Positions 1-64,000 of a DNA stretch of 64,000 nucleotides are shown in pieces. A program made the position numbers and the translations under genes. The stretch covers positions 1 through 64,000 of IMG/VR virus record IMGVR_UViG_3300025141_016375; one strand, written 5' to 3'. Source of the DNA: a virus. Position 1 is the stretch's first letter; the number at the start of each line of letters is the position of its first letter. The notes under the pieces were generated by a model. That model ran no database searches. It saw only the letters and a program-made list of their open reading frames with translations, and had not been told where the DNA came from.

Positions 1-93
1 GACGTTGCAGTGAGCGAAAGATCTAAACATCTGGATATAATATTCAGCGAAAATCCTCCGCGGGCAGACCAGAAGTATATAAAAGTCTATTAG
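1..93 (+). CDS. Possible 3' end of a truncated upstream CDS
   Basis: Frame 1 is open from base 1 to TAG at 91-93 (DVAVSERSKHLDIIFSENPPRADQKYIKVY*), just before the next gene. Confidence 0.35.
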   Translation, partial: DVAVSERSKHLDIIFSENPPRADQKYIKVY

Positions 94-100
94 GAACAAG

Positions 101-493
101 ATGAAACTATTAATTGAAAATTGGCGACAATATTTAAGTGAACGAATAGATTCTTTGCCTCCTCGCAAAGATGAGCCGTGGGATATTGGGGAAACCTTCG
201 TTCCTATTACAAAATTAGACATTATTGAAAAGCCTGCAGTGATGCCCCAAGAAAAAAATACACTTTTAAATCAATTTGATGCCCTGCAGGCCACAGATAA
301 TACCGATCCCTTCAAAGGAATCACTATACAAAACGTTTTAGATTCCATTTATAGCTTAAGTGGCAATTCCGATGATTTTAAATACGAGACCAAAGAGGAC
401 GCATGGAAAGATTATATTGATCCCTATCGATATGAGAGAAAATCGTTGAGGGATTATCACCGTAAAATTAAAAAAATCCTGCGCAATCGTTAA
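101..493 (+). CDS. Hypothetical protein with an MKLLxENWRxYLxE leader; possible head-packaged protein
   Basis: ORF with AGGA upstream. The N-terminus MKLLIENWRQYLSE resembles a leader type I recognise from large-phage proteins. Confidence 0.7.
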   Translation: MKLLIENWRQYLSERIDSLPPRKDEPWDIGETFVPITKLDIIEKPAVMPQEKNTLLNQFDALQATDNTDPFKGITIQNVLDSIYSLSGNSDDFKYETKEDAWKDYIDPYRYERKSLRDYHRKIKKILRNR

Positions 494-526
494 CAAATGT
501 AAAACCGGTTTATTAATATCACCATT

Positions 527-535
527 ACTATTTAT
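527..535 (+). promoter_or_regulatory. Putative phage late promoter ACTATTTAT
   Basis: Intergenic copy of the recurring RCTAWTTA motif, about 25 nt before the ATG at 560. Confidence 0.55.
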
Positions 536-559
536 TAAAGAAATTGGAGTGCCATTTAA

Positions 560-1342
560 ATGCCTTGTGATATTACTAATAATTCTCCCTACGACACATC
601 TTCTATAGAAAAAATGGCGCATAGCTTATATCCCTTTGCTCAAAAACGCATGGGATTCCATAAGCCCCCCCAAATGGTCTTTGATTCAGACCCAGAGAAT
701 GCTAAAAATATTTTAGGCAAAACGGCCCAATATGAGCCTGGGACGATGACCATTACAATTTTTGTTAATGATCGTCACCCTAAAGACATTTTGAGATCTC
801 TCGCCCATGAGTTAGTTCACCATGCGCAAAATTGCAGAGGCGAATTTGAAAACGGCGGTGCCACCGACGTGGGCTACGCACAGACAGATGATCACATGCG
901 CGAAATGGAACGAGAAGCCTACGAAGTTGGCAACATGTGCTTTAGAGACTGGGAAGACGGTATAAAATCGCAAATGCCATTACACGAAACTATTTATAAA
1001 CAGCTACTGAAAAAAGGAGATAGCTACATGTCTACGAAAAATTGGAAAAATGCCGAGCTTAATACCCTCCTCATGGAGAAATGGGGCTTTAAAGCTAAAG
1101 AGGAAAAAGAAGTTCTCAAAGAAGAAGTCGAAGCCTTCATGAATATGAAGTCGGACTATAATACAGGACAAAAAGAAATTCCCAAAGACGCTCTGGAAGA
1201 GGAGGACGAGGAAGAATTTAAAGTTGATTCGGACCACCCTCATGGCTCGGAAAGCCGTCAAGAAGTATTAGACCAGCTGGATGAAAAAGTATTACGCAGC
1301 GTTATTCGCCGAGCTTTGCAAAAATCATTGCAGGCACAATAA
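560..1342 (+). CDS. Zincin-like metallopeptidase (HExxH) with acidic C-terminal region
   Basis: SLAHELVHHAQ followed by EREAY (candidate third zinc ligand). Ends with LRSVIRRAL. Confidence 0.7.
   Translation: MPCDITNNSPYDTSSIEKMAHSLYPFAQKRMGFHKPPQMVFDSDPENAKNILGKTAQYEPGTMTITIFVNDRHPKDILRSLAHELVHHAQNCRGEFENGGATDVGYAQTDDHMREMEREAYEVGNMCFRDWEDGIKSQMPLHETIYKQLLKKGDSYMSTKNWKNAELNTLLMEKWGFKAKEEKEVLKEEVEAFMNMKSDYNTGQKEIPKDALEEEDEEEFKVDSDHPHGSESRQEVLDQLDEKVLRSVIRRALQKSLQAQ
989..1030 (+). promoter_or_regulatory. Internal late-promoter motif, RBS and in-frame ATG (nested start)
   Basis: ACTATTTAT at 989-997, AAGGAG at 1014-1019, in-frame ATG at 1028. Confidence 0.45.
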
Positions 1343-1345
1343 ATC

Positions 1346-1597
1346 ATGAAAATCGATTTAAATAAAATGACCAGGCGGTTTTTATTTGGTGAATCGAAAG
1401 CAAGACCTTCAGTGCGAGCTTATGCCGAATCTATTCTAAATATTTTAGAAACCTTTGCGCCTCGCTCTCAAAGAGAAAGTAGACAAGTATCTATTGCCAA
1501 ACAGCACCTCAATGAAATTAAAAAGTTAAATCGTAGATTAGAAGAAAAACTCAATTTGCTTGAAGAGCAAATTAAAGTATTAGAAGAAGGAAAGTAA
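1346..1597 (+). CDS. Hypothetical protein with C-terminal coiled coil
   Basis: Tightly packed ORF; heptad-like LNEIKKLNRRLEEKLNLLEEQIKVLEE. Confidence 0.75.
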   Translation: MKIDLNKMTRRFLFGESKARPSVRAYAESILNILETFAPRSQRESRQVSIAKQHLNEIKKLNRRLEEKLNLLEEQIKVLEEGK

Positions 1598-1598
1598 T

Positions 1599-3683
1599 AT
1601 GGGAGGCGTTGCAGGCCATTTAGCTCATCTCTATGACAATAGGGATTTATCTTACAACAATATCAAAAATATTCTCTCTCAAGCTGCAGCGGGCGAACTA
1701 GTCGGCACAGAAAAAACTGATGGCTATAATATTTATTTGGGTTATGTAAACGGACTTCCTCGTGCTGCCCGCAATAAAGGCGATATGGCCAAAGGCGGTA
1801 TGACTTTTGAAGATTTGGTTAATCGTGAATTTCAAGGTGGCACAAAGGCCAAAAACGCCTATTTAAAAGCCTTCCAATCCTATAAAAAAGCGGTTGATTC
1901 TCTGTCCGATAGCGAAAAAGCCACTATCTTTGGACCCGATGGAGAGGTATTTTATAATGCCGAGATTCAAGGGCCTTCCGCTCAAAATGTAGTCAATTAT
2001 GATGACGATATTATCAGCATTCATCGCATGGGGCATAAATTATATAATGCCGAAACTAATACTGTAGATCAAGTAGATACTCCCGAAGGATCCGTGTTGT
2101 TGGATAACCTTGTGGAGCGCTTCGAAGAGGCGACAGCAGATGAGCCATTCTCTGTGCGCCGCACTGCTTTTTTAGAATTAAATAAATTAGACGATGGCCA
2201 TGATTTGAATATTGCCCTTGAAAGAATCCAAAAAGCTGGTTTAACAGGGAACATGACCATTGGCGAATATTTAGAAAATCGCCTTAAGGAAGCATCTTCC
2301 GAAGAATTAGGCTTTTTAAGCGAAGATATCCAACAACAAGTTATTGATCGCATTCTCAAAAAAGAAGGTTTCTTGGGCCTCAACAAAATTTACAAAGGGT
2401 TTCCGGATGACGTAAAAAGGCGCATCAAAGAATTTGTTGAGCAATCTCCCCTTCTAATCAAAACGGCCATCTGGCCCATTGAAATGGCCATCCACGATTT
2501 TGCAGTTGAACTTTTAAAAGGAGTTCAGAGCGCTTATATTTTAGATAATGATGCCCAAGTTGACAATCTTAAGTCCCAAGTTGAACAAGCGATTCGTGCT
2601 ATTCAAACACATCGGGGTCCATATCAAGAAGACATGTTCGCTATATTAGAGCAACAACTAGAAAAACTCAAACACCATGACAAGATTGATACGGTTGTAG
2701 AAGGATTTGTTTTTCAAGTCGGAGATCAGATGTATAAGTTTACTGGTAATTTTGCGCCAGTAAATCAACTATTAGGTCTTTTTAAATATGGAAGAGGAAA
2801 CATCCCCCCTCTTAATTTGGATGCCAACGAACTAGAAGCCGGAGAAGAAAAAGAAAAGAGAATCATTGCTATTTATCCAGGTCGCTTCCAACCCATGGGC
2901 CAACATCACGCAGAGACATTTAAACGCATTCAAGAAGAGTTTGGCCCCGAAAACACATTTATTGCCACGTCAAATGTTGTTAATGCGCCTAAATCTCCTC
3001 TTAATTTCGCTGAAAAGCAATTAGTCATGATGGAACACGGAATATCGCCTGACAACGTTGTGGAGGTCAAAAATCCTTACAATGCGGCCGAAATCCTAGA
3101 GAAGTTTGATCCTAATACAACAGCGGTTACATATGTGGTTGGAGAAAAGGATATGCAAGAAGACGCCCGTTTTGGGAAATTAGGCGGCACAACTAAAGAT
3201 GGAACGCCACGATATTTTCGTAATTATGCCGAAGAAGAGGGCGAACTCAAGGGTCACGATAAACATGGTTACATCAAAGTGGCGCCACATGTTTCAATTG
3301 ATATTCCCGAAGTAGGCGAGATGTCTGGTACTAATTTGCGCAAAGTTTTGCGAGATGCTGACGAAGAAACGTTTAAAAGAGTTATGGGATGGTATGATCC
3401 TGAAATTCATGAATTGTTAAAAAGCAAATTTGGAGCCATGGCCCTAGAGGAGACCCAGTTTAATCTGGGAATATTTCGTGGGTTAGTTGACGAAATTCTT
3501 GCTGAAGAAGATGAAGACTTAGAAGAGATTTCTTCGGCTGGGGGTGGTTCAAATGTGGGGTTTGCTGGTGGCTTAAGTGTTTTGCCGCGGAAAAGAAACC
3601 GCAAACGTAAGAAAAAGAAAAAAATAGACGAAATGGTTAATGAATTTTATGACTATTTATTACACACGCTTAAGGGGAATTAA
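1599..3683 (+). CDS. Fusion of an RNA-ligase-like nucleotidyltransferase domain and a HIGH-superfamily cytidylyl/adenylyltransferase-like domain
   Basis: N-terminal half has EKTDG (motif I), NAEI (III), EGFVF (IV) and YKF (V). C-terminal half has IAIYPGRFQPMGQHH, SPLNFAEK, VVGEKD and MSGTNLR. Confidence 0.7.
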   Translation: MGGVAGHLAHLYDNRDLSYNNIKNILSQAAAGELVGTEKTDGYNIYLGYVNGLPRAARNKGDMAKGGMTFEDLVNREFQGGTKAKNAYLKAFQSYKKAVDSLSDSEKATIFGPDGEVFYNAEIQGPSAQNVVNYDDDIISIHRMGHKLYNAETNTVDQVDTPEGSVLLDNLVERFEEATADEPFSVRRTAFLELNKLDDGHDLNIALERIQKAGLTGNMTIGEYLENRLKEASSEELGFLSEDIQQQVIDRILKKEGFLGLNKIYKGFPDDVKRRIKEFVEQSPLLIKTAIWPIEMAIHDFAVELLKGVQSAYILDNDAQVDNLKSQVEQAIRAIQTHRGPYQEDMFAILEQQLEKLKHHDKIDTVVEGFVFQVGDQMYKFTGNFAPVNQLLGLFKYGRGNIPPLNLDANELEAGEEKEKRIIAIYPGRFQPMGQHHAETFKRIQEEFGPENTFIATSNVVNAPKSPLNFAEKQLVMMEHGISPDNVVEVKNPYNAAEILEKFDPNTTAVTYVVGEKDMQEDARFGKLGGTTKDGTPRYFRNYAEEEGELKGHDKHGYIKVAPHVSIDIPEVGEMSGTNLRKVLRDADEETFKRVMGWYDPEIHELLKSKFGAMALEETQFNLGIFRGLVDEILAEEDEDLEEISSAGGGSNVGFAGGLSVLPRKRNRKRKKKKKIDEMVNEFYDYLLHTLKGN
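3652..3660 (+). promoter_or_regulatory. Putative late promoter ACTATTTAT
   Basis: Motif about 24 nt upstream of the ATG at 3684, embedded in the end of the previous gene. Confidence 0.5.
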
Positions 3684-4526
3684 ATGATTGACCGTCACAA
3701 AGCATTAAATGAATTAAAAGAGGAACAGCGTCTACGTGAATTTGTTCGCAAAGGATTGAAGCTTTATTTTGAGCAGAAAAAAATTCAACGACCACAACAA
3801 ATAAACGAAGAGCAACGATTGCGCCAAAATATTCAAAAATTAGTGAGCGAAGTCAAAGAAGAAGAAAGATTAAGAAGCGTTGTGCGAGACCTTATTCGCG
3901 AAGTATCGAAAACAGACGTTCCCGTTGAACAGCCCCATGTTAACACTGGAATTAACGTGCTGGAAGATCTTTTAAGAAATATTATCCCTCAAGTTGAAAG
4001 TGGTTATAAAGCTTTAACAAGCGCAAAAGAACAACGGGTGTCTTTTAGAGCGCACATGCTTAACGCTGTAGAAAATACTCTTCTGCCTGCTGAAGTAGTT
4101 GCTGGAGTTCCACATGATGAAGAAGAAGTAGACGTTGTAGAGCTTGACGAACAAGACATCACAATGGATATTGGCGATGACGAAGACAAATTCATTCCCG
4201 TAAGAGATGTAGATCTAGAACCTGAAGAAGAAGTAGAAGTAGAAGAAGACGAGTTTAGTATTGAAGGTGAAGATTTAACAGGAAGAAACTTCGCTGCTAA
4301 TACCTGGAATAAAGTGGAAAAACAAACTCTTGATGCTTTCGAAAGCCTAGGCGATGAAGAAGACAGAGAGCTTTTTAAAGATTATCTTTTAACCAATCTT
4401 AAACTTTATTTTGATAAATTTGAAGAAGAACTTCAAGCTAACCTATCAGAACCTGAATCTCCAGATTACGAAATGGCCGCTACCACTGCTGTAGAAGAGC
4501 CTGTAGAAGACATCCCTGCCTTATAG
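3684..4526 (+). CDS. Acidic hypothetical protein with three N-terminal EE(Q/E)RLR repeats; possible internal head or scaffold protein
   Basis: Repeats EEQRLREFVR, EEQRLRQNIQ and EEERLRSVVR; the rest is very rich in E and D. Confidence 0.75.
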   Translation: MIDRHKALNELKEEQRLREFVRKGLKLYFEQKKIQRPQQINEEQRLRQNIQKLVSEVKEEERLRSVVRDLIREVSKTDVPVEQPHVNTGINVLEDLLRNIIPQVESGYKALTSAKEQRVSFRAHMLNAVENTLLPAEVVAGVPHDEEEVDVVELDEQDITMDIGDDEDKFIPVRDVDLEPEEEVEVEEDEFSIEGEDLTGRNFAANTWNKVEKQTLDAFESLGDEEDRELFKDYLLTNLKLYFDKFEEELQANLSEPESPDYEMAATTAVEEPVEDIPAL

Positions 4527-4546
4527 TTTAATTTTCAAAGAACTTA

Positions 4547-4555
4547 TGTTATAAT
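4547..4555 (+). promoter_or_regulatory. Sigma70-type extended -10 element (TGnTATAAT)
   Basis: TGTTATAAT in the intergenic gap upstream of the Fis-like gene and tmRNA. A small inverted repeat ATATGC-N6-GCATAT lies at 4574-4591. Confidence 0.5.
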
Positions 4556-4608
4556 CATTTTAAGAAAGAAGACATATGCACTTTAGCATATCAATTTTGA
4601 TTTTTTAA

Positions 4609-5001
4609 ATGGTTTGGAAAAAACGAAAAAAGTACTATGGTTTATATGAAAAGTATAGTATAATAAATAAATATAAGAAAGAAGATAAGCTTAATAATAG
4701 TATATTAAATTATATTAACAATATTTCTTTAGAAGACCTTATAGCTATTAAGTTAGAATTATCAACAAGAATCTTAAGTGGTAAATATTATGGTTTACCC
4801 TTATGGCATTCAATTCGTCATTTAACTGCTGATGCAATCCTAAAAACAGCAGTGAGTGTTTGTAGAACGAAGAGTGAAGCTTCTAGGTTTTTAGGAATGG
4901 ATTATACAGATTTCCGAAAACTAATTAAAAAATATAAAACAGAATCATTTTTTGAAGATGAAAGGAATGGGGGCGAAACGGTTTCGACGGAGGACGAATA
5001 A
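4609..5001 (+). CDS. Fis-like helix-turn-helix DNA-binding protein
   Basis: AILKTAVSVCRTKSEASRFLGMDYTDFRKLIKKY follows the Fis/HTH_8 pattern (AAxxLGIxRxTLxxKLKKY). The last 10 codons and the stop lie inside the tmRNA. Confidence 0.7.
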   Translation: MVWKKRKKYYGLYEKYSIINKYKKEDKLNNSILNYINNISLEDLIAIKLELSTRILSGKYYGLPLWHSIRHLTADAILKTAVSVCRTKSEASRFLGMDYTDFRKLIKKYKTESFFEDERNGGETVSTEDE

Positions 5002-5348
5002 AATAGCGTGCAAAACTGTGTGGGTAACACAGTAAAAATACTCAAACTTTATAAATGCCAACGATAACGTTGAATTTGATTTTGCCTTAGCGGCTTAATC
5101 GGAAGTTGTTAATAGCTTTCTTAAAAAATATTAACCGTTTTCAATTTTCAGAAAAATTGGTGGTGCGCGCAGTAGGTATTTGGTCATTTTTATGACTATA
5201 TATTTTCGGCAGCCAGCGCCATGAGCTGGTGAATGGATTCCCTGACCTTGGTCGGGTGGTTGGTGCTTAGGCGGTTCATGCACCTACTTTTGTGAATGAC
5301 GGTATTTCTGCAGTTTTTCGGACCCGGGTTCGACTCCCGGCGCCTCCA
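4969..5348 (+). ncRNA. ssrA: tmRNA (one-piece); tag peptide ANDNVEFDFALAA at 5057-5098
   Basis: Acceptor stem GGGGGCG (4969-4975) pairs with CGCCTCC (5341-5347), with a G3:U wobble and discriminator A5348. Other elements: GGTTTCGAC at the 5' end, T-arm CCGGGTTCGACTCCCGG, PK1-like pairings ACTGTG/CACAGT and TGGGTA/TACTCA, and a tag ORF ending ALAA*. CCA is not encoded. Confidence 0.96.
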
Positions 5349-5363
5349 CTTAATTAACTTTCT

Positions 5364-5372
5364 ACTAATTAT
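5364..5372 (+). promoter_or_regulatory. Putative late promoter ACTAATTAT
   Basis: Motif between the tmRNA and the tubulin-like gene, followed by an AAGGAG RBS. Confidence 0.55.
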
Positions 5373-5395
5373 ATTATATTCCAAGGAGATTTGTT

Positions 5396-6520
5396 ATGAC
5401 AGATGACATTGAAAATGTAGAGGAAGGTGCACAGCCAGAAGAGACGCCAACAGCGGAAAGTTGGGATCTTCCGGACGATGCTCCATTTGGCCTAGACGAT
5501 TTTGATTTCGTAGAGGCTTATGACGACGAGCCGTCCGAGGACGACCGCATGCTAGGAGAAAACACCGCGCCCAGCGCAATTAATTGTGCATTTATCGGCG
5601 TCGGTGGCGGCGGCGGAAAGATGGCCAAAGCCTTTTTGGATTTAGGCTTTAATAAAACTCTTTTAATCAACACGACTGCAAAGGATCAGCCTACGGGTGT
5701 ACCTGCAGAAAATTTTCTTTTAATCCCCGGCGCCGATGGCGTAGCTAAAGACATTAAGCTCGGTAAAGAAGTTTTAGGCGATAATAGCACTTTTGTGGAA
5801 GATGCTTTACGCACACGAATTGGTAAAGTAGATTGGATTTTTGTATTAGCTGGTGGAGGCGGCGGCACCGGAAGTGCGAGTTCCGTGTTGCATGATTGTA
5901 TTACACGTTATTTAACCTCAATTGAGGCCGAAGGTAAAGTTATTTATATTACGAGTAAGCCCAGCGCGCAAGAACTTTTGAACCCTACTATTAAAAATAA
6001 TTGCCAGTCGCTTTTCAAAGACATCCATAATCATCCGCACATTGTCATTGACAATGAAAAACAACTCCAATTATTACGCGGTAAAGTGGGAATGTTGAAT
6101 ATGTATCCAGCCGCTAATAGAAATTTTGCAAAGTTATTAGCCCAAGTTTTAAAGCTGGCTAACGAGCCCTCTCCTATTCAGGCGTTTGATTCCAAGGATT
6201 TGGAAAGATGTTTGCGCACTGGTGGAAGAATGTTGTTAGGCAGTACAGTTGCACGAGATGTTTCTGCTCATGATTTAGGGGCAAATGTGTTTCAAGGGTG
6301 CCTCCGTTCTTCTCCGTGCCCTCCCCCTACGCGCAACCCAAAAACGGGAGTATTGCTTTTAATTGTGACACCTGAAATGGGAGATGATCCGCGAGTGAGT
6401 AATCGCTTAGAAGCGGCTTTTTCTTATGTGGGTGGTCGCACCGAAACATTATTTTCCGGGGTGTATGTTGCACCCCGTCTTCCTGGTTTAATTGCCTTAA
6501 CGCTTTTAGGCGGAATGTAG
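5396..6520 (+). CDS. Tubulin/FtsZ-superfamily GTPase with an acidic N-terminal extension
   Basis: FIGVGGGGGK (T1), LINT, GADGVAKD (T3), LAGGGGGTGSAS (T4 signature), IDNE, and AFDSKDL (T7-like). Confidence 0.9.
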   Translation: MTDDIENVEEGAQPEETPTAESWDLPDDAPFGLDDFDFVEAYDDEPSEDDRMLGENTAPSAINCAFIGVGGGGGKMAKAFLDLGFNKTLLINTTAKDQPTGVPAENFLLIPGADGVAKDIKLGKEVLGDNSTFVEDALRTRIGKVDWIFVLAGGGGGTGSASSVLHDCITRYLTSIEAEGKVIYITSKPSAQELLNPTIKNNCQSLFKDIHNHPHIVIDNEKQLQLLRGKVGMLNMYPAANRNFAKLLAQVLKLANEPSPIQAFDSKDLERCLRTGGRMLLGSTVARDVSAHDLGANVFQGCLRSSPCPPPTRNPKTGVLLLIVTPEMGDDPRVSNRLEAAFSYVGGRTETLFSGVYVAPRLPGLIALTLLGGM

Positions 6521-6592
6521 GCTAAAAATAATATTTAAAATAGTATTTGATTGTTGATAAAATTAGGTATATTTTATTAATGAGAGGGTCTT

Positions 6593-6841
6593 ATGGATAC
6601 TAAGAACTGGCAGTCGGCGGGCGTTTTTAAGACATTTGAGGAAGCTGATCAAAAACGCGATGAATTAAAAGAAAAATTTGATTTAGTCAAGGTAAAGCGA
6701 TGTGGTCGCGCCGGAAACCTTTTTCGGGTTAAAACATGGACACAACCCCTTCCGCCTAAAAAAGAAAAAACTACTGTTAAGTCCAAATATAAAAAAGGTA
6801 AAAAAAATGCCCACCTTCGCTCTGGACCGCAAGGGGAATAA
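6593..6841 (+). CDS. Small basic hypothetical protein
   Basis: ATG with GAGAGG upstream; lysine-rich. Confidence 0.6.
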   Translation: MDTKNWQSAGVFKTFEEADQKRDELKEKFDLVKVKRCGRAGNLFRVKTWTQPLPPKKEKTTVKSKYKKGKKNAHLRSGPQGE

Positions 6842-7025
6842 AATATATACTGGCACATGCGTTCTTTATAAGAATAGATCCTTTATTATAGAAAGCATGC
6901 ACGACCCTTTGTATTGGAATCGTGAACAGTATATCACCCTTGTAGATAAAAAGAACAAAAATAAAAAGATCGAATTCGTCTTACCTCAAGATGTCGTTAA
7001 GATAAGAACCCAAAGGAATGCATGA
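6807..7025 (+). CDS. Small hypothetical protein (start reassigned to MPTFALD)
   Basis: ATG at 6807 follows AAGG. The stop overlaps the next start as ATGA. Confidence 0.6.
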   Translation: MPTFALDRKGNKIYTGTCVLYKNRSFIIESMHDPLYWNREQYITLVDKKNKNKKIEFVLPQDVVKIRTQRNA

Positions 7026-8074
7026 GCAAAAGCGTTTTAATTGTTGGCACAGGAACTATTGGGGAGCCCCTCATCGGCTTATTGGCAGATTTCAAAGAGA
7101 AACTCGGCTTAAATGAAATCATATTTCACAAACGAACGCCGCTTATTGAAGAAGTAGCCAAAGTCAATAGTTTAACCAAAAGAGGCGCAAAGCTGGCGTC
7201 TGACGAAGAGAAGATGCACTTTTTTCGAAAATTAGGGCACAAAGTTTCTTATAATTTTACGGAAGCGTTGGAACGAGCTAGCGTGATCATCGACTGTACT
7301 CCTGCCGGCAACGAGCATAAATACAAACACTACCAACATTATCCCGAGAAGCTCTATATTGCCCAAGGGAGCGAAAAAGATTTTGGGGTACCTTATGCGT
7401 ATGGAATTAATGATACCATATTCAAGGAAAGCCCTAGTTTTATTCAAGTGGTCAGCTGTAACACTCACAATATTGCTGCTATATTGCATTCTATTGATCC
7501 AAGTCTAAATCGTATTGAAAAAGCCGACTTTGTTTGCATTCGGCGCGCCAACGATATCAGCCAAGAAGGAAACTTTATTGCCTCCCCACAGGTTGGGAGC
7601 CATAAATATACCAACTTTGGGACCCATCATGCAAAAGATGCCTATGATTTGTTTAAAACCAAAAATAAGCACATCAACATTTTTTCCAGTGCTCTTAAAA
7701 TCAATTCTCAATATATGCACCTTCTGCGTTTTGATCTTATTGTGTATCAATTCTTATCTACGGCTTCTTTAATTGATAAGTTTAAAGAAAACAAATTTGT
7801 GTCTTTAACTCATAAGACTTTGGCTAATAAGATTTTTTCTTTTGGCCGCGACCATGGGTATTATGGGAGAACTTTTAATCAAACTGTAATTTCTATTCCA
7901 TCGTTACTCGCGGCTCAAAGAGGGGGAAAAACTCAAGTGACCGGCTTTTGCTTCACTCCTCAAGATGGCAATTCCCTTTTGAGTAGCGTAGCCGCCTGTT
8001 TATGGGGTATCTATAAAGAAGACTATTTAAAATATATGAAAACTTTTGATGAATTTTTATTTGATGAAATCTAG
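7022..8074 (+). CDS. Class II (archaeal-type) glyceraldehyde-3-phosphate dehydrogenase homologue
   Basis: Rossmann VLIVGTGTIG, IDCTP, QGSEK, catalytic VVSCNT, RRAND and THHAKDA match the class II GAPDH motifs GxGTIG, QGGEK, VVSCNT, RRxxD and SHHxxD. Confidence 0.8.
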   Translation: MSKSVLIVGTGTIGEPLIGLLADFKEKLGLNEIIFHKRTPLIEEVAKVNSLTKRGAKLASDEEKMHFFRKLGHKVSYNFTEALERASVIIDCTPAGNEHKYKHYQHYPEKLYIAQGSEKDFGVPYAYGINDTIFKESPSFIQVVSCNTHNIAAILHSIDPSLNRIEKADFVCIRRANDISQEGNFIASPQVGSHKYTNFGTHHAKDAYDLFKTKNKHINIFSSALKINSQYMHLLRFDLIVYQFLSTASLIDKFKENKFVSLTHKTLANKIFSFGRDHGYYGRTFNQTVISIPSLLAAQRGGKTQVTGFCFTPQDGNSLLSSVAACLWGIYKEDYLKYMKTFDEFLFDEI

Positions 8075-8077
8075 CTC

Positions 8078-8434
8078 ATGAGCCCTAAATACACAAAACG
8101 CCGCCATTCTGCTACTCGGAGCAATTTTGATTATGTGTGCGAGCCCAACAATATGAGAATCCTAGTAGAAATAGCCCCCAGCGCTCACGGTAAAATTAAT
8201 GTCACCCTCTTCATCGATGAAAAAGAAGCGCTTTTTGGCACCTATCGGGTTAAAAACCTAGATAAAGACACTTTAAATGAGAGAGTCGCCACCTTTTGCA
8301 AAGGAATAGCCATGTTTTCAGAAGACGATATACGTTCTTATGTTGCTGAAGATCGATCTATATTGGCGCGTAACGCCAAGCGTTATTTAAAAGAGGTAAG
8401 AAATAAATTAGGAAGTCTTATCTGGCGTAAGTGA
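8078..8434 (+). CDS. Hypothetical protein
   Basis: Packed ORF with ACTATTTA at 8022-8029 upstream; 27 bp convergent overlap with the protease gene. Confidence 0.65.
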   Translation: MSPKYTKRRHSATRSNFDYVCEPNNMRILVEIAPSAHGKINVTLFIDEKEALFGTYRVKNLDKDTLNERVATFCKGIAMFSEDDIRSYVAEDRSILARNAKRYLKEVRNKLGSLIWRK

Positions 8435-9202
8435 ATCTGGTTCGAAGATATTATCTAGCCCCAGCCGGTTCATCACTCTTTTATACACGATGTATTTATC
8501 AAGATTTGTTCTAATAAAGGAGATAAGATGATCATATCTTGTGCTCAAAGTAATCACCGGAAACCTAACAAAAACAGAATGAACGAGTCCCACCAATTCC
8601 CCGTCTTCATTAACAATCATCGATCCCGAGCTACCGGGCGCCGCCGGCAAGAAGTACCATGCCAAGCCTTCGGTTTCTCCACTATAACGCCCCTCCAAAA
8701 TGGGCACCATATGGGGCCTAAAAATGGCTATTGGCGCCGCAATATTATAGACACGATCTCCCGGCTCGGGTTTTGTGGGAGAGATTTTAACGGCTTCTAC
8801 CCCTTCAGTAAGATCCTTGACGAATACGAGGCACACATCAATTTCTCTATCATAAGTCAAAACCGCAGCCTTATAACTTTCTCCATCCAGCCGTCGCATT
8901 ACATAAGTCGCGACCGTTTTAGTCGTTGGGGATTCTAACGCAGGGGGAACATTATCTTCGCATACATGCGCTGCTGTAATGGCATACGCGCCATCTTTGG
9001 CTACTTTCACTATAAAGCCGCTAGCAGCCGAATTAAAATTATGGGTGGCACAGTCGTTGTCTATACATTGAATAACGGTGAGGGTTTTACGAATGTGTAA
9101 AAATGAGGTACGGGGGAGAATATCTTTAGGTTTTTTTTCTATATGCCCACATGACAAGAGGGAAAGAGCAAGCAAAACTATTAAAATATTCCTAAAGTTC
9201 AT
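8408..9202 (-). CDS. Trypsin-like (S1) serine protease, predicted lipoprotein
   Basis: Signal peptide and lipobox MNFRNILIVLLALSLLSC; catalytic triad motifs TAAHVC, DVCLV and PGSSGS. No PDZ domain seen. Confidence 0.88.
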   Translation of the reverse strand: MNFRNILIVLLALSLLSCGHIEKKPKDILPRTSFLHIRKTLTVIQCIDNDCATHNFNSAASGFIVKVAKDGAYAITAAHVCEDNVPPALESPTTKTVATYVMRRLDGESYKAAVLTYDREIDVCLVFVKDLTEGVEAVKISPTKPEPGDRVYNIAAPIAIFRPHMVPILEGRYSGETEGLAWYFLPAAPGSSGSMIVNEDGELVGLVHSVFVRFPVITLSTRYDHLISFIRTNLDKYIVYKRVMNRLGLDNIFEPDSLTPDKTS

Positions 9203-9260
9203 CCTAAAGTAAATATGACTGGAAAAAAACAATCGTTATTTTTATACAAAAAAAACACAA

Positions 9261-9269
9261 ACTAATTAT
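9261..9269 (+). promoter_or_regulatory. Putative late promoter ACTAATTAT
   Basis: Motif about 22 nt before the phoH ATG, with GAGG RBS in between. Confidence 0.55.
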
Positions 9270-9290
9270 TTTAGAGGATTCACACACTGC

Positions 9291-10598
9291 ATGGCCAAAA
9301 AAGTTTATGTTTTAGATACTAGCGTTTATTTAACAGATGCAAATTCTATAATCTCCTTTGGAAATAATGATATTGTTATACCTTTTAAAGTATTAGAAGA
9401 GGTAGACAATCACAAGAAACGCCAAGATAGCGTAGGCACCAATGCGCGCAAACTTATACGAATGCTGGATTCGCTCCGCGAAAAGGGGACTTTGCACAAA
9501 GGAGTGCGCCTAGGTAAAGGCAAAGGAATTGTTTTTGTTAAAAATTGTAACGAGCATGATAAAAATCTAGATTTGTCTATTGCCGACAATGAGATTATTT
9601 CGGTGGCCCTAAGTGAAAAAGAAAAAAATCTTAATAGAAAAGTAATTGTGGTTTCCCGCGATATCAACATGCGCGTTAAATGCGATGCATTGGGATTGGT
9701 AACAGAAGATTATCAAGTTAATCAAATAGTAAAAGACACGAGCCATATATACACAGGCTTTGTTGAACATTTGGTCGATGAACCACTCATTGATAGATTT
9801 TATGCTGGCGAAGACATTTATCTGGAAAAAGATGAAATCGTTTTAATGCCTAATCAATTTGTACTTTTAGTTTCTAATCAAAATCAAAAGAAAACTGCCC
9901 TGGCCCGATTTCTTAACGCCCACACTCCGCTTAAGCGTATTAATGGCGAACACAAGAAGGGAATGTGGGGAGTTAAGCCTCGCAATAAAGACCAGATATT
10001 TGCACTGGACCTCCTTCAAGATCCTTCGGTTCATATCGTCACTTTGGTGGGGAAAGCGGGCTCTGGCAAAACACTATTGGCAATTGCGGCCGGGTTATAC
10101 CAAACTATGGAAACACAAGAATATAAAAGACTTGTCATCTCCCGGCCCATCCAGCCCATGGGAAGGGATATCGGCTTTCTCCCAGGTACGATGGCAGAAA
10201 AAATGGCCCCATGGGTTGCGCCCATCCAAGATAATTTACAATTTTTGATGGGAAACGACAAAGAAACTTTGCGTATGTACATTGAAGATGGTACAATTGA
10301 AGTTGAAGCTCTAACATATATAAGAGGCCGTTCCATTTCCAACGCATTTATTATTGTGGATGAAGCCCAGAATCTGACTGCACATGAATTGAAAACAATC
10401 ATCACTCGTGTAGGAGAAAATACTAAATTGGTTTTAACTGGCGACGTAGAACAAATAGACAATGTATATATCGATGAAACATCCAATGGCCTCACCCACG
10501 CCGTGGAAAGGTTTAAATCATACGATATATCAGGACACGTCACTCTTGTCAAAGGTGAACGATCAAAAATTGCTACACTCGCAGCAAAAATTCTTTAA
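9291..10598 (+). CDS. phoH: PIN-domain PhoH-family ATPase (PhoH2/YlaK type)
   Basis: PIN motifs VLDTSV, EEVD, ADNEII and SRDINMR; Walker A GKAGSGKT; IGFLPG, YIRGRS, DEAQN, TRVG and GDVEQID. Confidence 0.95.
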   Translation: MAKKVYVLDTSVYLTDANSIISFGNNDIVIPFKVLEEVDNHKKRQDSVGTNARKLIRMLDSLREKGTLHKGVRLGKGKGIVFVKNCNEHDKNLDLSIADNEIISVALSEKEKNLNRKVIVVSRDINMRVKCDALGLVTEDYQVNQIVKDTSHIYTGFVEHLVDEPLIDRFYAGEDIYLEKDEIVLMPNQFVLLVSNQNQKKTALARFLNAHTPLKRINGEHKKGMWGVKPRNKDQIFALDLLQDPSVHIVTLVGKAGSGKTLLAIAAGLYQTMETQEYKRLVISRPIQPMGRDIGFLPGTMAEKMAPWVAPIQDNLQFLMGNDKETLRMYIEDGTIEVEALTYIRGRSISNAFIIVDEAQNLTAHELKTIITRVGENTKLVLTGDVEQIDNVYIDETSNGLTHAVERFKSYDISGHVTLVKGERSKIATLAAKIL

Positions 10599-10639
10599 AA
10601 ATATATATATGTAATGTTATTATTGACATGGAGGCTATT

Positions 10640-10927
10640 ATGAGCTATAATGAAAATGAGAATCCTGACTTGCAAAAAGTCGTTGAGAAAGAGAACCCAA
10701 TGAAAGGGTGGCTTGTTAGCTATGTTGGCGACAAGCTTAAACCTGAGAATGATGAAGTAACGGTAGAATTGATTATCGAAGCCATGGCAGATGAATTTCC
10801 TGAATTTATATTAGCCGTCGCCGAAGAAAACTTTATAAGAGGATACCGACAAGCTTTAGTGGATGTAGATGAAGAAGAAGCGCCTGCCGAAGAAACACAG
10901 AATGAAAAACTATATAATCAAAAATAG
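10640..10927 (+). CDS. Acidic hypothetical protein
   Basis: GGAGG RBS before the ATG at 10640; contains EFPEF..AVAEENFIRGYRQAL. Confidence 0.75.
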   Translation: MSYNENENPDLQKVVEKENPMKGWLVSYVGDKLKPENDEVTVELIIEAMADEFPEFILAVAEENFIRGYRQALVDVDEEEAPAEETQNEKLYNQK

Positions 10928-11579
10928 CGAAATAATTCAAGAAAAACTGGCGTCTTCTTTTTATGATAAGCCAATTAACATTGTAAATCCCTTTATTAAC
11001 CCTATTAACTTTAAAAGTGTTTTATCCCAATTAGAGTCTTATATTCCTCTCCACTTGACCCATAATTTGGATGGGATTTATATTGGGGATTTCAAAGATT
11101 TTAAAAAGAACAACCGCGATGTAAATGCATCTTATAAAGACGGCGGCATTTTTGTTTCCAACGAGCAAGATGATGAAGCTGATTTAATAGACGATATCAT
11201 CCATGAGATTGGTCATTCTTTAGAAGGGCAATACAAAGATCATTTATATGGAGACGAAGTTTTAGAAGGGGAGTTTTTAAGCAAAAGACGGACCCTTTAT
11301 CATCTTCTTGATGATAATAAAGAGAAAAGTCTGATGGACTTTTTGGATCCTGAATATAGTTTGGACTTTGATATGTTTTTGTACCAAACACTGGGCTATG
11401 ACTATTTACGCCTTGCGTCTGCTAATCTGTTTTATTCTCCCTATGGAATCACTTCTCTGCGCGAATATTGGGCAGACGGATTTGAAAATTATTTCTTGGG
11501 CGACAGAAGAAAGTTAAAAGAATTAAGCCCCATACTGTATAATAAAATAAAAGCCTTAGTTGATAACGAAATAGAATAA
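10902..11579 (+). CDS. Zincin-like metallopeptidase (HExxH, ATLF-like signature)
   Basis: IIHEIGH followed by REYWADGF; start reassigned to MKNYII. Confidence 0.7.
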   Translation: MKNYIIKNSEIIQEKLASSFYDKPINIVNPFINPINFKSVLSQLESYIPLHLTHNLDGIYIGDFKDFKKNNRDVNASYKDGGIFVSNEQDDEADLIDDIIHEIGHSLEGQYKDHLYGDEVLEGEFLSKRRTLYHLLDDNKEKSLMDFLDPEYSLDFDMFLYQTLGYDYLRLASANLFYSPYGITSLREYWADGFENYFLGDRRKLKELSPILYNKIKALVDNEIE

Positions 11580-12362
11580 ATGACCCACATCTCATATTCC
11601 GAATTAAAAGAGTGGACCGTGTGTCCATGGAAGCACAAATTAAATTACATTGATAGGATCAATGAATTTAAAGGAAACGAACATACAGCATTTGGCACCA
11701 GCATGCATACTGTATGTGAACATTTAGTTTCAGATGGCAAATTAGAGTCGACTGATTTTTTTGATAAAGAGTTTGTGAAAAATCTTTCCACTATTAAAGA
11801 AAAAGACCCCAATATCGTTTTTAAGAAAGATTTAGTGGAACAGATGAGAGTACAAGGAGTGGCGCTCATCAAACATGTGCTCCCTGCTCTTCGCTCGTAT
11901 TTTAGAAAGTTTGAGTTAATTTCAATAGAAGAAAAATTATACACCCCGATTGCAGATCAAGAGTTTAATTTTAAGGGCTTTGTAGATCTAGTTGTAAAAA
12001 CCTCAGACGGTAAATACCACGTGGTCGATTGGAAAACATGCTCTTGGGGGTGGGATAGTAGAAAAAAGAACGACAAGATGATAACCTATCAGCTTACCCT
12101 CTATAAGCATTTTTGGAGTAAAAAACACAACGTTGACCCTAAAGACGTAATTACGCATTTTGCGTTGCTAAAGCGCACAGCGAAACACCATCAAGTAGAA
12201 TTATTTAAAGTTACTAGCGGCCAGAAAAAAACACAAAACGCTCTTAAACTCTTAAATAAAGCCATATATAATATTCAAAAAGCCAATTTCATTAAAAATA
12301 AATTAGCGTGTTATGGAAGATATGGCACGTGCGAATACTATAAAACAACCCATTGCCCTTAA
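11580..12362 (+). CDS. PD-(D/E)XK exonuclease, Cas4/RecB/AddB-like, probable Fe-S staple
   Basis: ISYS..CP, GFVDL, VVDWKT, QLTLY and a C-terminal C-x6-C-x7-C. Confidence 0.9.
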   Translation: MTHISYSELKEWTVCPWKHKLNYIDRINEFKGNEHTAFGTSMHTVCEHLVSDGKLESTDFFDKEFVKNLSTIKEKDPNIVFKKDLVEQMRVQGVALIKHVLPALRSYFRKFELISIEEKLYTPIADQEFNFKGFVDLVVKTSDGKYHVVDWKTCSWGWDSRKKNDKMITYQLTLYKHFWSKKHNVDPKDVITHFALLKRTAKHHQVELFKVTSGQKKTQNALKLLNKAIYNIQKANFIKNKLACYGRYGTCEYYKTTHCP

Positions 12363-12370
12363 AGGTGACT

Positions 12371-13642
12371 ATGAATAAAAAAATCAAACTCCTAACTTTA
12401 GGAGATATGCCGCTTTCTCCGAGCGGCGTGGGTACCCAAACCAAATACATTATTGAATCACTGTTGAGAACAGGCAAATATCAAGTAGTGAGTTTGGGCG
12501 GCGCTATTAAACACCCCAATCACAATCCTATTAAAACCGAAGAGTTTAAAGAAGATTGGGTGATTTATCCTGTGGATGGATATGGAAATCCTGACTTGGT
12601 AAGATCACTAATACGCAATGAAAGGCCCGACATTTTGTGGTTTATGACCGACCCTAGATTTTGGGCATGGCTATGGCAAATGGAAAACGAGATTAGACCC
12701 TTAATACCGATGCTCTATTATCATGTATGGGATAATTACCCCTATCCACACTATAATAAAGTGTTTTATGACTCTAATGACATGATTGTGAGTATTTCCA
12801 AGCTCACCCAAGACATTGTAGAAACGGTGGCTCCTAGTGTCAAATCAGTGTATTTGCCTCATGCCGTTAATACGGAAGTATTCACCCCGCGCGACCCTCA
12901 TAGCGACGAGATAGAAACAGCCAAAAGAACTCTCTTTGGAGAAAGTTATGATCCGGACAAATTTACTTTTTTTTGGAACAATAGAAATGCTCGCCGCAAG
13001 CAAAGTGGATCTTTGATTTTTTGGTTCAAGGCTTTTTTAGACAAAGTAGGCCACGACAAAGCTTGCTTAGTGATGCACACTGAAACAAGAGACCCACATG
13101 GCCAGGACCTTCAGGCTATAATTCAAGAGTTGGGACTAACGAACGGCGAAATATATTTTAGCCAGCACAAAGTGGATGCCGCACAATTGGCCTTGATCTA
13201 CAATATGATGGATTGTACCATCAATATATCCGATGCGGAAGGTTTTGGTTTAGCCACGTTGGAATCTCTAGCATCGGGAGTGCCTATTATTGTTAATATG
13301 ACAGGGGGCCTTCAAGAACAAGTGACTGACGGTGAAAAATGGTTTGGTATTGGACTCTCCCCAACATCTAAAGCTATAATTGGTTCCCAAGAGATTCCTT
13401 ATATATATGAAGATAGACTTTCGGAAGAAATAGTTGTACAAGCCTTATATGATATGTACACTAAATCGCCGGAAGAAAGAAAAAAACTAGGGGAGCAAGG
13501 CCGCCAGCACGTGCTTAAAAATTATAATTTCGAAAATTATGGGAAAGAGTGGGATAATATCTTAACTACGCTCTATGAGGAAGAGGGGTCATGGAATACT
13601 CGCAAACCTCACCAACGTTGGATATTTAAGGAGATAGTATGA
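12371..13642 (+). CDS. GT-B (GT4-like) glycosyltransferase
   Basis: SPSGVG, RNARRKQ, and EGFGLATLESLASGVP (EX7E). Confidence 0.92.
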   Translation: MNKKIKLLTLGDMPLSPSGVGTQTKYIIESLLRTGKYQVVSLGGAIKHPNHNPIKTEEFKEDWVIYPVDGYGNPDLVRSLIRNERPDILWFMTDPRFWAWLWQMENEIRPLIPMLYYHVWDNYPYPHYNKVFYDSNDMIVSISKLTQDIVETVAPSVKSVYLPHAVNTEVFTPRDPHSDEIETAKRTLFGESYDPDKFTFFWNNRNARRKQSGSLIFWFKAFLDKVGHDKACLVMHTETRDPHGQDLQAIIQELGLTNGEIYFSQHKVDAAQLALIYNMMDCTINISDAEGFGLATLESLASGVPIIVNMTGGLQEQVTDGEKWFGIGLSPTSKAIIGSQEIPYIYEDRLSEEIVVQALYDMYTKSPEERKKLGEQGRQHVLKNYNFENYGKEWDNILTTLYEEEGSWNTRKPHQRWIFKEIV

Positions 13643-15660
13643 AAACTAAAGTAATAGTAAGGGCACCCGCCCTGACTCGTACCGGGTATGGAGAGCACGG
13701 CCGTTTTGTATTAAGAGCATTGCGCACAATGCAAGATGTTTTGGATATACATTTATTACCAGTTAATTGGGGAGCCTCTAATTGGATGTGGGAAGACACT
13801 GAGGAGCGCCGTTGGCTAGATGAGATCACGCATAAGACGGCCATTTATCACCAACAGGCTCAGCAAGCTGGCGTTCCCGTACATTACGACATGAGTGTTC
13901 AAGTGACTATCCCCAATGAATGGCAGAAGATGGCTGCGATTAATATAGGCGTAACTGCCGGTATTGAGAGTACTAAAGTTGCCCCTGTGTGGCTAGAAAA
14001 AGCCAATGAAATGGATAAAATAGTTACCGTATCCCAACATTCCAAAAATGTTTTTTTAAATACAGCTTATGATGGAACCCACAAGCACACTGGCGAACCT
14101 TTGCGGCTCAAATGTACTACCCCTGTAGAAGTGGTACATTACCCCATTAAAGACTGCGACGCAACTCCTTTAAATTTCCAATGCTCTACTTCATTTAATT
14201 TTTTGACGATTGCACAATGGGGCCCTCGTAAAAATATAGATAACACGATTTGTTGGTTTGTAGAAGAATTTATCGATAATCCCGATGTAGGACTGGTAGT
14301 GAAAGTGTTTGGAAAAGGAGGGTCTCTCATAGACCGGCAGACTTCCCAACGCCAATTAGAAGCACTCTTGGCACCGTATAAAAATAGACAGTGTAAGGTT
14401 TATTTTTTACATGGTGATTTAAGCGAAGAAGAAATGCATGGTCTTTATAAACACCCGAGCATCAAGGCGTTTTTCTCGTTAAGCCATGGCGAAGGATTTG
14501 GGCTCCCGCATTTTGAAGCAGCATATTCTGGATTGCCTGTAATCGCTCCTGAGTGGAGTGGATATTTAGATTTCTTGTGCATGCCCAAAACGGATAAAAA
14601 AGGAAGAAGTCGCATTAAGCCACATTTTATTTCCGTTGATTATGAATTGTTACCCATTAACCAAGAGGCCCACTGGGAAGGAGTACTAGAAAAGGATGCG
14701 ATGTGGTGTTTTCCCACACAGGGATCATGTAAAATGAAATTGCGAGAAGTGGTCAAAGATTACGGCCGCTTTAAGAAACAAGCCAAAACCTTACAGAAAT
14801 GGATCTTGCAAAATTTTCAGCCTAATGTTCAATATGAAAAACTCGTTTCGAGCGTAGTGGGAAATTTAAAGGCTACGCCGGAGCCATGGCTTCCTCCTCA
14901 AAGTATTGGGGGGGTGAGTTTTTGTATTCCAACAAATGGAAAAAGATCCGAAAAAACCGATTTAACTATTAAAAGTATTCAGAACCAACCATGGGGCGAA
15001 TTGCCTTATGAAATTATAGTATGCGGGGATGTGGAAAATTTTCAAAACTCTTCGGGTGCCAATATCGTTCTGGTGGAGAAGAAAGACGCATCCACCACCG
15101 GCCATGTGGCCACTTTGCGAAATGGCGCAGTCGACCATGCTCAATATGATACCATTGTATTTTGCGATGATGACATTTTGTTAGATGCGGATTGGCTGGA
15201 CGGCACAAGAGCCTATAACGAGAATAATGGCTGGCAGGTCTTAGGAAACGCTTTGCTCAACCCAGATGGTACTCGTCACTGGGACCGTGCTTTATTGTCT
15301 CCGCATGTGTTGGTTAATTATAACCATCCAAGCACGGATAAAAATCTTATCCAAACATCAGGCTTTTTTATGATTCGACGTTCCCTCCACGAAATAGTGC
15401 AGTGGAACGAAGAGTGCTTTGTTTATGCTGATCGAGAGAATAAGGGCGTACCCGAAGATGTGCAGTATAGTTTAGATTTACACGCCCATAACATTCCTTT
15501 ATCTTTTAATGATACAGTATGTGTGTGGCACAATGATGAGCGCTACACCCAGTTTAACAATCAAACATTATATAAAAATGTTATTCCTGATCATCAAGAG
15601 CGAGGATTCTCTCCACTATTTGAACGGGCGACGATGGCGGCCACTTTCCAAAAGATATGA
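13639..15660 (+). CDS. Bifunctional glycosyltransferase, GT4-like plus GT2-like
   Basis: TGYG, PRKN and EGFGLPHFEA, followed by VSFCIPT, LRN.A, FCDDD and EDV. Confidence 0.9.
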   Translation: MKTKVIVRAPALTRTGYGEHGRFVLRALRTMQDVLDIHLLPVNWGASNWMWEDTEERRWLDEITHKTAIYHQQAQQAGVPVHYDMSVQVTIPNEWQKMAAINIGVTAGIESTKVAPVWLEKANEMDKIVTVSQHSKNVFLNTAYDGTHKHTGEPLRLKCTTPVEVVHYPIKDCDATPLNFQCSTSFNFLTIAQWGPRKNIDNTICWFVEEFIDNPDVGLVVKVFGKGGSLIDRQTSQRQLEALLAPYKNRQCKVYFLHGDLSEEEMHGLYKHPSIKAFFSLSHGEGFGLPHFEAAYSGLPVIAPEWSGYLDFLCMPKTDKKGRSRIKPHFISVDYELLPINQEAHWEGVLEKDAMWCFPTQGSCKMKLREVVKDYGRFKKQAKTLQKWILQNFQPNVQYEKLVSSVVGNLKATPEPWLPPQSIGGVSFCIPTNGKRSEKTDLTIKSIQNQPWGELPYEIIVCGDVENFQNSSGANIVLVEKKDASTTGHVATLRNGAVDHAQYDTIVFCDDDILLDADWLDGTRAYNENNGWQVLGNALLNPDGTRHWDRALLSPHVLVNYNHPSTDKNLIQTSGFFMIRRSLHEIVQWNEECFVYADRENKGVPEDVQYSLDLHAHNIPLSFNDTVCVWHNDERYTQFNNQTLYKNVIPDHQERGFSPLFERATMAATFQKI

Positions 15661-16433
15661 AATTATCTATTATAACCGCTGTTGGGCCCCTAAAGCACTA
15701 TGAAAAATTTATTCCTCGATATATCGATAATGTAATGGCTCAAACTGTTTTTAGTGAATGCGAAATTATTGTAGTTTACATGGAATGGGATGAGAAATTT
15801 ACACAGTTAAATAAACTAAATAATGTTAAGTATATTCTTGACGACCAAGAAAAAGGCGCCTATAATGCTTGGAATATGGGAATCCAAGCTAGCAATGCAC
15901 CCTATGTAACAAATTGGAATATTGACGACATTAGGCACCCCACTAGTTTGGAACGCCAAGCTACCATATTGGATAATAATTCTGATATTGATTTAATCTA
16001 CAATTATCACATGATAACTAATGATTGGGAAGAAACGTTTAAGAATCTTAATCCACACACAGAGCGGCATGTTAAATTTTATCCCGATGATGGACATGCA
16101 GTGGTCCATCAATGCTGCATGTGTGGACCAGATCCATTATGGAGGCGCGCCCTACACGATAAGGTAGGCTATTTTGATTATGAGAACTACCCTTCTATCG
16201 CGGATTGGGATATGTGGATTCGGATGGCCGACGCAGGGTGCAAGTTTAAACTTATTCCCTTACCACTGTGTCTTTTTTATGATGGTGATTCCAGCATTAG
16301 CCAACGTTTTCAATCTTCGCGAGAAGAAATAGAAAATAAAAAATTATACCAGCAGCACAAAGAGGGGTTTGATAACGTCTCTCCGGTTAAGTGGTCGATA
16401 GGACGCGTGTATATTAATGAAAAAAGTTATTAG
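15657..16433 (+). CDS. GT2 glycosyltransferase
   Basis: LSIITA, AWNMGI, NIDD and DWDMWIR. Confidence 0.9.
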   Translation: MKLSIITAVGPLKHYEKFIPRYIDNVMAQTVFSECEIIVVYMEWDEKFTQLNKLNNVKYILDDQEKGAYNAWNMGIQASNAPYVTNWNIDDIRHPTSLERQATILDNNSDIDLIYNYHMITNDWEETFKNLNPHTERHVKFYPDDGHAVVHQCCMCGPDPLWRRALHDKVGYFDYENYPSIADWDMWIRMADAGCKFKLIPLPLCLFYDGDSSISQRFQSSREEIENKKLYQQHKEGFDNVSPVKWSIGRVYINEKSY

Positions 16434-17070
16434 TTTTAGTTTGTGGGGCGACGATGAGAAATATACCATCGGCGCTATTCGCAATGCACAATTGGCCTCC
16501 CAAGTATATCCTGAATGGGAAGCGCGCTTTTATTGTGGGACGTCAGTCCCCGTTTCTATCATAGATCAATTGCGCGAATTACAGGCCCATGTGATCATGA
16601 TGGAAGAAGCAGGGGATTGGACTGGAATGTTCTGGCGCTTCCTCGCAATTGCCGACTCAGATGTAGAAATCATGATTTCGAGGGACACTGATTCACGATT
16701 AAACACCAGAGAAAAAGCCGCAGTGGATGAATGGCTTGAAGGCCCCCAACTTTTTCATATTATGAGAGACCATCCATGGCATAATGCCCCCATTTTAGGC
16801 GGAATGTGGGGCGCCCGCAAACCCTTGCTTCAGGACATGGCTCAGTTAATAGCCGAATATCAAAAAGGAGATTTTTGGCAAGTAGATCAAAATTTTCTAA
16901 GAGAAGTGGTAGCTCCTCGGGTCGAACATACTTTACATATTCATGATGAATTTTTTTCACGGAGTCCTTTTCCTACGGCTCGCAATGGTGATGAATTTGT
17001 AGGACAGGTATTTGACGAAAGTGAACAAACCATCCAAGAACATATCGAGATTTTAAGGAGATATTTATGA
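16417..17070 (+). CDS. Putative GT-A fold glycosyltransferase-like protein
   Basis: ISFSLWG, WRF, RDTDSR (DxD), MRDHPWH, ILGGMWG and DQxFL; cluster context. Confidence 0.6.
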   Translation: MKKVISFSLWGDDEKYTIGAIRNAQLASQVYPEWEARFYCGTSVPVSIIDQLRELQAHVIMMEEAGDWTGMFWRFLAIADSDVEIMISRDTDSRLNTREKAAVDEWLEGPQLFHIMRDHPWHNAPILGGMWGARKPLLQDMAQLIAEYQKGDFWQVDQNFLREVVAPRVEHTLHIHDEFFSRSPFPTARNGDEFVGQVFDESEQTIQEHIEILRRYL

Positions 17071-17726
17071 AACATGAACCCTATGAATTATGGTGGGAAA
17101 ATAATTTGGGAAAATCCTATGACCATGCAGGCACCCAACACGAAGCTCCCGATGAAGATGGGTTTATAACGTGGATGGGAGATCCTTTTGCTATGGATCG
17201 CCAACAGGTAAGGAGACTCCTAGATCCCAATATTAAAACATTTTTGGATGTGGGTTGCGGTGCGGCCCCCGAGTATATCGGACTGCAGCAGAGCCACCCC
17301 GACATTGAATACCATGGCGTCGATATTACTCCACGTTTAGTTTCGTATTGCACCAATAAGGGAATTGATGTGGTTTTTGGCACGGCGCGAAATCTGCCCT
17401 TTGATGATGCATCGATGGATGCTGTACATGCGCGCCATGTTCTAGAGCACATGGCAGATTTTAAAGAACCCTTAGCAGAATTCATTAGAGTGGCCCGCCA
17501 AAAGGTTTATATAGCTTTTTTCATTTCTCCCATTTTAAGCCCCACCAGTCGCATTACTGATATATCACAATTGGACATTCCTTGTTATAATAATGCATAT
17601 AGTTTGTCGGAAATAAAAGATTTTTTAGCGAGTAGCACTAAAGTAAAAAGCTATGAATGGTATAGTTTGGGAGGGCATAGTAAATGTTTGCTATCCATAG
17701 ATATAATAGATATAAAGAAAGCGTAA
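17067..17726 (+). CDS. Class I SAM-dependent methyltransferase
   Basis: FLDVGCG, GVDI, LPFDDASMD and HVLEH. Confidence 0.9.
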   Translation: MKHEPYELWWENNLGKSYDHAGTQHEAPDEDGFITWMGDPFAMDRQQVRRLLDPNIKTFLDVGCGAAPEYIGLQQSHPDIEYHGVDITPRLVSYCTNKGIDVVFGTARNLPFDDASMDAVHARHVLEHMADFKEPLAEFIRVARQKVYIAFFISPILSPTSRITDISQLDIPCYNNAYSLSEIKDFLASSTKVKSYEWYSLGGHSKCLLSIDIIDIKKA

Positions 17727-17753
17727 GCTGAATATTCAATACCCTCGCACTGT

Positions 17754-18329
17754 GTGAACAGCAACGAAAGAGAAGGAGTTATTAAAATGATAAATGGACA
17801 AACGAGATTCGTGTTAGACGAACTGGCACAAGAAGGTATCAAATCCGTCTTAAATATAGGATTCAGATATGATTCAGATAAAACTGTTAGAGATTCGGTT
17901 CACTCTAGGGGAGGAACTTTTTCTGTTTTAGAAGCGTATGGGCCTAATTGCGCAGATATGCGTATAAAAAATACTGCGGATACTGTGTATGAAAAAGATG
18001 TGCGAAACATTGCGGAGTTAGATGCGGAGTGGGATGCTATTATTTGGCTTCATGGTCCCGAACATGTTTATTGGAATGAATTTGTGGAGATACGAGAAGA
18101 GATTGAGAAAAAAGCTAAAAAACTTGTGCTCTATCAAGCTCCCATTGGAGAATATCCTCAAGACGCTCTTTATGGCAACCCATATGAAAAACATGTGGAG
18201 GCCCTAACCCCAGAAATGTTCTGGCACCTTGGATATGAAATAGTAGTCCACAATGGTAAAAAAACCCATGCGTATGATTTTGTTGAAGGAGAGTTGACGT
18301 TTTCCGCGGTACACAGAGTGGAGGGTTAA
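17754..18329 (+). CDS. Divergent SAM-dependent methyltransferase-like protein
   Basis: SVLNIG, VLEAY, DVRNI and DAIIWLHGPEH. Confidence 0.6.
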   Translation: MNSNEREGVIKMINGQTRFVLDELAQEGIKSVLNIGFRYDSDKTVRDSVHSRGGTFSVLEAYGPNCADMRIKNTADTVYEKDVRNIAELDAEWDAIIWLHGPEHVYWNEFVEIREEIEKKAKKLVLYQAPIGEYPQDALYGNPYEKHVEALTPEMFWHLGYEIVVHNGKKTHAYDFVEGELTFSAVHRVEG

Positions 18330-19184
18330 TTGTCAAAACTTTTAATAATTCAAGAAAATGGTCGTCATGACGCCAATCGTCATATGCGAGAGTGTTTTTC
18401 ACTTCAACATGGGCTCGCTTCGCATGGTATCGAATCGATTATTTGGGGTCTCGGCCACGACAATTTCTCTATTCCTTTTGAAGATATAGTTGCAGATTGT
18501 GATGCCATCTTATCAATTGAGAATTATGATACCGGGTGGATGCCAAGCTTGGCCGACATAAAAAAAACCAAGTTGTTTTGGAGCATCGACTCTCATTGTG
18601 CGCTTCGACAACATCAACATTTTTGCCACCATGCTAAAATTGATATTCTTTTGAACTCTACGCCTCATTATAATCAATTTTATTCTAATTTAGTTAAAAA
18701 ACGAGTGTGGTTTCCCAATGCAGTGGATTTAAGATGGTTTAGCCCGTTGGAGTGCGAAAAAAAGCACGATGTAGGGTTTTGCGGAAGCTTGATTCACGAT
18801 AGAAAACAGTGGCTTAACACCATTCACCAGCAACTACCAGTACGCGTGGGTACGGGAATATTAGGCCGCGCAATGATTGAAGAGGTTAATTCTTATCGGG
18901 TGTCACTTAATAAGTCAATTGATATAGACATACCATATAGAGTTTTTGAGATGACGGCATGCCGCTTACCTTTGGTGACAAATTATGTTCCCAACTTGGA
19001 GAGACTCTATGAACTGGGAAAAGAAATCGAAGTATATCAAACAGTTGAGGAATTGATTGCGACGACGACACGATTATTAGAAAACGAGGAAGAGCGCCAC
19101 GCATTGGCGCAAGCGGGATATGCTCGCACATTAAGAGACCATAACTATGAAATACGAGCGCGTCAATTAGTGGGACTTTTTTAA
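18330..19184 (+). CDS. CgeB-like GT-B glycosyltransferase
   Basis: DVGFCGS, RVFEMTAC and LRDHNY..R; TTG start abutting the previous stop. Confidence 0.85.
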   Translation: MSKLLIIQENGRHDANRHMRECFSLQHGLASHGIESIIWGLGHDNFSIPFEDIVADCDAILSIENYDTGWMPSLADIKKTKLFWSIDSHCALRQHQHFCHHAKIDILLNSTPHYNQFYSNLVKKRVWFPNAVDLRWFSPLECEKKHDVGFCGSLIHDRKQWLNTIHQQLPVRVGTGILGRAMIEEVNSYRVSLNKSIDIDIPYRVFEMTACRLPLVTNYVPNLERLYELGKEIEVYQTVEELIATTTRLLENEEERHALAQAGYARTLRDHNYEIRARQLVGLF

Positions 19185-19987
19185 TGCCAGACTTTCATAT
19201 TCAAGAAATATCTCATTTCGCCGAGGATGCACATTATTCATCCTCTTTGTTAGCCGTTCAACATCATATGGGCCTAGGCGATCATATACATTTATCCGGG
19301 CTCGTGCGCTATACAGTGGTGGAATTGGGTTTCGAGGAAGTGCTTTTGTTTTGCAAAGAAGTTTATTATCAAACAATGACTAGGCTTTATGCGGACGACG
19401 AACGGATAACAGTAGTATCAGTGGGAGACATTTATGGAGGCTTGTCGGAAACTGGTTTAGTAAGAAAACACCTTGAAAGTCTTGGCAGATCGTGTGTTTA
19501 TCTGCGCTTAGGCTTTGAGCGCTATCCCGGGCAACTAGCTAACAAATTTGGCTATCCGAGTTTCATTTTTTATGATTTGGCTTGTATTTCTCGCGACGTA
19601 CGATGGGAATATTTTAAATTTTCACGCAACCGTCGCGAAGAAAGCCGCCTTTATAAAAAATTGAATCCAAAGGACGTCCCTTATATTTTTGTACATGATG
19701 ACCCATCTCGCGGCTTTAATATCCCCCTTGAAAGAGTGCTAAAAGCCTCCCCTTTTGCGGACGACAAGCTAGTAATTCGAAATGACATGTCCGAAAATAT
19801 ATTAGATTTTGGCGCTATTTTAGAGAATTCCGCGGAGATTCATTGTATGGGGAGCGCTCTATTTTGTTTGGCGGATATGTTATCTCTAGAGCATCCAAGT
19901 TGTTTTTATCACAATATCCGGCCCGTATTCTCTGAATCAGAAATATTACACCAGGACACTCGAAACGAATGGAGTTGGGTACCGTAA
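19184..19987 (+). CDS. Putative glycosyltransferase-like protein (GLGD motif)
   Basis: HHMGLGDHI, YIFVHDD..RG and AEIHCMGS; cluster context. Confidence 0.55.
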   Translation: MPDFHIQEISHFAEDAHYSSSLLAVQHHMGLGDHIHLSGLVRYTVVELGFEEVLLFCKEVYYQTMTRLYADDERITVVSVGDIYGGLSETGLVRKHLESLGRSCVYLRLGFERYPGQLANKFGYPSFIFYDLACISRDVRWEYFKFSRNRREESRLYKKLNPKDVPYIFVHDDPSRGFNIPLERVLKASPFADDKLVIRNDMSENILDFGAILENSAEIHCMGSALFCLADMLSLEHPSCFYHNIRPVFSESEILHQDTRNEWSWVP

Positions 19988-20424
19988 TGGAGAAGCTACT
20001 TCAAATAGACGAAGGAAACAAGTCGTTGATCGAAGAGTTTCAGCGGACAGCCGGTTCCTCGTTAAAAACATTTAGATATTTTGAATCTCGGCCGGTGGAC
20101 ATCATCCAACAGCACTTGATAACATATATTATGACAGGTGAAAGTGGCGAAATCATCGGCTATGGCCATTTAGACCTGGAAGACAACGTTGTCTGGCTTG
20201 GAATATGTATAGTAGAAACTCAGTTGCGTTCCGGTTACGGGAAAAAAATGATGAAGGCTTTAATCGCTTTTGCTGATAACAACTCTGTTCAGACGATCAC
20301 TTTGTCGGTTGACAAAAAAAACGAAGCAGCGTACGCGCTATATAAAAGCTTAGGCTTCCAGAGAACCGGTCATGATAAAACAGTGTACTTTATGAAATTA
20401 GAATTAGGAGAAACAGATGGCTGA
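19987..20424 (+). CDS. GNAT-family N-acetyltransferase
   Basis: RSGYGKKMM (acetyl-CoA motif A) and N..AYALYKSLGF; TAATG coupling to the previous gene. Confidence 0.9.
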   Translation: MEKLLQIDEGNKSLIEEFQRTAGSSLKTFRYFESRPVDIIQQHLITYIMTGESGEIIGYGHLDLEDNVVWLGICIVETQLRSGYGKKMMKALIAFADNNSVQTITLSVDKKNEAAYALYKSLGFQRTGHDKTVYFMKLELGETDG

Positions 20425-20725
20425 TACATTGGGCGGTTTAATTGATAAACTAATCACGGTTGATATGAAGATGTGGAATAATCAGGAATTTCTTTATGAG
20501 GTAAGGAAAATGAGCTTTAAAGAATTTGAAAAAAAGTTTACCACCACGGAAAATGCACGAAATGAACTGTTTGAGTCTATAAAAAAATGCTGCGATCTAA
20601 ACGCACAAAGAAATCAACTCATTGATGAGGTAGATGAAAAAATTGTAGAAATGATGGGAGCTTATATCGCGGGGAAAGACTTAGATGACGGAAAATACAT
20701 TCAACGCAAACACAAGACCTATTAG
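20417..20725 (+). CDS. DUF4254-like helical protein
   Basis: TLGGLIDKL..DMKMW and DLNAQRNQLIDEVD; AGGAG RBS. Confidence 0.55.
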   Translation: MADTLGGLIDKLITVDMKMWNNQEFLYEVRKMSFKEFEKKFTTTENARNELFESIKKCCDLNAQRNQLIDEVDEKIVEMMGAYIAGKDLDDGKYIQRKHKTY

Positions 20726-20740
20726 GACAAAACACACGAA

Positions 20741-21415
20741 ATGAAAAAATGTTTTTATATACGTATAACTAAAAATGCCTGTCAAACGGTTTTTCATTTG
20801 TTTAAGAATGAAAGGGGCTTCATAAATCCCCATGCAGGCCCTACCCCGTATTATCGTAGTCCGATTGATGAATCTTTGGCACGCGAGAAAGATCGCAATT
20901 TATATCCTTTTGATTTTGAGCGGAGTGATGTGATTACGTTTAGTTTTGTGCGCAATCCTTATGATCGTGCCGTTTCTTCTTGGAAACATAGTCTTCGGGA
21001 AAACTGGACCACGTTGAAGTTTTTGGATTATTTAAAAAGGCTCCCGGCGTTAATTCCAGCCCAATCGGATTCTTTGAATGACAATGATTATGCAATTAGA
21101 CGCCATACAATGCCTCAATACCAATGGCTCAGTAATCAAGGGGGAGAGTATATTGTAGATTTTATTGGGCGGGTGGAGCACTTAACTGAACATGTACGCT
21201 TTTTTGGAAAAAAAATGGGGATGGAAACTTTTCCTTCTTCGCTGGGGCGACTTAACTCTTCGCGCCCTGTCAATGATGGGTATGTTAAATATTATTCCTC
21301 TGAAGAAAAAAAATATGTAGAAGAAATTTATGGAAGGGATATCCATCAATTTGGATATGAGTTTGGCGCCCCCGAGCCGTCAAGTGTTTGTTACTCGCGC
21401 CTAGGAGGAGAATAA
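20741..21415 (+). CDS. Carbohydrate sulfotransferase (Sulfotransfer_2-like)
   Basis: 5'-PSB-like IRITKNACQT, 3'-PB FVRNPYDRAVSSW, H..PQ, DFIGRVE and Y..DI..FGY. Confidence 0.85.
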   Translation: MKKCFYIRITKNACQTVFHLFKNERGFINPHAGPTPYYRSPIDESLAREKDRNLYPFDFERSDVITFSFVRNPYDRAVSSWKHSLRENWTTLKFLDYLKRLPALIPAQSDSLNDNDYAIRRHTMPQYQWLSNQGGEYIVDFIGRVEHLTEHVRFFGKKMGMETFPSSLGRLNSSRPVNDGYVKYYSSEEKKYVEEIYGRDIHQFGYEFGAPEPSSVCYSRLGGE

Positions 21416-21422
21416 GAGAAAT

Positions 21423-22658
21423 ATGACTATGCGAATTCCCGCTGCTTGTGTCGTACATGAGCTAGGATATGTGGTGTTAGACGATGAAACGAGAAAAGCC
21501 TATCGTGTGGTCACACACCCAGTGTTCGAGTTTATAACTTCAGAGGCTTATAAGAAGAAAGAAAATGAATATTGGCCAGCAACGCGACCCGTTTCTGTGA
21601 CTCATGAATTATTTAAAGATGATGCCACTTACAAAACTGTTGAAGTGGACTACGTGGATCATATGGTATATTGGCCCGAAATGTCCGCGCGGGATATTAA
21701 AATGTGTCTTTTGTTTTTGTGTGATGTTTCAAAATATTTGGCGCAAAACAATTTGTGTTTGGGATCCCACATGTGGAATATTACATTGACCGGTGGACGC
21801 CCCCTTCTTATAGATTTAGGTGATTTTTTTCATGGCGTAAACAAACAATATGTTTATCGCACCATCGTTAGTCATCTAGTTCCTCCTTTCACGGATAATC
21901 ATACCCCTTTGCGTCCCGAAAAATGGATGACAAACTATGATGAAATATTGGTTCAAATAAAGAACATTGAGGGTCTGGTTCGAACACCGTCAGCCAGCGG
22001 CGTTCAAATTGCCGAAGAATTAAAACGTTGCTTGTCCAATATTATCCCTCGCGAAGCTTCCCATATTTGGGATAGTTATCCGGCACAAAAAAAGATGCCC
22101 ACTGACATTGAAACTTTAGAAAGTTACGCCCAGAACATGCGTCCCAATTTGTGCGCTAGGATTAAGCAAAAAGCCCCCCAGACCCTTTTGGATTTGGGCT
22201 GCGCGCGAGGATTGTATTCTCTTTTCGCTGCAATTCAGGGCGCTTCGGTAGTAGGTCTTGATTATAGCCATGAAATGATAGGGGACGCCAATCAGAAAAG
22301 TGCCGCTTTAAAATTAAAATGCCACTTTGCTTTCATAGATTTGCTTGACATTAAAAAATGGGGGTTAGGAGGCGGTTATGGAGATTGTCTATCACGCTTT
22401 AAAAGCGATGCGGTTATCGCCCCCGCGTTGATTCACCACGTGCATGGGAAAAATAAACCTCTCGAAATATTGATCACGGAGTGGGCAAACGCCGCCACGC
22501 AATGGATTATGGTAGAGTATATTCCTCTCGATGTTAATAATCAACCAATCGACTTAAACACGATAACGGACACTTTACATGACCTAGGATTTAAAAATAT
22601 AGATATATTGAATTCTCATCCTGCCCCTAGGAAGTGGATTTTTGCAGAAAAGACTTAA
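21423..22658 (+). CDS. NoeA-like protein: degenerate kinase-like N-domain plus SAM methyltransferase
   Basis: N-terminal YWPEMS, HMWNI and PLLIDLG; C-terminal LLDLGCARG, GLD, ALIHH and VEY. Confidence 0.7.
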   Translation: MTMRIPAACVVHELGYVVLDDETRKAYRVVTHPVFEFITSEAYKKKENEYWPATRPVSVTHELFKDDATYKTVEVDYVDHMVYWPEMSARDIKMCLLFLCDVSKYLAQNNLCLGSHMWNITLTGGRPLLIDLGDFFHGVNKQYVYRTIVSHLVPPFTDNHTPLRPEKWMTNYDEILVQIKNIEGLVRTPSASGVQIAEELKRCLSNIIPREASHIWDSYPAQKKMPTDIETLESYAQNMRPNLCARIKQKAPQTLLDLGCARGLYSLFAAIQGASVVGLDYSHEMIGDANQKSAALKLKCHFAFIDLLDIKKWGLGGGYGDCLSRFKSDAVIAPALIHHVHGKNKPLEILITEWANAATQWIMVEYIPLDVNNQPIDLNTITDTLHDLGFKNIDILNSHPAPRKWIFAEKT

Positions 22659-22671
22659 AGATATTTGACTT

Positions 22672-23772
22672 ATGATTCCTATTTATAAACCTTATTTGCC
22701 TTCTCACTCGCTGAGACATGCGCATGCCGCGATTGACTCTACGTGGATCTCTTTTAACGGCCCATACGTGGAGCGCGCAACAGAGAAGTTGCGCGAATTA
22801 TTAGGAGTGAAATATGTCCAGCTTGTCAACAATGGCACCGCAGCTACTCATTTAGTAGCGAAAGGGCTTTTTTATAAGCATCCCAATATCACTAAAGTTA
22901 TTGTACCTAATAATGTGTATGTCGCTGCATGGAATGCTTTTGTTTATGATAAAAACTTTGATCTTGTGCCCATCGATGCTGATGTGGCAACCTGGAATAT
23001 GAACATCGAGGCCGCAAGTCATTTATTAGATGACAATAATACAGCGCTGTACGCGGTACATAATTTAGGCAATACAATTAACATTCCGGCACTTAAGCGT
23101 AGATTTGGGAAGTGCGTCTTTGTAGAAGATAATTGCGAAGGGTTTATGGGAACCTACGAAGGAAAGTATTCTGGTACCGAATCTTTGGCCTCTTCAGTGT
23201 CTTTTTTTGGCAATAAAACAATCACTTCAGGAGAGGGCGGCGCCGTTATTACCAACGATGAAGACGTTTTTAAACATGTCAAATCCGTTCACGGCCAAGG
23301 ACAGGCACCAACTAAAAAATACATTCATGATAGACTTGGCCATAACTATAGAATGACAAATGTGCAAGCTGCGATTTTATTAGGCCAGTTAGAAATCTTA
23401 CCAGAAATTTTAGAAAAGAAGAAGAATATATTTGATTTTTACAAAAAAGAATTTGCTCTGATGAGAAATGTTGAAGTTCAACAAGTCGAAGAGGGGTGCA
23501 CTCCTTCCAACTGGATGATGGGAGTGCGCCTACGATCTAGGGGAGGTTACGCCTCTTTGCAGAATTTTCTCGCTGATAAGGGCATTGACTCACGACCGAT
23601 GTTTTATCCCATGTCTTCGCACTCTCATTTGAAACATGTTGCTTCCCCCACCAGGGAAAAGGGGGCTAAAATACTTCACAAAGAGGGTGCAATTCTCCCC
23701 TCCTTCCCTGAATTAACGCATAATGAACTTGTCCACATTGTGGCTTCTATTGAGGAATACGCCAACAAATGA
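22672..23772 (+). CDS. DegT/DnrJ PLP aminotransferase, GDP-perosamine synthase-like
   Basis: NNGTAA, EDNCE, SFFGNKTITSGEGG (PLP lysine), NYRMTNVQAA, RPMFYP and LPS; translationally coupled to gmd. Confidence 0.9.
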   Translation: MIPIYKPYLPSHSLRHAHAAIDSTWISFNGPYVERATEKLRELLGVKYVQLVNNGTAATHLVAKGLFYKHPNITKVIVPNNVYVAAWNAFVYDKNFDLVPIDADVATWNMNIEAASHLLDDNNTALYAVHNLGNTINIPALKRRFGKCVFVEDNCEGFMGTYEGKYSGTESLASSVSFFGNKTITSGEGGAVITNDEDVFKHVKSVHGQGQAPTKKYIHDRLGHNYRMTNVQAAILLGQLEILPEILEKKKNIFDFYKKEFALMRNVEVQQVEEGCTPSNWMMGVRLRSRGGYASLQNFLADKGIDSRPMFYPMSSHSHLKHVASPTREKGAKILHKEGAILPSFPELTHNELVHIVASIEEYANK

Positions 23773-24740
23773 AAGCGATAATAACCGGAGTAACAGGACA
23801 AGATGGGTCATATTTGGCGGAATTGTTATTAAAAAAAGGCTATGAGGTGATCGGATTAAAAAGGCGCTCTTCCACTATTTGTACCGAGCGTATCGATCCC
23901 ATTTACGAGCATCCTAACTTCTATTTGCGTTATTTTAATTTAAACGATAGTGGGTGTTTTTGGAGACTTTTGCTGGAATATCAACCGGATGAAGTGTACA
24001 ATTTGGGGGCCCAATCTCATGTGAAAGTCTCTTTCGAAACTCCCGAAGAAACCGTGAAGAGCATCGCTTTGGGAACTTTGCGCCAACTAGAAGCTATTCG
24101 TACGATCAATCCGGCCATTCGCTTCTATCAAGCCTCTTCCTCTGAGATGTTTGGAATTAATGTAAATTATCCTTATAACGAGGAATCGGTTTCGATCCCA
24201 GCTTCCCCCTATGCATGTGCTAAAGTATTTGCGCACAATTTAGTTAAAAATTATAGAGCTAGTTATGGGCTTTATGCGTGTAGTGGTATTCTTTTCAACC
24301 ATGAATCGCCCCGTCGAGGCGAAACCTTCGTCACTCGGAAAATTTCCTTAGCTGCAGCTAAAATTAAATTAGGACTACAGGATAAATTATATTTGGGGAA
24401 CTTAGAAGGAAAGCGAGATTGGGGATTTGCAGGAGATTATGTAGAAGCAATGTGGCTCATGATGCAGCAACAACATCCCGAAGATTTTGTTATTGCCACG
24501 GGCATAATGAAGTCTGTACAAGATTTTGTAGAATGCGTTTTTGATTATGCTAAACTGGACTATAAAAAATATGTGGCAGTTGATGATCAGCTGAAACGTC
24601 CCCAAGAGGTACCGGCTCTACAAGGTGATTATTCTAAGGCCCAAAAAATATTGAAATGGGGCCCTCGCGTTACTTTTGAGGAATTAGCAGTGATGATGTA
24701 TGAATCGGACTTACAAAAGCTACAAAGGAAGACGAGATGA
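23769..24740 (+). CDS. gmd: GDP-mannose 4,6-dehydratase
   Basis: ITGVTGQDGSYLAELLL, AQSHVKVSF, YQASSSE, SPYACAK, NHESPRRGETFVTRKI and RDWG. Confidence 0.97.
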   Translation: MKAIITGVTGQDGSYLAELLLKKGYEVIGLKRRSSTICTERIDPIYEHPNFYLRYFNLNDSGCFWRLLLEYQPDEVYNLGAQSHVKVSFETPEETVKSIALGTLRQLEAIRTINPAIRFYQASSSEMFGINVNYPYNEESVSIPASPYACAKVFAHNLVKNYRASYGLYACSGILFNHESPRRGETFVTRKISLAAAKIKLGLQDKLYLGNLEGKRDWGFAGDYVEAMWLMMQQQHPEDFVIATGIMKSVQDFVECVFDYAKLDYKKYVAVDDQLKRPQEVPALQGDYSKAQKILKWGPRVTFEELAVMMYESDLQKLQRKTR

Positions 24741-25090
24741 GTGTTGAAATGAAAGAAATTTCCTATGAAATTAAAAAGAATACAATTGCTATTGATTTTG
24801 ATGGCGTTTTACATCAATATTCTAAAGGGTGGCAAGGGCTGTACAATGCTTATGACCCGCCTATGAAAGGGGCCGTTGCGGCCATTAAAAAACTGAAAGC
24901 CTCTGGCTATCGTCTGGTGATTTTTTCTAGTCGGGCAGTCCCGGTGATCCAAGAGTGGCTTCACAAATATGATTTAGATGATTGTTTCGAAGAGGTCACA
25001 AACACTAAAATCCCAGCCCGTGTTTATATAGATGATCGTGCTTATCATTTCGACACATGGGAAAAAACGATGGAGGACTTGTTTGATTGA
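24737..25090 (+). CDS. Small cap-less HAD-family phosphatase
   Basis: IDFDGVL, FSSR, and K...YIDDRA. Confidence 0.85.
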   Translation: MSVEMKEISYEIKKNTIAIDFDGVLHQYSKGWQGLYNAYDPPMKGAVAAIKKLKASGYRLVIFSSRAVPVIQEWLHKYDLDDCFEEVTNTKIPARVYIDDRAYHFDTWEKTMEDLFD

Positions 25091-25817
25091 TTCGAGCAAA
25101 AGAAGCTGGAGCAAAGCCGGAAGTTGGAAAGTATTGGGGTTTCTCGTTCTTTCCTCTCTTGCTTATGCCGCCACAGGCTCTTTAAAGCAAACTTCTGTAG
25201 TGGCCATCGTTTATCAGTTGGTAATGCTAGCCCTATTTGTGATTCATGAAAAGGTATGGAATAAGATCCAGTGGGGAAAAACAAGTGGTTTATTTATCCA
25301 AATGACAGGTATGAGCGGCGCCGGTAAGACCACTTTGGCCAAAAGCGTAGGGCAAAATTTACAGAAACAAGGGATCAAAGTGGAGGTAATCGATGGCGAT
25401 GAATATAGAACAAATTTATGTCAAGATTTGGGATTTACACGGCAAGATAGAGAGGAAAATATACGAAGGCTATCGTTTGTGGGGAAAGTACTTGGCCGCA
25501 ATAATGTAGTATGCATTATGTCGGCTATTAATCCCTATAATACAACGCGTAGCCATATTAAACAAGCCTCTCCTAATTCTAAATTAGTATATATTAAATG
25601 CGATTTGGAAGAATTAAAAAAACGAGACACCAAAGGTCTTTACGAGAGAGCGCTCCTTCCCGATGGAGACCCAAATAAGGTTTATAATTTTACCGGGATT
25701 TCCGATCCCTTTGATGTCCCAGCCGACCCAGATTTAATTATTGAAACCGACAAAGAATCTTTAACTAATTCCATAATCAAATTGGAAAAATTAATTTTAA
25801 AAAGTATTGGAGGATAA
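25083..25817 (+). CDS. cysC: Adenylyl-sulfate (APS) kinase with N-terminal DUF2061-like membrane domain
   Basis: TTG start after GGAGGA. N-terminal RSWSKAGSWK...HEKVWNKIQWG; kinase motifs TGMSGAGKTT, DGD, LGFTRQDREENIRR, RDTKGLY and FTGISDP. Confidence 0.95.
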   Translation: MIDSSKRSWSKAGSWKVLGFLVLSSLAYAATGSLKQTSVVAIVYQLVMLALFVIHEKVWNKIQWGKTSGLFIQMTGMSGAGKTTLAKSVGQNLQKQGIKVEVIDGDEYRTNLCQDLGFTRQDREENIRRLSFVGKVLGRNNVVCIMSAINPYNTTRSHIKQASPNSKLVYIKCDLEELKKRDTKGLYERALLPDGDPNKVYNFTGISDPFDVPADPDLIIETDKESLTNSIIKLEKLILKSIGG

Positions 25818-25818
25818 T

Positions 25819-26109
25819 ATGAGAGATATTACGATGACAGATCAAGCTGTAGGCGCTGTAATGATGGCGTTGCAGAAAAGTTTAATGGAACAAAGCGACA
25901 TTGTTCCGGTACTCAAGGGCTTCAAATTTGCCGCTACACAAGAAGGGTTGACGGTGATTAACCCGCCTTTGGTTAAGTTTAATGAGGAGACAACGGAGAT
26001 TTTCCGCGAGGCCCAGCGCAATGAGTTGAGTGAAGTGTCCACTAGCGAAAGGGCGTCCGATCCCGGGGGCTTTGATGTTGTGACGACACAGCCTACTACT
26101 TCGGATTAA
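25819..26109 (+). CDS. Hypothetical protein
   Basis: GGAGG RBS before the ATG at 25819. Confidence 0.7.
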   Translation: MRDITMTDQAVGAVMMALQKSLMEQSDIVPVLKGFKFAATQEGLTVINPPLVKFNEETTEIFREAQRNELSEVSTSERASDPGGFDVVTTQPTTSD

Positions 26110-26110
26110 G

Positions 26111-26359
26111 ATGCCCATATATTTATATGACTGTCGTGGGTGTAAAATTAGTTTTACAATAAGACATGGAATGGACGAGACATGCGCAGAATGCTTAACG
26201 TGCGGTTCTGATAATGTCGTACGCCTTCCTGCTGATTTTACCAATCGTTCTAAATCCATTGTGCGTTCTAAAAAAGTGGGAGATACAACTAAAGATTTTA
26301 TAGAAAGTGCGAGACAAGATTTAAAAACACAAAAAGAGGAACTAGAGGAACAAAGATGA
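26111..26359 (+). CDS. FmdB-family zinc-ribbon protein
   Basis: MPIYLYDCRGC...CLTCGS. Confidence 0.85.
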   Translation: MPIYLYDCRGCKISFTIRHGMDETCAECLTCGSDNVVRLPADFTNRSKSIVRSKKVGDTTKDFIESARQDLKTQKEELEEQR

Positions 26360-26676
26360 ATTGGGCTATTTTTTATTTAAGCTTATCATTGATTTTTAAT
26401 GTACTGTTTATTTGGTATATTATTAAAATGATCAAACGCGTTTTAGCCTTTCAAGATCGATTAGATGATTTTGTAGAGAGCTTAGAGACCTATGAAGGCC
26501 ATGTGGATGTCATCTATAATCTGGAAACATATTATGGCGATGAAACATTGGGCAATCTTTTAAGGCACTCTAAAGCTGTTGTTGAAGAATGCCAAGAGTT
26601 CAGAGCGCTATATTATGGCGAAGAATCAGTCAAGTTTGATGATTATAATGAACTGGAGATCGTTGATGGCCCGTAA
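26356..26676 (+). CDS. Membrane-anchored hypothetical protein
   Basis: N-terminal hydrophobic helix WAIFYLSLSLIFNVLFIWYII followed by a helical soluble region. Confidence 0.7.
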   Translation: MNWAIFYLSLSLIFNVLFIWYIIKMIKRVLAFQDRLDDFVESLETYEGHVDVIYNLETYYGDETLGNLLRHSKAVVEECQEFRALYYGEESVKFDDYNELEIVDGP

Positions 26677-27352
26677 ACGAAAAAATTATTATTTCACTTT
26701 AGAGCACGAACAGGCAATTATAGATTACTGTTCTACGGAGGATTCTAAAAGCAGAAATGAATTGTACAAAGTTTGGATTGGTCCCGTTTTTGATGAAATG
26801 GTGGACAAAATCGTTTATACCTATCGATTCACCACCCTTCCGAATATCGATGCCTTGCGTGACGACTGTAAAAATTGGTTAATTACTATATTAGATAAAT
26901 ACGACCCCTCGAAAGGCTCTAAAGCCTTCACCTATTTCAGCGTGGTTACAAAAAATTGGTTTATTCATCAAGTTAAAAAAACGAGCAAAAAAGCCAAAAG
27001 AGAAGTTCTTTTGGAAGATTATTTTATTGATAGTACTACTATGCACCAGGCTCACGCTTTAATCGAACGCAATACTATTATTGAGGATCGGATTAAGGTT
27101 GAATTTTTTACTCATTTAAAAGAAGAAGTGGATTCATGGCATGAGTTACCTTTAAAGCCCAATGAAAAGAAAACCGTTCAAGCTATTCAAGTGCTATTTG
27201 ATGAGTCCGAGAAAATAGATATTTTTAATAAAAAAGCTATTTACTTATATATAAGGGAAATTACTGGACTAAATACAAAACAAGTAGTAAGCTCCCTCAA
27301 CAGAATTAGACGAAGATACAGAGAGTTTAAAAAAGAATGGGACGAAAAATAA
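26666..27352 (+). CDS. Phage sigma factor, T4 gp55-like (late transcription)
   Basis: Region-2-like KYDPSKGSKAFTYFSVVTKNWFI; GGAG RBS before the ATG at 26666; lies directly upstream of the structural genes. Confidence 0.75.
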   Translation: MARKRKNYYFTLEHEQAIIDYCSTEDSKSRNELYKVWIGPVFDEMVDKIVYTYRFTTLPNIDALRDDCKNWLITILDKYDPSKGSKAFTYFSVVTKNWFIHQVKKTSKKAKREVLLEDYFIDSTTMHQAHALIERNTIIEDRIKVEFFTHLKEEVDSWHELPLKPNEKKTVQAIQVLFDESEKIDIFNKKAIYLYIREITGLNTKQVVSSLNRIRRRYREFKKEWDEK

Positions 27353-27639
27353 ACGATCTTGAGGCTTATATTGATGAAGCCATCACTAATATTCGGGATG
27401 ATAGAGCCATCACCTCGGCGCTTTTAACAGATATTTTTAATGAGCTACAACAAACTAAAGACATAGATATTCATCGTAATTTAGGCGCAATTGCGTCTAA
27501 ATATGTGGAAACGCTTCAACGTTCTAACGAACAGTTGGTAAAAATTACCGCCATATTAAATAAAAGACAGGATGTTTCAGATTCTTTAGACGAAGACGAC
27601 AAAAAAGAACTGTTTGATCTAATCCAAGGTAGCAATTAA
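27337..27639 (+). CDS. Helical hypothetical protein
   Basis: Overlap-coupled ORF between the sigma factor and the baseplate hub gene; GCTATTTAC at 27236-27244 upstream. Confidence 0.7.
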   Translation: MGRKINDLEAYIDEAITNIRDDRAITSALLTDIFNELQQTKDIDIHRNLGAIASKYVETLQRSNEQLVKITAILNKRQDVSDSLDEDDKKELFDLIQGSN

Positions 27640-28898
27640 TGGCCGACTGGAAGGAAACTTATAACGACGCAGTGAATCAAACGTTATATGATTATAATGA
27701 AACTCGTCGCTTGATCGATCCAGATACGACTGAAGGCCTCAAGCAAGTAAGAGAGGCGATGATTGAAGCGTATACGCCCAATAAGTTATTAGCACAAAAG
27801 TCTTTTAAGGCGATTTGTTTGCGTCAATTGGATACCGTGATTGTTGAGAAAGAGGGGGATTCTCAACAGGGCGGCCATATTTTACGGGTTAAAGCGCGCA
27901 TCCCCGAAATTCATTCTTTTTTGCCTATTCCGACAGGTCCCGATGATTATACAACTTTGGCTTTTTATCCTACTTTTATTAGCCCCGCGGGACCCATGGG
28001 AGAACAAGTAATCACCCCGGGTTCCCCCATACAAGTAAGTTTTGGCAATATGACCAATTTTGCTGACCCCATTTTTGAAGGCGTCTATGATATAGGAAGT
28101 ACTACTGATTCAGATTCGGGCGCACCCAACGCACCGAGTTCGAAAGAGTCTTACGATGTGAATGGTCGACCCGCGCCGGCGGGTGGACCAGCTGCATGCG
28201 AGTCGCCATGCTACGTCGGCGTCCACGAGCCTTACACAGGCGAACGTATCGCATGGAAGCGAGTGGAAACTACCAAGTATAAAAAGGGCTATGGAGGACT
28301 TACGCTGCGCAAAGATAGCGCCGAACGTTTACAAAAGGTGATAGCGATTGTGGAAAGTTATGGCGGAATAATCACTAGTTCTGGTGGCCGCCGCGGCCTA
28401 GGTGCCGCAGTGAGCCCAACGCGCTCTAAAACCTCCTTACATTATACGGGGCGCGCCATGGATTTATATTTAGGATCGGGAATGAAAGATCCCAAAATTG
28501 ATCCTTATGTTATCGTTCTGGATGAATCGTCGCCAAGTGGCCGTCTCTTCCGCGTATATGTTGCGGTAGATGATGGTCCGCAGATAACGTTAGATGCGTG
28601 GACGTATAAGACCCCCCTCACGAACAAAAAAGTAACAGTAACACGAAAATTGCGCGACCTTACGGCTATTTTCAAAAAGCACGGCTTCAGTCGTATTCCT
28701 GCCATGAGGTCATTTATGGAGAAAGGCAATCGCCTTGGGGCTGAATGGTGGCATTTCCAAGATATTACAAATTTGAAGCGTGGAACTTCAACACTTGGGG
28801 ATGAGTTACAAAAGGTATGGGCGACTTCGACATTGATCAAGTCTCCGGTCTGGGCTTATAGGAATTATGTCTGGAAGAGCTATGGTTTTGGTAAGTAA
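27639..28898 (+). CDS. Baseplate hub protein: gp5-like N-terminal OB-fold plus M15 zinc peptidase
   Basis: RVKARIPEIH..LP.P resembles the gp5/VgrG OB domain; SLHYTGRAMD and EWWH are the M15 (VanY-type) motifs SxHxxGxAxD and ExxH. Confidence 0.75.
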   Translation: MADWKETYNDAVNQTLYDYNETRRLIDPDTTEGLKQVREAMIEAYTPNKLLAQKSFKAICLRQLDTVIVEKEGDSQQGGHILRVKARIPEIHSFLPIPTGPDDYTTLAFYPTFISPAGPMGEQVITPGSPIQVSFGNMTNFADPIFEGVYDIGSTTDSDSGAPNAPSSKESYDVNGRPAPAGGPAACESPCYVGVHEPYTGERIAWKRVETTKYKKGYGGLTLRKDSAERLQKVIAIVESYGGIITSSGGRRGLGAAVSPTRSKTSLHYTGRAMDLYLGSGMKDPKIDPYVIVLDESSPSGRLFRVYVAVDDGPQITLDAWTYKTPLTNKKVTVTRKLRDLTAIFKKHGFSRIPAMRSFMEKGNRLGAEWWHFQDITNLKRGTSTLGDELQKVWATSTLIKSPVWAYRNYVWKSYGFGK

Positions 28899-28910
28899 AG
28901 GGTGTAAAGA

Positions 28911-30479
28911 ATGATCATTTCTTTTAAAGCTACGGCGAAATATACTCCTTATGCCTCGGCCGAAACCGGTACAGGAGAAGGCTTCACGGGTCCGCCGCGG
29001 CCAGCAGGACATAAGAAAGTGGTTGTAATTTTTGACATAATTAAAGATTACAAAGAAACCGAGACAAAAATATTTTTATTGCCCGACAAACAAGGCCAGT
29101 TTAAGACAACTTTATTAAAATTATTTGATACATATTCTAATATAATGCCCAAAGACCTCACCAAAGAGCGCTTTAAAAGCGACTTTGTGGAGTGGACTTT
29201 GAAGCAAAATTTTGCTACCGTCGATGTTAACGTACTTAATTCTCACTATGAATTATTATTTGAAGCTGACATCATCGACCCTCTTTCTGCCCAACTCAAA
29301 AAAATGTATGAGTTATACGGAACCCTTCAAGGAAAAGCCGCTCAAAATATTGCTGCTTATGAGAAATCCAAAAGCGAAGGCGGCGCGGGAAGCGAACCAA
29401 TGGAGTCAGCTTTGCGCGAGGCGCCCGATACCCCGGACACTTCCCCGCCGGATAAATTGACCGTGACTCCGGGCCCATCGCCAGCCAAGAGCGATACTCA
29501 AAAACCCAAACGTGATGTTTCAAATTTATCTAGTGCGGCCAAGCAGCGCGTCGCAAGTCAGCCAGATGGCGGAGCGAGCCTCGCCGGTATTCTGGGGGAT
29601 AAATTGCTAGAACCTTTTGCAGGGTTACGTCAATTTGATGGGGATGTTGTTATTAAAGGCTCAAACAACGCCTGGTGTTTGCTGACAAGGGATTTAGGAA
29701 GATATGGAGTCGACGGCTCTACTGGAGCTGGGGCTGTATGGCTCGGTGCCGGTCTAAGTCCTCATGATACTAAAACGGAAGTGGCTGATGGAAATAGCGG
29801 ACCCGGAAGCAATAAACCAGTAGAAAAAAGGCCTACTTTAACTGATGATGCTGCCTTTTTATATCTTTCTCAAAAAAGCGATCCCGATAGCTTACTCGGC
29901 AAAGTCGCGGGGGGTACATATAAAAAAGTCTCCGGCCCTCGCACCGGCGAATCATTTGGCGCTCTGAAAGCTGACGGCGTGGCCATTATTGCAAGAAAGT
30001 CCGGGATAAGATTAATCACAGGAACCGATAGAAAAGCAACAGATGGAGGAAAGATGACTTCCACTTTTGGTATCGATTTGATAGCGGGAAACAGCGATAA
30101 AGATTTGCAACCTATGGTCAAGGGTGATAACTTAGTCACCTATCTTGCCCAACTATCCGATTCTGTTACAAAAGTGGGAGCGGTGCTATATAATTTTATG
30201 ACTGCTCAAAATACCTTCAATGCAAAGTTGATGGTCCATCAACATTATTGTCCCACAGGGGTGGGCTTAGCCTCCTTGGCCGGAAACCCAACGCTCCCAA
30301 TATCAAAATCAATCCCCGACGAAAAATTAGTTGTTTCCGGAATGCAAAAGGTGCTACAAACTTTGCTAAATCAAATAAACGCCGTTAACCAAGCATTGGG
30401 ACAAATTAATAATGATTTCAATGCATTGCAGCGAATAGGCGCTTATAGCATTCGTAGCTCTAAAAATCGAGTTAATTAA
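28911..30479 (+). CDS. Putative gp5 C-terminal-like spike/needle protein
   Basis: Repetitive short beta strands (GDVVIKG, KADGVAIIARKSGIRLITG, IDLIAGN, QPMVKGDNL) followed by an H-x-H; position between the OB-fold gene and gp25. Confidence 0.55.
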   Translation: MIISFKATAKYTPYASAETGTGEGFTGPPRPAGHKKVVVIFDIIKDYKETETKIFLLPDKQGQFKTTLLKLFDTYSNIMPKDLTKERFKSDFVEWTLKQNFATVDVNVLNSHYELLFEADIIDPLSAQLKKMYELYGTLQGKAAQNIAAYEKSKSEGGAGSEPMESALREAPDTPDTSPPDKLTVTPGPSPAKSDTQKPKRDVSNLSSAAKQRVASQPDGGASLAGILGDKLLEPFAGLRQFDGDVVIKGSNNAWCLLTRDLGRYGVDGSTGAGAVWLGAGLSPHDTKTEVADGNSGPGSNKPVEKRPTLTDDAAFLYLSQKSDPDSLLGKVAGGTYKKVSGPRTGESFGALKADGVAIIARKSGIRLITGTDRKATDGGKMTSTFGIDLIAGNSDKDLQPMVKGDNLVTYLAQLSDSVTKVGAVLYNFMTAQNTFNAKLMVHQHYCPTGVGLASLAGNPTLPISKSIPDEKLVVSGMQKVLQTLLNQINAVNQALGQINNDFNALQRIGAYSIRSSKNRVN

Positions 30480-30494
30480 AAAGGATGGTTTCAA

Positions 30495-33400
30495 TTGCCT
30501 AAAGTAGAAGTTTTTAAAAACGCCCCCGATGTAAAAATGCATAATCCAGTGTCTAATGAAATTTTTAGATACGACCATGTGTTCTTTAAACGCCAACAGT
30601 CGTCCTTTGATGTCATTCACATTTATGGACTTTATGGAGTGAAGTCGGGAGGCCCCTCTTACTCTGATAACCCCGCCACTTCGGTATGGTGCACGGCCCC
30701 CCCTGCCACCACTGGTCCAGCCGGCTATGATCGAAAGCCTCTATCTCAATGCTATGGGGGTACTCGCGCCAAAAATGAAATAGCCGAACATATCATTAAA
30801 TATGGAGTAAAAAACAAGTTTTTTAAAGCGGGCACTGTTGCTGCGCCTCTTCCCGAGGTTATCGATATCGCCAATGACCCCGCCAATCCTACTTCATTGA
30901 CCCAGTTTTCCCAATGGCTTCAGCAGACAGAGAAGGAGCGCGGCACCCAAGCTCTTCCAATTTTTGTAGTTAAAGTTCTTCCTATCCCGGCTAATAATTG
31001 GCCTCTCGCCTTCAAGGGGATGCGCCTCATACCCAAAGACTATAAATATGCATACTGTTTCCATGCCATGATTCCCATCGCCGCATTTCAAAAACAAATG
31101 TCAGGAGACTGCACCATTCCCAAAACCGTCACTTCTGATTCTGCGGAGATCCAGAAAAAAGAGGTGGAGAAGGCAATGGACGCCGATAAAAAGGCAAAGA
31201 GCCCTAAGCCACCGGCTCAAGGAACCAAAGCAGAGCCAGGGACTGTAGCCACCACTGAGGGCCAACCTGATATAACAGAAGATAGCTCTACAACACGAGG
31301 AAGCGGCGAAACGTTACGATACGTCAGTACTTATAAAATTGATAACATTCCTCTATATGTAGATATTGTTGCTAAGGTACTGCAAAGAGTAGACACCAAA
31401 ATGAAAGAATATGGGATTACTTTTCCCACTCGCCCTTTGAATCTGGGAGTTCAGATTAAAAACCTTGAATATTTTAAAGACAACATTAAATCACAATTGG
31501 CTAAAGTTGCTTCTCCTGTCGATCCTAAAAAAAGAGTAATTTTGGCTTTTGATAAAAAGTTTAAGTTAACGGCGGTGCAATACGAAGATAAAAAACATCC
31601 CGAGGTTCGAGTTTTAGCGGCACACGCACCCTATTTTTCGCAAACAGCAAATGCTTTAATCTATCATCTGATTCATATTTATAAAAAATATCAAACCACT
31701 TATGGCTCCGCCGAATGGAATGCTCCGGAGGTAGAGATCAGAGCTTTTTTAAAAAAGTACATTTTTCCGACTCCCCTTATTTTAAACACAGCGGCCGGGG
31801 AATATATTGCCGAAAAATACCTTTTAGGAGATAAGCGCCTTTTAAACGAAAAGTTTTGGGATAAATATAAACAATTCCCCATGTCGGCTAACGTTAAAAT
31901 GCAAATGAAAAACTTCGCCGGGGATTCCTATAAAATGATAGGGGACGCCTTGGGCTTCAAATATGCCAGCGGAGGTTTCCAACAGATTGATGATTTTGAT
32001 GATTTTTACGAACAATGTTTAGAATGGATCGATCTTTCTAAAATTATTCAAGTGGCTGCTGTATGTATGATGAAAGCGATTGGGGCTGATGAATGGATCG
32101 ATAAAATTTGTAAAGAGGTCGTCGACGAGTTTGAAAAACACCGGGATGCCATTATTGGTTGGTGTGAAAGCCAAGATGACCCCGCCACCAAAGCCTTTGC
32201 TAAAGAGCTAAAGGACCTGATGTTTGCAGGCGAAAATTGGATGCTTAAGCAAACAGAATCTATGCTGGTGCAAGGGGCCAAAAAACTCGCTGAAATGGCC
32301 GTCACCGCTGCGGACCGAGAAACGTGGGCGTCTACTACAAGCTTGCGTAATTATTTGCAAAATCTTTCCCGGGAGGCCAACGCCCTGCAAGAAGAGTTGT
32401 CGGAGGCACCCCTTCACAAAGAACCTTCGGGCCTAGTCGATAAGATTGCCAATTTAAAGGATCAGTTGGAAGACATGAAAGAGGCTGTGGCCAAACAGAA
32501 GCAGCGCCAAACGGATTTGGGCACTGCGCTCCCGGCCAATGAAACAAATTTATACGGACAGCTTTTAGATGAAAAGAATCGCATTAGCACAAAAATAGGA
32601 AAACTACAAGGAGCCCAACGTTTACGGCAAGAACAGTTTACGATATACAATCTTCTGCTAGACGAGATTTTACCAGAACTAACTGTATTAAATCCCTATT
32701 TAAGCGAAACAACGAAGGGCTCCTCAACCGATAAAACTGAGATATATGACTGGTTTGAATCCGCACGTAATGCGACCCCCTCTAAGTTGAAAGAGACAGC
32801 AGCTGCTTCGTTAAACGAGGCGACACTCAGAACGCGCCTGGACGCCATTGCCATTGACGTTGCCGGGGGAACAGTGGTCGGTGGTGTCTCTTCTAAACTT
32901 TATTTTAATGTGGCATCTACCTACGTTGATATCTATCAGGATTATCATCTTTTTGCAGCGTCGACGGATGGAAAAGACAAAAATAACGCCCAAATGATAG
33001 AAGACACTTTTGATTCTCTACTGGTCAAAGTAGGTTTATTACTTAAAATAATTCATGAAAAGGGAGCACAAACAGGCTCTTTTGGAAGTTTGTTAAAAGA
33101 AGGCGCATTCAAAGGGGGAAAAGCAGCCCTCTTAGAAATGTTCGACAAAGACCAGCGTAAAAGAGCAATGCTCTGCGCCGCCATTTTTGCTACTGTAGGT
33201 GCCGCCATTTATGGAATATATTACTTGATTGATAATTGGGATGAAGTTTCTGTGGCTATGACGGGGGATATGAAAAAATTAGCCGGAGCTATTGAAAAAC
33301 GCTTCGCGCTGTTTATGCGCACTGATTATCCAGTTATGGACATCTTAGAGAGTCTTAAAGAGGCCGCCAAACAAATAGGCTTAAACTTATTGAAAGACTT

Positions 33401-36400
33401 AGTAGTAAATACCATAATGTGGCTCGTAGACGTTATGCAAGCTGCGTGTGCCGAAGAAGAATTGGTGGCGGCTCCTTATTCCCCATTTGGGCAAGTTAGC
33501 CTGGGTGACTTCATGGTTGCCAGCAAGACTAACAATAATTTGACCAGCGGCGAAGGTGTGATGGAGCGTACCAAAAGCTTTACGGCCCTCTCCACACAAA
33601 CTAATATAAGCTTAGAGACTTTTAACATCATTTTAAGTACCTTGTCTGCTGGCCTCAGTATCCGAGAAGTGTGCTCTCTCCTAGAGGAAACAGCCCCCGG
33701 AGGCACGTATAATCGTGCAATTCAAATATTACAGACCATTCCTCAATTACAAAATACTTCTTTTTATGATTATTACGTTAATATGGATGGCATTAAAACA
33801 TTCTTTGAACTTATTTCTAAAGATATTAAACCTCAATATTGTATTTTGGCCAAACAGGCTTTTGAGCGAGAAAAAGAACTACTTTTAAATATATGTGTCG
33901 ATCCAGCCGACGACGTTTTGGCTGCTAATTTGGCCGATTACCTCAGTTCAGAAGATGTATTAGAAGCATTAGCCAATCGAAAAAAATCTAATTTGGATCG
34001 GGCAGGCGACGCGGCAAAGTTTTTAGGGCAAATTCTCGATGGACCGGAGGAAATTGATCCGATGTGCGGTGGCGGAGCAAATAGTATGAGCCCGCGGCAC
34101 GAATCTCAACAATACGCGGCCAACCAGGCCGGTGACGCTATCTTTGCCGCCATTGAAAAAGTTTTTGAAGACGAGATCAGAAGGATAAAGTACATTTATA
34201 GAGATGACGCCGCGTTAATGAACGCATGGGCGGCTCAACAGACGGCCGAAGGCGGGGACACCCCCTCCAATATGAAGCTTTTCTCGGATGCAATTTTGGG
34301 CGCCCCCGCTCAATCGAAAGCAGCAGGCGACGCTGCCATGGCCGAGTTTGAGAGCATTGCCGGTATCGCCACCGCAGCGGATGTAGATTTTGTCGCCAAT
34401 AAGATTAGAACCCAAATAAGAGGCCTCAACACTAGGAATGCTTTTGTGGTAAAATATGCCCAAGTCGATGCGGCCGACGACTTTGACACCACCATCAAAA
34501 CCAAGACAGAAATTGCGGAACTTATTAAGGGCTGGGCGTGGGCGGCCATCCATCCGCAGGATATGGCACAGAACCCCGAGATGTTCTTCGTGATGTTGGA
34601 GTATGGGGATGTAGACGCATGGAGAGGAGTTTGGTACGAGGACAAGGGAAACCCCTTCGCTTCTGACCAAGAGTTTTGGAAAAGTTTTGGATACCCAGAT
34701 GGGCAACCCGAGCTGCCTGACGAGTCTGACGACAGTGAAGCCTACCTAGACTTGCAAAAGATACTGCAAGTAGTTGGAACCGCCACTATCATACCAGCGT
34801 TTTCATTCGATTTAGGAACCGATGTGTCTTTGGATTGGGGCGCATATCACCCGCAACTCTTCGCCGGCCTAGATAGAATGATTAGATTTAGATATAAACC
34901 CACGGCGCCGGGGAAGCCTAACGTCAGCTTGCAGGTATATATCCCGTCCACCGGCGAAATATTGGCTTCCTATAAAACGAGAAAAGTGGGACTCCCGTTT
35001 AATTTCTATATGCTTTATCAGGAACAAAACGGCTGGAATGACAAGGCTGCTTGGCTAAATAACGTTTTTCTTTATCAGTTTGCATGGCCCAACAATACAT
35101 ATAATATTTTAATTAATAGTATTTTTGAAGATTTGCTACGTTATTCGGGCGATAATGGGCTGTATACACGCGAGAACTTCTCTGCATTACATTTAAATAA
35201 GTACAGCCCCTGGTCTACTTTAACAAACGGGGAGCCCAACCCAGAAAAATGTTTCCTTGGGTTCTTTAATAAAAACGTTTTAAATAACCAAACTCAGAAA
35301 ATGATTGATGCACTGGCATGTTTCAATCCAGATTCTGTTAGTAAAAATTCTACTACAGTTTCTTTTATAAAAATGTTGGTGGATTGTTTGATCCGGGTGA
35401 TCGTTGTAAAAGAGACGATGAAGACGTTGTTTACTTTTGGAATATTTAACAAGTCACAATTATACGTGAAAGACATAGAGGGGGAAGACGAAGAAGTTCC
35501 TTTTTTCCAGGTATATTTTAAAAAAGAAATTGAACGAGCCCTTCTAAAACAATTTGGAGTAATTGCTAGCCAGCTTTTTAATCCTCGCCAAGGCCTAGGA
35601 TATAGCGGAAAGGTAGGCAAAGCCGTCAAAGTAGACAAAGAGGAAGAGGGTGCAGGCGATCCCGATGCCATCTTTGCAGATCCGTGTAGCATGGAGCCTG
35701 CCCTGGAAACGGCCAACTTTCAAGCCGCCGCCACCGAACTTCAAAAATTCAATGATGAGATTATAGCCGAGTGGGTAACGGGAGTAACGCGCGTTTTATT
35801 TCAAAACGAACAACTAACAGACGCCGAAGCCATTTCTATCAACATCAACCAGCAGATCGCTTATGTTCAAGAAGTGCTATATCGCGGCATTCCTGATAAC
35901 GTCAAAGGAGAACAGTTAAGTGGCACCTTAGCAGCCTATCAACAGGCCGCGGCTAAAGCCTCTAAAAATACGTTTCTAGAGAATTTTGACCCCCACACAG
36001 GAGGAAGCGAAACATGGGTAGCGGAAGCTAGCAATTTAATTAAATTGGAAAAATTAAATGCAAAGGCCAAGCTCTTAACAATTGAAAATGATGCATTAGA
36101 AAGCTTTTTCAACCCTGCTCCTGTATTAGCGAGCAAGGGAGAAACTGAAACGATGCGCGCCGAGCGCTTATGGTTTCCCTACGACCGTCTCATGCTAAGC
36201 CCAGCTACGATCTATATGGAATGGCAACTTGTGGAGCAGAGGGAGGCAAAGGCGTCGCTGTGGCGGTATATCAACACCTCGGCGCAGTCGTACTGGACCG
36301 CAAAATACTCTGGAGTGGACGAGCTGGTCGAGTGGATCGAACAAGACCAGAGCGTCGTCGGTGCACACACCAATCCAGATAGGAACACCTGGACTAAACT

Positions 36401-39383
36401 AGCTACATGGGCATATGGAGGTGCCAATGAGCTTGGGAGGGGCGGTGATTTCACCACCGGCCGATCCCCGACCGCAGTTTTATGGGCAGGCTTCCTCACA
36501 GCGCCCATCTCCGAAGGCTTTACTATACCAGGGGCACACAGCGCGGTTATAGACGAGAGCACCCTTACAACAGTCCAAAGCCAGGAAAGCATGCTTCAAC
36601 TTGCAACCTTGTACCCTGGTGTAGATCTTGGGGCCGAGGTGCTCCAGGGACTTCCCAAGATAGAAGGGGGTAAAGGAGGAAGTTATTTTAAGTTTGATGT
36701 GCCAATGCCCCCCATCATTGAAAGAAGCGGTGAAATAGAATTTATATCTCACGGTGTCAATTCTGGTTTGGCGACGGACCCTTACGTAGAACTAAACTAT
36801 GTCAAGAAATTTTACGACAATTTGGGTACCAATGGGCTTCATCCTGATATGGCAGAAAAAAACCGACAAGCTTTTAAAGACAGCCTCTATGGCATGACTC
36901 GATGTTTTGCCGGAACCGCGTGGAGTGAGTTGGTGCAGCCCCTATCTAAATTTCTTTATGAAACAAAACTAATACTACTTTTCCCCCAAATGCACGACTT
37001 TTTATTACCAGAGAATTTCGATTTAGTGAAAACATACTATGAATCACACATATTCTGGCACTTTTTCCAACACAATTTCATTGGAGGGGTAGAGCGGGCG
37101 TCCGACATTAAAGTTTATGGCGGTACGATAGATAGCAAGTATATCATGCAAAACTATGCTGCTATTGGATCCGCTCTGACATACCAAGGAAAAATATATT
37201 TAAGCGACTGGTTGCTACTCACTGGCAAGTTTGAGCCCCCGACGCGTCGCGACTCAGACCTCAGTGGTTTTAACAAGGGCTGGCACTCTGGTTTTGCGCT
37301 GTGGGACGGCGGCCTTGCACCTCAAGGCGCCGACTACTATGGGAAACTGGGAAAAGACGCGCGCGCGCCAATCAACCCCGTCGTTTTTGATGAGTTTATG
37401 ACGAATGGCATCCTGGCCCCCGAAGTAAAAGATGCAATTCCACACCATCCCTCGAATGCTCTAGATCCGGCTATAAGTTGGGGTAATTACCTTTACAATG
37501 GCCTAGAGGCCACTTGGGAAAATACTGTCGGCGCCGGCAAAACGGTGACCGAAACGGGTGCCACGTACCAGGATCTCACGCCCGTTTGGCACCGCCTCGT
37601 TGATGGGACATTTAAGTGCGGCCCGGCCACAAACGCGCGGGTGTCGGAACAAGATCTATATACTGATAACTTTTTTGGTTGGCTTTATAGTCTGGAGTTA
37701 GCCGAGATCGTTGATATTGAATTCGGCTATAATATAACACAATATACTTTTGCCGGGACGGCTGTAACCAAGCAAGCGAAGAACGCCGCGCAAAATGCTC
37801 CGGACTTACCGCATGCCGAAAAGATTTTCGATGATATAATTGAAAATTATTGGAAGGGGAGCGATTACACTGCGCGCTGGGACATTATCAATACCCTGAT
37901 CAAAGAAAAAGTGGGCAAAGTAAAGGTGGGGAGTAATAATTTTTATTATATAGCTTTTCCTATTTTCAATGTTGCCAAAAAAGCCCCTGGACGCCTGCGC
38001 TTTTTAGATTATATCTACCAGAGCAAATTTGACGATGCAGCTACACAGACCCAATGGATCTTTACATGGCCGGGCGAAACTCCTGTCACCCCAGCGGAGA
38101 TAGGCGTAAATGTTCCACTTGAAGGCGCCCTCTCCCAGGCCGGCGACGGCGTACCTGTTGCGCGCAGCCATTATAATTTTGGCAAATGGGCTCCGCAGCC
38201 TATTCGTGTGAGAAACGGGGCTCTAAGTCAAAATCCGCGTAAAACGCGACCGGTGAACCCAAAAAACTTGGATTGGATTGGATTGCAAAAAACTCCCATT
38301 GGAAAATGCGTTGGTTTTGTTCATATATATAGAAGCGATAGCTATGAGACCCCGACCGACGCCAAATGGATTCATTACACATTGGGCCCAGCGAACGTTG
38401 CGTTTACTCCCACACAGTTGCCTTGGCTGTACAACGATCTAAGGGCATTTAACTTAGTACCGGACGACAAAGATCCGGTCGATTACAAAAATGTAGGCGG
38501 TCGCCGGCGAGCCATATATGGGTCGAATTCATACTATGCGGCGCAAACAGCTGTGAAGTTGGCGAACTGGTATGAGGAACATACAAAAGGCCAAGCAGAG
38601 GCAATTGGAGAACATGGAATTCTCATCAGCAACGAGAAACATCTCAACGCTGCTTGTGAAGCCGTGGCCATTCCTAAGAATTACATGGGAACTTGGTGGG
38701 AATTTAGTGATGGCGTCTCAGTAACCGAAATAAAAGAAGATACTGTAGATGTTCTCTTTGGCAGTAAATACAATACTTTATATGCCTCTACTATTCGCTT
38801 GGCCAATATAATAGGAGCGGAAGAAGACACCGATCCTTTATTTGCCTATGGGGAAACTTTTTTCGAGATGATGTCCGAGGATAAAAAAGTAGCTTTCGAG
38901 AGAATTATGAAAAGCTTCTTTTTGAAAGAACAAACCACCATTGTAAGCATCATGCATCGTATTCTCAGTCAAAAATACTACCCTGCCATTGAATATAATT
39001 TTGATTACTCCACCAGAAATATAACTAATGCTCTAATGACAGCTATAGCTGTGGCGGGTGGCGACTATCAATACGCCGCGCCGGGTACAGAAACGGATAT
39101 CCCATTTCCGCTAGATTTATCTAATGTCGATTGGTCAGAATTGGCTGAGATGGTTTTAAAAGCCCTTTTAGGTGCAATAGCTAGCGCATGCGACCCCACA
39201 TGGCAAACCCCTTGGTTCTTTCCCGGGCCTTTTACGCCCATTGGAGTGGCGGCTAAAATCTTAATCGGCAAAGACTGGTGGGGTGACGATGATGATGGCG
39301 ATGGAAGGGTACGAAAAACTTGTGAGGATGCCTTAACAGAACAAACAAAACTATTAGATTTAGGGCCTTTTTTCAATAAATAA
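30495..39383 (+). CDS. Giant (2962 aa) virion-associated protein of unknown function
   Basis: Uninterrupted 8.9 kb ORF in the baseplate module, with coiled-coil and hydrophobic segments. Confidence 0.85.
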   Translation: MPKVEVFKNAPDVKMHNPVSNEIFRYDHVFFKRQQSSFDVIHIYGLYGVKSGGPSYSDNPATSVWCTAPPATTGPAGYDRKPLSQCYGGTRAKNEIAEHIIKYGVKNKFFKAGTVAAPLPEVIDIANDPANPTSLTQFSQWLQQTEKERGTQALPIFVVKVLPIPANNWPLAFKGMRLIPKDYKYAYCFHAMIPIAAFQKQMSGDCTIPKTVTSDSAEIQKKEVEKAMDADKKAKSPKPPAQGTKAEPGTVATTEGQPDITEDSSTTRGSGETLRYVSTYKIDNIPLYVDIVAKVLQRVDTKMKEYGITFPTRPLNLGVQIKNLEYFKDNIKSQLAKVASPVDPKKRVILAFDKKFKLTAVQYEDKKHPEVRVLAAHAPYFSQTANALIYHLIHIYKKYQTTYGSAEWNAPEVEIRAFLKKYIFPTPLILNTAAGEYIAEKYLLGDKRLLNEKFWDKYKQFPMSANVKMQMKNFAGDSYKMIGDALGFKYASGGFQQIDDFDDFYEQCLEWIDLSKIIQVAAVCMMKAIGADEWIDKICKEVVDEFEKHRDAIIGWCESQDDPATKAFAKELKDLMFAGENWMLKQTESMLVQGAKKLAEMAVTAADRETWASTTSLRNYLQNLSREANALQEELSEAPLHKEPSGLVDKIANLKDQLEDMKEAVAKQKQRQTDLGTALPANETNLYGQLLDEKNRISTKIGKLQGAQRLRQEQFTIYNLLLDEILPELTVLNPYLSETTKGSSTDKTEIYDWFESARNATPSKLKETAAASLNEATLRTRLDAIAIDVAGGTVVGGVSSKLYFNVASTYVDIYQDYHLFAASTDGKDKNNAQMIEDTFDSLLVKVGLLLKIIHEKGAQTGSFGSLLKEGAFKGGKAALLEMFDKDQRKRAMLCAAIFATVGAAIYGIYYLIDNWDEVSVAMTGDMKKLAGAIEKRFALFMRTDYPVMDILESLKEAAKQIGLNLLKDLVVNTIMWLVDVMQAACAEEELVAAPYSPFGQVSLGDFMVASKTNNNLTSGEGVMERTKSFTALSTQTNISLETFNIILSTLSAGLSIREVCSLLEETAPGGTYNRAIQILQTIPQLQNTSFYDYYVNMDGIKTFFELISKDIKPQYCILAKQAFEREKELLLNICVDPADDVLAANLADYLSSEDVLEALANRKKSNLDRAGDAAKFLGQILDGPEEIDPMCGGGANSMSPRHESQQYAANQAGDAIFAAIEKVFEDEIRRIKYIYRDDAALMNAWAAQQTAEGGDTPSNMKLFSDAILGAPAQSKAAGDAAMAEFESIAGIATAADVDFVANKIRTQIRGLNTRNAFVVKYAQVDAADDFDTTIKTKTEIAELIKGWAWAAIHPQDMAQNPEMFFVMLEYGDVDAWRGVWYEDKGNPFASDQEFWKSFGYPDGQPELPDESDDSEAYLDLQKILQVVGTATIIPAFSFDLGTDVSLDWGAYHPQLFAGLDRMIRFRYKPTAPGKPNVSLQVYIPSTGEILASYKTRKVGLPFNFYMLYQEQNGWNDKAAWLNNVFLYQFAWPNNTYNILINSIFEDLLRYSGDNGLYTRENFSALHLNKYSPWSTLTNGEPNPEKCFLGFFNKNVLNNQTQKMIDALACFNPDSVSKNSTTVSFIKMLVDCLIRVIVVKETMKTLFTFGIFNKSQLYVKDIEGEDEEVPFFQVYFKKEIERALLKQFGVIASQLFNPRQGLGYSGKVGKAVKVDKEEEGAGDPDAIFADPCSMEPALETANFQAAATELQKFNDEIIAEWVTGVTRVLFQNEQLTDAEAISININQQIAYVQEVLYRGIPDNVKGEQLSGTLAAYQQAAAKASKNTFLENFDPHTGGSETWVAEASNLIKLEKLNAKAKLLTIENDALESFFNPAPVLASKGETETMRAERLWFPYDRLMLSPATIYMEWQLVEQREAKASLWRYINTSAQSYWTAKYSGVDELVEWIEQDQSVVGAHTNPDRNTWTKLATWAYGGANELGRGGDFTTGRSPTAVLWAGFLTAPISEGFTIPGAHSAVIDESTLTTVQSQESMLQLATLYPGVDLGAEVLQGLPKIEGGKGGSYFKFDVPMPPIIERSGEIEFISHGVNSGLATDPYVELNYVKKFYDNLGTNGLHPDMAEKNRQAFKDSLYGMTRCFAGTAWSELVQPLSKFLYETKLILLFPQMHDFLLPENFDLVKTYYESHIFWHFFQHNFIGGVERASDIKVYGGTIDSKYIMQNYAAIGSALTYQGKIYLSDWLLLTGKFEPPTRRDSDLSGFNKGWHSGFALWDGGLAPQGADYYGKLGKDARAPINPVVFDEFMTNGILAPEVKDAIPHHPSNALDPAISWGNYLYNGLEATWENTVGAGKTVTETGATYQDLTPVWHRLVDGTFKCGPATNARVSEQDLYTDNFFGWLYSLELAEIVDIEFGYNITQYTFAGTAVTKQAKNAAQNAPDLPHAEKIFDDIIENYWKGSDYTARWDIINTLIKEKVGKVKVGSNNFYYIAFPIFNVAKKAPGRLRFLDYIYQSKFDDAATQTQWIFTWPGETPVTPAEIGVNVPLEGALSQAGDGVPVARSHYNFGKWAPQPIRVRNGALSQNPRKTRPVNPKNLDWIGLQKTPIGKCVGFVHIYRSDSYETPTDAKWIHYTLGPANVAFTPTQLPWLYNDLRAFNLVPDDKDPVDYKNVGGRRRAIYGSNSYYAAQTAVKLANWYEEHTKGQAEAIGEHGILISNEKHLNAACEAVAIPKNYMGTWWEFSDGVSVTEIKEDTVDVLFGSKYNTLYASTIRLANIIGAEEDTDPLFAYGETFFEMMSEDKKVAFERIMKSFFLKEQTTIVSIMHRILSQKYYPAIEYNFDYSTRNITNALMTAIAVAGGDYQYAAPGTETDIPFPLDLSNVDWSELAEMVLKALLGAIASACDPTWQTPWFFPGPFTPIGVAAKILIGKDWWGDDDDGDGRVRKTCEDALTEQTKLLDLGPFFNK

Positions 39384-39392
39384 TAATAATTA

Positions 39393-39401
39393 GCTAATTA
39401 T
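39393..39401 (+). promoter_or_regulatory. Putative late promoter GCTAATTAT
   Basis: Intergenic motif about 24 nt before the gp25 ATG, with a GAGGA RBS. Confidence 0.55.
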
Positions 39402-39424
39402 TATAATCAAGAGGATTTTAACTA

Positions 39425-39823
39425 ATGGCTTACGGATACTCAGCAGTTTTACCTTTACAAAGAAGTCAAGAGGATGGGTTTTATGCACTCACAAAAACTC
39501 TTGCTTCCAATATCAAACAAAATTTAATGAATATTTTATTGACGGGACCCGGTGAAAGAGTGATGCTTCCCAATTTTGGAGTAGGTCTGCGGCGCGTGCT
39601 TTTTATGCAGGCCCACGAAGCACTTGAAGCGGAGATAACCGAAAGGATTGAAGATCAAGTGGCGACTTATATGCCTTTTGTTTCTATTACCCGCATCAAG
39701 TACTTCAAGTTTAATACCACCGTGGAAACATCCGAAAGAGAACACCAGTTTGACATCCAACTATTTTATGGAGTCCCCCAGTTGAATTTCTCTGATTTGT
39801 TAGAGATTATTCGATTGCCATAA
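39425..39823 (+). CDS. Baseplate wedge subunit, gp25-like
   Basis: IKQNLMNILLTGPGERVMLPNFGVGL...YMPFV is the typical gp25/GPW signature. Confidence 0.92.
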   Translation: MAYGYSAVLPLQRSQEDGFYALTKTLASNIKQNLMNILLTGPGERVMLPNFGVGLRRVLFMQAHEALEAEITERIEDQVATYMPFVSITRIKYFKFNTTVETSEREHQFDIQLFYGVPQLNFSDLLEIIRLP

Positions 39824-39842
39824 CAGGAGGAAATAGCTACGC

Positions 39843-41636
39843 ATGCCTTATATTAAAAAACCGCTCATTAATTATACTAATAGAGAATTTGAAACTATTA
39901 AAGCCGATTTAGTTAATTATGCGCAGAAGTATTATCCCGAAACCATGCAGGATTTCAATGAGGCTTCATTTGGTTCTTTGATGTTGGACATGGTAGCTTT
40001 AGTGGGCGATATGCTTTCCTTTTATATAGATTATCAAGCAAACGAATCATTTATTGAAACAGCCAACGAATACGAAAATGTTTTAAATCTTTCTAAACAT
40101 TTTGGATATAAGTATAAGCCCAACGCCTCTTCTATGGGACAAGTGAGCTTTTTTGTACTGGTTCCAGCACTAGGAGGCTCTGTCGCCCCCAATTTAAATT
40201 TGGCGCCTATTATTCGCAAGGGCTCTCTTTTTTCTACCACAATTGGGACCCTTTTCACTTTAATGGAAGATATAAATTTTTCTCAATCTTCGGATATTGT
40301 GGCAGGAGAAGTAAACGCAACTACTGGGGCGCCCACGAGCTATGCTATTAAAGCTCAAGGAATTGTAGTCTCTGGCGAATTACGAAGCAAAGATTATACC
40401 ATCGGCGCTTACGAAAAGTTTTTAAGGGTACAAATTGATGACAGTAATGTGACAGAAGTGGTAGCCGCCTTTGATTCCAATGGCAATAATTATTATGAAG
40501 TAGACTATCTCACCCAAAATACCGTTTATGTGTCTGTTATCAATAATCAGTCCAATATGGATACCGTGAGAAATATTTTAAAACCTGTATCTGTGCCTCA
40601 TCGCTTCGTGGTGGAGCACAATGAACTTTCTACAACTTTACAATTTGGGTTTGGCACACAAGATAATGAAGCAAAAATATTGGATCCGACCAACATTATC
40701 TTAAATGTTTTTGGAAAAGAACATTTTAGTGAGCCATCTTTTGACCCTACCGTGTTGATTAAGACGGATAAGTTGGGTGTTGTTCCTTCGGATACCGTGC
40801 TAACAGTTATTTATCGTCGTAATACTACATCCAATGTCAATGCGGCCGCCAATTCTTTACGCAATACTGTTAATGCACAATTCCAGTTTCGTAACGCCCA
40901 AACGTTGAACGCGGGATTGATGACAGGCGTACGTAATAGTTTAGAGCTTACTAACGAAAATCCGATTTTTGGGGATGTTTCGGCGATTAGCGCGGAGGAA
41001 TTAAAATACCGCGCCTATGGGACATACGGCGCCCAAAATCGTGCCGTCACTAAAGAGGATTATATTACGATGATATATAATATGCCCGCTAATTTTGGTC
41101 AAGTAAAAAAAGCCACTATTGAACGCGACGTAGATTCTTTTAGCGGTAAAAATTTGAATTTATATGTTCTTTCAACAAACGATGGGGGCAAATTTGCGCC
41201 TACTAACCTCACTATTAAACAAAATTTAAAGACATGGATAAACCAATATAAAATGTTGGGCGATACTATTGATATCCTCGATGGTCGCGTGATCAACCTT
41301 GAAATAAAATTTACCGTCGTTGCCTTTGCAAATGTCAACAAATACGACGTGTTACAGCTGTGTCTCAATACTCTGACCAGCTTTTTTCAAGGCTCCTATT
41401 ACGATCTTGGCGAGCCATTTAAAATTACAGATGTATATAAATTATTAAACAATATAAGCCAAGTATTAGATGTCAAAGATGTGACGGTAACACCCAAGCG
41501 TGGAGCGGGCTATTCGGATTATGCTCCTTCTTTTGACGAATTGGCCTCTGATGATGGGAGATTTTTAATGGCACCCCACGATACGGCATTTGAAATACTG
41601 AGTCCAACCAACGATATTGATGGAGAAGTGATTTAA
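39843..41636 (+). CDS. Baseplate wedge protein, gp6/BplJ-like
   Basis: NYTNREFETIK..L, DFNEASFG, LSFYID.QANESF.ETA, FGYK, LQFG.G and AQNRAVTKEDY. Confidence 0.92.
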   Translation: MPYIKKPLINYTNREFETIKADLVNYAQKYYPETMQDFNEASFGSLMLDMVALVGDMLSFYIDYQANESFIETANEYENVLNLSKHFGYKYKPNASSMGQVSFFVLVPALGGSVAPNLNLAPIIRKGSLFSTTIGTLFTLMEDINFSQSSDIVAGEVNATTGAPTSYAIKAQGIVVSGELRSKDYTIGAYEKFLRVQIDDSNVTEVVAAFDSNGNNYYEVDYLTQNTVYVSVINNQSNMDTVRNILKPVSVPHRFVVEHNELSTTLQFGFGTQDNEAKILDPTNIILNVFGKEHFSEPSFDPTVLIKTDKLGVVPSDTVLTVIYRRNTTSNVNAAANSLRNTVNAQFQFRNAQTLNAGLMTGVRNSLELTNENPIFGDVSAISAEELKYRAYGTYGAQNRAVTKEDYITMIYNMPANFGQVKKATIERDVDSFSGKNLNLYVLSTNDGGKFAPTNLTIKQNLKTWINQYKMLGDTIDILDGRVINLEIKFTVVAFANVNKYDVLQLCLNTLTSFFQGSYYDLGEPFKITDVYKLLNNISQVLDVKDVTVTPKRGAGYSDYAPSFDELASDDGRFLMAPHDTAFEILSPTNDIDGEVI

Positions 41637-43633
41637 TGGGAATTAAACGATGGGTTGCAAACCAAGACAATACAATTACGAATGCTTTTGCACCTAACTT
41701 GTTGACTCGCGGCGTCAGCGGCAACATGGGCCAATCCGATGTTCTAGAAGTCTTCTCTATTTTTGGACAAGCCTCATCTGCTTCTTCAGAACTAGAAAGA
41801 ATATTAATTCAATTTCCAGTGTCCCAGATCTCTTCGTCTAGAGGTGCAGGCACCATTCCTGCTTCTGGTAGCGTAGATTTTTATTTAAGGATGTTCAATG
41901 CCAAGCATTCATGGACCACTCCCCGAGATTATACTTTAGATATTTGTCCCGTTTCACGCTCCTGGTGCGAAGGTTTGGGCTTGGATATGGAAGATTATAG
42001 GGATTTAGATGCTTCTAATTGGCTCTACAGCTGCCCGGCCCCTGGCACCCAAGCATGCGCGACTATTACCATAGAAAACACCGATGGTGGCCCTGTCCCC
42101 GGCGCTAACAACCCGTTTATCAATCTAACCATCGATGCCGGAGCGGGCCCCCCTCCGGCCACCTATCAATTTCAAGGACTCCATGGCCCCTTATGGTGGC
42201 CCAGTTCCTTTCGGATAGGCACAACGACGACAGCCATTGCCACCGATCTGGCGAATGTCATTAATGTATCAGCTAGCGACCACTTTACTGCTTCTTCAAA
42301 TGGAAGTGTTGTGCGCATATGTGCGACAGGCTCTGGGGTATATGGAAATAATTATGCCGCAGTCGGCTTCCCATCAGTCGACGCCGACGCCGCCGGCAGG
42401 TGGGTGTTTGCGACGGTAACCGGCGCAGCTGCCACGGAGTATTTCTGTTCAATGGGGCCCGACATGAGTGGGCCCGCTGCCCCGGCACTCCCGGCCCTCT
42501 GTGGCGGGGCTCTCTACCCAGCGGGGAGCGCCTCTTTGGGAGGTGGAAGCGCCGCCGAGGGGTTTATTCGCTGGACAACAGAAGGCGGCGATTATTTAAG
42601 CTCTCCATGTTTTTCTCAATACTTTGACACTGGTAATGAAAATCTAGAAGTTAACATAACTCCTCTCGTTGAAGAATGGATTAGCGGGACTGTCGCCCGG
42701 GGCACCCAGCGTGACGCCCTTCCTAATTATGGCGTCGGAATTAAATTAAGTGCCACCGACGAAGGAGATTCTTTTTCATATTATACTAAAATGTTTTTTG
42801 CCAGAGGTTCTCAATTCTTTTTTAAACGTCCAATTATTGAAGCACGTTGGAACAGCAGTATACTAGATGATCGGGGTAACTTCTTTTTAAGCTCATCGCT
42901 TGTGCCTGCAACTGATAATTTAATGAACCTTTACCTTTATAATGTGGTAAGAGGGCAATTAACAAACATTCCTGCGGTCGGCACCGGTAAAATACTAGTT
43001 AGTGTTTATTCTGGATCTAACGACAATTCGGCTCCTTTTGGCGCCAAATTGGAACTTCCAGCCGGTGGGGGTGTGGTGGCCGACGATGATGTGAATATCA
43101 CCGGTTCCTGGGTCGAAACAGGCGTCTATTCAGCTTCTTTTGCATATACTTCGTCAGCTATTACGACCATTTTTGATGTATGGCATAGTGCAAGTGTGGA
43201 ATATCACACCGGCAGCGCCGTCACAGTAAGCACCTTTGACAGTCAAAACTTCAATTTTGACCGCCGATATGTTTCCAAAGTTATTAATTTGCGCCCCGTT
43301 TATTCCCCCGACGAAACGAGTAGATTTAGACTTTACGTTCGTGAAAAGGATTGGCAACCCACCATTTATACGGTGTCGTCCAATATCATGCCTAATCAAA
43401 TAATTTACAATGCGTATTATCAAGTGAGTAGAGTTTCCGACAATTTAAAAGTGATACCGTATGGCACGGGAAGTTCAAATCAGACCAAACTTTCTTATGA
43501 TGTGAGCGGAAGTTATTTTGATTTGGACATGGCACTCTTTGATACTGACACGGTTTACTCATTAAAATTGGCTTATTTGATTAACGGTACGTATACAGAA
43601 CAACCAGAAGAATTTAGATTTAGGGTCGAGTAA
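41636..43633 (+). CDS. Virion structural (baseplate-associated) protein with an internal inserted domain
   Basis: TAATG coupling to gp6; beta-rich with RILIQF, W.EG.G and RP.IEARW (DNRLRE-like features). Confidence 0.75.
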   Translation: MGIKRWVANQDNTITNAFAPNLLTRGVSGNMGQSDVLEVFSIFGQASSASSELERILIQFPVSQISSSRGAGTIPASGSVDFYLRMFNAKHSWTTPRDYTLDICPVSRSWCEGLGLDMEDYRDLDASNWLYSCPAPGTQACATITIENTDGGPVPGANNPFINLTIDAGAGPPPATYQFQGLHGPLWWPSSFRIGTTTTAIATDLANVINVSASDHFTASSNGSVVRICATGSGVYGNNYAAVGFPSVDADAAGRWVFATVTGAAATEYFCSMGPDMSGPAAPALPALCGGALYPAGSASLGGGSAAEGFIRWTTEGGDYLSSPCFSQYFDTGNENLEVNITPLVEEWISGTVARGTQRDALPNYGVGIKLSATDEGDSFSYYTKMFFARGSQFFFKRPIIEARWNSSILDDRGNFFLSSSLVPATDNLMNLYLYNVVRGQLTNIPAVGTGKILVSVYSGSNDNSAPFGAKLELPAGGGVVADDDVNITGSWVETGVYSASFAYTSSAITTIFDVWHSASVEYHTGSAVTVSTFDSQNFNFDRRYVSKVINLRPVYSPDETSRFRLYVREKDWQPTIYTVSSNIMPNQIIYNAYYQVSRVSDNLKVIPYGTGSSNQTKLSYDVSGSYFDLDMALFDTDTVYSLKLAYLINGTYTEQPEEFRFRVE

Positions 43634-43636
43634 TTT

Positions 43637-46600
43637 ATGTCTTTAAAAGATTTATTTAAAGAAGATGATAATCTTAGAAGTTTTGAACCCATTACCAAAG
43701 CGGACATAGACGCTGATTTAGAGTCGTATGATTATTTAAAAGCCGTTCAAGAAAGGTCGCGCCGATTCCTCCCTTTAGAAAAGTTTGCGAAGCCCGAGAC
43801 CTTTGCCAAATTTGGCTCCGCCGAGAAATATTATGAAGACTCCATTCGGCGCATATACAATACTTATCCTTATGATGGCTCTTTAAAGGAGAAAATACAA
43901 TGGGAGCTTTCCTCTTCTGTAATTGATATATTTCTTTTGGAGAACGGGTACCCGCGTACTACAGGGTATGCTACTTTTTCTTCGGCCAGCTTCGCAGCCA
44001 CAGTATTAGTTAATGGCTATGGCGCCGTCCCCACTGCTTCTTACGAGTTTATTTCACTTCAAGGTGGCCCCCATAAGGGCACCGGCAAATCCCTTTATTA
44101 TGATCAGTGGCAAGATACGACCACATATCGTAAAGATGCGAATATTTTGGATCGTAGCCAAAATAGAGAAAACAATTTAAAAATTGATGGTATAGATGGC
44201 AATACAGTAGAGTTTTGGCTTAAAAAGGAAGCTTTTTTGGTATTGGGAGACCCCGATTACACCAGCGAGAAAGAGGTTATAATTGATGTTTTTGTATCTG
44301 GTACCACACAAGTTGATCAGGAGTATGGGAGGTTAAGAGTAGAACTTACCGGGACCGCCGATGTAGGAGCGACTCCGTGGCTAGTCACTTTTTCCTCCGG
44401 CACCCTTAACGCAATGATGCAACAGCCCATTGGTAGAAACATTACGACTGCCTCGGTGGCGGATGGCCAATGGCATCACTATGCATTTATATTTCAAAAT
44501 AATGCCGATAACCCTGGTAACGCGGTGCAGTGCGATCTTTTTATAGATGGCGCTCATAATAGCAGAGCCGTAGGAACCGGGGAGGTTTTTTATGTTAGCG
44601 GCGCCCTCGAAGCCACCGTTGGAGCGCTCGGGTCTGCCGATCCTCCCGAAACGGGCGTCACGGCACTCAACGGCGCCCTCAAGGGGTATGCCAAACTGTC
44701 GGGGTCTCTCGATGAAGTACGTTATTGGAAAACTGCTCGGACATCAAAAAAGATTCAACAATATTGGTTTGATCAGGTTGGAGGGGGAACCAATAGTGAT
44801 CTTGCCAATACCCATTTGGGTGTTTATTATAAATTTAATGAAGGGATCACCACTAATGTCGCCATCGACGCGAATGTATTAGATTATTCCGGACGTATTT
44901 CGAATGGAACGTGGACTGGCTATAATCCGCTTTTTTCTCGCTCAACAGGGTCTGCAATGATAGAATCTTCGGCTAGCGCGATAGAATTTAGAGATCCCAT
45001 TATTTATCCTTCTCATCTTGACGTAGTGAGCTTTTTAAATACCCAAAAGGGCATCGGAAAGGATTACGACACTACTAATGTCAACTCTCTCGTTTCCTAT
45101 ATGCCCACCTGGATGCTAGAAATTAATGAAACCGCGGAGGCAGATGCCAACAAGAACGTGTTAATGAATTTGTTACAGATACTTTCAAGTTATTTTGACA
45201 ATGCGTCGCTTTTGATCGATAAAATCCCTTCTCTAAGTGAACCCAAATATTACACCTCGGGCACTTTTCCGCCTCCCTTTAATAAGAGGCTTTTAGAATC
45301 CCGCGGCTTTGTAGCGCCCGACATTTTTATGGATCTCAGCTTGCTTGAACAGTTTGCACAGCGGGACAATACTCTTTTATTCCAGGAGAGCGTAGAACAT
45401 GTTAAAAGAACGATTTATCAAAATATCTATAATAATTTAATTTATTTATATAAATCAAAAGGCACCGAAAAATCTTTTAGAAACTTAATTAGATGTTTTG
45501 GTATTGACGATGAAGTATTAAAATTTAACATTTATACTAAAAACAATACATTTAAAATACAAGACAACACCAAATATGTCACTAAAACAAAACAATACGC
45601 TAATTTCAATGAAGTAGAAAATGGCGACGCAACGGTATATCAGCATACAGCGTCGGACGATACCAATGCCACTTCCTTTCTTACCATGGGCCCGGGCCTT
45701 GTGGGCGGTGATGTTCCTACTTTCAGTTCGGGCACTGCTTTTACTTTAGCAGCCGACGTAATTTTGCCAAATCATGTAACTATTGCGGAATACGCCACAG
45801 TTAAAGAAAACTATGATGGTAAAGTACAAAATCATTATCCTTTGATAGTGTCTTCATCTTTATTTGGCCTTCATGACGTAACTTCAGTTGAAAATGTTGG
45901 AACGTGGATCAATCCGGACTGGGCGAATTTTCAAGTTTATGCTGTAAAAGAAAATAATGATAAGTTTTCAACCACAGCTAAATTTGTTTTGAGCAGCGTG
46001 CCAAGCGCTCCCGCGGGACCAATAGAGACTATATTACCTATTGAATCGCCTTTTTTTGAAGATATTTATGACGATCAAAAGTGGACTTTAGCAGTATCCG
46101 TCTTTCCAGAAAAACAGGGAGTGAACCAAGTTGGAGGAACTAGTGGTTCCGACATGGGCGTCCCAACCTCACCCGACCAATCAGATTATATAATAAGATT
46201 TTATGGGTGTAATCATATCTCCGATATAAAATATCAAAGCTTTGAAGTTAGTGCGACGATTCCACAACAGGCTGGCGATTGGGGAGGCGCCTTCTTCTGG
46301 CACTGGCCCAACAAAAGAATATTCGCCGGCGCCCACCGCACTGATTTTAATGGAAGTCTAAGAGAGTTCTCGGATGCCAAGATATCCGCAGTCAAAGCGT
46401 GGTACGCGAATATTCCCACCTCTTCTATAGATCAGCATAACAAAAAAGCTGGGAATTATGGCGCAGCAGCCCCCACAAAAAATGCTTTTCTTTACGAGGA
46501 AGCTTACAATTCAGTTAATATACCTGAAATAGGAACGCTCGCTCTTCACTGGGATTTTACCACTGTAAGCTCTTCCGATGCATCGGGCCAATTTTTTGTT

Positions 46601-49600
46601 GAAGACGTTACATCCGGGAGCAACACCGATAATCGTTACGGTGATTTTAGCACGGGTGTATCTCGAAGACATCCGGGCCGCGGCGATTTCTTCCAAGCTT
46701 CTTCAACAGATGCGGTTCAAAATATTGCGCGCGCCACACTTAAACAACAAGTACCTGAAGTGTTGATAGATTCTAACCTCACAAAAATCTTAACTCAAGA
46801 CGATGAGTTTTTTAATCGCGCCGCGCGTCCCATTACTTATTATTTCTCTATAGAAAAAAATCTGTTCCAAAGCATTTCTGAAGAGATGCTCGATATGTTT
46901 GCTTCTATTAAGTATTTAAATAATCTAATTGGGGAACCTGTAAATCTTTATCGATCCGAATACAAAGAATTGGGCAAGTTGCGCGAACTCTTTTTTGAAA
47001 AAGTTGGGAATGATTACGATTTTGATAAATATGTAGAATACTACAAGTACATTGATTACGCGATTGGCCAATATATTGAAAAACTCATTCCTGCTTCAAT
47101 GTCTACTTTTCGCAAAGGGATCACAACTACAGTTGAAAACTTTGCATTAGACAGAAACAAATATGCGAATAAGTTTCCAATTATTAAAGATAAGATGCCA
47201 CCCATTCTTCAGGCCCAAGCGCTGGGAATTAATGAACTTTTATATGATTGGGAGTTTGGCCATGCGCCTTCTTCTTCTGCCGGTTTTGGGACTCCGGAGT
47301 CGGTAGCTTGTCTTTGGTGGAAAGAACGAGCCGAACGAACAGGGTCCTTATCTATTGTAAGCAGCGACAATGCCGTCAATATCGACAAGCAAACAATGCT
47401 GGATTCTATTGTAAATGAGACAAATGCGAGCGCTCCAACGGTAAGTCAAACGAGTTCAGCTGGAACATCGATGTATTCTGGTTCCACTTATGTGACGCGA
47501 CGATTGGCGAAACCTTATAGGCTTACGAGCGATCAGTCTCCATATTACCATGGAGGATCCAATTTTTATCAAAACAAGAAATATGATATTGTTAATGCGA
47601 TGGGAGGTCTAAACCTTTTTCCGAACAATATGCTAGAAATAAGCAATGTCGAAGCTTTTGAAGAATGCACCGATGGACTAGATTTAGGGAAAAAACGGAA
47701 ATATAAATACGAGGCGGCAATAGTAAATTTAGCAGGCGCCGGAGAACAAAATTATTTTAGAGCGAAGGGCGATTTGTTTGCTCCGTTCAGCCTATATAGT
47801 GCATCCATCGCAGGAGGATACCATGATGAAATAGCTGCACAATTTATGGTCGGCGCGGACATCACCAACTTTCATGATGATACATATGGCCCGGCCTATG
47901 AAGTACCAATGCAAGGTCCCTTTACTGAAAAATATGTTGGCGGATATCAGTATAGACACATTGATTTAAATTATAGTGGGACAGACCATCCTTTGGATAC
48001 GGCCGTCACCCGTCCGGAAGGAAGGCTCGTGGAACTTAGTTCCGGCGAGATAGAGATTTTGGGCCAGTGGCTTTCGACCGACCGCGATCCCCCAGCTTGG
48101 TCTTTACGAGAGCCATTAGCCAAACGCCCCGTAAACATTGCGAACATTCTCCAAACAACCGGCTCCAGTCCAACTAAAATTGGTAACTATGAACACGATT
48201 ATGATATTGTGCAGACTAGTGGCCGAACAATTAATAATTTGTTCTTTGTTGAAAGCGAAGGCATTGAGGTCATACCACAGACTTCACTTGTAATATTCTC
48301 CCCTGGCGCCACCCCTCCTGGCGCGCCCCTTGTGGATTATACTCTACCAGATCGTAGCATCAGCGGATCAAACAAATTTGTTTTTGTCAATCGCTTTTCT
48401 GCACCAGGCGGCCCTGAAGTCTCGTCTCTCGGCTTCATGGATGTAGAAGCTGCAGAGTTCTCTGTTTATAATGCGCTACCCTTTAGAAACTTAACTGTAC
48501 GATTGCCATTACAAGAATTATTAACAGATCATTGCAAACAATTTGGCTATTTCAGCGACGCTCAGAACTCTGCCAGTTACGTTTTGGCTGGAGTCGCTTA
48601 TCCCGGTACCAGCGGTTCGGTCAACACAGGATCTTATTATGCAACAGCGGGATATACAGACGCTACAGCTTCTTTCCATAAAGTTAATAGAAACACCAGG
48701 TTACAACCATTTATAGCAAACACTGGCTCGTTCTTTAACACTCTTTGTGCATCTTTGGTTAAAGCGACACCCGACTATATAGCCAATCTGGGCACGGCGG
48801 CCACTGACGGGTTGACCATTTGCACCTATTCTATGTGGGTCAACCCTATTGGAACTTTGTCTCCCACTTTAGACATGGCTATGAACCTAGGTGGTGCGCA
48901 ACGCACTATTGATATTCGCGGCAATACTCCGGCCACACGATTCGTCCGTTTCGGCGCGGATTTTTCTACTACGGACGGTGTGTGGGACACAGACGAGGGA
49001 AGTATTATAGTGGGGGAATGGCACAATGTTGTGGTGGTGTATGATGGCTCGCTCACCACTAATGTTCCCGTCATTTACATTAATGGCGCACCCATGAACG
49101 TTACCACTTTTACGGAGCCGCAGGGAACATTAGTGATCTCCTATACTGCCCCCTATACTATTCTGGGGATAGACGCCAGTATAGGTGCGCTTTTTGCATT
49201 TGATGGATTTATAGATGAGGTGAGTTTGTGGAATAAAGCCCTAACTGCTGGCGAAGTACAAGAAATTTTTAATTCAACCGATGATTATTGTTATGGGGGC
49301 CCTAGCAACCTCTTTCAACACTCAGCAGTGGCATCTTTAATAAACTGGTGGCGCATGGGCGATGAACCCGGCGATGCCCTTCCCGCGGGCCCAATTATAG
49401 ATCTCATTGGGGGCATTAATTTAACCACAATCGGAGGCGCCCCAACCCTTTCCGCTGATGTGCTCTCTGCATATTGTTATGCTATTAAGACCAAACCCGC
49501 CTACGACAACGCTTACATACAACATCAAATCCCCCAAACAGATGTACAATACGCTTGGATTAAAGCAAGCTTAATTGAAGGATATACGGGATCTGCACTT

Positions 49601-52600
49601 TATGGATTTGAAGAGCCGAATTACAGTCTTGCAAGCATGGCCTCTACGGATCTGACGTTTTGTAGTGCGAGTGATGTGGGAAGCAATTTATTCCGCGACG
49701 GTGGTTTTGTAGAATATGGCCGCATGCTTGGAGCACAGTACGGAAACCCGGTGTGCACGGTTGTATCACACCCAGAGACTTTTTTACCAACAGATTTTGT
49801 TGGTTTAAATTCTAATATTGTGGAACCTATAAGTTCTTCGACGAATATACTTGGATATCCCTCTCTCGTCGCCTCCTTCCATCCAGGCTGCATGGCTGAA
49901 GTAAATTATGTTAATACTACTTTTTGCGATGCGGAAGGCGCCAACGGCAACACTAACAGCCCAATGGGCCTCGCATCAGTTCTTAGCGCATTAATTGGCC
50001 ACCGCCAAGGTCCATACGGTTGGCCCACTTGGAAACAAATTAGAGGCGGGATACACCCAATTGCGCGATACCAACGAAATCATAACATTATTCAGTATAT
50101 AGATTTTGTTCAAACATGGACGGTTCAGCCCTTCCAGGGGGTGTCGATGCTGATGCCAGGCGGGACGGCCAAAACAATTATTTCCACAACAGAGCCCCCC
50201 TTATCTTCAAAATATAAGCCGCTCACCTTTGTAATGCCCTCTCATTCTCCTGCTAAGTTCGAGGAAAGCTTTGCCACAGTGGCATATGGAAACGCTCTCG
50301 TTAAGTTTACCGATCATCGTACTGAATTTGTACCTTCGCCGCTTGTCGGCTCCACGGCTTTAGATCTAGATGCTAAATTGAATACGGTTGCCACTAATAC
50401 TTATTCTAACTTTGGGGCGATGAGAACTTTATTAGCCAAAAGCAATTATGCTGCAAACCCTGACGATTTTATTAAGGTTTCTTATAGTGAAACCATTTAT
50501 CCCAAAGGCCAATACACTTATTTAAGCGGATCGCGTAAAAGAACGAGTTTTACCAATACGTTTTGGCGAACACACCGTTTTGATCGCACCATTCGTGATC
50601 TGCCTAATTCTTTGAGTGATTCACTGGGCGGCGGAGTTGTGCTTATTCCCACGGCAAGCATGTGGAAATTAGACGGGCATCTAAATTTTACAGACAATGC
50701 AGATTTTTGGACCAGCGGAAGTACCAATTTCAGAGCAGATGGCGCCGGTGAGCTACAAAATAATTATTGCTTATGGCGTAATAGTTTAGAGCCGGGTCAT
50801 GTAAGCTGGGTGACCAATCCCGTGGACCCTGGAGCGTTTGTATATAATGCCGAGGGCTGCCAATTAACACCGTTGCCCCGAGCCGCCAGCGAATATGCGA
50901 GAAGAATACCTTATGTAGACATCAATGAAGATAACGGCCCACAAGCACGTAGCGGAAGTTACCGTCCTAATTATACGGCTGGTGGAGGCCTCGGCGAATG
51001 CAATGCTATTCCCATCCTGGGCAAACCCGCTTACTTAGCTGAATATTCTTTCCCAGATTTTGAGGGCTTTACAGGGGGCTCCACTGAATATTTTGTTTAT
51101 GACACTATCATTAATGGCGATACCAAATGGACAGCAGCCGAGGAAAGCCCTTTAAATTATCAACCTTTTTATGATAGTTACGATGACTATATTGAAGATT
51201 TGTTTAGAGCTTCTAAGGACGCGACGATTGTACCTGAGTTTAGAATAAGTGAAAATATAAACTTTTACTTTAGCAATAATCCCAATATTTTCTTTGACGA
51301 AACGGGATTAAACTGGGCTCATGGCAACATCACAACGAATCAGTTGCTTACTTTGACAGGTTCGAGTTATGAGCCAAGTACGGGCAATTATGACGACTTT
51401 TTGAAAAGGTATGTCTTCTCGGATTTCTTAGAATATTTTACAATTGTAAAAGACACCTATGAGGATGGCCGCAACAAACTTCCGCCTGGAAGTAATCAAA
51501 CGGAAGCTAAGACCGATTCGTTCGGCAACACTGTTTACGTAGAGACCTTACCTCCTCCTTTAGAAAGTACGCGTTTTAAAATTGTATGCGAAGCCGGAAT
51601 CAAATTTCTTCCCTACGATGGATTTTACCCTGCCGAAAGGTGCGTTCAATTAGGAACTTTATTTTCACAGTCGGCCACGACCACGTTTGCGGGGACAGAA
51701 GCCAATTTTAGAACTCTGATGCAGCCTTTCTTTGCGCCTGGCATTGTATATAACAGTATTAAATCGGGCCTCGCGGTTGACTATCCGATCTATACTGCCG
51801 GTACGACTCCTCTTACGGCTGCATATAGTGCATCGACCAACACGGTGGCGTACAACATGGACGAGTTCGTCACGAACACTCTTTTATGGCAGGCCCAATT
51901 AGATGGCACGCCGTTTGATACTAGGATTCCTTTTGAGACCTTGTACGAGGCGGTTCCTCTTCCTACAACTATTTTAGATTTTGAACCAGCATGCCGTGCC
52001 CACATTGATTCTACTGCTTCTTTGAGCACCATCAATAGTAACTTTAGAGCGGCAATGGATAATTTCTTAGCAGAAAGTGTGAATACCTTTTTGGAAGGTG
52101 GAAATGTTACCCAACTTAAAAGCAATGTTTTCGTTAAAAACCTAGGGGACGGCGTTCCCATGGTCACAGTGCCTGGAAGCCCCTCCGCCACTAAAACTTA
52201 TTCAATGGATGTGGTGTTAAATAATTCAACCAACATCAACAGTCTAAGTGATTTTAAGACGGCTGTGGAATTGCTTACCTATGACAGCGGCGATCCGGCC
52301 TCGTTAGGGAGCAACCCCCAATCGTGTAGTTTAAATGTAAATTCTTCTTCCATTATCATGTATTCGCGTGCCACCACGGGATATAGTATCGATCCCCATC
52401 TTTATGGTTCATCTTTTGGCATGCCCATGACGGCGTTCACGGCACAAACTATTCATGGCTCCAATGGTCTTTTAAGTCCACAGTGTACATACGGTACATG
52501 GTACAAGCTGGCCAGTTTCGAGCCCTATACACCTCCTTATTATGACGGTTTTGCAGCAGTTAGAATCTCCGTAGAACTACCGGGAGGCGAAGCTAGCATT

Positions 52601-53968
52601 ACTCAGATTGCCAAAGATTTGCAATATACTTATTATCGTATGCCCACTTTCCACTCTTCTACGACTGATAATAAGGCATGGGCAAACGCGATGCATATGA
52701 GTGCATCTATTAATTTAGGCGGCGACAATTCGGAGAAAATTATTTTTGAAGGATACACTCCCAATAACCAGCACTATCATCAACAAATAATCTTTTCTCC
52801 CAAGTGGGAATGTCCTATTCTTGATTTTACAGATAAGACACCCGAGAAACCTTTTTACTCTACTATTGATGGGGGTGTAGCAAAAGGAATGTGGCATCAA
52901 TATGGAGAAATCCCCTCTAGTGTCACATCGTCCCCTTTCGAACCCACCGGAAAGAAGGGGATTCAATTAAGTGTCCAACAAAGCGCAGAATCACGAACGC
53001 AGGAACATGGAGATCTGGCTACGTTACTGGGGTTTGTTGGGCCCGAGGTCACCCCTCAGACATTAGGAACGTTGGGTGAATACAGCACTGTTCAAACCCA
53101 GGCCAAGAAAAATACTCTAAGCGAAGCTCTAGTGGCTATTCCTTTCAAATTTGATAAAAACAATAATACTACTCAGACTTATCAGATCCTTCAGAGCGCT
53201 CTGGATGGCAAATCTGCGCCAAATGCTCAAACGTTCACAAATAGCAATGGCGTTACTACCGAAGTTCCTCCACGACTTAAGGGGGCGCGCGACTTATTCT
53301 TAGATGAGAATGGCCAGGTCATAGATTACGCTAATTTATTACCTCCCACTTTTAAAGAATTTTATACTAAATGGCCCGCAGAAAAAGACGTTCTTGATGA
53401 TATTGATCCTGAAGTATATGCGTTGCTACAAAAAATGCACAAATACGTGGTGCCGCCCGAATTAGACTTTTTGCATAACCCTTCTATTTCTCCTTTTGTC
53501 ATGTATATGTGGGAGTTTGAAGTAGACTTAAGCACACAAGATCTACAGAATATTTGGCAAAATATTGCACCCCCATTAGTTCAAGATGATGGAAATGCTA
53601 GCGGCGGATTTCTCAAGGTCGCAGGCACACCAATTGAACATGTGATGCCCACAACGGCGGCTCAGGCTATGTTGGGGGACCATCACAATTTCTTTTATGA
53701 TATCTTTGATGAAGAAATAACCCGTTGGGCTGTCTTTAAAGTCAAAAAAAGGGCGCGCAATAACTATAATAATATAATAGGGCGCCCAAAAGATGGTGAT
53801 AATTTCTTGATCCGACGCGATCTTTATTCCAAAGGAGTGGGGCCGAAAGATTATCCCTATTCATATAATTGGCCTCATGATTTTTATTCTTTGATTGAGC
53901 TAGTAAAAATTGACACCAGCACCACTTTTTCTAAACGAGTAGCCGAAATGCGCACAGAGGAAGACTAA
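43637..53968 (+). CDS. Giant (3443 aa) baseplate/receptor-binding protein with two LamG/ConA-like domains and a gp7-like KGT motif
   Basis: First LamG (about 44.2-44.9 kb): TVEFWLK, WHHYAF, LDEVRYW. Second LamG (about 48.7-49.5 kb): SMWVNP, WHNVVVVY, IDEVSLWNKAL. Also LYKSKGTEKSFRNLIRCFG. Confidence 0.85.
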   Translation: MSLKDLFKEDDNLRSFEPITKADIDADLESYDYLKAVQERSRRFLPLEKFAKPETFAKFGSAEKYYEDSIRRIYNTYPYDGSLKEKIQWELSSSVIDIFLLENGYPRTTGYATFSSASFAATVLVNGYGAVPTASYEFISLQGGPHKGTGKSLYYDQWQDTTTYRKDANILDRSQNRENNLKIDGIDGNTVEFWLKKEAFLVLGDPDYTSEKEVIIDVFVSGTTQVDQEYGRLRVELTGTADVGATPWLVTFSSGTLNAMMQQPIGRNITTASVADGQWHHYAFIFQNNADNPGNAVQCDLFIDGAHNSRAVGTGEVFYVSGALEATVGALGSADPPETGVTALNGALKGYAKLSGSLDEVRYWKTARTSKKIQQYWFDQVGGGTNSDLANTHLGVYYKFNEGITTNVAIDANVLDYSGRISNGTWTGYNPLFSRSTGSAMIESSASAIEFRDPIIYPSHLDVVSFLNTQKGIGKDYDTTNVNSLVSYMPTWMLEINETAEADANKNVLMNLLQILSSYFDNASLLIDKIPSLSEPKYYTSGTFPPPFNKRLLESRGFVAPDIFMDLSLLEQFAQRDNTLLFQESVEHVKRTIYQNIYNNLIYLYKSKGTEKSFRNLIRCFGIDDEVLKFNIYTKNNTFKIQDNTKYVTKTKQYANFNEVENGDATVYQHTASDDTNATSFLTMGPGLVGGDVPTFSSGTAFTLAADVILPNHVTIAEYATVKENYDGKVQNHYPLIVSSSLFGLHDVTSVENVGTWINPDWANFQVYAVKENNDKFSTTAKFVLSSVPSAPAGPIETILPIESPFFEDIYDDQKWTLAVSVFPEKQGVNQVGGTSGSDMGVPTSPDQSDYIIRFYGCNHISDIKYQSFEVSATIPQQAGDWGGAFFWHWPNKRIFAGAHRTDFNGSLREFSDAKISAVKAWYANIPTSSIDQHNKKAGNYGAAAPTKNAFLYEEAYNSVNIPEIGTLALHWDFTTVSSSDASGQFFVEDVTSGSNTDNRYGDFSTGVSRRHPGRGDFFQASSTDAVQNIARATLKQQVPEVLIDSNLTKILTQDDEFFNRAARPITYYFSIEKNLFQSISEEMLDMFASIKYLNNLIGEPVNLYRSEYKELGKLRELFFEKVGNDYDFDKYVEYYKYIDYAIGQYIEKLIPASMSTFRKGITTTVENFALDRNKYANKFPIIKDKMPPILQAQALGINELLYDWEFGHAPSSSAGFGTPESVACLWWKERAERTGSLSIVSSDNAVNIDKQTMLDSIVNETNASAPTVSQTSSAGTSMYSGSTYVTRRLAKPYRLTSDQSPYYHGGSNFYQNKKYDIVNAMGGLNLFPNNMLEISNVEAFEECTDGLDLGKKRKYKYEAAIVNLAGAGEQNYFRAKGDLFAPFSLYSASIAGGYHDEIAAQFMVGADITNFHDDTYGPAYEVPMQGPFTEKYVGGYQYRHIDLNYSGTDHPLDTAVTRPEGRLVELSSGEIEILGQWLSTDRDPPAWSLREPLAKRPVNIANILQTTGSSPTKIGNYEHDYDIVQTSGRTINNLFFVESEGIEVIPQTSLVIFSPGATPPGAPLVDYTLPDRSISGSNKFVFVNRFSAPGGPEVSSLGFMDVEAAEFSVYNALPFRNLTVRLPLQELLTDHCKQFGYFSDAQNSASYVLAGVAYPGTSGSVNTGSYYATAGYTDATASFHKVNRNTRLQPFIANTGSFFNTLCASLVKATPDYIANLGTAATDGLTICTYSMWVNPIGTLSPTLDMAMNLGGAQRTIDIRGNTPATRFVRFGADFSTTDGVWDTDEGSIIVGEWHNVVVVYDGSLTTNVPVIYINGAPMNVTTFTEPQGTLVISYTAPYTILGIDASIGALFAFDGFIDEVSLWNKALTAGEVQEIFNSTDDYCYGGPSNLFQHSAVASLINWWRMGDEPGDALPAGPIIDLIGGINLTTIGGAPTLSADVLSAYCYAIKTKPAYDNAYIQHQIPQTDVQYAWIKASLIEGYTGSALYGFEEPNYSLASMASTDLTFCSASDVGSNLFRDGGFVEYGRMLGAQYGNPVCTVVSHPETFLPTDFVGLNSNIVEPISSSTNILGYPSLVASFHPGCMAEVNYVNTTFCDAEGANGNTNSPMGLASVLSALIGHRQGPYGWPTWKQIRGGIHPIARYQRNHNIIQYIDFVQTWTVQPFQGVSMLMPGGTAKTIISTTEPPLSSKYKPLTFVMPSHSPAKFEESFATVAYGNALVKFTDHRTEFVPSPLVGSTALDLDAKLNTVATNTYSNFGAMRTLLAKSNYAANPDDFIKVSYSETIYPKGQYTYLSGSRKRTSFTNTFWRTHRFDRTIRDLPNSLSDSLGGGVVLIPTASMWKLDGHLNFTDNADFWTSGSTNFRADGAGELQNNYCLWRNSLEPGHVSWVTNPVDPGAFVYNAEGCQLTPLPRAASEYARRIPYVDINEDNGPQARSGSYRPNYTAGGGLGECNAIPILGKPAYLAEYSFPDFEGFTGGSTEYFVYDTIINGDTKWTAAEESPLNYQPFYDSYDDYIEDLFRASKDATIVPEFRISENINFYFSNNPNIFFDETGLNWAHGNITTNQLLTLTGSSYEPSTGNYDDFLKRYVFSDFLEYFTIVKDTYEDGRNKLPPGSNQTEAKTDSFGNTVYVETLPPPLESTRFKIVCEAGIKFLPYDGFYPAERCVQLGTLFSQSATTTFAGTEANFRTLMQPFFAPGIVYNSIKSGLAVDYPIYTAGTTPLTAAYSASTNTVAYNMDEFVTNTLLWQAQLDGTPFDTRIPFETLYEAVPLPTTILDFEPACRAHIDSTASLSTINSNFRAAMDNFLAESVNTFLEGGNVTQLKSNVFVKNLGDGVPMVTVPGSPSATKTYSMDVVLNNSTNINSLSDFKTAVELLTYDSGDPASLGSNPQSCSLNVNSSSIIMYSRATTGYSIDPHLYGSSFGMPMTAFTAQTIHGSNGLLSPQCTYGTWYKLASFEPYTPPYYDGFAAVRISVELPGGEASITQIAKDLQYTYYRMPTFHSSTTDNKAWANAMHMSASINLGGDNSEKIIFEGYTPNNQHYHQQIIFSPKWECPILDFTDKTPEKPFYSTIDGGVAKGMWHQYGEIPSSVTSSPFEPTGKKGIQLSVQQSAESRTQEHGDLATLLGFVGPEVTPQTLGTLGEYSTVQTQAKKNTLSEALVAIPFKFDKNNNTTQTYQILQSALDGKSAPNAQTFTNSNGVTTEVPPRLKGARDLFLDENGQVIDYANLLPPTFKEFYTKWPAEKDVLDDIDPEVYALLQKMHKYVVPPELDFLHNPSISPFVMYMWEFEVDLSTQDLQNIWQNIAPPLVQDDGNASGGFLKVAGTPIEHVMPTTAAQAMLGDHHNFFYDIFDEEITRWAVFKVKKRARNNYNNIIGRPKDGDNFLIRRDLYSKGVGPKDYPYSYNWPHDFYSLIELVKIDTSTTFSKRVAEMRTEED

Positions 53969-53970
53969 TT

Positions 53971-55161
53971 ATGGAGTTTTTTGATAAAAAACAAGATGTG
54001 CTTGATATTAAATTAACTCGTTATGGACGCCAACTCCTTTCTCGCGGAAAATTTAAGCCAGCTTATTATAGTTTTTCGGATGATGACGTCATTTACGATC
54101 AGCGATGGATATCGGGCACCGTTGCTCTAGAACCCCAATCCCAAGTGGAAGGGCGTATCCAGGAAGGAACACCGCGTGTTGAAACTCTCAGTTCTAAAGT
54201 AGGGGCAGAAGTCACCGTTTTTAATAGCAACAATGGTTCTCAACTTCAAAATCTTATCGACCTCTATAACATTAGTACCGATATGGCACAAATGATAGCG
54301 GTGCAAGAGGACCCCAAGAAAGGAGGTCCAGAGGAAAAAGAGTTTCAAGAAATTTTAAATTCAATAGTTCTTGACGTGGACTTTGCCGATGCAGAAAAAT
54401 TAGTACGCCATCACTTGGGGACAAAAAGATATTTTACTAATTTTGCTCCTGGTTGGAATGTAGTGTTTTATCATGGTTATATTTCTGGTTCATCTCCAAC
54501 TTATTTCAAGAAAGACATCAATAAAAAAGTACCTCAAATCGACACTACCCTGAGAGATAGTTTTTCTCGATATCACGATGATCAAGATGCATTTGAGCTA
54601 AACCCGGCACTTAGGAATGTAATTGAAAAATATAATAAATATGGCAGCCTCGGAACAGTAACGGAAGAAACTGTTGGCGCCTACAGCGATGTTTTTGGGG
54701 AGGATGAGGGGATTGATTATTTAAACACCTACTATGAAAGTTTCCCTCTGCAAGAAGGCTCTGTGTTTGTGGAAAAGGATTTTCTTTTATTGTCGTTTGA
54801 GGAATCGGGGGTGGATTTTACTCACGAAAACTTTTCCTTAGAAGTATTTGAAATTGTTGAGCCTTTTGCTGAAGGGACCCCAGCGTCGGCTAGCACCGAA
54901 CAATTAAATCGTTTAATGTTTGGAGACTTGGCGGAACAAGCCACCACCACCTCTAGAATGGTGGATGCCTATTTCGACGTGGAGTTCGACACGGAAATTA
55001 ATAAAATCCTAGGATGTACTTTAACGGGCAAGAAACAACTTAAAACCAAGAACATATACAATACTAATGTTTTTAATTGCGAGCCCATAGACAACAAAGC
55101 CGAGTCTACGAGCACAGATATATACGATTTGGACCCAGTTGAAACAGAGGAGGTTTGTTGA
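53971..55161 (+). CDS. Virion structural protein; N-terminus paralogous to 62618-63607
   Basis: MEFFD...LDIKLTRYGRQLLSRGKFKPAYYSFSDDDVIY. Confidence 0.7.
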   Translation: MEFFDKKQDVLDIKLTRYGRQLLSRGKFKPAYYSFSDDDVIYDQRWISGTVALEPQSQVEGRIQEGTPRVETLSSKVGAEVTVFNSNNGSQLQNLIDLYNISTDMAQMIAVQEDPKKGGPEEKEFQEILNSIVLDVDFADAEKLVRHHLGTKRYFTNFAPGWNVVFYHGYISGSSPTYFKKDINKKVPQIDTTLRDSFSRYHDDQDAFELNPALRNVIEKYNKYGSLGTVTEETVGAYSDVFGEDEGIDYLNTYYESFPLQEGSVFVEKDFLLLSFEESGVDFTHENFSLEVFEIVEPFAEGTPASASTEQLNRLMFGDLAEQATTTSRMVDAYFDVEFDTEINKILGCTLTGKKQLKTKNIYNTNVFNCEPIDNKAESTSTDIYDLDPVETEEVC

Positions 55162-58100
55162 TGGCGAAAGGATTAAATTATGTACCTAGGCCTTTTGTTT
55201 CGCGGATTTTGGTAGAAACTGCCACCAATACGACATCCAATGCACAGCAATGGATAGACCTTTACACAGAACAAACGGATACCGACTTCGGCAATGATAA
55301 AGCCAACAAGTTAAAGATTACGTTTAATTTCGCCTTTAAAAGCCTTTACCCTTCGTATGGGAATTGCGTTGCCCTAGAAGAAACCTCAACTGTGATCTCC
55401 AAGCTGGGCATCACGGGCTATCGTGTAAGAGATCCAAAATTGCTTAAGGAGTTTTTAGATTTTAAAGTCGAAGTGGGGTTCGGGAAAAGAGAATGGGCCG
55501 AGGCAAATTTTGGCATAGGCGCCTCCCACCCCATGCCCTACATATTAAAAGAAGATCTTCCAGATTATATTGTGCGCCAAAATGGTACCAATATTTTAAC
55601 CCTTCCCCATTATATATTTGATATATATGAATATAACGACACAGCGGCCACGCCTAATGGAAACCCAGAGTTTCTTGCTTATGTGTTTTTTATCACTGAT
55701 AAATCTATTACCCCCAACGTTTTTACTAGTGAAATTGTTTTTAGAGGCGGCGCTTTGGTAAACACTACATCTTATTTTGTAATTGGGGATCATTATGAAA
55801 AAGGGGGAAAGATGTATAGCCTTGTGGAAGAAAATCTCGACGTTGATACTGGCGTAAGCTTAACTGCACAAGTAAAAAAATCCTATGGGGCCCCCGGTCA
55901 ATTGTGGTGCGGCAGCGTACATAAACATGGTGCTAAATTGATGGCGGGCCTGGAAAAGAATGGCGCACAACCTGTTCTTAAGATGTACACGGCGCGGAAT
56001 GATAAAATAGTGGATGTTAGAGCCGCACAAGCGGTGGACAAAACATATGCTTATGAAGGATCTCAATATGAGAAGTCGCTTTCTTTTATCACTACTCCCA
56101 CATTTGCCAATTATCAACAGTACAAAGTTACGGACTATCTTATTCCCCAAAGCAATGGTGTTTTTACAGAGGTAGATTATTCCATTCGGACTTTCACCTC
56201 TGCAGATGATTATAGCATGGCCCTCTCCATGCCACCTGCGGCTAAAGTTTGCTTGTTCTTTGGAATGGATAAGGTGCGTTTATTAAAGCAAGGCACAGCA
56301 CTTCCCGGGCTTTTGGATAGGCTGACGGCCTTCAATCCTGACTTTTTATCGTATTTTACGGCTAAAATTAACATTACGCGCTTTGAAATTGCGCGTCTCA
56401 ATGTTGAGACGGGCCAAGCTCAAATTCTTTTAATCGGAAATAATGGTGATTATTTTGACGATGCAGCAACTGCCGACCCTGATAATAAACCTGTTGCTCG
56501 TCGAGCAAAAGGGCATCGTCTTCGCCGCGTAGGAGCAGCTGGAACCAATATTAAATTCGCCAATGATGACGGTACTATAAGCTTTTATGAGTTTAGAGAC
56601 GGCGAATTAAATGCCGATAGTTATGATAATGGGATGTATAAGTATTCGGTAAAAGTAAGCTTTAGAGACCCTATATGGGATTATCTCAATGGCCATTTAA
56701 CCACCCTTACCAAGATCACAGAAGATTTAGACGATTTGTTGTTTAAAACTTCTTTAAAGTTTCTCGATACTTCCGTCAATAAAACAGTAGCGGTTTTTGA
56801 TAAATATTATCAAAAAATGAATCCCGTTTTTGTTGAAAAGGCACTAGCTGGAACAGCACTAGTGGGATTTACTTTTGCAACTGAGGGCGCATATGAGGGA
56901 GTCCCTCAAAGCATCGTCACCGCCTTTGCCCCTTATCACGTGACGGAGACAACCAAATATAATAATTTAACTTTATTGTTACATGCAATTTCTGGAGATA
57001 TGACCGCGTTGGTAGCGATAGACGATTATTATCAACAAACCGAATTGCAAGCTGCTTACGGCAATTCTTATCATAGCGATATTCGCGATTATTTAATTAA
57101 TTCTACAAAACTTGCCACTACCACTCCCATTTTGTTGGAAAAGGCTCGTTCCATTCTGGCTCTTTTGAGCGATAAAATCGCAAAGGTAGTGAGCATCTAT
57201 AGTCGCGAGATTAAAAACAAAAACAGCGACGTAGGCGCCGATCCTTATACAGATTTTCTTAAGGGCCAAGGCGACTTTGCGAGCCCGAGTACGGTAAACG
57301 AAATTGAAATGAAACACACTTTCAAAAAGGACATTGACCTTGCCAAAGTGAAAGATCGTTTTGACTGGCTACAGAATATGGGCCCTTCTACGCAGCCATT
57401 TTATAGTTTAAAAGTGGTTAGAAGTGGCGATTATATAGATACGATTGCCACTAGTTTTAGTTATTTGCTAAATGAAGATACGACTTATGATCCATTGGCC
57501 ATCGGAGTTGATTATTGGTTTTTGCCCTCTTACACAATGAGGTTCGAGTGGGGGCAGGGATATGTGATGTGGGGAGATACCCCTCGTGCAGGCACAGAAA
57601 CTTTTAAACTTTTTAACTATAAAGATCAGCCGCAAGGAACATTTGCAGGGGATTTTGAAAATAAGTTCTATCAAGCCATGAGGAAAAAAGTATTGGGAGG
57701 CTCTACGGATACACAAAAGAACGTATCGATGCTGGAGATTCTCGCTTTTTTTGGAATTAAAGGTCCCACTAAGTTTTTTGAATTGACCTTCCTCGGCCTA
57801 ACCCCCGTCCTTTCCGAAGAACAGAAGACAACCATAAGCTTAATTGCATCAGCATTAGATTTTAAAAAAGCAGGCGAGTCCGGAGACCAGGAACAAGAAA
57901 CCGACGTAGATTCCAACCCAACAGGCAAATTGGTAACAAAATCAGGGGGTGTCACAGAAAAAGATACGGCATCGGGTGCCCCCCATGAATGGGGGGGCCT
58001 CTCGGCAAAAATGTGGGATATAAATGCCGCTAAAAAAATCCTTGCGTTGCTTTTTTCGGATAATTCCAAAAAGAATAACTATAGGAATCTTAATCTTTTT

Positions 58101-58910
58101 CAAGATGATACACCTTTCATTCAAAAAACGCTTCACAAAACTGTTGCCGGTGTTTCTTTGGACAATCCGGGATTTACGCAAGGTATCCCCGTAACAATGA
58201 ACCTCTTGCTCCGCTTGGCTAATGCCGGGAATTATGCTGCGACTGTTTCTCCCTTTATGGAACAAAACATATTCGATGCTAATGGAACTTTAATGCTTGA
58301 AAATTATTATTTGTATATTTTGTTTTTGTGTCTGCTGGGACGGGTAGAATATTTAACGGGGTTTACTCAAAGGCCCGGGATGGGCACTTTAACCCCCACT
58401 TCTTTTCATTATAGAAATCAAGTTAGATCCCCCCAATGGGCCAAGCTTACACCAATCGCGATTGGAAGCCTTAAAGATGATGAATTTTTGTATTGTCGGG
58501 TGAGTCTATACGATGAAGGCCCCCTTATCGATAATTCCTATATACGCTTATTTAGAGCCTATTTTACTAATGATCAATATTTTTACATGGGAGCAGGCAC
58601 AACCTATACTATGGCTCCCGAAGATGCCGCGGGGCCCTTAACTACTTCTACGCCCAATCTTACGACTGCCACCGGTTTAAATGTCCTCCCCGCTGGTGCG
58701 CTAGCCACACCGGGCGGCGCCACTAATTCAGTGACACAGGGCTTGTCCATTGGCTTTGGGGCTTCCGGCGCGCCAACACCAGCACTGCCGGGAGGTGCAC
58801 CACTACCGTCAGCTGCAGGGAAACGCGCGCCCAAGGGGAAAAATAAAAAGAATAAGGGAAGCGCCAAAGGAAAGAAAAAGAAGCCCCTGCGGCGGCGGAA
58901 GAAGATATAG
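55161..58910 (+). CDS. Large hypothetical virion protein with a low-complexity linker and basic C-terminal tail
   Basis: GGAGG RBS and TGATG overlap with the previous gene; ends GKRAPKGKNKKNKGSAKGKKKKPLRRRKKI. Confidence 0.8.
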   Translation: MAKGLNYVPRPFVSRILVETATNTTSNAQQWIDLYTEQTDTDFGNDKANKLKITFNFAFKSLYPSYGNCVALEETSTVISKLGITGYRVRDPKLLKEFLDFKVEVGFGKREWAEANFGIGASHPMPYILKEDLPDYIVRQNGTNILTLPHYIFDIYEYNDTAATPNGNPEFLAYVFFITDKSITPNVFTSEIVFRGGALVNTTSYFVIGDHYEKGGKMYSLVEENLDVDTGVSLTAQVKKSYGAPGQLWCGSVHKHGAKLMAGLEKNGAQPVLKMYTARNDKIVDVRAAQAVDKTYAYEGSQYEKSLSFITTPTFANYQQYKVTDYLIPQSNGVFTEVDYSIRTFTSADDYSMALSMPPAAKVCLFFGMDKVRLLKQGTALPGLLDRLTAFNPDFLSYFTAKINITRFEIARLNVETGQAQILLIGNNGDYFDDAATADPDNKPVARRAKGHRLRRVGAAGTNIKFANDDGTISFYEFRDGELNADSYDNGMYKYSVKVSFRDPIWDYLNGHLTTLTKITEDLDDLLFKTSLKFLDTSVNKTVAVFDKYYQKMNPVFVEKALAGTALVGFTFATEGAYEGVPQSIVTAFAPYHVTETTKYNNLTLLLHAISGDMTALVAIDDYYQQTELQAAYGNSYHSDIRDYLINSTKLATTTPILLEKARSILALLSDKIAKVVSIYSREIKNKNSDVGADPYTDFLKGQGDFASPSTVNEIEMKHTFKKDIDLAKVKDRFDWLQNMGPSTQPFYSLKVVRSGDYIDTIATSFSYLLNEDTTYDPLAIGVDYWFLPSYTMRFEWGQGYVMWGDTPRAGTETFKLFNYKDQPQGTFAGDFENKFYQAMRKKVLGGSTDTQKNVSMLEILAFFGIKGPTKFFELTFLGLTPVLSEEQKTTISLIASALDFKKAGESGDQEQETDVDSNPTGKLVTKSGGVTEKDTASGAPHEWGGLSAKMWDINAAKKILALLFSDNSKKNNYRNLNLFQDDTPFIQKTLHKTVAGVSLDNPGFTQGIPVTMNLLLRLANAGNYAATVSPFMEQNIFDANGTLMLENYYLYILFLCLLGRVEYLTGFTQRPGMGTLTPTSFHYRNQVRSPQWAKLTPIAIGSLKDDEFLYCRVSLYDEGPLIDNSYIRLFRAYFTNDQYFYMGAGTTYTMAPEDAAGPLTTSTPNLTTATGLNVLPAGALATPGGATNSVTQGLSIGFGASGAPTPALPGGAPLPSAAGKRAPKGKNKKNKGSAKGKKKKPLRRRKKI

Positions 58911-58957
58911 ACCTAAAGACTTCAGAGCATTAACAGTGCATGAATAAAAGGAATTAT

Positions 58958-58966
58958 ACTAATTAT
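58958..58966 (+). promoter_or_regulatory. Putative late promoter ACTAATTAT
   Basis: Intergenic motif 24 nt before the ATG at 58990, with an AAGGAG RBS. Confidence 0.55.
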
Positions 58967-58989
58967 TAATGGATTTTAAGGAGAAATAG

Positions 58990-59193
58990 ATGCCCCCTAC
59001 TGGATACAATAGCGATTATTATAGCAGTGCTTATTTACTATATATGGATGACTCTGCCCCCTCCGTCGATAACGTGGTAAGTGATTACGATTTTTCCATA
59101 TATTATGATTCAACAGACACCGCAGGTGCAAATACAACACCACCGACCGGAGAGACGGACGACAGCGCCGCTCCGCTCACATATACTTCATAG
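58990..59193 (+). CDS. Small acidic D/S/T/Y-rich protein
   Basis: Strong RBS and promoter motif; in frame with the next ORF across a TAG. Confidence 0.55.
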   Translation: MPPTGYNSDYYSSAYLLYMDDSAPSVDNVVSDYDFSIYYDSTDTAGANTTPPTGETDDSAAPLTYTS

Positions 59194-59205
59194 GCATTAT
59201 TAATA

Positions 59206-62200
59206 ATGGGAATAAAAACTGAAATAGCAGTAGAAAAGCCGCCGGACCCACCAGTAGCGTACGCCTTTGTAGATGGCTGGCACGGGCACGATCCAAATGC
59301 AGTATCCCCGTCGTCTTACACTTTGATAGACAATTTTGATAAATTTGATCTCGATACTTATAGCCGTTATATATCTATTGCGACGGTGACGGAAACCACC
59401 GCTCCTTTAATGCGAAGTGTGATACAAAACCTCGAAACAGTAGAGATGCCCAATTACACGCGCCCCTTTGCTTATAGATGGGAAATAAGGCCCGATCTGC
59501 TGCGCTTTTTTACCAATAGGCGATTTTATTTGAATCAAGACAATGTAGTGAGCTATCCTCCCCAGACGTATTTATGGCCCGCCTGCACAGGCCAAGCTTG
59601 CGTATCGGCTACGGATCTTATGCCCTATACGTTTGCTGCGAAAAAGGCCGCCATCGGCATGGTCTCGAAACAATATCCTTATGAAGGTACAGAATTTTTA
59701 ACAAGCTTGATCCCTGTTTATGACGAGGGCTGGAGGTCTTCTCCAATTAATGAAAAACTAAACAATAATTTTTCTCTGACCAATTCTAAGATAAAGTGGA
59801 TAGATTACTTTATAGGAGGCAACAGGGGTCCCCACGGAGAGACTTATAGCATCCCCCAACATCAATTGGGATACGCTCAGCTGGAGCGCCGAGTACCGCA
59901 AGCTCCGCAGACCTCTGAGGCGTTTTTAGAGGTGCTAGAATATCTCAGAAAGTTGCTGAGTTCCGGTGTCCACCAATCCGGGAATCAATACGTTCTCGAC
60001 GAGCATCACGCGAGCCAAGATTTGTCGGATTATCGAGGTATATATACAAACATGGTCCGCTACAGTTCTGGTCCCAACTATCCCGAGGGCGCGCTGGCGG
60101 AGCCTTTGCTGCAGCTCCAAATGTTCACTCGCATGGGCTACTTACCAGGCCTGGATAGTGGAGGGGATTGGCCCTGGGCATATGATGCCGCTTACAGGCT
60201 CCTAATGCGTTTGACCAGTTTTCAGTATGTATCTTTTTGGGAAGGGTCCTCCCAAGATCCTCATCTGGCCAATGGCTATAAATTTCCTAAGCACACTTAC
60301 TTTGTTGCAGACTTCCCTATAGGTCGCCCCTCTGCTTTTGGCTCCCAAAAGGAAGATCTTTACACGGGTACTCGTAAGGATCTACTTGGTTGTGTTCCTA
60401 CTTATAATTATTTTTCTCCTTTGACCGAGGATTTTACACCAGAGGTTGTAACCACCGAACGACAGCTTCCCAATATCTATACTTTTTATTCTTATAAGGC
60501 GAATACCACCACTTCCCAATTAGCTTATTACAAGGCTCTGATTCATTTGGGGAAGAACTCTTCTACTAGCACGGCAGCTGCTAATTTTCAATTGAATGAT
60601 TATTATACGACCATCAAGACCATGGCACCGGAGGGCTCTGAAGCTGCCCCATCGGTCCTTGACCGCTATAAAAAAGTAGTCTTTGGCGCCAATCTCGAAA
60701 TCTTAAAGGATGTTAAAGCAATACGAGATTATTTTCCTTATAGCATAGAAATTAATTTGCCCAATGCTCATTTTTCAGAGGCTATGCAAAAATTTGAAGA
60801 GAAGGGGGCGGTAGATTATTTCACCAGCTTGTTAGCAAATTATTCCGTAGATCCTGCTGCTTCCAGACGTCGAACGGCGATTCATAAGTACATTTTGCTT
60901 GATAGGTCCAGGCAGCACCCCAGCCATGGCGGAGGCGACATTAAGTTGTCCGACCTCCAAATTTTAAATCTTTCTCATTTTATGAGAAATACTCAATCGG
61001 AATTTGTAGAGCATATTGATGATCACAGATGTGTCAAATTTGGGTCGATTCTTGCACCCAATCAAGACGCAGAAGGGTCGGAAGCTACCGACACCGCCTT
61101 CGATTTATATGCCACTAAATTCAACAATGTTTTTCTCAGCGGCTATACAGGCGACACCCCCCCGCAATATTTAGAAGGTCTGGACAACTATATTAAAGCA
61201 AAAGCGTTAAGCTTCTGGGGTGTATATGAGGGTAGAAAATGCCACACAGAAATTCTAGTTTTTGAGATAGTGAAGTTTAAAATTAATCAATATGGAAAGA
61301 AAGAATTGGTGCAAAGTATTTTTATACCGAATGTTTCTAGTTTTAAAGACGTATTTTCCTATGTTGATACGCAGGTATTTCCCAATCATTCTTATACTTA
61401 TGAAGTTTTTACACACACGTTGCTTGTAGGCAATGTTTATGAAATTTTACGAAAGCATGATAGTCCGGAGACCGAAGCCAAAAAACAAGGCACTGATGAT
61501 ATTTTGTGGTATGGCTACCCCCCAACGTCGGGTGAGTGGCCAGGTTGGCGCCCCACTGAGTTTAACTTAACCAAGTTAGATGGCGCCGCCGAAGACGCTG
61601 ACTACGAACCAACAGGCGTTAGAAACATGCCCACGGCTTTGATTGTGAGGGCACCGTATTACAACAATGAATCACTAGGGGCCCAAAGCGAAACCATTGT
61701 TACATCCCGACCTCCACTGGTTCCCGATGTTGCTTTTTATTCTTATAAAGACGTGGCGGATAAAGTTTTAGTGCTTCTTAATCAAAACTTTGGGACCAAA
61801 ACCATGTTGCCCATCCCCATTTTTCCGGATGATGAAGATAAAATACAAAAACAATTCAATGCCCAGCAATACGATGATAAGCCCCCTGGTTATCTTATTT
61901 ATGCATCTGATGATTATCGGGGAAGGTGGGAAATATATCGCACGACACGTCAGCCCTTAGAGTTAACCGATTTTGATAAGGTGGTGCCCCGCACGATTGA
62001 AACACGCGAGCGCTCAGGATATGAAGACGCCATATTGCCCAATACTGATTATTATTATATGGTACGTTTTGTAGACTTGCATGAGAACATTTCCAATCCC
62101 ACTAGCATCTTTTATTTAAGGATGGTTGAAGAAGAGGGGTTTCCCCCTTATTTGCTCGTGAAGGCGCATAGTATAACTGATTTTCATCGCAACATTATCA

Positions 62201-62529
62201 CCAAACGATTTAAAAAGTTTGTTAAAATTAAACTAAAAGACACTCTAAGAACGGTAATAGGAGAATCCGCTACGTCTGCGCAAATAAGCTATGATGTGGG
62301 AGGCTCTAAGAAATTAAACAAATATAAATTTAGAATCACCTCTCTCAAAACCGGGAAGCAAATAGATATCAATGTTGGCTTTAGCCACATTGTGCATGCG
62401 GCTCCGCTTGTTGCTCCTAATGCTTTATTGGGTGACGATTGGTCCGAAGTTACGGAAGCCATGGCAGCCAAAGCTGAAGAGGCTCTCAACGTTAAAGTGG
62501 AGAACAATTCGGATGCGTCGTGCGATTAA
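59206..62529 (+). CDS. Large virion structural protein with Ig/FN3-like C-terminal modules
   Basis: YVDTQVFPNHSYTYEV and YEDAILPNTDYYYMVRFVD..NISNP are FN3-like strand patterns. Confidence 0.75.
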   Translation: MGIKTEIAVEKPPDPPVAYAFVDGWHGHDPNAVSPSSYTLIDNFDKFDLDTYSRYISIATVTETTAPLMRSVIQNLETVEMPNYTRPFAYRWEIRPDLLRFFTNRRFYLNQDNVVSYPPQTYLWPACTGQACVSATDLMPYTFAAKKAAIGMVSKQYPYEGTEFLTSLIPVYDEGWRSSPINEKLNNNFSLTNSKIKWIDYFIGGNRGPHGETYSIPQHQLGYAQLERRVPQAPQTSEAFLEVLEYLRKLLSSGVHQSGNQYVLDEHHASQDLSDYRGIYTNMVRYSSGPNYPEGALAEPLLQLQMFTRMGYLPGLDSGGDWPWAYDAAYRLLMRLTSFQYVSFWEGSSQDPHLANGYKFPKHTYFVADFPIGRPSAFGSQKEDLYTGTRKDLLGCVPTYNYFSPLTEDFTPEVVTTERQLPNIYTFYSYKANTTTSQLAYYKALIHLGKNSSTSTAAANFQLNDYYTTIKTMAPEGSEAAPSVLDRYKKVVFGANLEILKDVKAIRDYFPYSIEINLPNAHFSEAMQKFEEKGAVDYFTSLLANYSVDPAASRRRTAIHKYILLDRSRQHPSHGGGDIKLSDLQILNLSHFMRNTQSEFVEHIDDHRCVKFGSILAPNQDAEGSEATDTAFDLYATKFNNVFLSGYTGDTPPQYLEGLDNYIKAKALSFWGVYEGRKCHTEILVFEIVKFKINQYGKKELVQSIFIPNVSSFKDVFSYVDTQVFPNHSYTYEVFTHTLLVGNVYEILRKHDSPETEAKKQGTDDILWYGYPPTSGEWPGWRPTEFNLTKLDGAAEDADYEPTGVRNMPTALIVRAPYYNNESLGAQSETIVTSRPPLVPDVAFYSYKDVADKVLVLLNQNFGTKTMLPIPIFPDDEDKIQKQFNAQQYDDKPPGYLIYASDDYRGRWEIYRTTRQPLELTDFDKVVPRTIETRERSGYEDAILPNTDYYYMVRFVDLHENISNPTSIFYLRMVEEEGFPPYLLVKAHSITDFHRNIITKRFKKFVKIKLKDTLRTVIGESATSAQISYDVGGSKKLNKYKFRITSLKTGKQIDINVGFSHIVHAAPLVAPNALLGDDWSEVTEAMAAKAEEALNVKVENNSDASCD

Positions 62530-62592
62530 TTTTAAAATAGCAAATGAAAAAAAGTTCTAATGTTAATAAATATAATAGATTGTAAAGAATGG

Positions 62593-62601
62593 ACTAATTA
62601 A
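62593..62601 (+). promoter_or_regulatory. Putative late promoter ACTAATTAA
   Basis: Motif immediately before the AAGGAG RBS and the ATG at 62618. Confidence 0.5.
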
Positions 62602-62617
62602 TAAAAGGAGTTAAGTT

Positions 62618-63607
62618 ATGGGTTTTTTAGATAATTCGGGCGATATTATTTTAGACGCGGTTCTCACCGATACTGGTCGAATGAGAATGGCAAAGGGCGA
62701 TGGAACCTTTAAAATAGCTAAATATGCGTTTGGCGATGATGAAATTGATTATGGAAACTATAACGCCACTAATCCTAGTGGATCCGCTTATTACGATTTA
62801 GAGATTTTACAAACTCCAATTCTTGAAGCATTTACAAACAATCGCTCTTCTTTAAAGCACAAATTAGTTACAATGACTAACAACAACCTTCTCTTTTTGC
62901 CTGAAATTGTATTAAATGATAATGTATCCATTGGATACAAGGGCAAGTTGCCGCCCCCCACAGATTTGGCCACGGGGAGTTTTATTGTGGCCGTTGATGC
63001 CACTACTGTTAACACCCTTACGGGACAGGACGGCGGTATAGGGCAGCTGAACGGAAGATTTATTGTGGGCACTGCCCCCCAAACGACTGCTAGTCCTTTT
63101 ATTCGAGTCGACCAGGGTTTAAACACTACTAAATTGTCCGCGGAACAACAACTAAGTGCAGAATTGCGCGAACAGCAATATTTAGTTCAAATTGATAACC
63201 GCCTAGGCCGCCTCACCGATCCCCGCGGCCAGTCAGCTACTTCACCAGCTTTTATCGACGACGATCAAATTGCTTCTTATTATTTTACATTGGGCGTCGG
63301 CGGTTTTGTAGAGTTATGCACAACCGGCCCACGCAACGCCATTACGGCTGTTGGCGATAGCGAGGGCACCGGTGGATCAGCGGGAGATTTCCAAGTCTTG
63401 GATGGGCCGCGGGGCACCAACCTTTTATTTTCCATCCAAGCCCAAAGCAATGTACAAGCCAGCACCTTTTTGTTTGAAACGTTGGGTACAACCAAAAACT
63501 TTGAGGGCGTGGACTATTTTGTTATTGATTCCACCGTCAAAGTAACCGGCGTTACTACAGGATATACAATAGACCTTCCCGTACGATACGTAAAACAACA
63601 GACTTAA
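62618..63607 (+). CDS. Virion structural protein with a tail-fibre-attachment-like N-terminus
   Basis: MGFLDNSGDIILDAVLTDTGR..MAKG..FKIAKYAFGDDEIDY; the LT..GR...GD pattern is seen in tail collar and fibre N-termini. Confidence 0.75.
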   Translation: MGFLDNSGDIILDAVLTDTGRMRMAKGDGTFKIAKYAFGDDEIDYGNYNATNPSGSAYYDLEILQTPILEAFTNNRSSLKHKLVTMTNNNLLFLPEIVLNDNVSIGYKGKLPPPTDLATGSFIVAVDATTVNTLTGQDGGIGQLNGRFIVGTAPQTTASPFIRVDQGLNTTKLSAEQQLSAELREQQYLVQIDNRLGRLTDPRGQSATSPAFIDDDQIASYYFTLGVGGFVELCTTGPRNAITAVGDSEGTGGSAGDFQVLDGPRGTNLLFSIQAQSNVQASTFLFETLGTTKNFEGVDYFVIDSTVKVTGVTTGYTIDLPVRYVKQQT

Positions 63608-63622
63608 AATTAGGAGAGCATA

Positions 63623-64000
63623 ATGGCTAACACTTTTAAAACATTTTTACCCGAAGACATTGCGACCACGCGGACGCTACTTCACGAGGCAATTCCGATC
63701 ACGGGAACGATTGTTTCTGGTACTTATGAAGATTTAAATATTAAAAACTTTACACACGCTATGTTTCAATCAGTGTATGATTATCCTTTTTTAAGTTCTT
63801 CGGCTAATCACATCTTTGACATAACTTGGGGCTATTCTGTTAACAGCCCTCAAAGTGCAAGTACTGGGCTTAAAGTGCAGCAAGACAAAAAGATTAATAT
63901 CTATAATCAAATGGCGCTGGTTTTAAATGAGTTGGACATCTCAGGGAATATCCGAGATTTTGATAGAGATGGGGAGATAGATGTTGATATAGACGATGAC
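63623..64000 (+). CDS. Probable structural protein, truncated by the window end
   Basis: AGGAG RBS, ATG at 63623, and a frame open to the end (MANTFKTFLPEDIATTRTLLHEAIPITG...). Confidence 0.8.
   Translation, partial: MANTFKTFLPEDIATTRTLLHEAIPITGTIVSGTYEDLNIKNFTHAMFQSVYDYPFLSSSANHIFDITWGYSVNSPQSASTGLKVQQDKKINIYNQMALVLNELDISGNIRDFDRDGEIDVDIDDD

Follow-up and report, generated by a model that had tools for sequence, protein, structure and literature searches.

A phage gene for a predicted Fis-fold protein ends inside the adjoining tmRNA gene across a clade of marine relatives

In bacteria, the maturation of a stable RNA is expected to destroy the stop codon of a gene only rarely, in about 1 in 15,000 mRNAs, and tmRNA cases of such stop loss have been reported only in Carsonella (PMC4131195). 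In Carsonella ruddii, smpB extends into the 5′ end of the tmRNA, so that a non-stop mRNA is expected (Mao et al. 2009, as relayed by Hudson, Lau & Williams 2014, PMC4131195). According to the latter account, the C-terminal extension is apparently random and set by the extent of the intrusion, the arrangement is 'an interesting feedback situation', and the overlap occurs in half of the strains and nowhere else among the 2031 bacterial projects covered there. The same survey lists 250 upstream CDSs that overlap valid tRNA or tmRNA genes as candidate high-frequency non-stop mRNAs (Table 4, PMC4131195), and these overlaps represent few evolutionary events each. A related logic is found in Escherichia coli arfA, in which cleavage upstream of the stop codon generates a non-stop mRNA, and the truncated, functional product is tagged and degraded while trans-translation suffices (PMC3989581).

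Phage tmRNAs are known from the mycobacteriophage Bxz1 group and Bacillus phage G (PMC4131195) and from the OM43 phage Melnitz and pelagimyophages, with the Melnitz tmRNA preceded by an early promoter and a structured leader that is a glutamine riboswitch (PMC9004378). In the searchable literature, no report of a phage CDS that overlaps a tmRNA came to light. An initial annotation of the locus described here had stated that no phage system of this kind was known; this holds for the searchable literature, but the concept itself had been published for Carsonella smpB–ssrA, including the word 'feedback' (PMC4131195).

The window, a 64,000-nt stretch of viral DNA, belongs to a 73.9-kb IMG/VR viral contig that is estimated to be 41% complete and carries a baseplate wedge gene and PhoH. 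When searched against deposited phage genomes, neither the DNA nor the protein of the locus gave a match, and hence no cultured relative. On the + strand, a gene of 130 codons for a protein with a predicted Fis-fold helix–turn–helix (HTH) occupies positions 4609–5001, with its last 10 codons and stop inside a tmRNA gene that starts at 4969. Because 4609 plus 360 is 4969, tmRNA G1 is base 1 of codon 121. The overlap (4969–5001, + strand) comprises tmRNA nt 1–33, which contain the 5′ strand of the acceptor stem, the D-loop analogue and the start of helix P2, and which are read as codons 121–130 (GGETVSTEDE) followed by TAA. This TAA, at 4999–5001 (tmRNA nt 31–33), is the single stop of the ORF. 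The locus therefore has what marks the Carsonella type, a same-strand upstream CDS whose only stop lies within the mature RNA.

The initial annotation, made from the letters of the DNA, had reported that a Fis-like ORF reads into the tmRNA, that the mature 5′ end, G4969, falls at the start of codon 121 and that the sole stop lies within the tmRNA. These points agree with the ORF coordinates and with the tmRNA start given by both ARAGORN and Rfam. Its observations were confirmed in every item, whereas its interpretation, a feedback circuit, is partly supported. On either side of this pair of genes lie a 280-aa acidic protein (3684–4526, + strand), which is a syntenic anchor in relatives, and a tubulin/FtsZ-like GTPase (5396–6520, + strand; Pfam Tubulin, E = 2.7e-05) with its own Shine–Dalgarno sequence. 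A scan of the + strand between the tmRNA and the tubulin-like gene (5350–5395) found no terminator.

Several lines of comparative evidence indicate that this layout is a real, clade-wide overlap that has persisted while synonymous sites saturated.

First, the RNA is a bona fide tmRNA. ARAGORN identifies a one-piece phage tmRNA (ssrA) at 4969–5349 on the + strand; Rfam RF00023 places it at 4969–5351, with a match to the full model (1–374) scoring 105 bits against a gathering score of 47 (E = 2.6e-41). The tag reading frame, ANDNVEFDFALAA and a stop, lies at 5057–5098 (+ strand; ARAGORN coding part 89–130 of the gene) and is conserved in relatives as ANDNVE(F/Y)(D/N)YALAA, ending in the hydrophobic ..LAA of a degron. 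A search with the exact tag pattern matched no bacterial genome. Positions 1–7 pair with the 3′ end to form a tRNA-Ala-like acceptor stem, the G3:U pair is invariant in 14 of 14 overlap-type relatives, the T-arm/T-loop, GGTTCGACTCC, is likewise invariant, and CCA is not encoded by the tmRNA gene in this genome. RNAalifold analysis of 14 overlap-type tmRNAs gave 68 pairs, with compensatory double changes in 31, and in the same set the acceptor pairs 5:502 (G-C/A-U) and 6:501 (C-G/U-A) and the P2 pairs 32–37 co-vary. Given this covariation, the invariant G3:U pair and T-loop and the conserved tag, the tmRNA of the overlap clade is, on comparative grounds, clearly functional. Contigs from one metatranscriptome run, which show neither ends nor levels of transcripts, include one of 93 nt identical to 4978–5070 and none covering 4609–4968. 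SmpB was looked for in the 74-kb record, about 41% complete, and was not found.

Second, the overlap recurs across many loci. Starting from the tubulin neighbour, we retrieved 70 loci, and starting from the protein, 80; the true stop and the tmRNA were located in each, and the count came to 81 loci including the window. The overlap is present in 21 of the 81, with 16 distinct junctions, and the stop in these lies at +30 or +36 in the tmRNA, always in frame 0. In 32 loci the gene stop lies 38–460 nt before the tmRNA (gap type), and 28 have no tmRNA: 25 of these form one subclade in which the next gene overlaps by ATGA, and 3 have a tRNA-Ala(TGC) 22 nt past the stop. Among the best 120 protein clusters at 90% identity, 76 end in G(G/D)E.(V/A)ST..., the tmRNA 5′ end translated in frame 0. 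The read-in extends 10–12 codons into the tmRNA in the overlap clade; the spacers from the SFFE motif to G1 comprise 2, 4 or 5 residues, stops fall at +30, +36 and other positions, and all junction variants are in frame 0. In the wider family, represented by 149 further sequences at 50% identity, a tmRNA-derived tail appeared only in a fragment of the same clade, and none of these representatives carried the tail in either of the other two frames.

Third, the gene is maintained. Its homologues in marine metagenomes number 184, of 120–134 aa, and a profile search yielded 457 representatives (50% identity). Between overlap-type genes, pairwise dN/dS is 0.05–0.17, with one saturated pair at 0.34, and pairwise dS between overlap-type lineages ranges from 0.9 to more than 2, so that synonymous sites are saturated. 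The Fis-fold gene is therefore under purifying selection, and the lineages are old enough for synonymous changes to have saturated.

These results bear directly on the possibility that the layout is an artefact, be it a mis-assembly, a spurious ORF or a decayed tmRNA. Such a reading could draw on the composition of the Fis-fold ORF, which is very AT-rich (20–30% GC) and has no Shine–Dalgarno sequence, but the layout is common to dozens of independent contigs from different samples, dN/dS lies well below 1, and the tmRNA covaries extensively, never varies in its G3:U pair and has a conserved tag. We regard an artefact as extremely improbable and as refuted by the comparative data. The alignment of homologous loci that the initial annotation had proposed as a check thus gave a definite answer: the read-in is kept in one clade, and a recent stop loss or assembly error is ruled out.

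The phylogeny suggests how the overlap arose. An IQ-TREE analysis of 59 distinct core sequences separated two clades by a long branch (0.71; support 100/99). Clade 1 consists entirely of gap-type loci except for a tRNA-Ala lineage (L133), which is nested on a long, uncertain branch. In clade 2, the overlap type is paraphyletic at the base: the subclade without a tmRNA and one locus of the gap type (L117) branch from within it. Because the tmRNA-derived tail is confined to one clade among the wider-family representatives, the overlap is, by sequence comparison, the derived state; the direction of change, deletion rather than insertion, rests on outgroup comparison and a midpoint root. The simplest history suggested by these data is one origin at the base of the clade, long retention and at least two losses. 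Non-overlap variants also occur within the window's own subclade (P0020, P0021, P0051 and P0079).

The protein resembles Fis at the level of its predicted fold. The AlphaFold2 model (pLDDT 69.6) is helical, with an HTH at residues 88–109 (helices 88–95 and 99–109) and a tail, residues 119–130, that is predicted to be disordered (pLDDT below 50). Because both HTH helices lie within residues 1–120 of the model, the HTH would be intact upstream of the cleavage site, as the initial annotation had proposed. The top Foldseek matches were E. coli and Pseudomonas Fis and NtrC-type DNA-binding domains (probability 0.99, target TM score 0.6–0.67), and VIA aligned the model with the Fis and NtrC4 DNA-binding domains with a middling Z score of 7.0 and an r.m.s.d. 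of 1.8–2.1 Å over 50–52 residues, model residues 61–112 corresponding to Fis 46–98. The model thus has the helices B, C and D with HTH of a Fis-type DNA-binding fold. The C-terminal motif of the phage protein, ...RFLGxxxxxFxKxxKKY, resembles those of the E. coli Fis and NtrC HTH_8 domains; unlike E. coli Fis, the phage protein is longer by about 40 residues at the N terminus and carries a C-terminal tail.

Sequence searches placed the protein less firmly. Pfam gave no HTH_8 match for the window protein at the curated cut-off, only a sub-threshold HTH_29 match (E = 0.013); HTH_8 (PF02954) appeared in 5 of 28 family members, at best with E = 0.011, below the cut-off; a PDB profile search with the protein gave no Fis match; and a PHROGs search gave no meaningful family for the gene. 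The earlier label 'Fis-like' therefore stands for the fold, as seen by Foldseek and VIA, but not at Pfam cut-offs or in the PDB profile search, and is best taken as a statement about the predicted fold and not about family membership. Fis is a homodimer that binds and bends DNA and activates stable-RNA promoters in E. coli. For the phage protein, a comparable activity would be an analogy only, and the position of the gene family next to a tmRNA in 53 of the 81 loci and next to a tRNA-Ala in 3 is only suggestive of a Fis-type role.

How the tmRNA is transcribed can be approached by comparing the two clades. Upstream of both genes lies the extended −10-like element TGtTATAAT (4547–4555, + strand), which the initial annotation had pointed out and which is the likely promoter of a gene–tmRNA co-transcript. 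Its presence is plain from the sequence, and a comparable TATAAT or TATCAT box, often after TG, lies 25–45 nt upstream of the ATG in most relatives from either clade and supports this promoter; a two-hexamer scan omits the element at 4547–4555 because of its weak −35. In the sister clade, the gene stop lies either 38–57 nt (short-gap) or 217–460 nt (long-gap) upstream of the tmRNA. The short-gap loci have TTGACA-N17-TATAnT between gene stop and tmRNA, with 9–12 of 12 matches, and 10 of 15 distinct junctions reach 10–12 of 12; the −10 mostly ends about 19–22 nt before G1, and a short leader, conserved as tctttaaaatat or gatctttgatat, comes after it. In some of these loci, the −35 lies within the gene's last codons. 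At least 7 of the 9 aligned long-gap loci have the same promoter directly after the stop, then a conserved structured leader of about 170 nt, for which an Rfam search found no family.

In the overlap clade, the SFFE(N/D) codons abut GGGG directly, and the promoter, leader and stop of the sister clade are all absent. Consistent with this absence, the best sigma70 pairs in the 45 nt before G1 of overlap-type loci reach 8–9 of 12 matches, which equals background, and their positions are inconsistent. Together, the junctions point to one ancestral deletion that removed stop, promoter and leader. In the sister lineages the tmRNA has a sigma70 promoter of its own; with that promoter missing from the overlap clade, and with no terminator between gene and tmRNA in the terminator scan, co-transcription of the two from a promoter upstream of the gene is likely. 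Tight packing against the upstream gene is not peculiar to the Fis-fold gene: in four relatives a small gene for an Hc1 protein (histone H1-like; Pfam E = 7.6e-08) ends 3–10 nt before the tmRNA, and in another (L016) a 155-aa gene ends 13 nt before it. With other genes ending 3–13 nt before the tmRNA, packing that leaves no promoter room is common in the group.

Promoters inside coding sequence are common in phages. The tmRNA could accordingly be made mainly from an unrecognised promoter in the gene's last ~150 nt, a reading that we consider unlikely. One candidate would be ACTAATTA (4920–4927, + strand), a possible late-type box that lies in the codons K-L-I-K, 41 nt before tmRNA G1, and matches a motif put forward as a late promoter at other sites of this genome. 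Matches to this motif in the window are strongly strand-biased, with 14 of 15 on the + strand, one of the matches, at 5364, precedes the tubulin gene, and each of the five distinct sequences from the window's subclade uses the same codons, CTA-ATT. However, the 15 matches equal chance expectation (14.3), the motif is kept only in the window's subclade and absent from the other overlap-type lineages, and no sigma70 pair rises above background. A −10-like TATAAn in the KKY codons was considered as a conserved internal element and rejected, as TTCGAT stands there in L072–L077. Were an internal promoter the main source, tmRNA supply would hardly depend on the overlap, whose effect would fall on the less frequent full-length transcripts of the gene alone.

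The explanation that we favour, and hold to be reasonably probable, is an overlap born of genome compaction, in which the tmRNA is released by RNase P from a co-transcript and the effect on the gene is a tolerated by-product. The marine myovirus-like phages of this clade would have had an ancestor that lost about 40–60 nt by deletion, and with them the gene stop, the sigma70-type promoter of the tmRNA and its short leader, which fused the gene in frame to tmRNA nt 1. The tmRNA would from then on have been transcribed within the gene's mRNA, in the window from the extended −10 at 4547–4555. RNase P needs the acceptor stem, and tmRNA tags the products of non-stop mRNAs for degradation. Two fates can be envisaged for ribosomes on such a transcript. 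The 3′ strand of the acceptor stem is transcribed about 350 nt after the ORF stop, so that ribosomes coupled to transcription can terminate normally: those close behind the polymerase would finish at UAA 4999–5001 before the 3′ half of the stem exists and would yield the full-length protein, whose disordered acidic tail is set by the sequence of the RNA. Later, host RNase P would release the tmRNA at G4969, in keeping with the general formation of tmRNA 5′ ends by RNase P as described in PMC3985003. Given a co-transcript, this textbook maturation would leave a stop-less message ending at codon 120, whose ribosomes would be rescued, presumably by trans-translation and tagging through the host or phage tmRNA, with ...FEDERN-AANDNVEFDFALAA as the predicted tagged product. 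Co-transcription, RNase P cleavage and non-stop products are what we infer from the arrangement of the two genes. If co-transcription holds, the trade-off on each transcript between a mature tmRNA and an intact message is real, and the overlap may lower the yield of the regulator while being tolerated.

A more ambitious reading, related to arfA and Carsonella, treats the overlap as an adaptive feedback: the level of a truncated, HTH-intact regulator would track trans-translation, and the regulator would control transcription of the gene–tmRNA unit, giving homeostasis or a timer for the phage's tmRNA supply. In its favour, the overlap persisted while synonymous sites saturated, several junction indels have all preserved frame 0, the whole HTH precedes the cleavage site, the family adjoins tmRNA or tRNA-Ala genes, and the logic has precedents in arfA (PMC3989581) and Carsonella smpB–ssrA (PMC4131195). 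The constant frame 0 across junction variants could hint at selection on the read-in; frame 0 yields a tail that is acidic, as native tails are in this family, and the other frames would yield basic tails.

Against the feedback stands a history with one origin and at least two losses; in one of these, an entire subclade gave up the tmRNA yet kept the gene, with a different acidic tail in place. Further, both the tail and the stop are passengers of RNA covariation. Covariation at acceptor pairs 5:502 and 6:501 is matched exactly by the alternation of G and D at tail residue 122. In the L072–L077 lineage, the stop has moved from +30 to +36 along with compensatory P2 changes. Non-overlapped tmRNAs (for example, L112, L129 and L139) already contain an in-frame TAA at +30, and the predicted disorder of the tail points the same way. 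The junction also has few sites at which one step would create a stop, 1–2 by a rough count, so that the persistence of the overlap requires no selection; the number is too small to speak for or against selection on the read-in. Overall, the sequence evidence leans against a dedicated read-in device, and we consider the adaptive feedback quite unlikely. More doubtful still is a selected sensor in which excision makes the non-stop message and the truncated Fis-like protein accumulates only when rescue is exhausted, then boosting its own gene–tmRNA unit. If true, it would be an ArfA-like ribosome-rescue homeostat built by a virus from RNase P processing.

The clade offers a widespread, evolutionarily stable example, in abundant marine phages, of a stop codon that RNA maturation should destroy, with sister lineages that have a separate promoter and stop as built-in controls. 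It makes three matters testable: RNase P processing against translation on one transcript, the extent of tagging and the tuning of tmRNA supply by the phage. Even if only compaction is at work, a conserved regulator would be tolerating a tail of 10–12 residues that is dictated by an RNA.

Among known systems, Carsonella is closest in that a same-strand upstream CDS runs into the 5′ end of ssrA in both. There, the overlapping gene encodes SmpB, in an endosymbiont, whereas here it encodes a predicted Fis-fold DNA-binding protein in a phage; in contrast to Carsonella, the phage overlap is conserved across a clade with saturated dS, and the loss of the tmRNA's own promoter can be seen by comparison. 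The other surveyed overlaps are bacterial and mostly involve tRNAs, such as that of FtsW/RodA with tRNA-Ile in Helicobacter, and include no phage case (PMC4131195). In arfA, RNase III cleaves at a hairpin, the product is itself a rescue factor, and the regulation is experimentally proven (PMC3989581), whereas in the phage the enzyme would be RNase P, cutting at the tmRNA, and the case is known from sequence. With other phage tmRNAs the locus shares a complete ssrA in large lytic phages, but the Melnitz-type tmRNAs are two-piece, with no upstream CDS overlap reported, and the tmRNA here is one-piece with an alphaproteobacterial-type tag. What the present locus adds to these systems is a predicted Fis-fold regulator as the partner, an overlap that is stable across a whole clade and a comparative series for the loss of a dedicated tmRNA promoter.

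The position directly upstream of the tmRNA is held by other genes in some related phage loci. In four of these (L015, L021, L023 and L024), the Fis-like gene is missing and a small histone H1-like gene (L021:5363–5557; Pfam Hc1, E 7.6e-08) lies just 5′ of the tmRNA, ending 3–10 nt from G1. The same slot, packed tightly against the tmRNA, is therefore taken by nucleoid-type DNA-binding genes of two kinds. Three further loci (L133, L135 and L136) retain the Fis-like gene and carry a tRNA-Ala(TGC), 22 nt 3′ of its stop (L133:2879–2955), at the position of the alanine-accepting tmRNA of other relatives.

Nested inside the overlap clade, whose Fis-like genes read in frame into the tmRNA, is a subclade comprising L090 (2501–3105) and 24 similar loci (L091–L110, L121, L123, L124 and L132), with no tmRNA within 2.5 kb. 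Here the Fis-like protein has a different acidic end, ..EETEKEVL, and its gene overlaps the next by ATGA.

At the tmRNA 3′ end (window 5340–5355), the sequence runs ..CCTCCAC and then TT, such that CCA is not encoded; CCACCA is encoded in some overlap-type relatives (L072, L073, L083 and L084). At the contig level, an inner part of the tmRNA (window 4978–5070) has an identical 93-nt counterpart in a metatranscriptome run from seawater, and the contigs of that run give no cover of the Fis-like gene body. The motif ACTAATTA occurs inside the Fis-like gene (4920–4927) and again 24 nt 5′ of the tubulin gene start (5364–5371). In the window, RCTAWTTA is not over-represented (15 copies versus 14.3 expected), and 14 of the 15 copies are on the + strand.

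The tag is of the 13-residue type ANDNxxxxYALAA (window 5057–5098; also L152, L158, L206 and L231), a type that is present in genomes of Alphaproteobacteria (Rhizobiales, Caulobacterales and Rhodobacterales), a clue to an alphaproteobacterial host. Re-scanning seven alphaproteobacterial tag-match loci with ARAGORN recovered a tmRNA in four, all two-piece (permuted). That of the phage is in one piece, although Rfam gives a sub-threshold tmRNA_permuted match at 4887–5098; the one-piece form makes for an odd combination with this tag type.

Finally, in nine relatives (L127:2870–3128, L111:700–956 and L112:1100–1394; also L116, L126, L138, L148, L149 and L150), a conserved, structured leader of about 170 nt, absent from the window, lies between the Fis-like gene stop and the tmRNA, in most of them downstream of a TTGACA-N17-TATAAT promoter. 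RNAalifold gives 25 pairs, 16 of them with compensatory double changes, and an Rfam search returned no match at E ≤ 10. The element is a candidate for a new kind of leader, riboswitch or ribozyme that would share a transcript with the phage tmRNA. A comparison is offered by Melnitz, in which a glutamine riboswitch precedes the tmRNA on its 5′ side (PMC9004378).

Follow-up and report, generated by a model that had tools for sequence, protein, structure and literature searches.

The region from 12371 to 25817 of the window (the whole 64,000-nucleotide stretch of viral DNA analysed here, positions 1 to 64,000 of IMG/VR record IMGVR_UViG_3300025141_016375) belongs to an uncultured marine phage and is its version of a hypervariable island for glycan synthesis that occurs throughout the lineage, and we give an even chance that the island glycosylates the phage's own virion, most likely the distal tail proteins at serine motif sites. 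The island consists of 16 intact and tightly packed ORFs, all aligned in the same direction on the + strand and spanning 12353/12371 to 25817. At ten of the 15 junctions the neighbouring ORFs overlap, at one they abut, and at the other four 7-27 nt lie between them. A 16-gene sugar cluster had been proposed for this region by an earlier sequence-only reading, and was confirmed by the ORF map and by matches to Pfam, NCBIfam and PHROG profiles, from which the domains were assigned. Its members include five glycosyltransferase (GT) domains, two GT-like proteins, two clear methyltransferases, a GNAT, Gmd, a perosamine-synthase-like aminotransferase, a sulfotransferase, a small HAD and CysC. The analysis establishes which genes are present and intact, their conservation and synteny, the lack of genes for initiation and export, the coupling of CysC to a sulfotransferase and the enrichment of the serine motif; we infer every chemical step of the pathway, the order of the steps and the acceptor.

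Two conserved glycosyltransferases anchor the island. GT-A (g12371; 12371..13642, + strand; Pfam Glycos_transf_1, E 7.5e-11; phrog_2170, E 6e-27) is a retaining GT4 of the GT-B fold, and was found with 58-72% identity in 80/80 marine IMG/VR relatives, with 32-35% identity in Flavobacterium phage immuto and Microcystis phage Mel-JY01, and with 27% identity in Rhodothermus phage RM378. GT-B, the second anchor GT4 (13639..15660, + strand; residues ~1-410, Pfam Glycos_transf_1 at residues 188-314), is joined in this phage to a variable GT2 domain at the C-terminal end (Pfam Glycos_transf_2, residues 487-584). Its N-terminal part was detected in 68 of the 80 relatives (46-65% identity), in immuto (31%, E 5e-58) and in Mel-JY01 (30%, E 2e-48), with weak similarity in RM378. 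The left flank is a PD-(D/E)XK-type exonuclease (11580..12362, + strand; phrog_69/1218 exonuclease, E 3e-21), which has 555 IMG/VR relatives and retains its position in immuto and Mel-JY01. The order nuclease, GT-A, GT-B, variable island and right flank was observed in all 80 IMG/VR relatives (GT-B in 68) and in the cultured phages immuto and Mel-JY01; of this order RM378 has the GT pair only. The right flank (25807..27639, + strand) includes small ORFs, a Zn-ribbon protein (Zn_ribbon_8 match), a single-TM protein and a candidate late sigma factor, and its homologues directly follow the variable island in five relatives (G005, G006, G012, G033 and G038). The late sigma neighbour named earlier (g26579; 26579-27352, + strand) keeps a weak PHROG match (phrog_234, E 2.5e-5), but searches of Pfam and of PDB sequences were negative. 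A full-length gp6-like wedge protein was detected in 6 of 50,697 phage records, all six of which also carry GT-A, and RM378 is the seventh GT-A carrier, without a gp6 match.

Beyond the conserved GT4 pair lie 10-24 kb of variable sugar genes, and other islands encode NeuB and CMP-transferases, UDP-glucose dehydrogenases, DegT enzymes, epimerases and many methyltransferases. The soluble pair GT-A and GT-B would start the sugar chain on a conserved cytoplasmic acceptor, and the variable genes downstream would set the structure of the chain. The five GT domains claimed at the outset are located in four proteins, the GT4 and the GT4-GT2 fusion described above, a GT2 enzyme (g15657; 15657..16433, + strand; Pfam PF00535, E 4.8e-9) with homologues at 30-36% identity in 14 related islands, and a Glyco_trans_1_2 family enzyme (18330..19184, + strand; Pfam PF13524, E 5.3e-24). 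The two GT-like proteins are plausible as such. One of them, g16417 (16417..17070, + strand), a virus-specific, GT-A-fold-like putative hexosyltransferase, gave no match in the Pfam search; viral proteins make up 91-99% of the clusters that neighbour its Atlas model (pTM 0.93), a domain found in viral GT2 proteins is matched at TM 0.96, and GT8/Nucleotid_trans are the nearest named clusters. The other, g19184 (19184..19987, + strand, directly upstream of the GNAT), is the weaker case, possibly GT9/DUF6165-like: it has no match in Pfam, its neighbourhood in the Atlas is 95-100% viral, with GT9 (cosine 0.92) and DUF6165 as the closest clusters that have a name, and GNAT-DUF6165 fusions are present in giant viruses (TM 0.75). 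About five further GT domains, possibly together with these two GT-like proteins, would lengthen the chain.

Gmd (GDP-mannose 4,6-dehydratase; 23769..24740, + strand; Pfam GDP_Man_Dehyd, E 5e-118) scored 427.5 bits against the TIGR01472 equivalog cut-off of 415 bits. The product of g22672 (22672..23772, + strand; Pfam DegT, E 1e-63) is a PLP-dependent, GDP-perosamine-synthase-like sugar 4-aminotransferase, with perosamine synthetases as its best PDB relatives (3BN1/3DR4/3DR7, E 1e-47) and a LegC-family match under the family cut-off. These two enzymes would convert host GDP-mannose into GDP-4-amino-4,6-dideoxyhexose, and the sugar would be N-acetylated by the GNAT (g19969; 19969..20424, + strand; Pfam Acetyltransf_1, E 2.6e-13), a putative N-acylase of the 4-amino sugar with sub-threshold NCBIfam matches to PseH and WecD-type amino-sugar acetyltransferases. 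Three methyltransferase-like proteins had been listed, two of which are clear: g17067, a SAM-dependent methyltransferase (17067..17726, + strand; Pfam Methyltransf_11, E 1.5e-14), and g21423 (21423..22658, + strand), a two-domain protein with 18 full-length homologues, whose C-terminal half belongs to the class I methyltransferases (Pfam matches at residues 248-349). In the predicted model of g21423 (pLDDT 92.4), residues 211-411 match methyltransferases with Z 15-18, while the searches assigned no fold class to the conserved N-terminal domain (1-210). The third, g17754 (17754..18329, + strand, probable start near 17787), is a conserved protein without match in Pfam, NCBIfam, PHROG or PDB, and none of its 45 homologues carries a Pfam domain; its profile matches the putative methyltransferase 3CC8 only marginally (E 0.057), with a motif resemblance by eye. 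Two or three methyltransferases would thus add methyl groups to the chain. A small protein (20417..20725, + strand) has a sub-threshold DUF4254 match only (E 0.003).

The island also carries a sulfation module. The PAPS-dependent carbohydrate-type sulfotransferase g20741 (20741..21415, + strand; phrog_3347, E 2.3e-13) matches Pfam Sulfotransfer_2 over its full length (E 4e-12; 47.2 bits, cut-off 22), and its 3'-PB-type motif RNPYDRAVS aligns with PDB 3RNL. No match to g20741 was obtained by tblastn against the 50,697 phage records, and a word search gave one homologue only (51%). APS kinase (CysC; 25032..25817, + strand; Pfam APS_kinase, E 3e-43; TIGR00455 above cut-off) carries an N-terminal two-helix hydrophobic hairpin (DUF2061, E 3e-9), and in four related islands a syntenic copy with 65-76% identity closes the island on the right. 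Among 42 contigs, CysC is present in five, all of which carry a sulfotransferase, while none of the 37 contigs without CysC does. The five CysC contigs fall on five separate backbone branches, and their sulfotransferases belong to two different Pfam families. Since neither ATP sulfurylase nor PAPS reductase was found in any of the five, the role of CysC is in PAPS supply: the membrane-tethered phage enzyme would make PAPS from host APS, and the sulfotransferase would use it to sulfate the chain. The minimal HAD phosphatase (g24737; 24737..25090, + strand; 117 aa, DxD motif intact; Pfam Hydrolase, E 5e-8; phrog_1238, E 1e-16) also matches a polynucleotide-kinase phosphatase PHROG (E 6e-6), and adjoins CysC in four of the five CysC-bearing islands, with identity from 51% (G024) to 77%. 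By inference it would act either on the 3'-phosphate of PAP or as a phosphatase of sugar phosphates, and it may clear the inhibitory by-product PAP. The family-level matches and the strict co-occurrence of CysC and sulfotransferase support the pathway of the sequence-only reading, namely a GDP-perosamine-type sugar that is N-acylated, methylated and PAPS-sulfated. Its analogy with Mimivirus fibril glycosylation is apt, but the fibril-glycosylation clusters of Moumouvirus australiensis and Cotonvirus are the closer analogue, because they contain APS kinase and sulfotransferase as the island does (PMC10117803).

The claim that export machinery is lacking was supported and extended. The hydropathy scan detected no multi-pass membrane protein in the window island, and polytopic membrane proteins were absent from 12 related island loci. 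Searches for Bac_transf, Glycos_transf_4, Wzx and ABC-2 permease were negative in three complete relatives and in the window contig, with control genomes positive for all four. The island is not entirely membrane-free, because the CysC hairpin is a membrane segment, but this is an anchor and not a transporter. With synthesis genes present and no export genes, the most likely destination of the sugars is the tail proteins of the phage itself. The candidate acceptors are two distal tail or baseplate-peripheral proteins of 665 and 3443 aa (41636..53968, + strand), both enriched in the motif hydrophobic-S/T-G/A/S-S, which was defined on the window genome. They contain 9 sites versus 1.3 expected (z 6.9) and 14 versus 3.5 (z 5.8), located in non-repetitive contexts. 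Among nine tail-protein orthologues the motif is over-represented in eight (z 2.8-9.3, with six of them at 4.3 or more). Some sites occupy conserved positions and others lineage-specific ones, with turnover of positions among orthologues; the G033 orthologue has only 2 sites. Virion glycosylation is favoured because the motif is enriched (z 5-10) in a tail-protein subset of four of the five lineage members (window phage, immuto, Mel-JY01 and RM378) but not in the tail proteins of T4 and S-SM2. Non-structural proteins of the same four phages showed no enrichment. A fifth GT-A carrier, LR756508.1, showed nearly none in 49 kb around gp6, and the motif may reflect the structure of the lineage's fibre folds instead of a sequon.

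Less probable, but the strongest competitor, is a remodelling of the host envelope, in which the soluble GTs would assemble or lengthen a glycan on a lipid-linked intermediate of the host (Und-PP-sugar or lipid A-core) and a host flippase or ABC transporter, together with a host ligase, would perform the export. The cell surface, altered in this way during infection, might for instance block superinfection or grazing. O-antigens and capsules classically contain perosamine, nonulosonic acids and methylated sugars. The membrane-tethered CysC would also suit an inner-membrane process, the methyltransferase domain of g21423 is weakly like the O-antigen terminator WbdD, and the conserved GT pair could equally work on a universal lipid-linked intermediate. 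The predicted model of GT-A (pLDDT 85) has the chlorovirus NY-2A protein B736L as its closest solved fold (3OY2, TM 0.72/0.77), with MshA, PimB' and WaaG among its neighbours; since these use small-molecule or lipid-linked acceptors, the fold gives no pointer to a protein acceptor. Envelope modification is also the customary reading of the large GT clusters of marine cyanomyoviruses (PMC12801897), which share with the island a Gmd of ~55% identity and a similar make-up. In contrast, no initiating transferase, flippase, ABC-2 permease or polytopic protein was found in the islands examined or in three complete relatives, and the anchor pair is common to phages of Bacteroidota and Cyanobacteria, hosts that differ in envelope glycans. 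A slow turnover of the surface would probably be of little gain for a lytic-type myovirus of ~185 kb, and the motif enrichment of the tail proteins is left unexplained.

Improbable, in our judgement, is the action of the island on another cytoplasmic target, either host or non-structural phage proteins or a soluble glycoconjugate or glycolipid, for instance in anti-defence. GT-A scores above the threshold of the Pfam family 'GT4 in conflict systems' (PF20706; 30.3 bits versus 26), the acceptors of its top fold neighbours (MshA, BshA and sucrose-phosphate synthase) are small and soluble, and the island is located between the replication/repair genes and the late module. However, seven GT-type domains and a decoration with amino sugars, methyl groups and sulfate imply an oligosaccharide of considerable size, unusual as a small-molecule product, and the hypervariability of the outer genes would suit an exposed surface under selection better than a metabolite inside the cell.

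Glycosylation of hydroxymethylated bases of the phage DNA for restriction evasion, as in T-even phages or Pyle et al. 2024, is very unlikely. To our knowledge, no DNA glycan comes near the island in GT number or in amino-sugar and sulfate chemistry. The island adjoins a nuclease and PhoH, and in relatives DNA polymerase genes, and the GTs with which phages hypermodify DNA are diverse according to a citation in PMC12619734. In immuto, however, LC-UV-MS/MS revealed no glycosylated nucleoside, dA, dC and dT being canonical and dG being fully replaced by formyl-dPreQ1 (PMC10516641). A ThyA-family hydroxymethylase was not found in three complete relatives (10/14 control genomes positive), and a Tet_JBP search of the relatives, run without positive control, gave no match. 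DNA is an unlikely acceptor because of the unglycosylated bases of immuto and the absence of ThyA and TET enzymes from these searches. Scarcely credible, and rejected here, is the idea, raised by the sequence-only reading against itself, of a host polysaccharide cluster that was captured recently, is decaying and has no function in the phage: bacterial O-antigen and capsule loci typically hold such enzyme families, but all 16 ORFs are intact and mostly overlap or abut, the GC content is the same as in the flanks, syntenic HAD and CysC homologues (51-77%) occupy the same position in related phages, several island proteins including g16417 and g19184 belong to virus-only clusters, indicating long viral residence, and the closest Gmd copies among the phage records searched are those of cyanophages (~55%).

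The earlier suggestion of a cytoplasmic acceptor, virion proteins or phage DNA, finds support in one half only: the tail proteins remain as the best candidate, on the indirect evidence of an anchor GT pair shared across host phyla and of the motif in four of the five lineage members. In virion glycosylation, the distal tail proteins would take up the glycan at serine-rich hydrophobic-S/T-G/A/S-S sites. If this is true, the virion would wear an anionic, strain-specific glycan coat.

The 16 plus-strand ORFs of the sugar island fill window positions 12353/12371-25817, and the 15 junctions between them comprise 10 overlaps, one abutment and four gaps of 7-27 nt. Nearly all gene assignments of the sequence-only reading were confirmed by HMM searches. 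Virus-encoded glycosyltransferases (GTs) and nucleotide-sugar enzymes are clustered here: the five clear GT domains were recovered in four proteins, together with the GNAT, a GDP-mannose dehydratase of the equivalog class (gmd; TIGR01472, 427.5 bits against a cut-off of 415) and the Per-like aminotransferase. The last gave a DegT match, and perosamine synthetases come closest to it among solved structures (E 1e-47); the NCBIfam search for a GDP-perosamine aminotransferase gave no equivalog above cut-off (LegC family, 208 bits against 420). The sulfotransferase (full-length Sulfotransfer_2), the HAD protein (117 aa, with the catalytic DxD motif) and the APS kinase CysC, which carries a DUF2061 two-helix hydrophobic hairpin, were each recognized by HMM. 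Of three proteins read as methyltransferase-like, two were clear by HMM; the third, g17754 (genes are named by their window start), gave a marginal profile match to PDB alone (E 0.057), and its assignment was dropped as unsupported by HMMs. The GT-like proteins g16417 and g19184 had no Pfam match and fall in virus-only ESM-Atlas clusters, the neighbours of which are GT-A-fold or GT9/DUF6165-like. Residues 1-210 of g21423 (window 21423-22052) form a conserved N-terminal domain fused to a methyltransferase in all 18 full-length homologues; its invariant SHxWN...DxGDF recalls, by eye, a kinase catalytic loop and DFG motif, and Foldseek and VIA-align on g21423 returned matches only to methyltransferases, in the C-terminal half.

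The viral contig in IMG/VR is 73.9 kb long and the window takes in its first 64 kb; CheckV estimates the contig to be 41% complete, giving a genome of roughly 180 kb. The phage is taken as a large myovirus because gp25 and gp6-like baseplate genes and giant tail ORFs are present. Judged by gp6, which is about 30% identical, the nearest phages in culture are immuto of Flavobacterium and Mel-JY01 of Microcystis. The exonuclease upstream of the island has 555 IMG/VR relatives; among the 80 nearest of these, the first conserved GT4 (GT-A, g12371) was found in all 80, at 58-72% identity, and the N-terminal GT4 of the second gene (GT-B, of g13639) in 68. A shrunken island was seen in none of these 80. 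In 12 island loci, for which 10 longer relatives including three complete genomes of 185-191 kb were used, the order was constant in every locus: nuclease, GT-A, GT-B, then a variable stretch of 10-24 kb. The conserved right flank (homologues of 25807-27639) was reached after this stretch in the loci of five lineage contigs (G005, G006, G012, G033 and G038). The annotations of immuto and Mel-JY01 show the same nuclease-GT-GT start followed by sugar genes, while Rhodothermus phage RM378 has the GT pair only. Among 50,697 phage records, all six with a full-length gp6-like protein also carry GT-A, and RM378, in which the gp6-like query found no match, is a seventh carrier; within the lineage, GT-A thus has the distribution of a core gene. 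With the complete island as query, megablast gave no match in the same records.

In eight relatives, 147 ORFs of the variable island were tallied by Pfam. They include epimerases/dehydratases, GT2s, numerous methyltransferases, DegT aminotransferases, UDP-glucose dehydrogenases, NeuB with CMP-transferases, and radical SAM enzymes, and this content is predicted to be a repertoire for glycan diversity. In the sister islands (excised loci L092-L103, from G005, G006, G024, G026, G033, G037, G038 and G041), NeuB occurs with CMP-sugar cytidylyltransferases (nonulosonic acid synthesis), beside UDP-glucose dehydrogenases and radical SAM enzymes. It thus seems that the conserved GT pair is shared while the glycan made on it differs from phage to phage. 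In the model that we propose, the GT pair would start the glycan in the cytoplasm, as part of a phage-intrinsic system, and the variable island would diversify it; the product of this copy would be a methylated, sulfated chain with an N-acetyl-perosamine-type sugar.

The predicted sulfation rests on a module found in few members. APS kinase was detected in the window and in four of 41 relatives, always at the right end of the island, and CysC adjoins a small HAD protein in four of the five cases (51-77% identity). A sulfotransferase scoring above the Pfam cut-off accompanies CysC in all five carriers (Sulfotransfer_2 in three, Sulfotransfer_1 in two) and is found in none of the 37 contigs lacking CysC (Fisher exact probability about 1e-6, by our own arithmetic). 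On the exonuclease and GT-A tree the five carriers stand on five separate branches and five separate changes are needed, so the pairing arose or moved independently. Neither ATP sulfurylase (PF01747) nor PAPS reductase (PF01507) was found in any of the five contigs with CysC, of which G024 is complete. Since CysC is paired with a sulfotransferase and lacks these partners, it is predicted to be a supplier of PAPS in these islands rather than a sulfur-assimilation gene. Many bacteria assimilate sulfate via APS and make no PAPS, and a phage-borne supply therefore makes sense.

The sulfotransferase of the window matches profile positions 11-252 of 252 in Sulfotransfer_2 (47.2 bits against a cut-off of 22) and also phrog_3347 (E 2e-13). 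Its RNPYDRAVS segment is 3'-PB-like and aligned with 3RNL, a sulfotransferase of solved structure; for the 5'-PSB and the catalytic His, the candidates ITKNACQT (N-terminal) and HTMPQ were read by eye only. By tblastn it had no match among the 50,697 phage records, in which CysC itself has only five carriers, and a word-based search of 5.8 billion proteins gave one homologue of 51%; the enzyme is, as judged from these searches, rare. One 11.5-kb ENA contig encodes homologues of both the sulfotransferase and g21423 (51-54%). IMG/VR pattern scans with the sulfotransferase and with the 419-aa downstream protein returned no relatives. In the CysC-less relative G025, a sub-threshold Sulfotransfer_2-like fragment with an in-frame TAG (G025:C1:50692-50880) may be what is left of a sulfation module that was lost.

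The absence of export machinery, noted in the sequence-only reading, holds for the families and features searched. By hydropathy scan, the island of the window and 12 loci of related islands are free of polytopic membrane proteins, including those of the GtrABC/Oac type associated with serotype conversion; the hydrophobic features seen were CysC hairpins and a few single segments. The HMM set for initiation and export consisted of Bac_transf, Glycos_transf_4, Wzx-type Polysacc_synt and ABC-2 permease (PF02397, PF00953, PF01943, PF01061). None of the four matched in the window contig, three complete relatives and one 84% complete relative (G000, G024, G026, G037, G041), while the controls were positive in 10-14 of 14 genomes. 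An O-antigen or capsule locus of the Wzx/Wzy or ABC-transporter type would carry an initiating transferase, flippase or ABC-2 permease, and none of these was found in the five contigs. The island enzymes are thus predicted to be soluble and independent of lipid-carrier initiation and export of their own, with use of host machinery being possible. A phage-intrinsic cytoplasmic glycosylation system is the best-supported model for this gene content.

For the acceptor, the pattern [VILMFYW][ST][GAS]S was fixed beforehand and scored against composition-preserving shuffles. This serine motif was enriched (z 5.2-8.5) in five tail-region proteins of the window contig, where the sites lie in non-repetitive contexts; among the other 47 ORFs, 42 have no site and four have one. 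In immuto and Mel-JY01 the same enrichment was observed, in seven and six distal tail proteins respectively, and RM378, scanned as a whole genome since the gp6-like query found no match there, has about five enriched proteins. Non-structural proteins of these three phages showed no enrichment; baseplate and fibre proteins from T4 and from cyanophage S-SM2 have an equal S+T content but were likewise not enriched. Ten orthologues of the 665-aa protein, a distal tail or baseplate-peripheral protein at 41636-43633, have 23 motif-bearing alignment columns, of which two are nearly universal and eleven are singletons; this distribution suggests that motif density, beyond position alone, is maintained.

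Tail proteins of four of the five lineage members thus show the enrichment. As counter-evidence, the fifth GT-A carrier, LR756508.1, a 484-kb uncultured phage with GT-A and gp6 homologues, had almost no enrichment in the 49 kb around gp6 (L133, 95000-144000); either this phage contradicts the sequon idea or its fibres are encoded in another part of the genome. In addition, one orthologue of the 665-aa protein has two sites only, and part of the immuto signal represents known SGSF-type fibre repeats. On balance we give the tail proteins an even chance of being the glycan acceptor. The more inclusive proposal is tentative and, in our estimate, rather unlikely as a whole: that a global marine myovirus lineage of about 185 kb and the cultured phages immuto, Mel-JY01 and RM378 attach O-glycans to their own distal tail proteins in the cytoplasm, that the GT4 pair starts at the motif, that the island makes 'serotypes', and that the glycan is sulfated in about one phage in eight.

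The alternative that survives best is remodelling of the host envelope through host carriers and exporters, which we regard as possible though not probable. GT-A is a retaining GT4 with chlorovirus NY-2A B736L as its best match both by sequence and by structure, but its next fold matches are enzymes acting on small molecules or lipids, so that the fold does not settle the acceptor. Other cytoplasmic targets for the island glycan appear improbable. The sequence-only reading had inferred a cytoplasmic acceptor, most plausibly virion proteins or DNA; the former stands as the best candidate in view of the tail motif, whereas DNA is unlikely. In immuto DNA, LC-UV-MS/MS detected canonical dA, dC and dT, with dG replaced by formyl-dPreQ1, and no glycosylated nucleoside (PMC10516641). 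The ThyA-type hydroxymethylase (PF00303) is absent from three complete relatives, and a search for TET/JBP (PF12851), run without a positive control, gave no match. On the immuto nucleosides and the missing ThyA-type enzymes, DNA glycosylation was rejected, and DNA as the acceptor of the island glycan is very improbable. Decay of a captured host cluster was considered and rejected as hardly credible.

By analogy of gene content, the described system that comes closest is found in the Megavirinae, where Moumouvirus australiensis (ma457-ma468) and Cotonvirus japonicus have fibril-glycosylation clusters (Notaro et al. 2022, PMC10117803). By gene description these clusters share with the window a 4,6-dehydratase, aminotransferase, acetyltransferase, several GTs, adenylyl-sulfate kinase and sulfotransferase, and sulfation is only predicted in both (PMC10117803). 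Export machinery is absent from both, and in the Megavirinae the glycan is assembled within the cytoplasm on the fibril proteins of the virion. The g19184 and GNAT proteins of the window also resemble giant-virus GNAT-DUF6165 fusions. The Megavirinae differ in being eukaryotic giant viruses that use UDP-linked sugars (Qui2NAc, diNAcBac) and a bifunctional SAT/APS kinase, whereas the window has a GDP-mannose-derived route, a kinase-only CysC with a membrane hairpin, and an acceptor that is a candidate only.

The nearest phage parallels are, again by analogy, virion glycosylation in mycobacteriophages and the 'LPS' clusters of cyanomyoviruses. As cited in PMC12619734 and PMC12801897, O-glycosylation of mycobacteriophage virions (Freeman et al. 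2023) involves phage GTs that modify structural proteins in the cytoplasm to give a glycan coat, which the window would match with its soluble GTs. As far as those citing accounts extend, one to few GTs lie beside capsid or tail-tube genes, acceptor sites are C-terminal, and genes for nucleotide-sugar synthesis, methylation or sulfation are lacking; the window has 16 genes, and its putative acceptors are distal tail proteins. Clusters annotated for 'LPS / cell-wall modification' in marine cyanomyoviruses (P-SSM2, S-SKS1, ACG-2014f, DSL-LC02 and S-SCSM2R; PMC12801897) are, like the window island, large and hypervariable, with GTs, Gmd, epimerases and methyltransferases in marine myoviruses, and the function is putative in both. 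Their Gmd is about 55% identical to that of the window. The cyanomyoviruses belong, however, to a different family (Kyanoviridae or Llyrvirus), the clusters inspected lack the nuclease, GT-A and GT-B anchor, and they make fucose through GDP-fucose synthase, while the window is predicted to make a 4-amino sugar. In the literature, no report was found of a bacteriophage glycan island that itself encodes both a PAPS supply and a sulfotransferase, and the role of phage sulfotransferases was said in 2023 to remain 'unclear' (PMC10580990).

In the bacterial GDP-perosamine pathway (Caulobacter crescentus, E. coli O157, Vibrio cholerae O1), Gmd is followed by Per and then by an N-acetyltransferase. 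The window is similar in that Gmd adjoins the perosamine-synthetase-like aminotransferase and an N-acetyltransferase lies in the same cluster. This acetyltransferase is a GNAT, unlike PerB and WbdR, which are left-handed beta-helix enzymes. The window island also lacks ManB/ManC and a Wzx/Wzy or Wzm/Wzt partner, and the perosamine stereochemistry is putative.

The island lies within a 30-kb array (window 9291-39383) in which no intergenic gap exceeds 41 nt, in the order PhoH to exonuclease, sugar island, candidate late sigma to a 2962-aa structural ORF. There is no space for a promoter of the island's own outside coding sequence. The late sigma, named as such in the sequence-only reading, had one weak PHROG match only (E 2.5e-5). 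RCTAWTTA, a candidate late promoter, has a total count no higher than chance (15 found, 14.3 expected); 14 of the 15 copies are on the plus strand. Five copies, reading ACTAATTA or ACTATTTA, stand at 9261-9268, 39393-39400, 5364-5371, 527-534 and 62593-62600, each 25-33 nt upstream of a start codon; the genes concerned are PhoH, gp25, the tubulin-like gene and two more. Because the count equals chance, despite the strand bias and the upstream placement, co-regulation of the island with late genes is suggested only weakly. The tubulin/FtsZ-like protein (5396-6520; Pfam Tubulin E 2.7e-5, below cut-off) has homologues of 76-78% in 10 of 80 related loci. A phage tmRNA gene at 4969-5349 encodes the tag peptide ANDNVEFDFALAA, a form that we take to be more like proteobacterial tags than those of Bacteroidota or cyanobacteria and that may hint at the host.

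To our knowledge, marine phage GT clusters have been annotated as 'LPS' or 'cell-wall' genes for twenty years without test. One such cluster is now defined, with a two-enzyme anchor, a variable decorating part, a self-contained PAPS/sulfotransferase module and no export genes found. The interest lies mainly in that an old open question is made directly testable in three cultured relatives. If the host envelope were the acceptor, phages could rewrite surface glycans with cytoplasmic enzymes only. If the tail were the acceptor, glycan coats would be a new axis of ocean phage diversity, and might affect how phages recognize hosts, evade defences and stick to marine gels, as well as the viral share of sulfated organic matter; and if the tentative inclusive proposal were true in full, bacteriophages would have their first known example of a sulfated glycoprotein coat.
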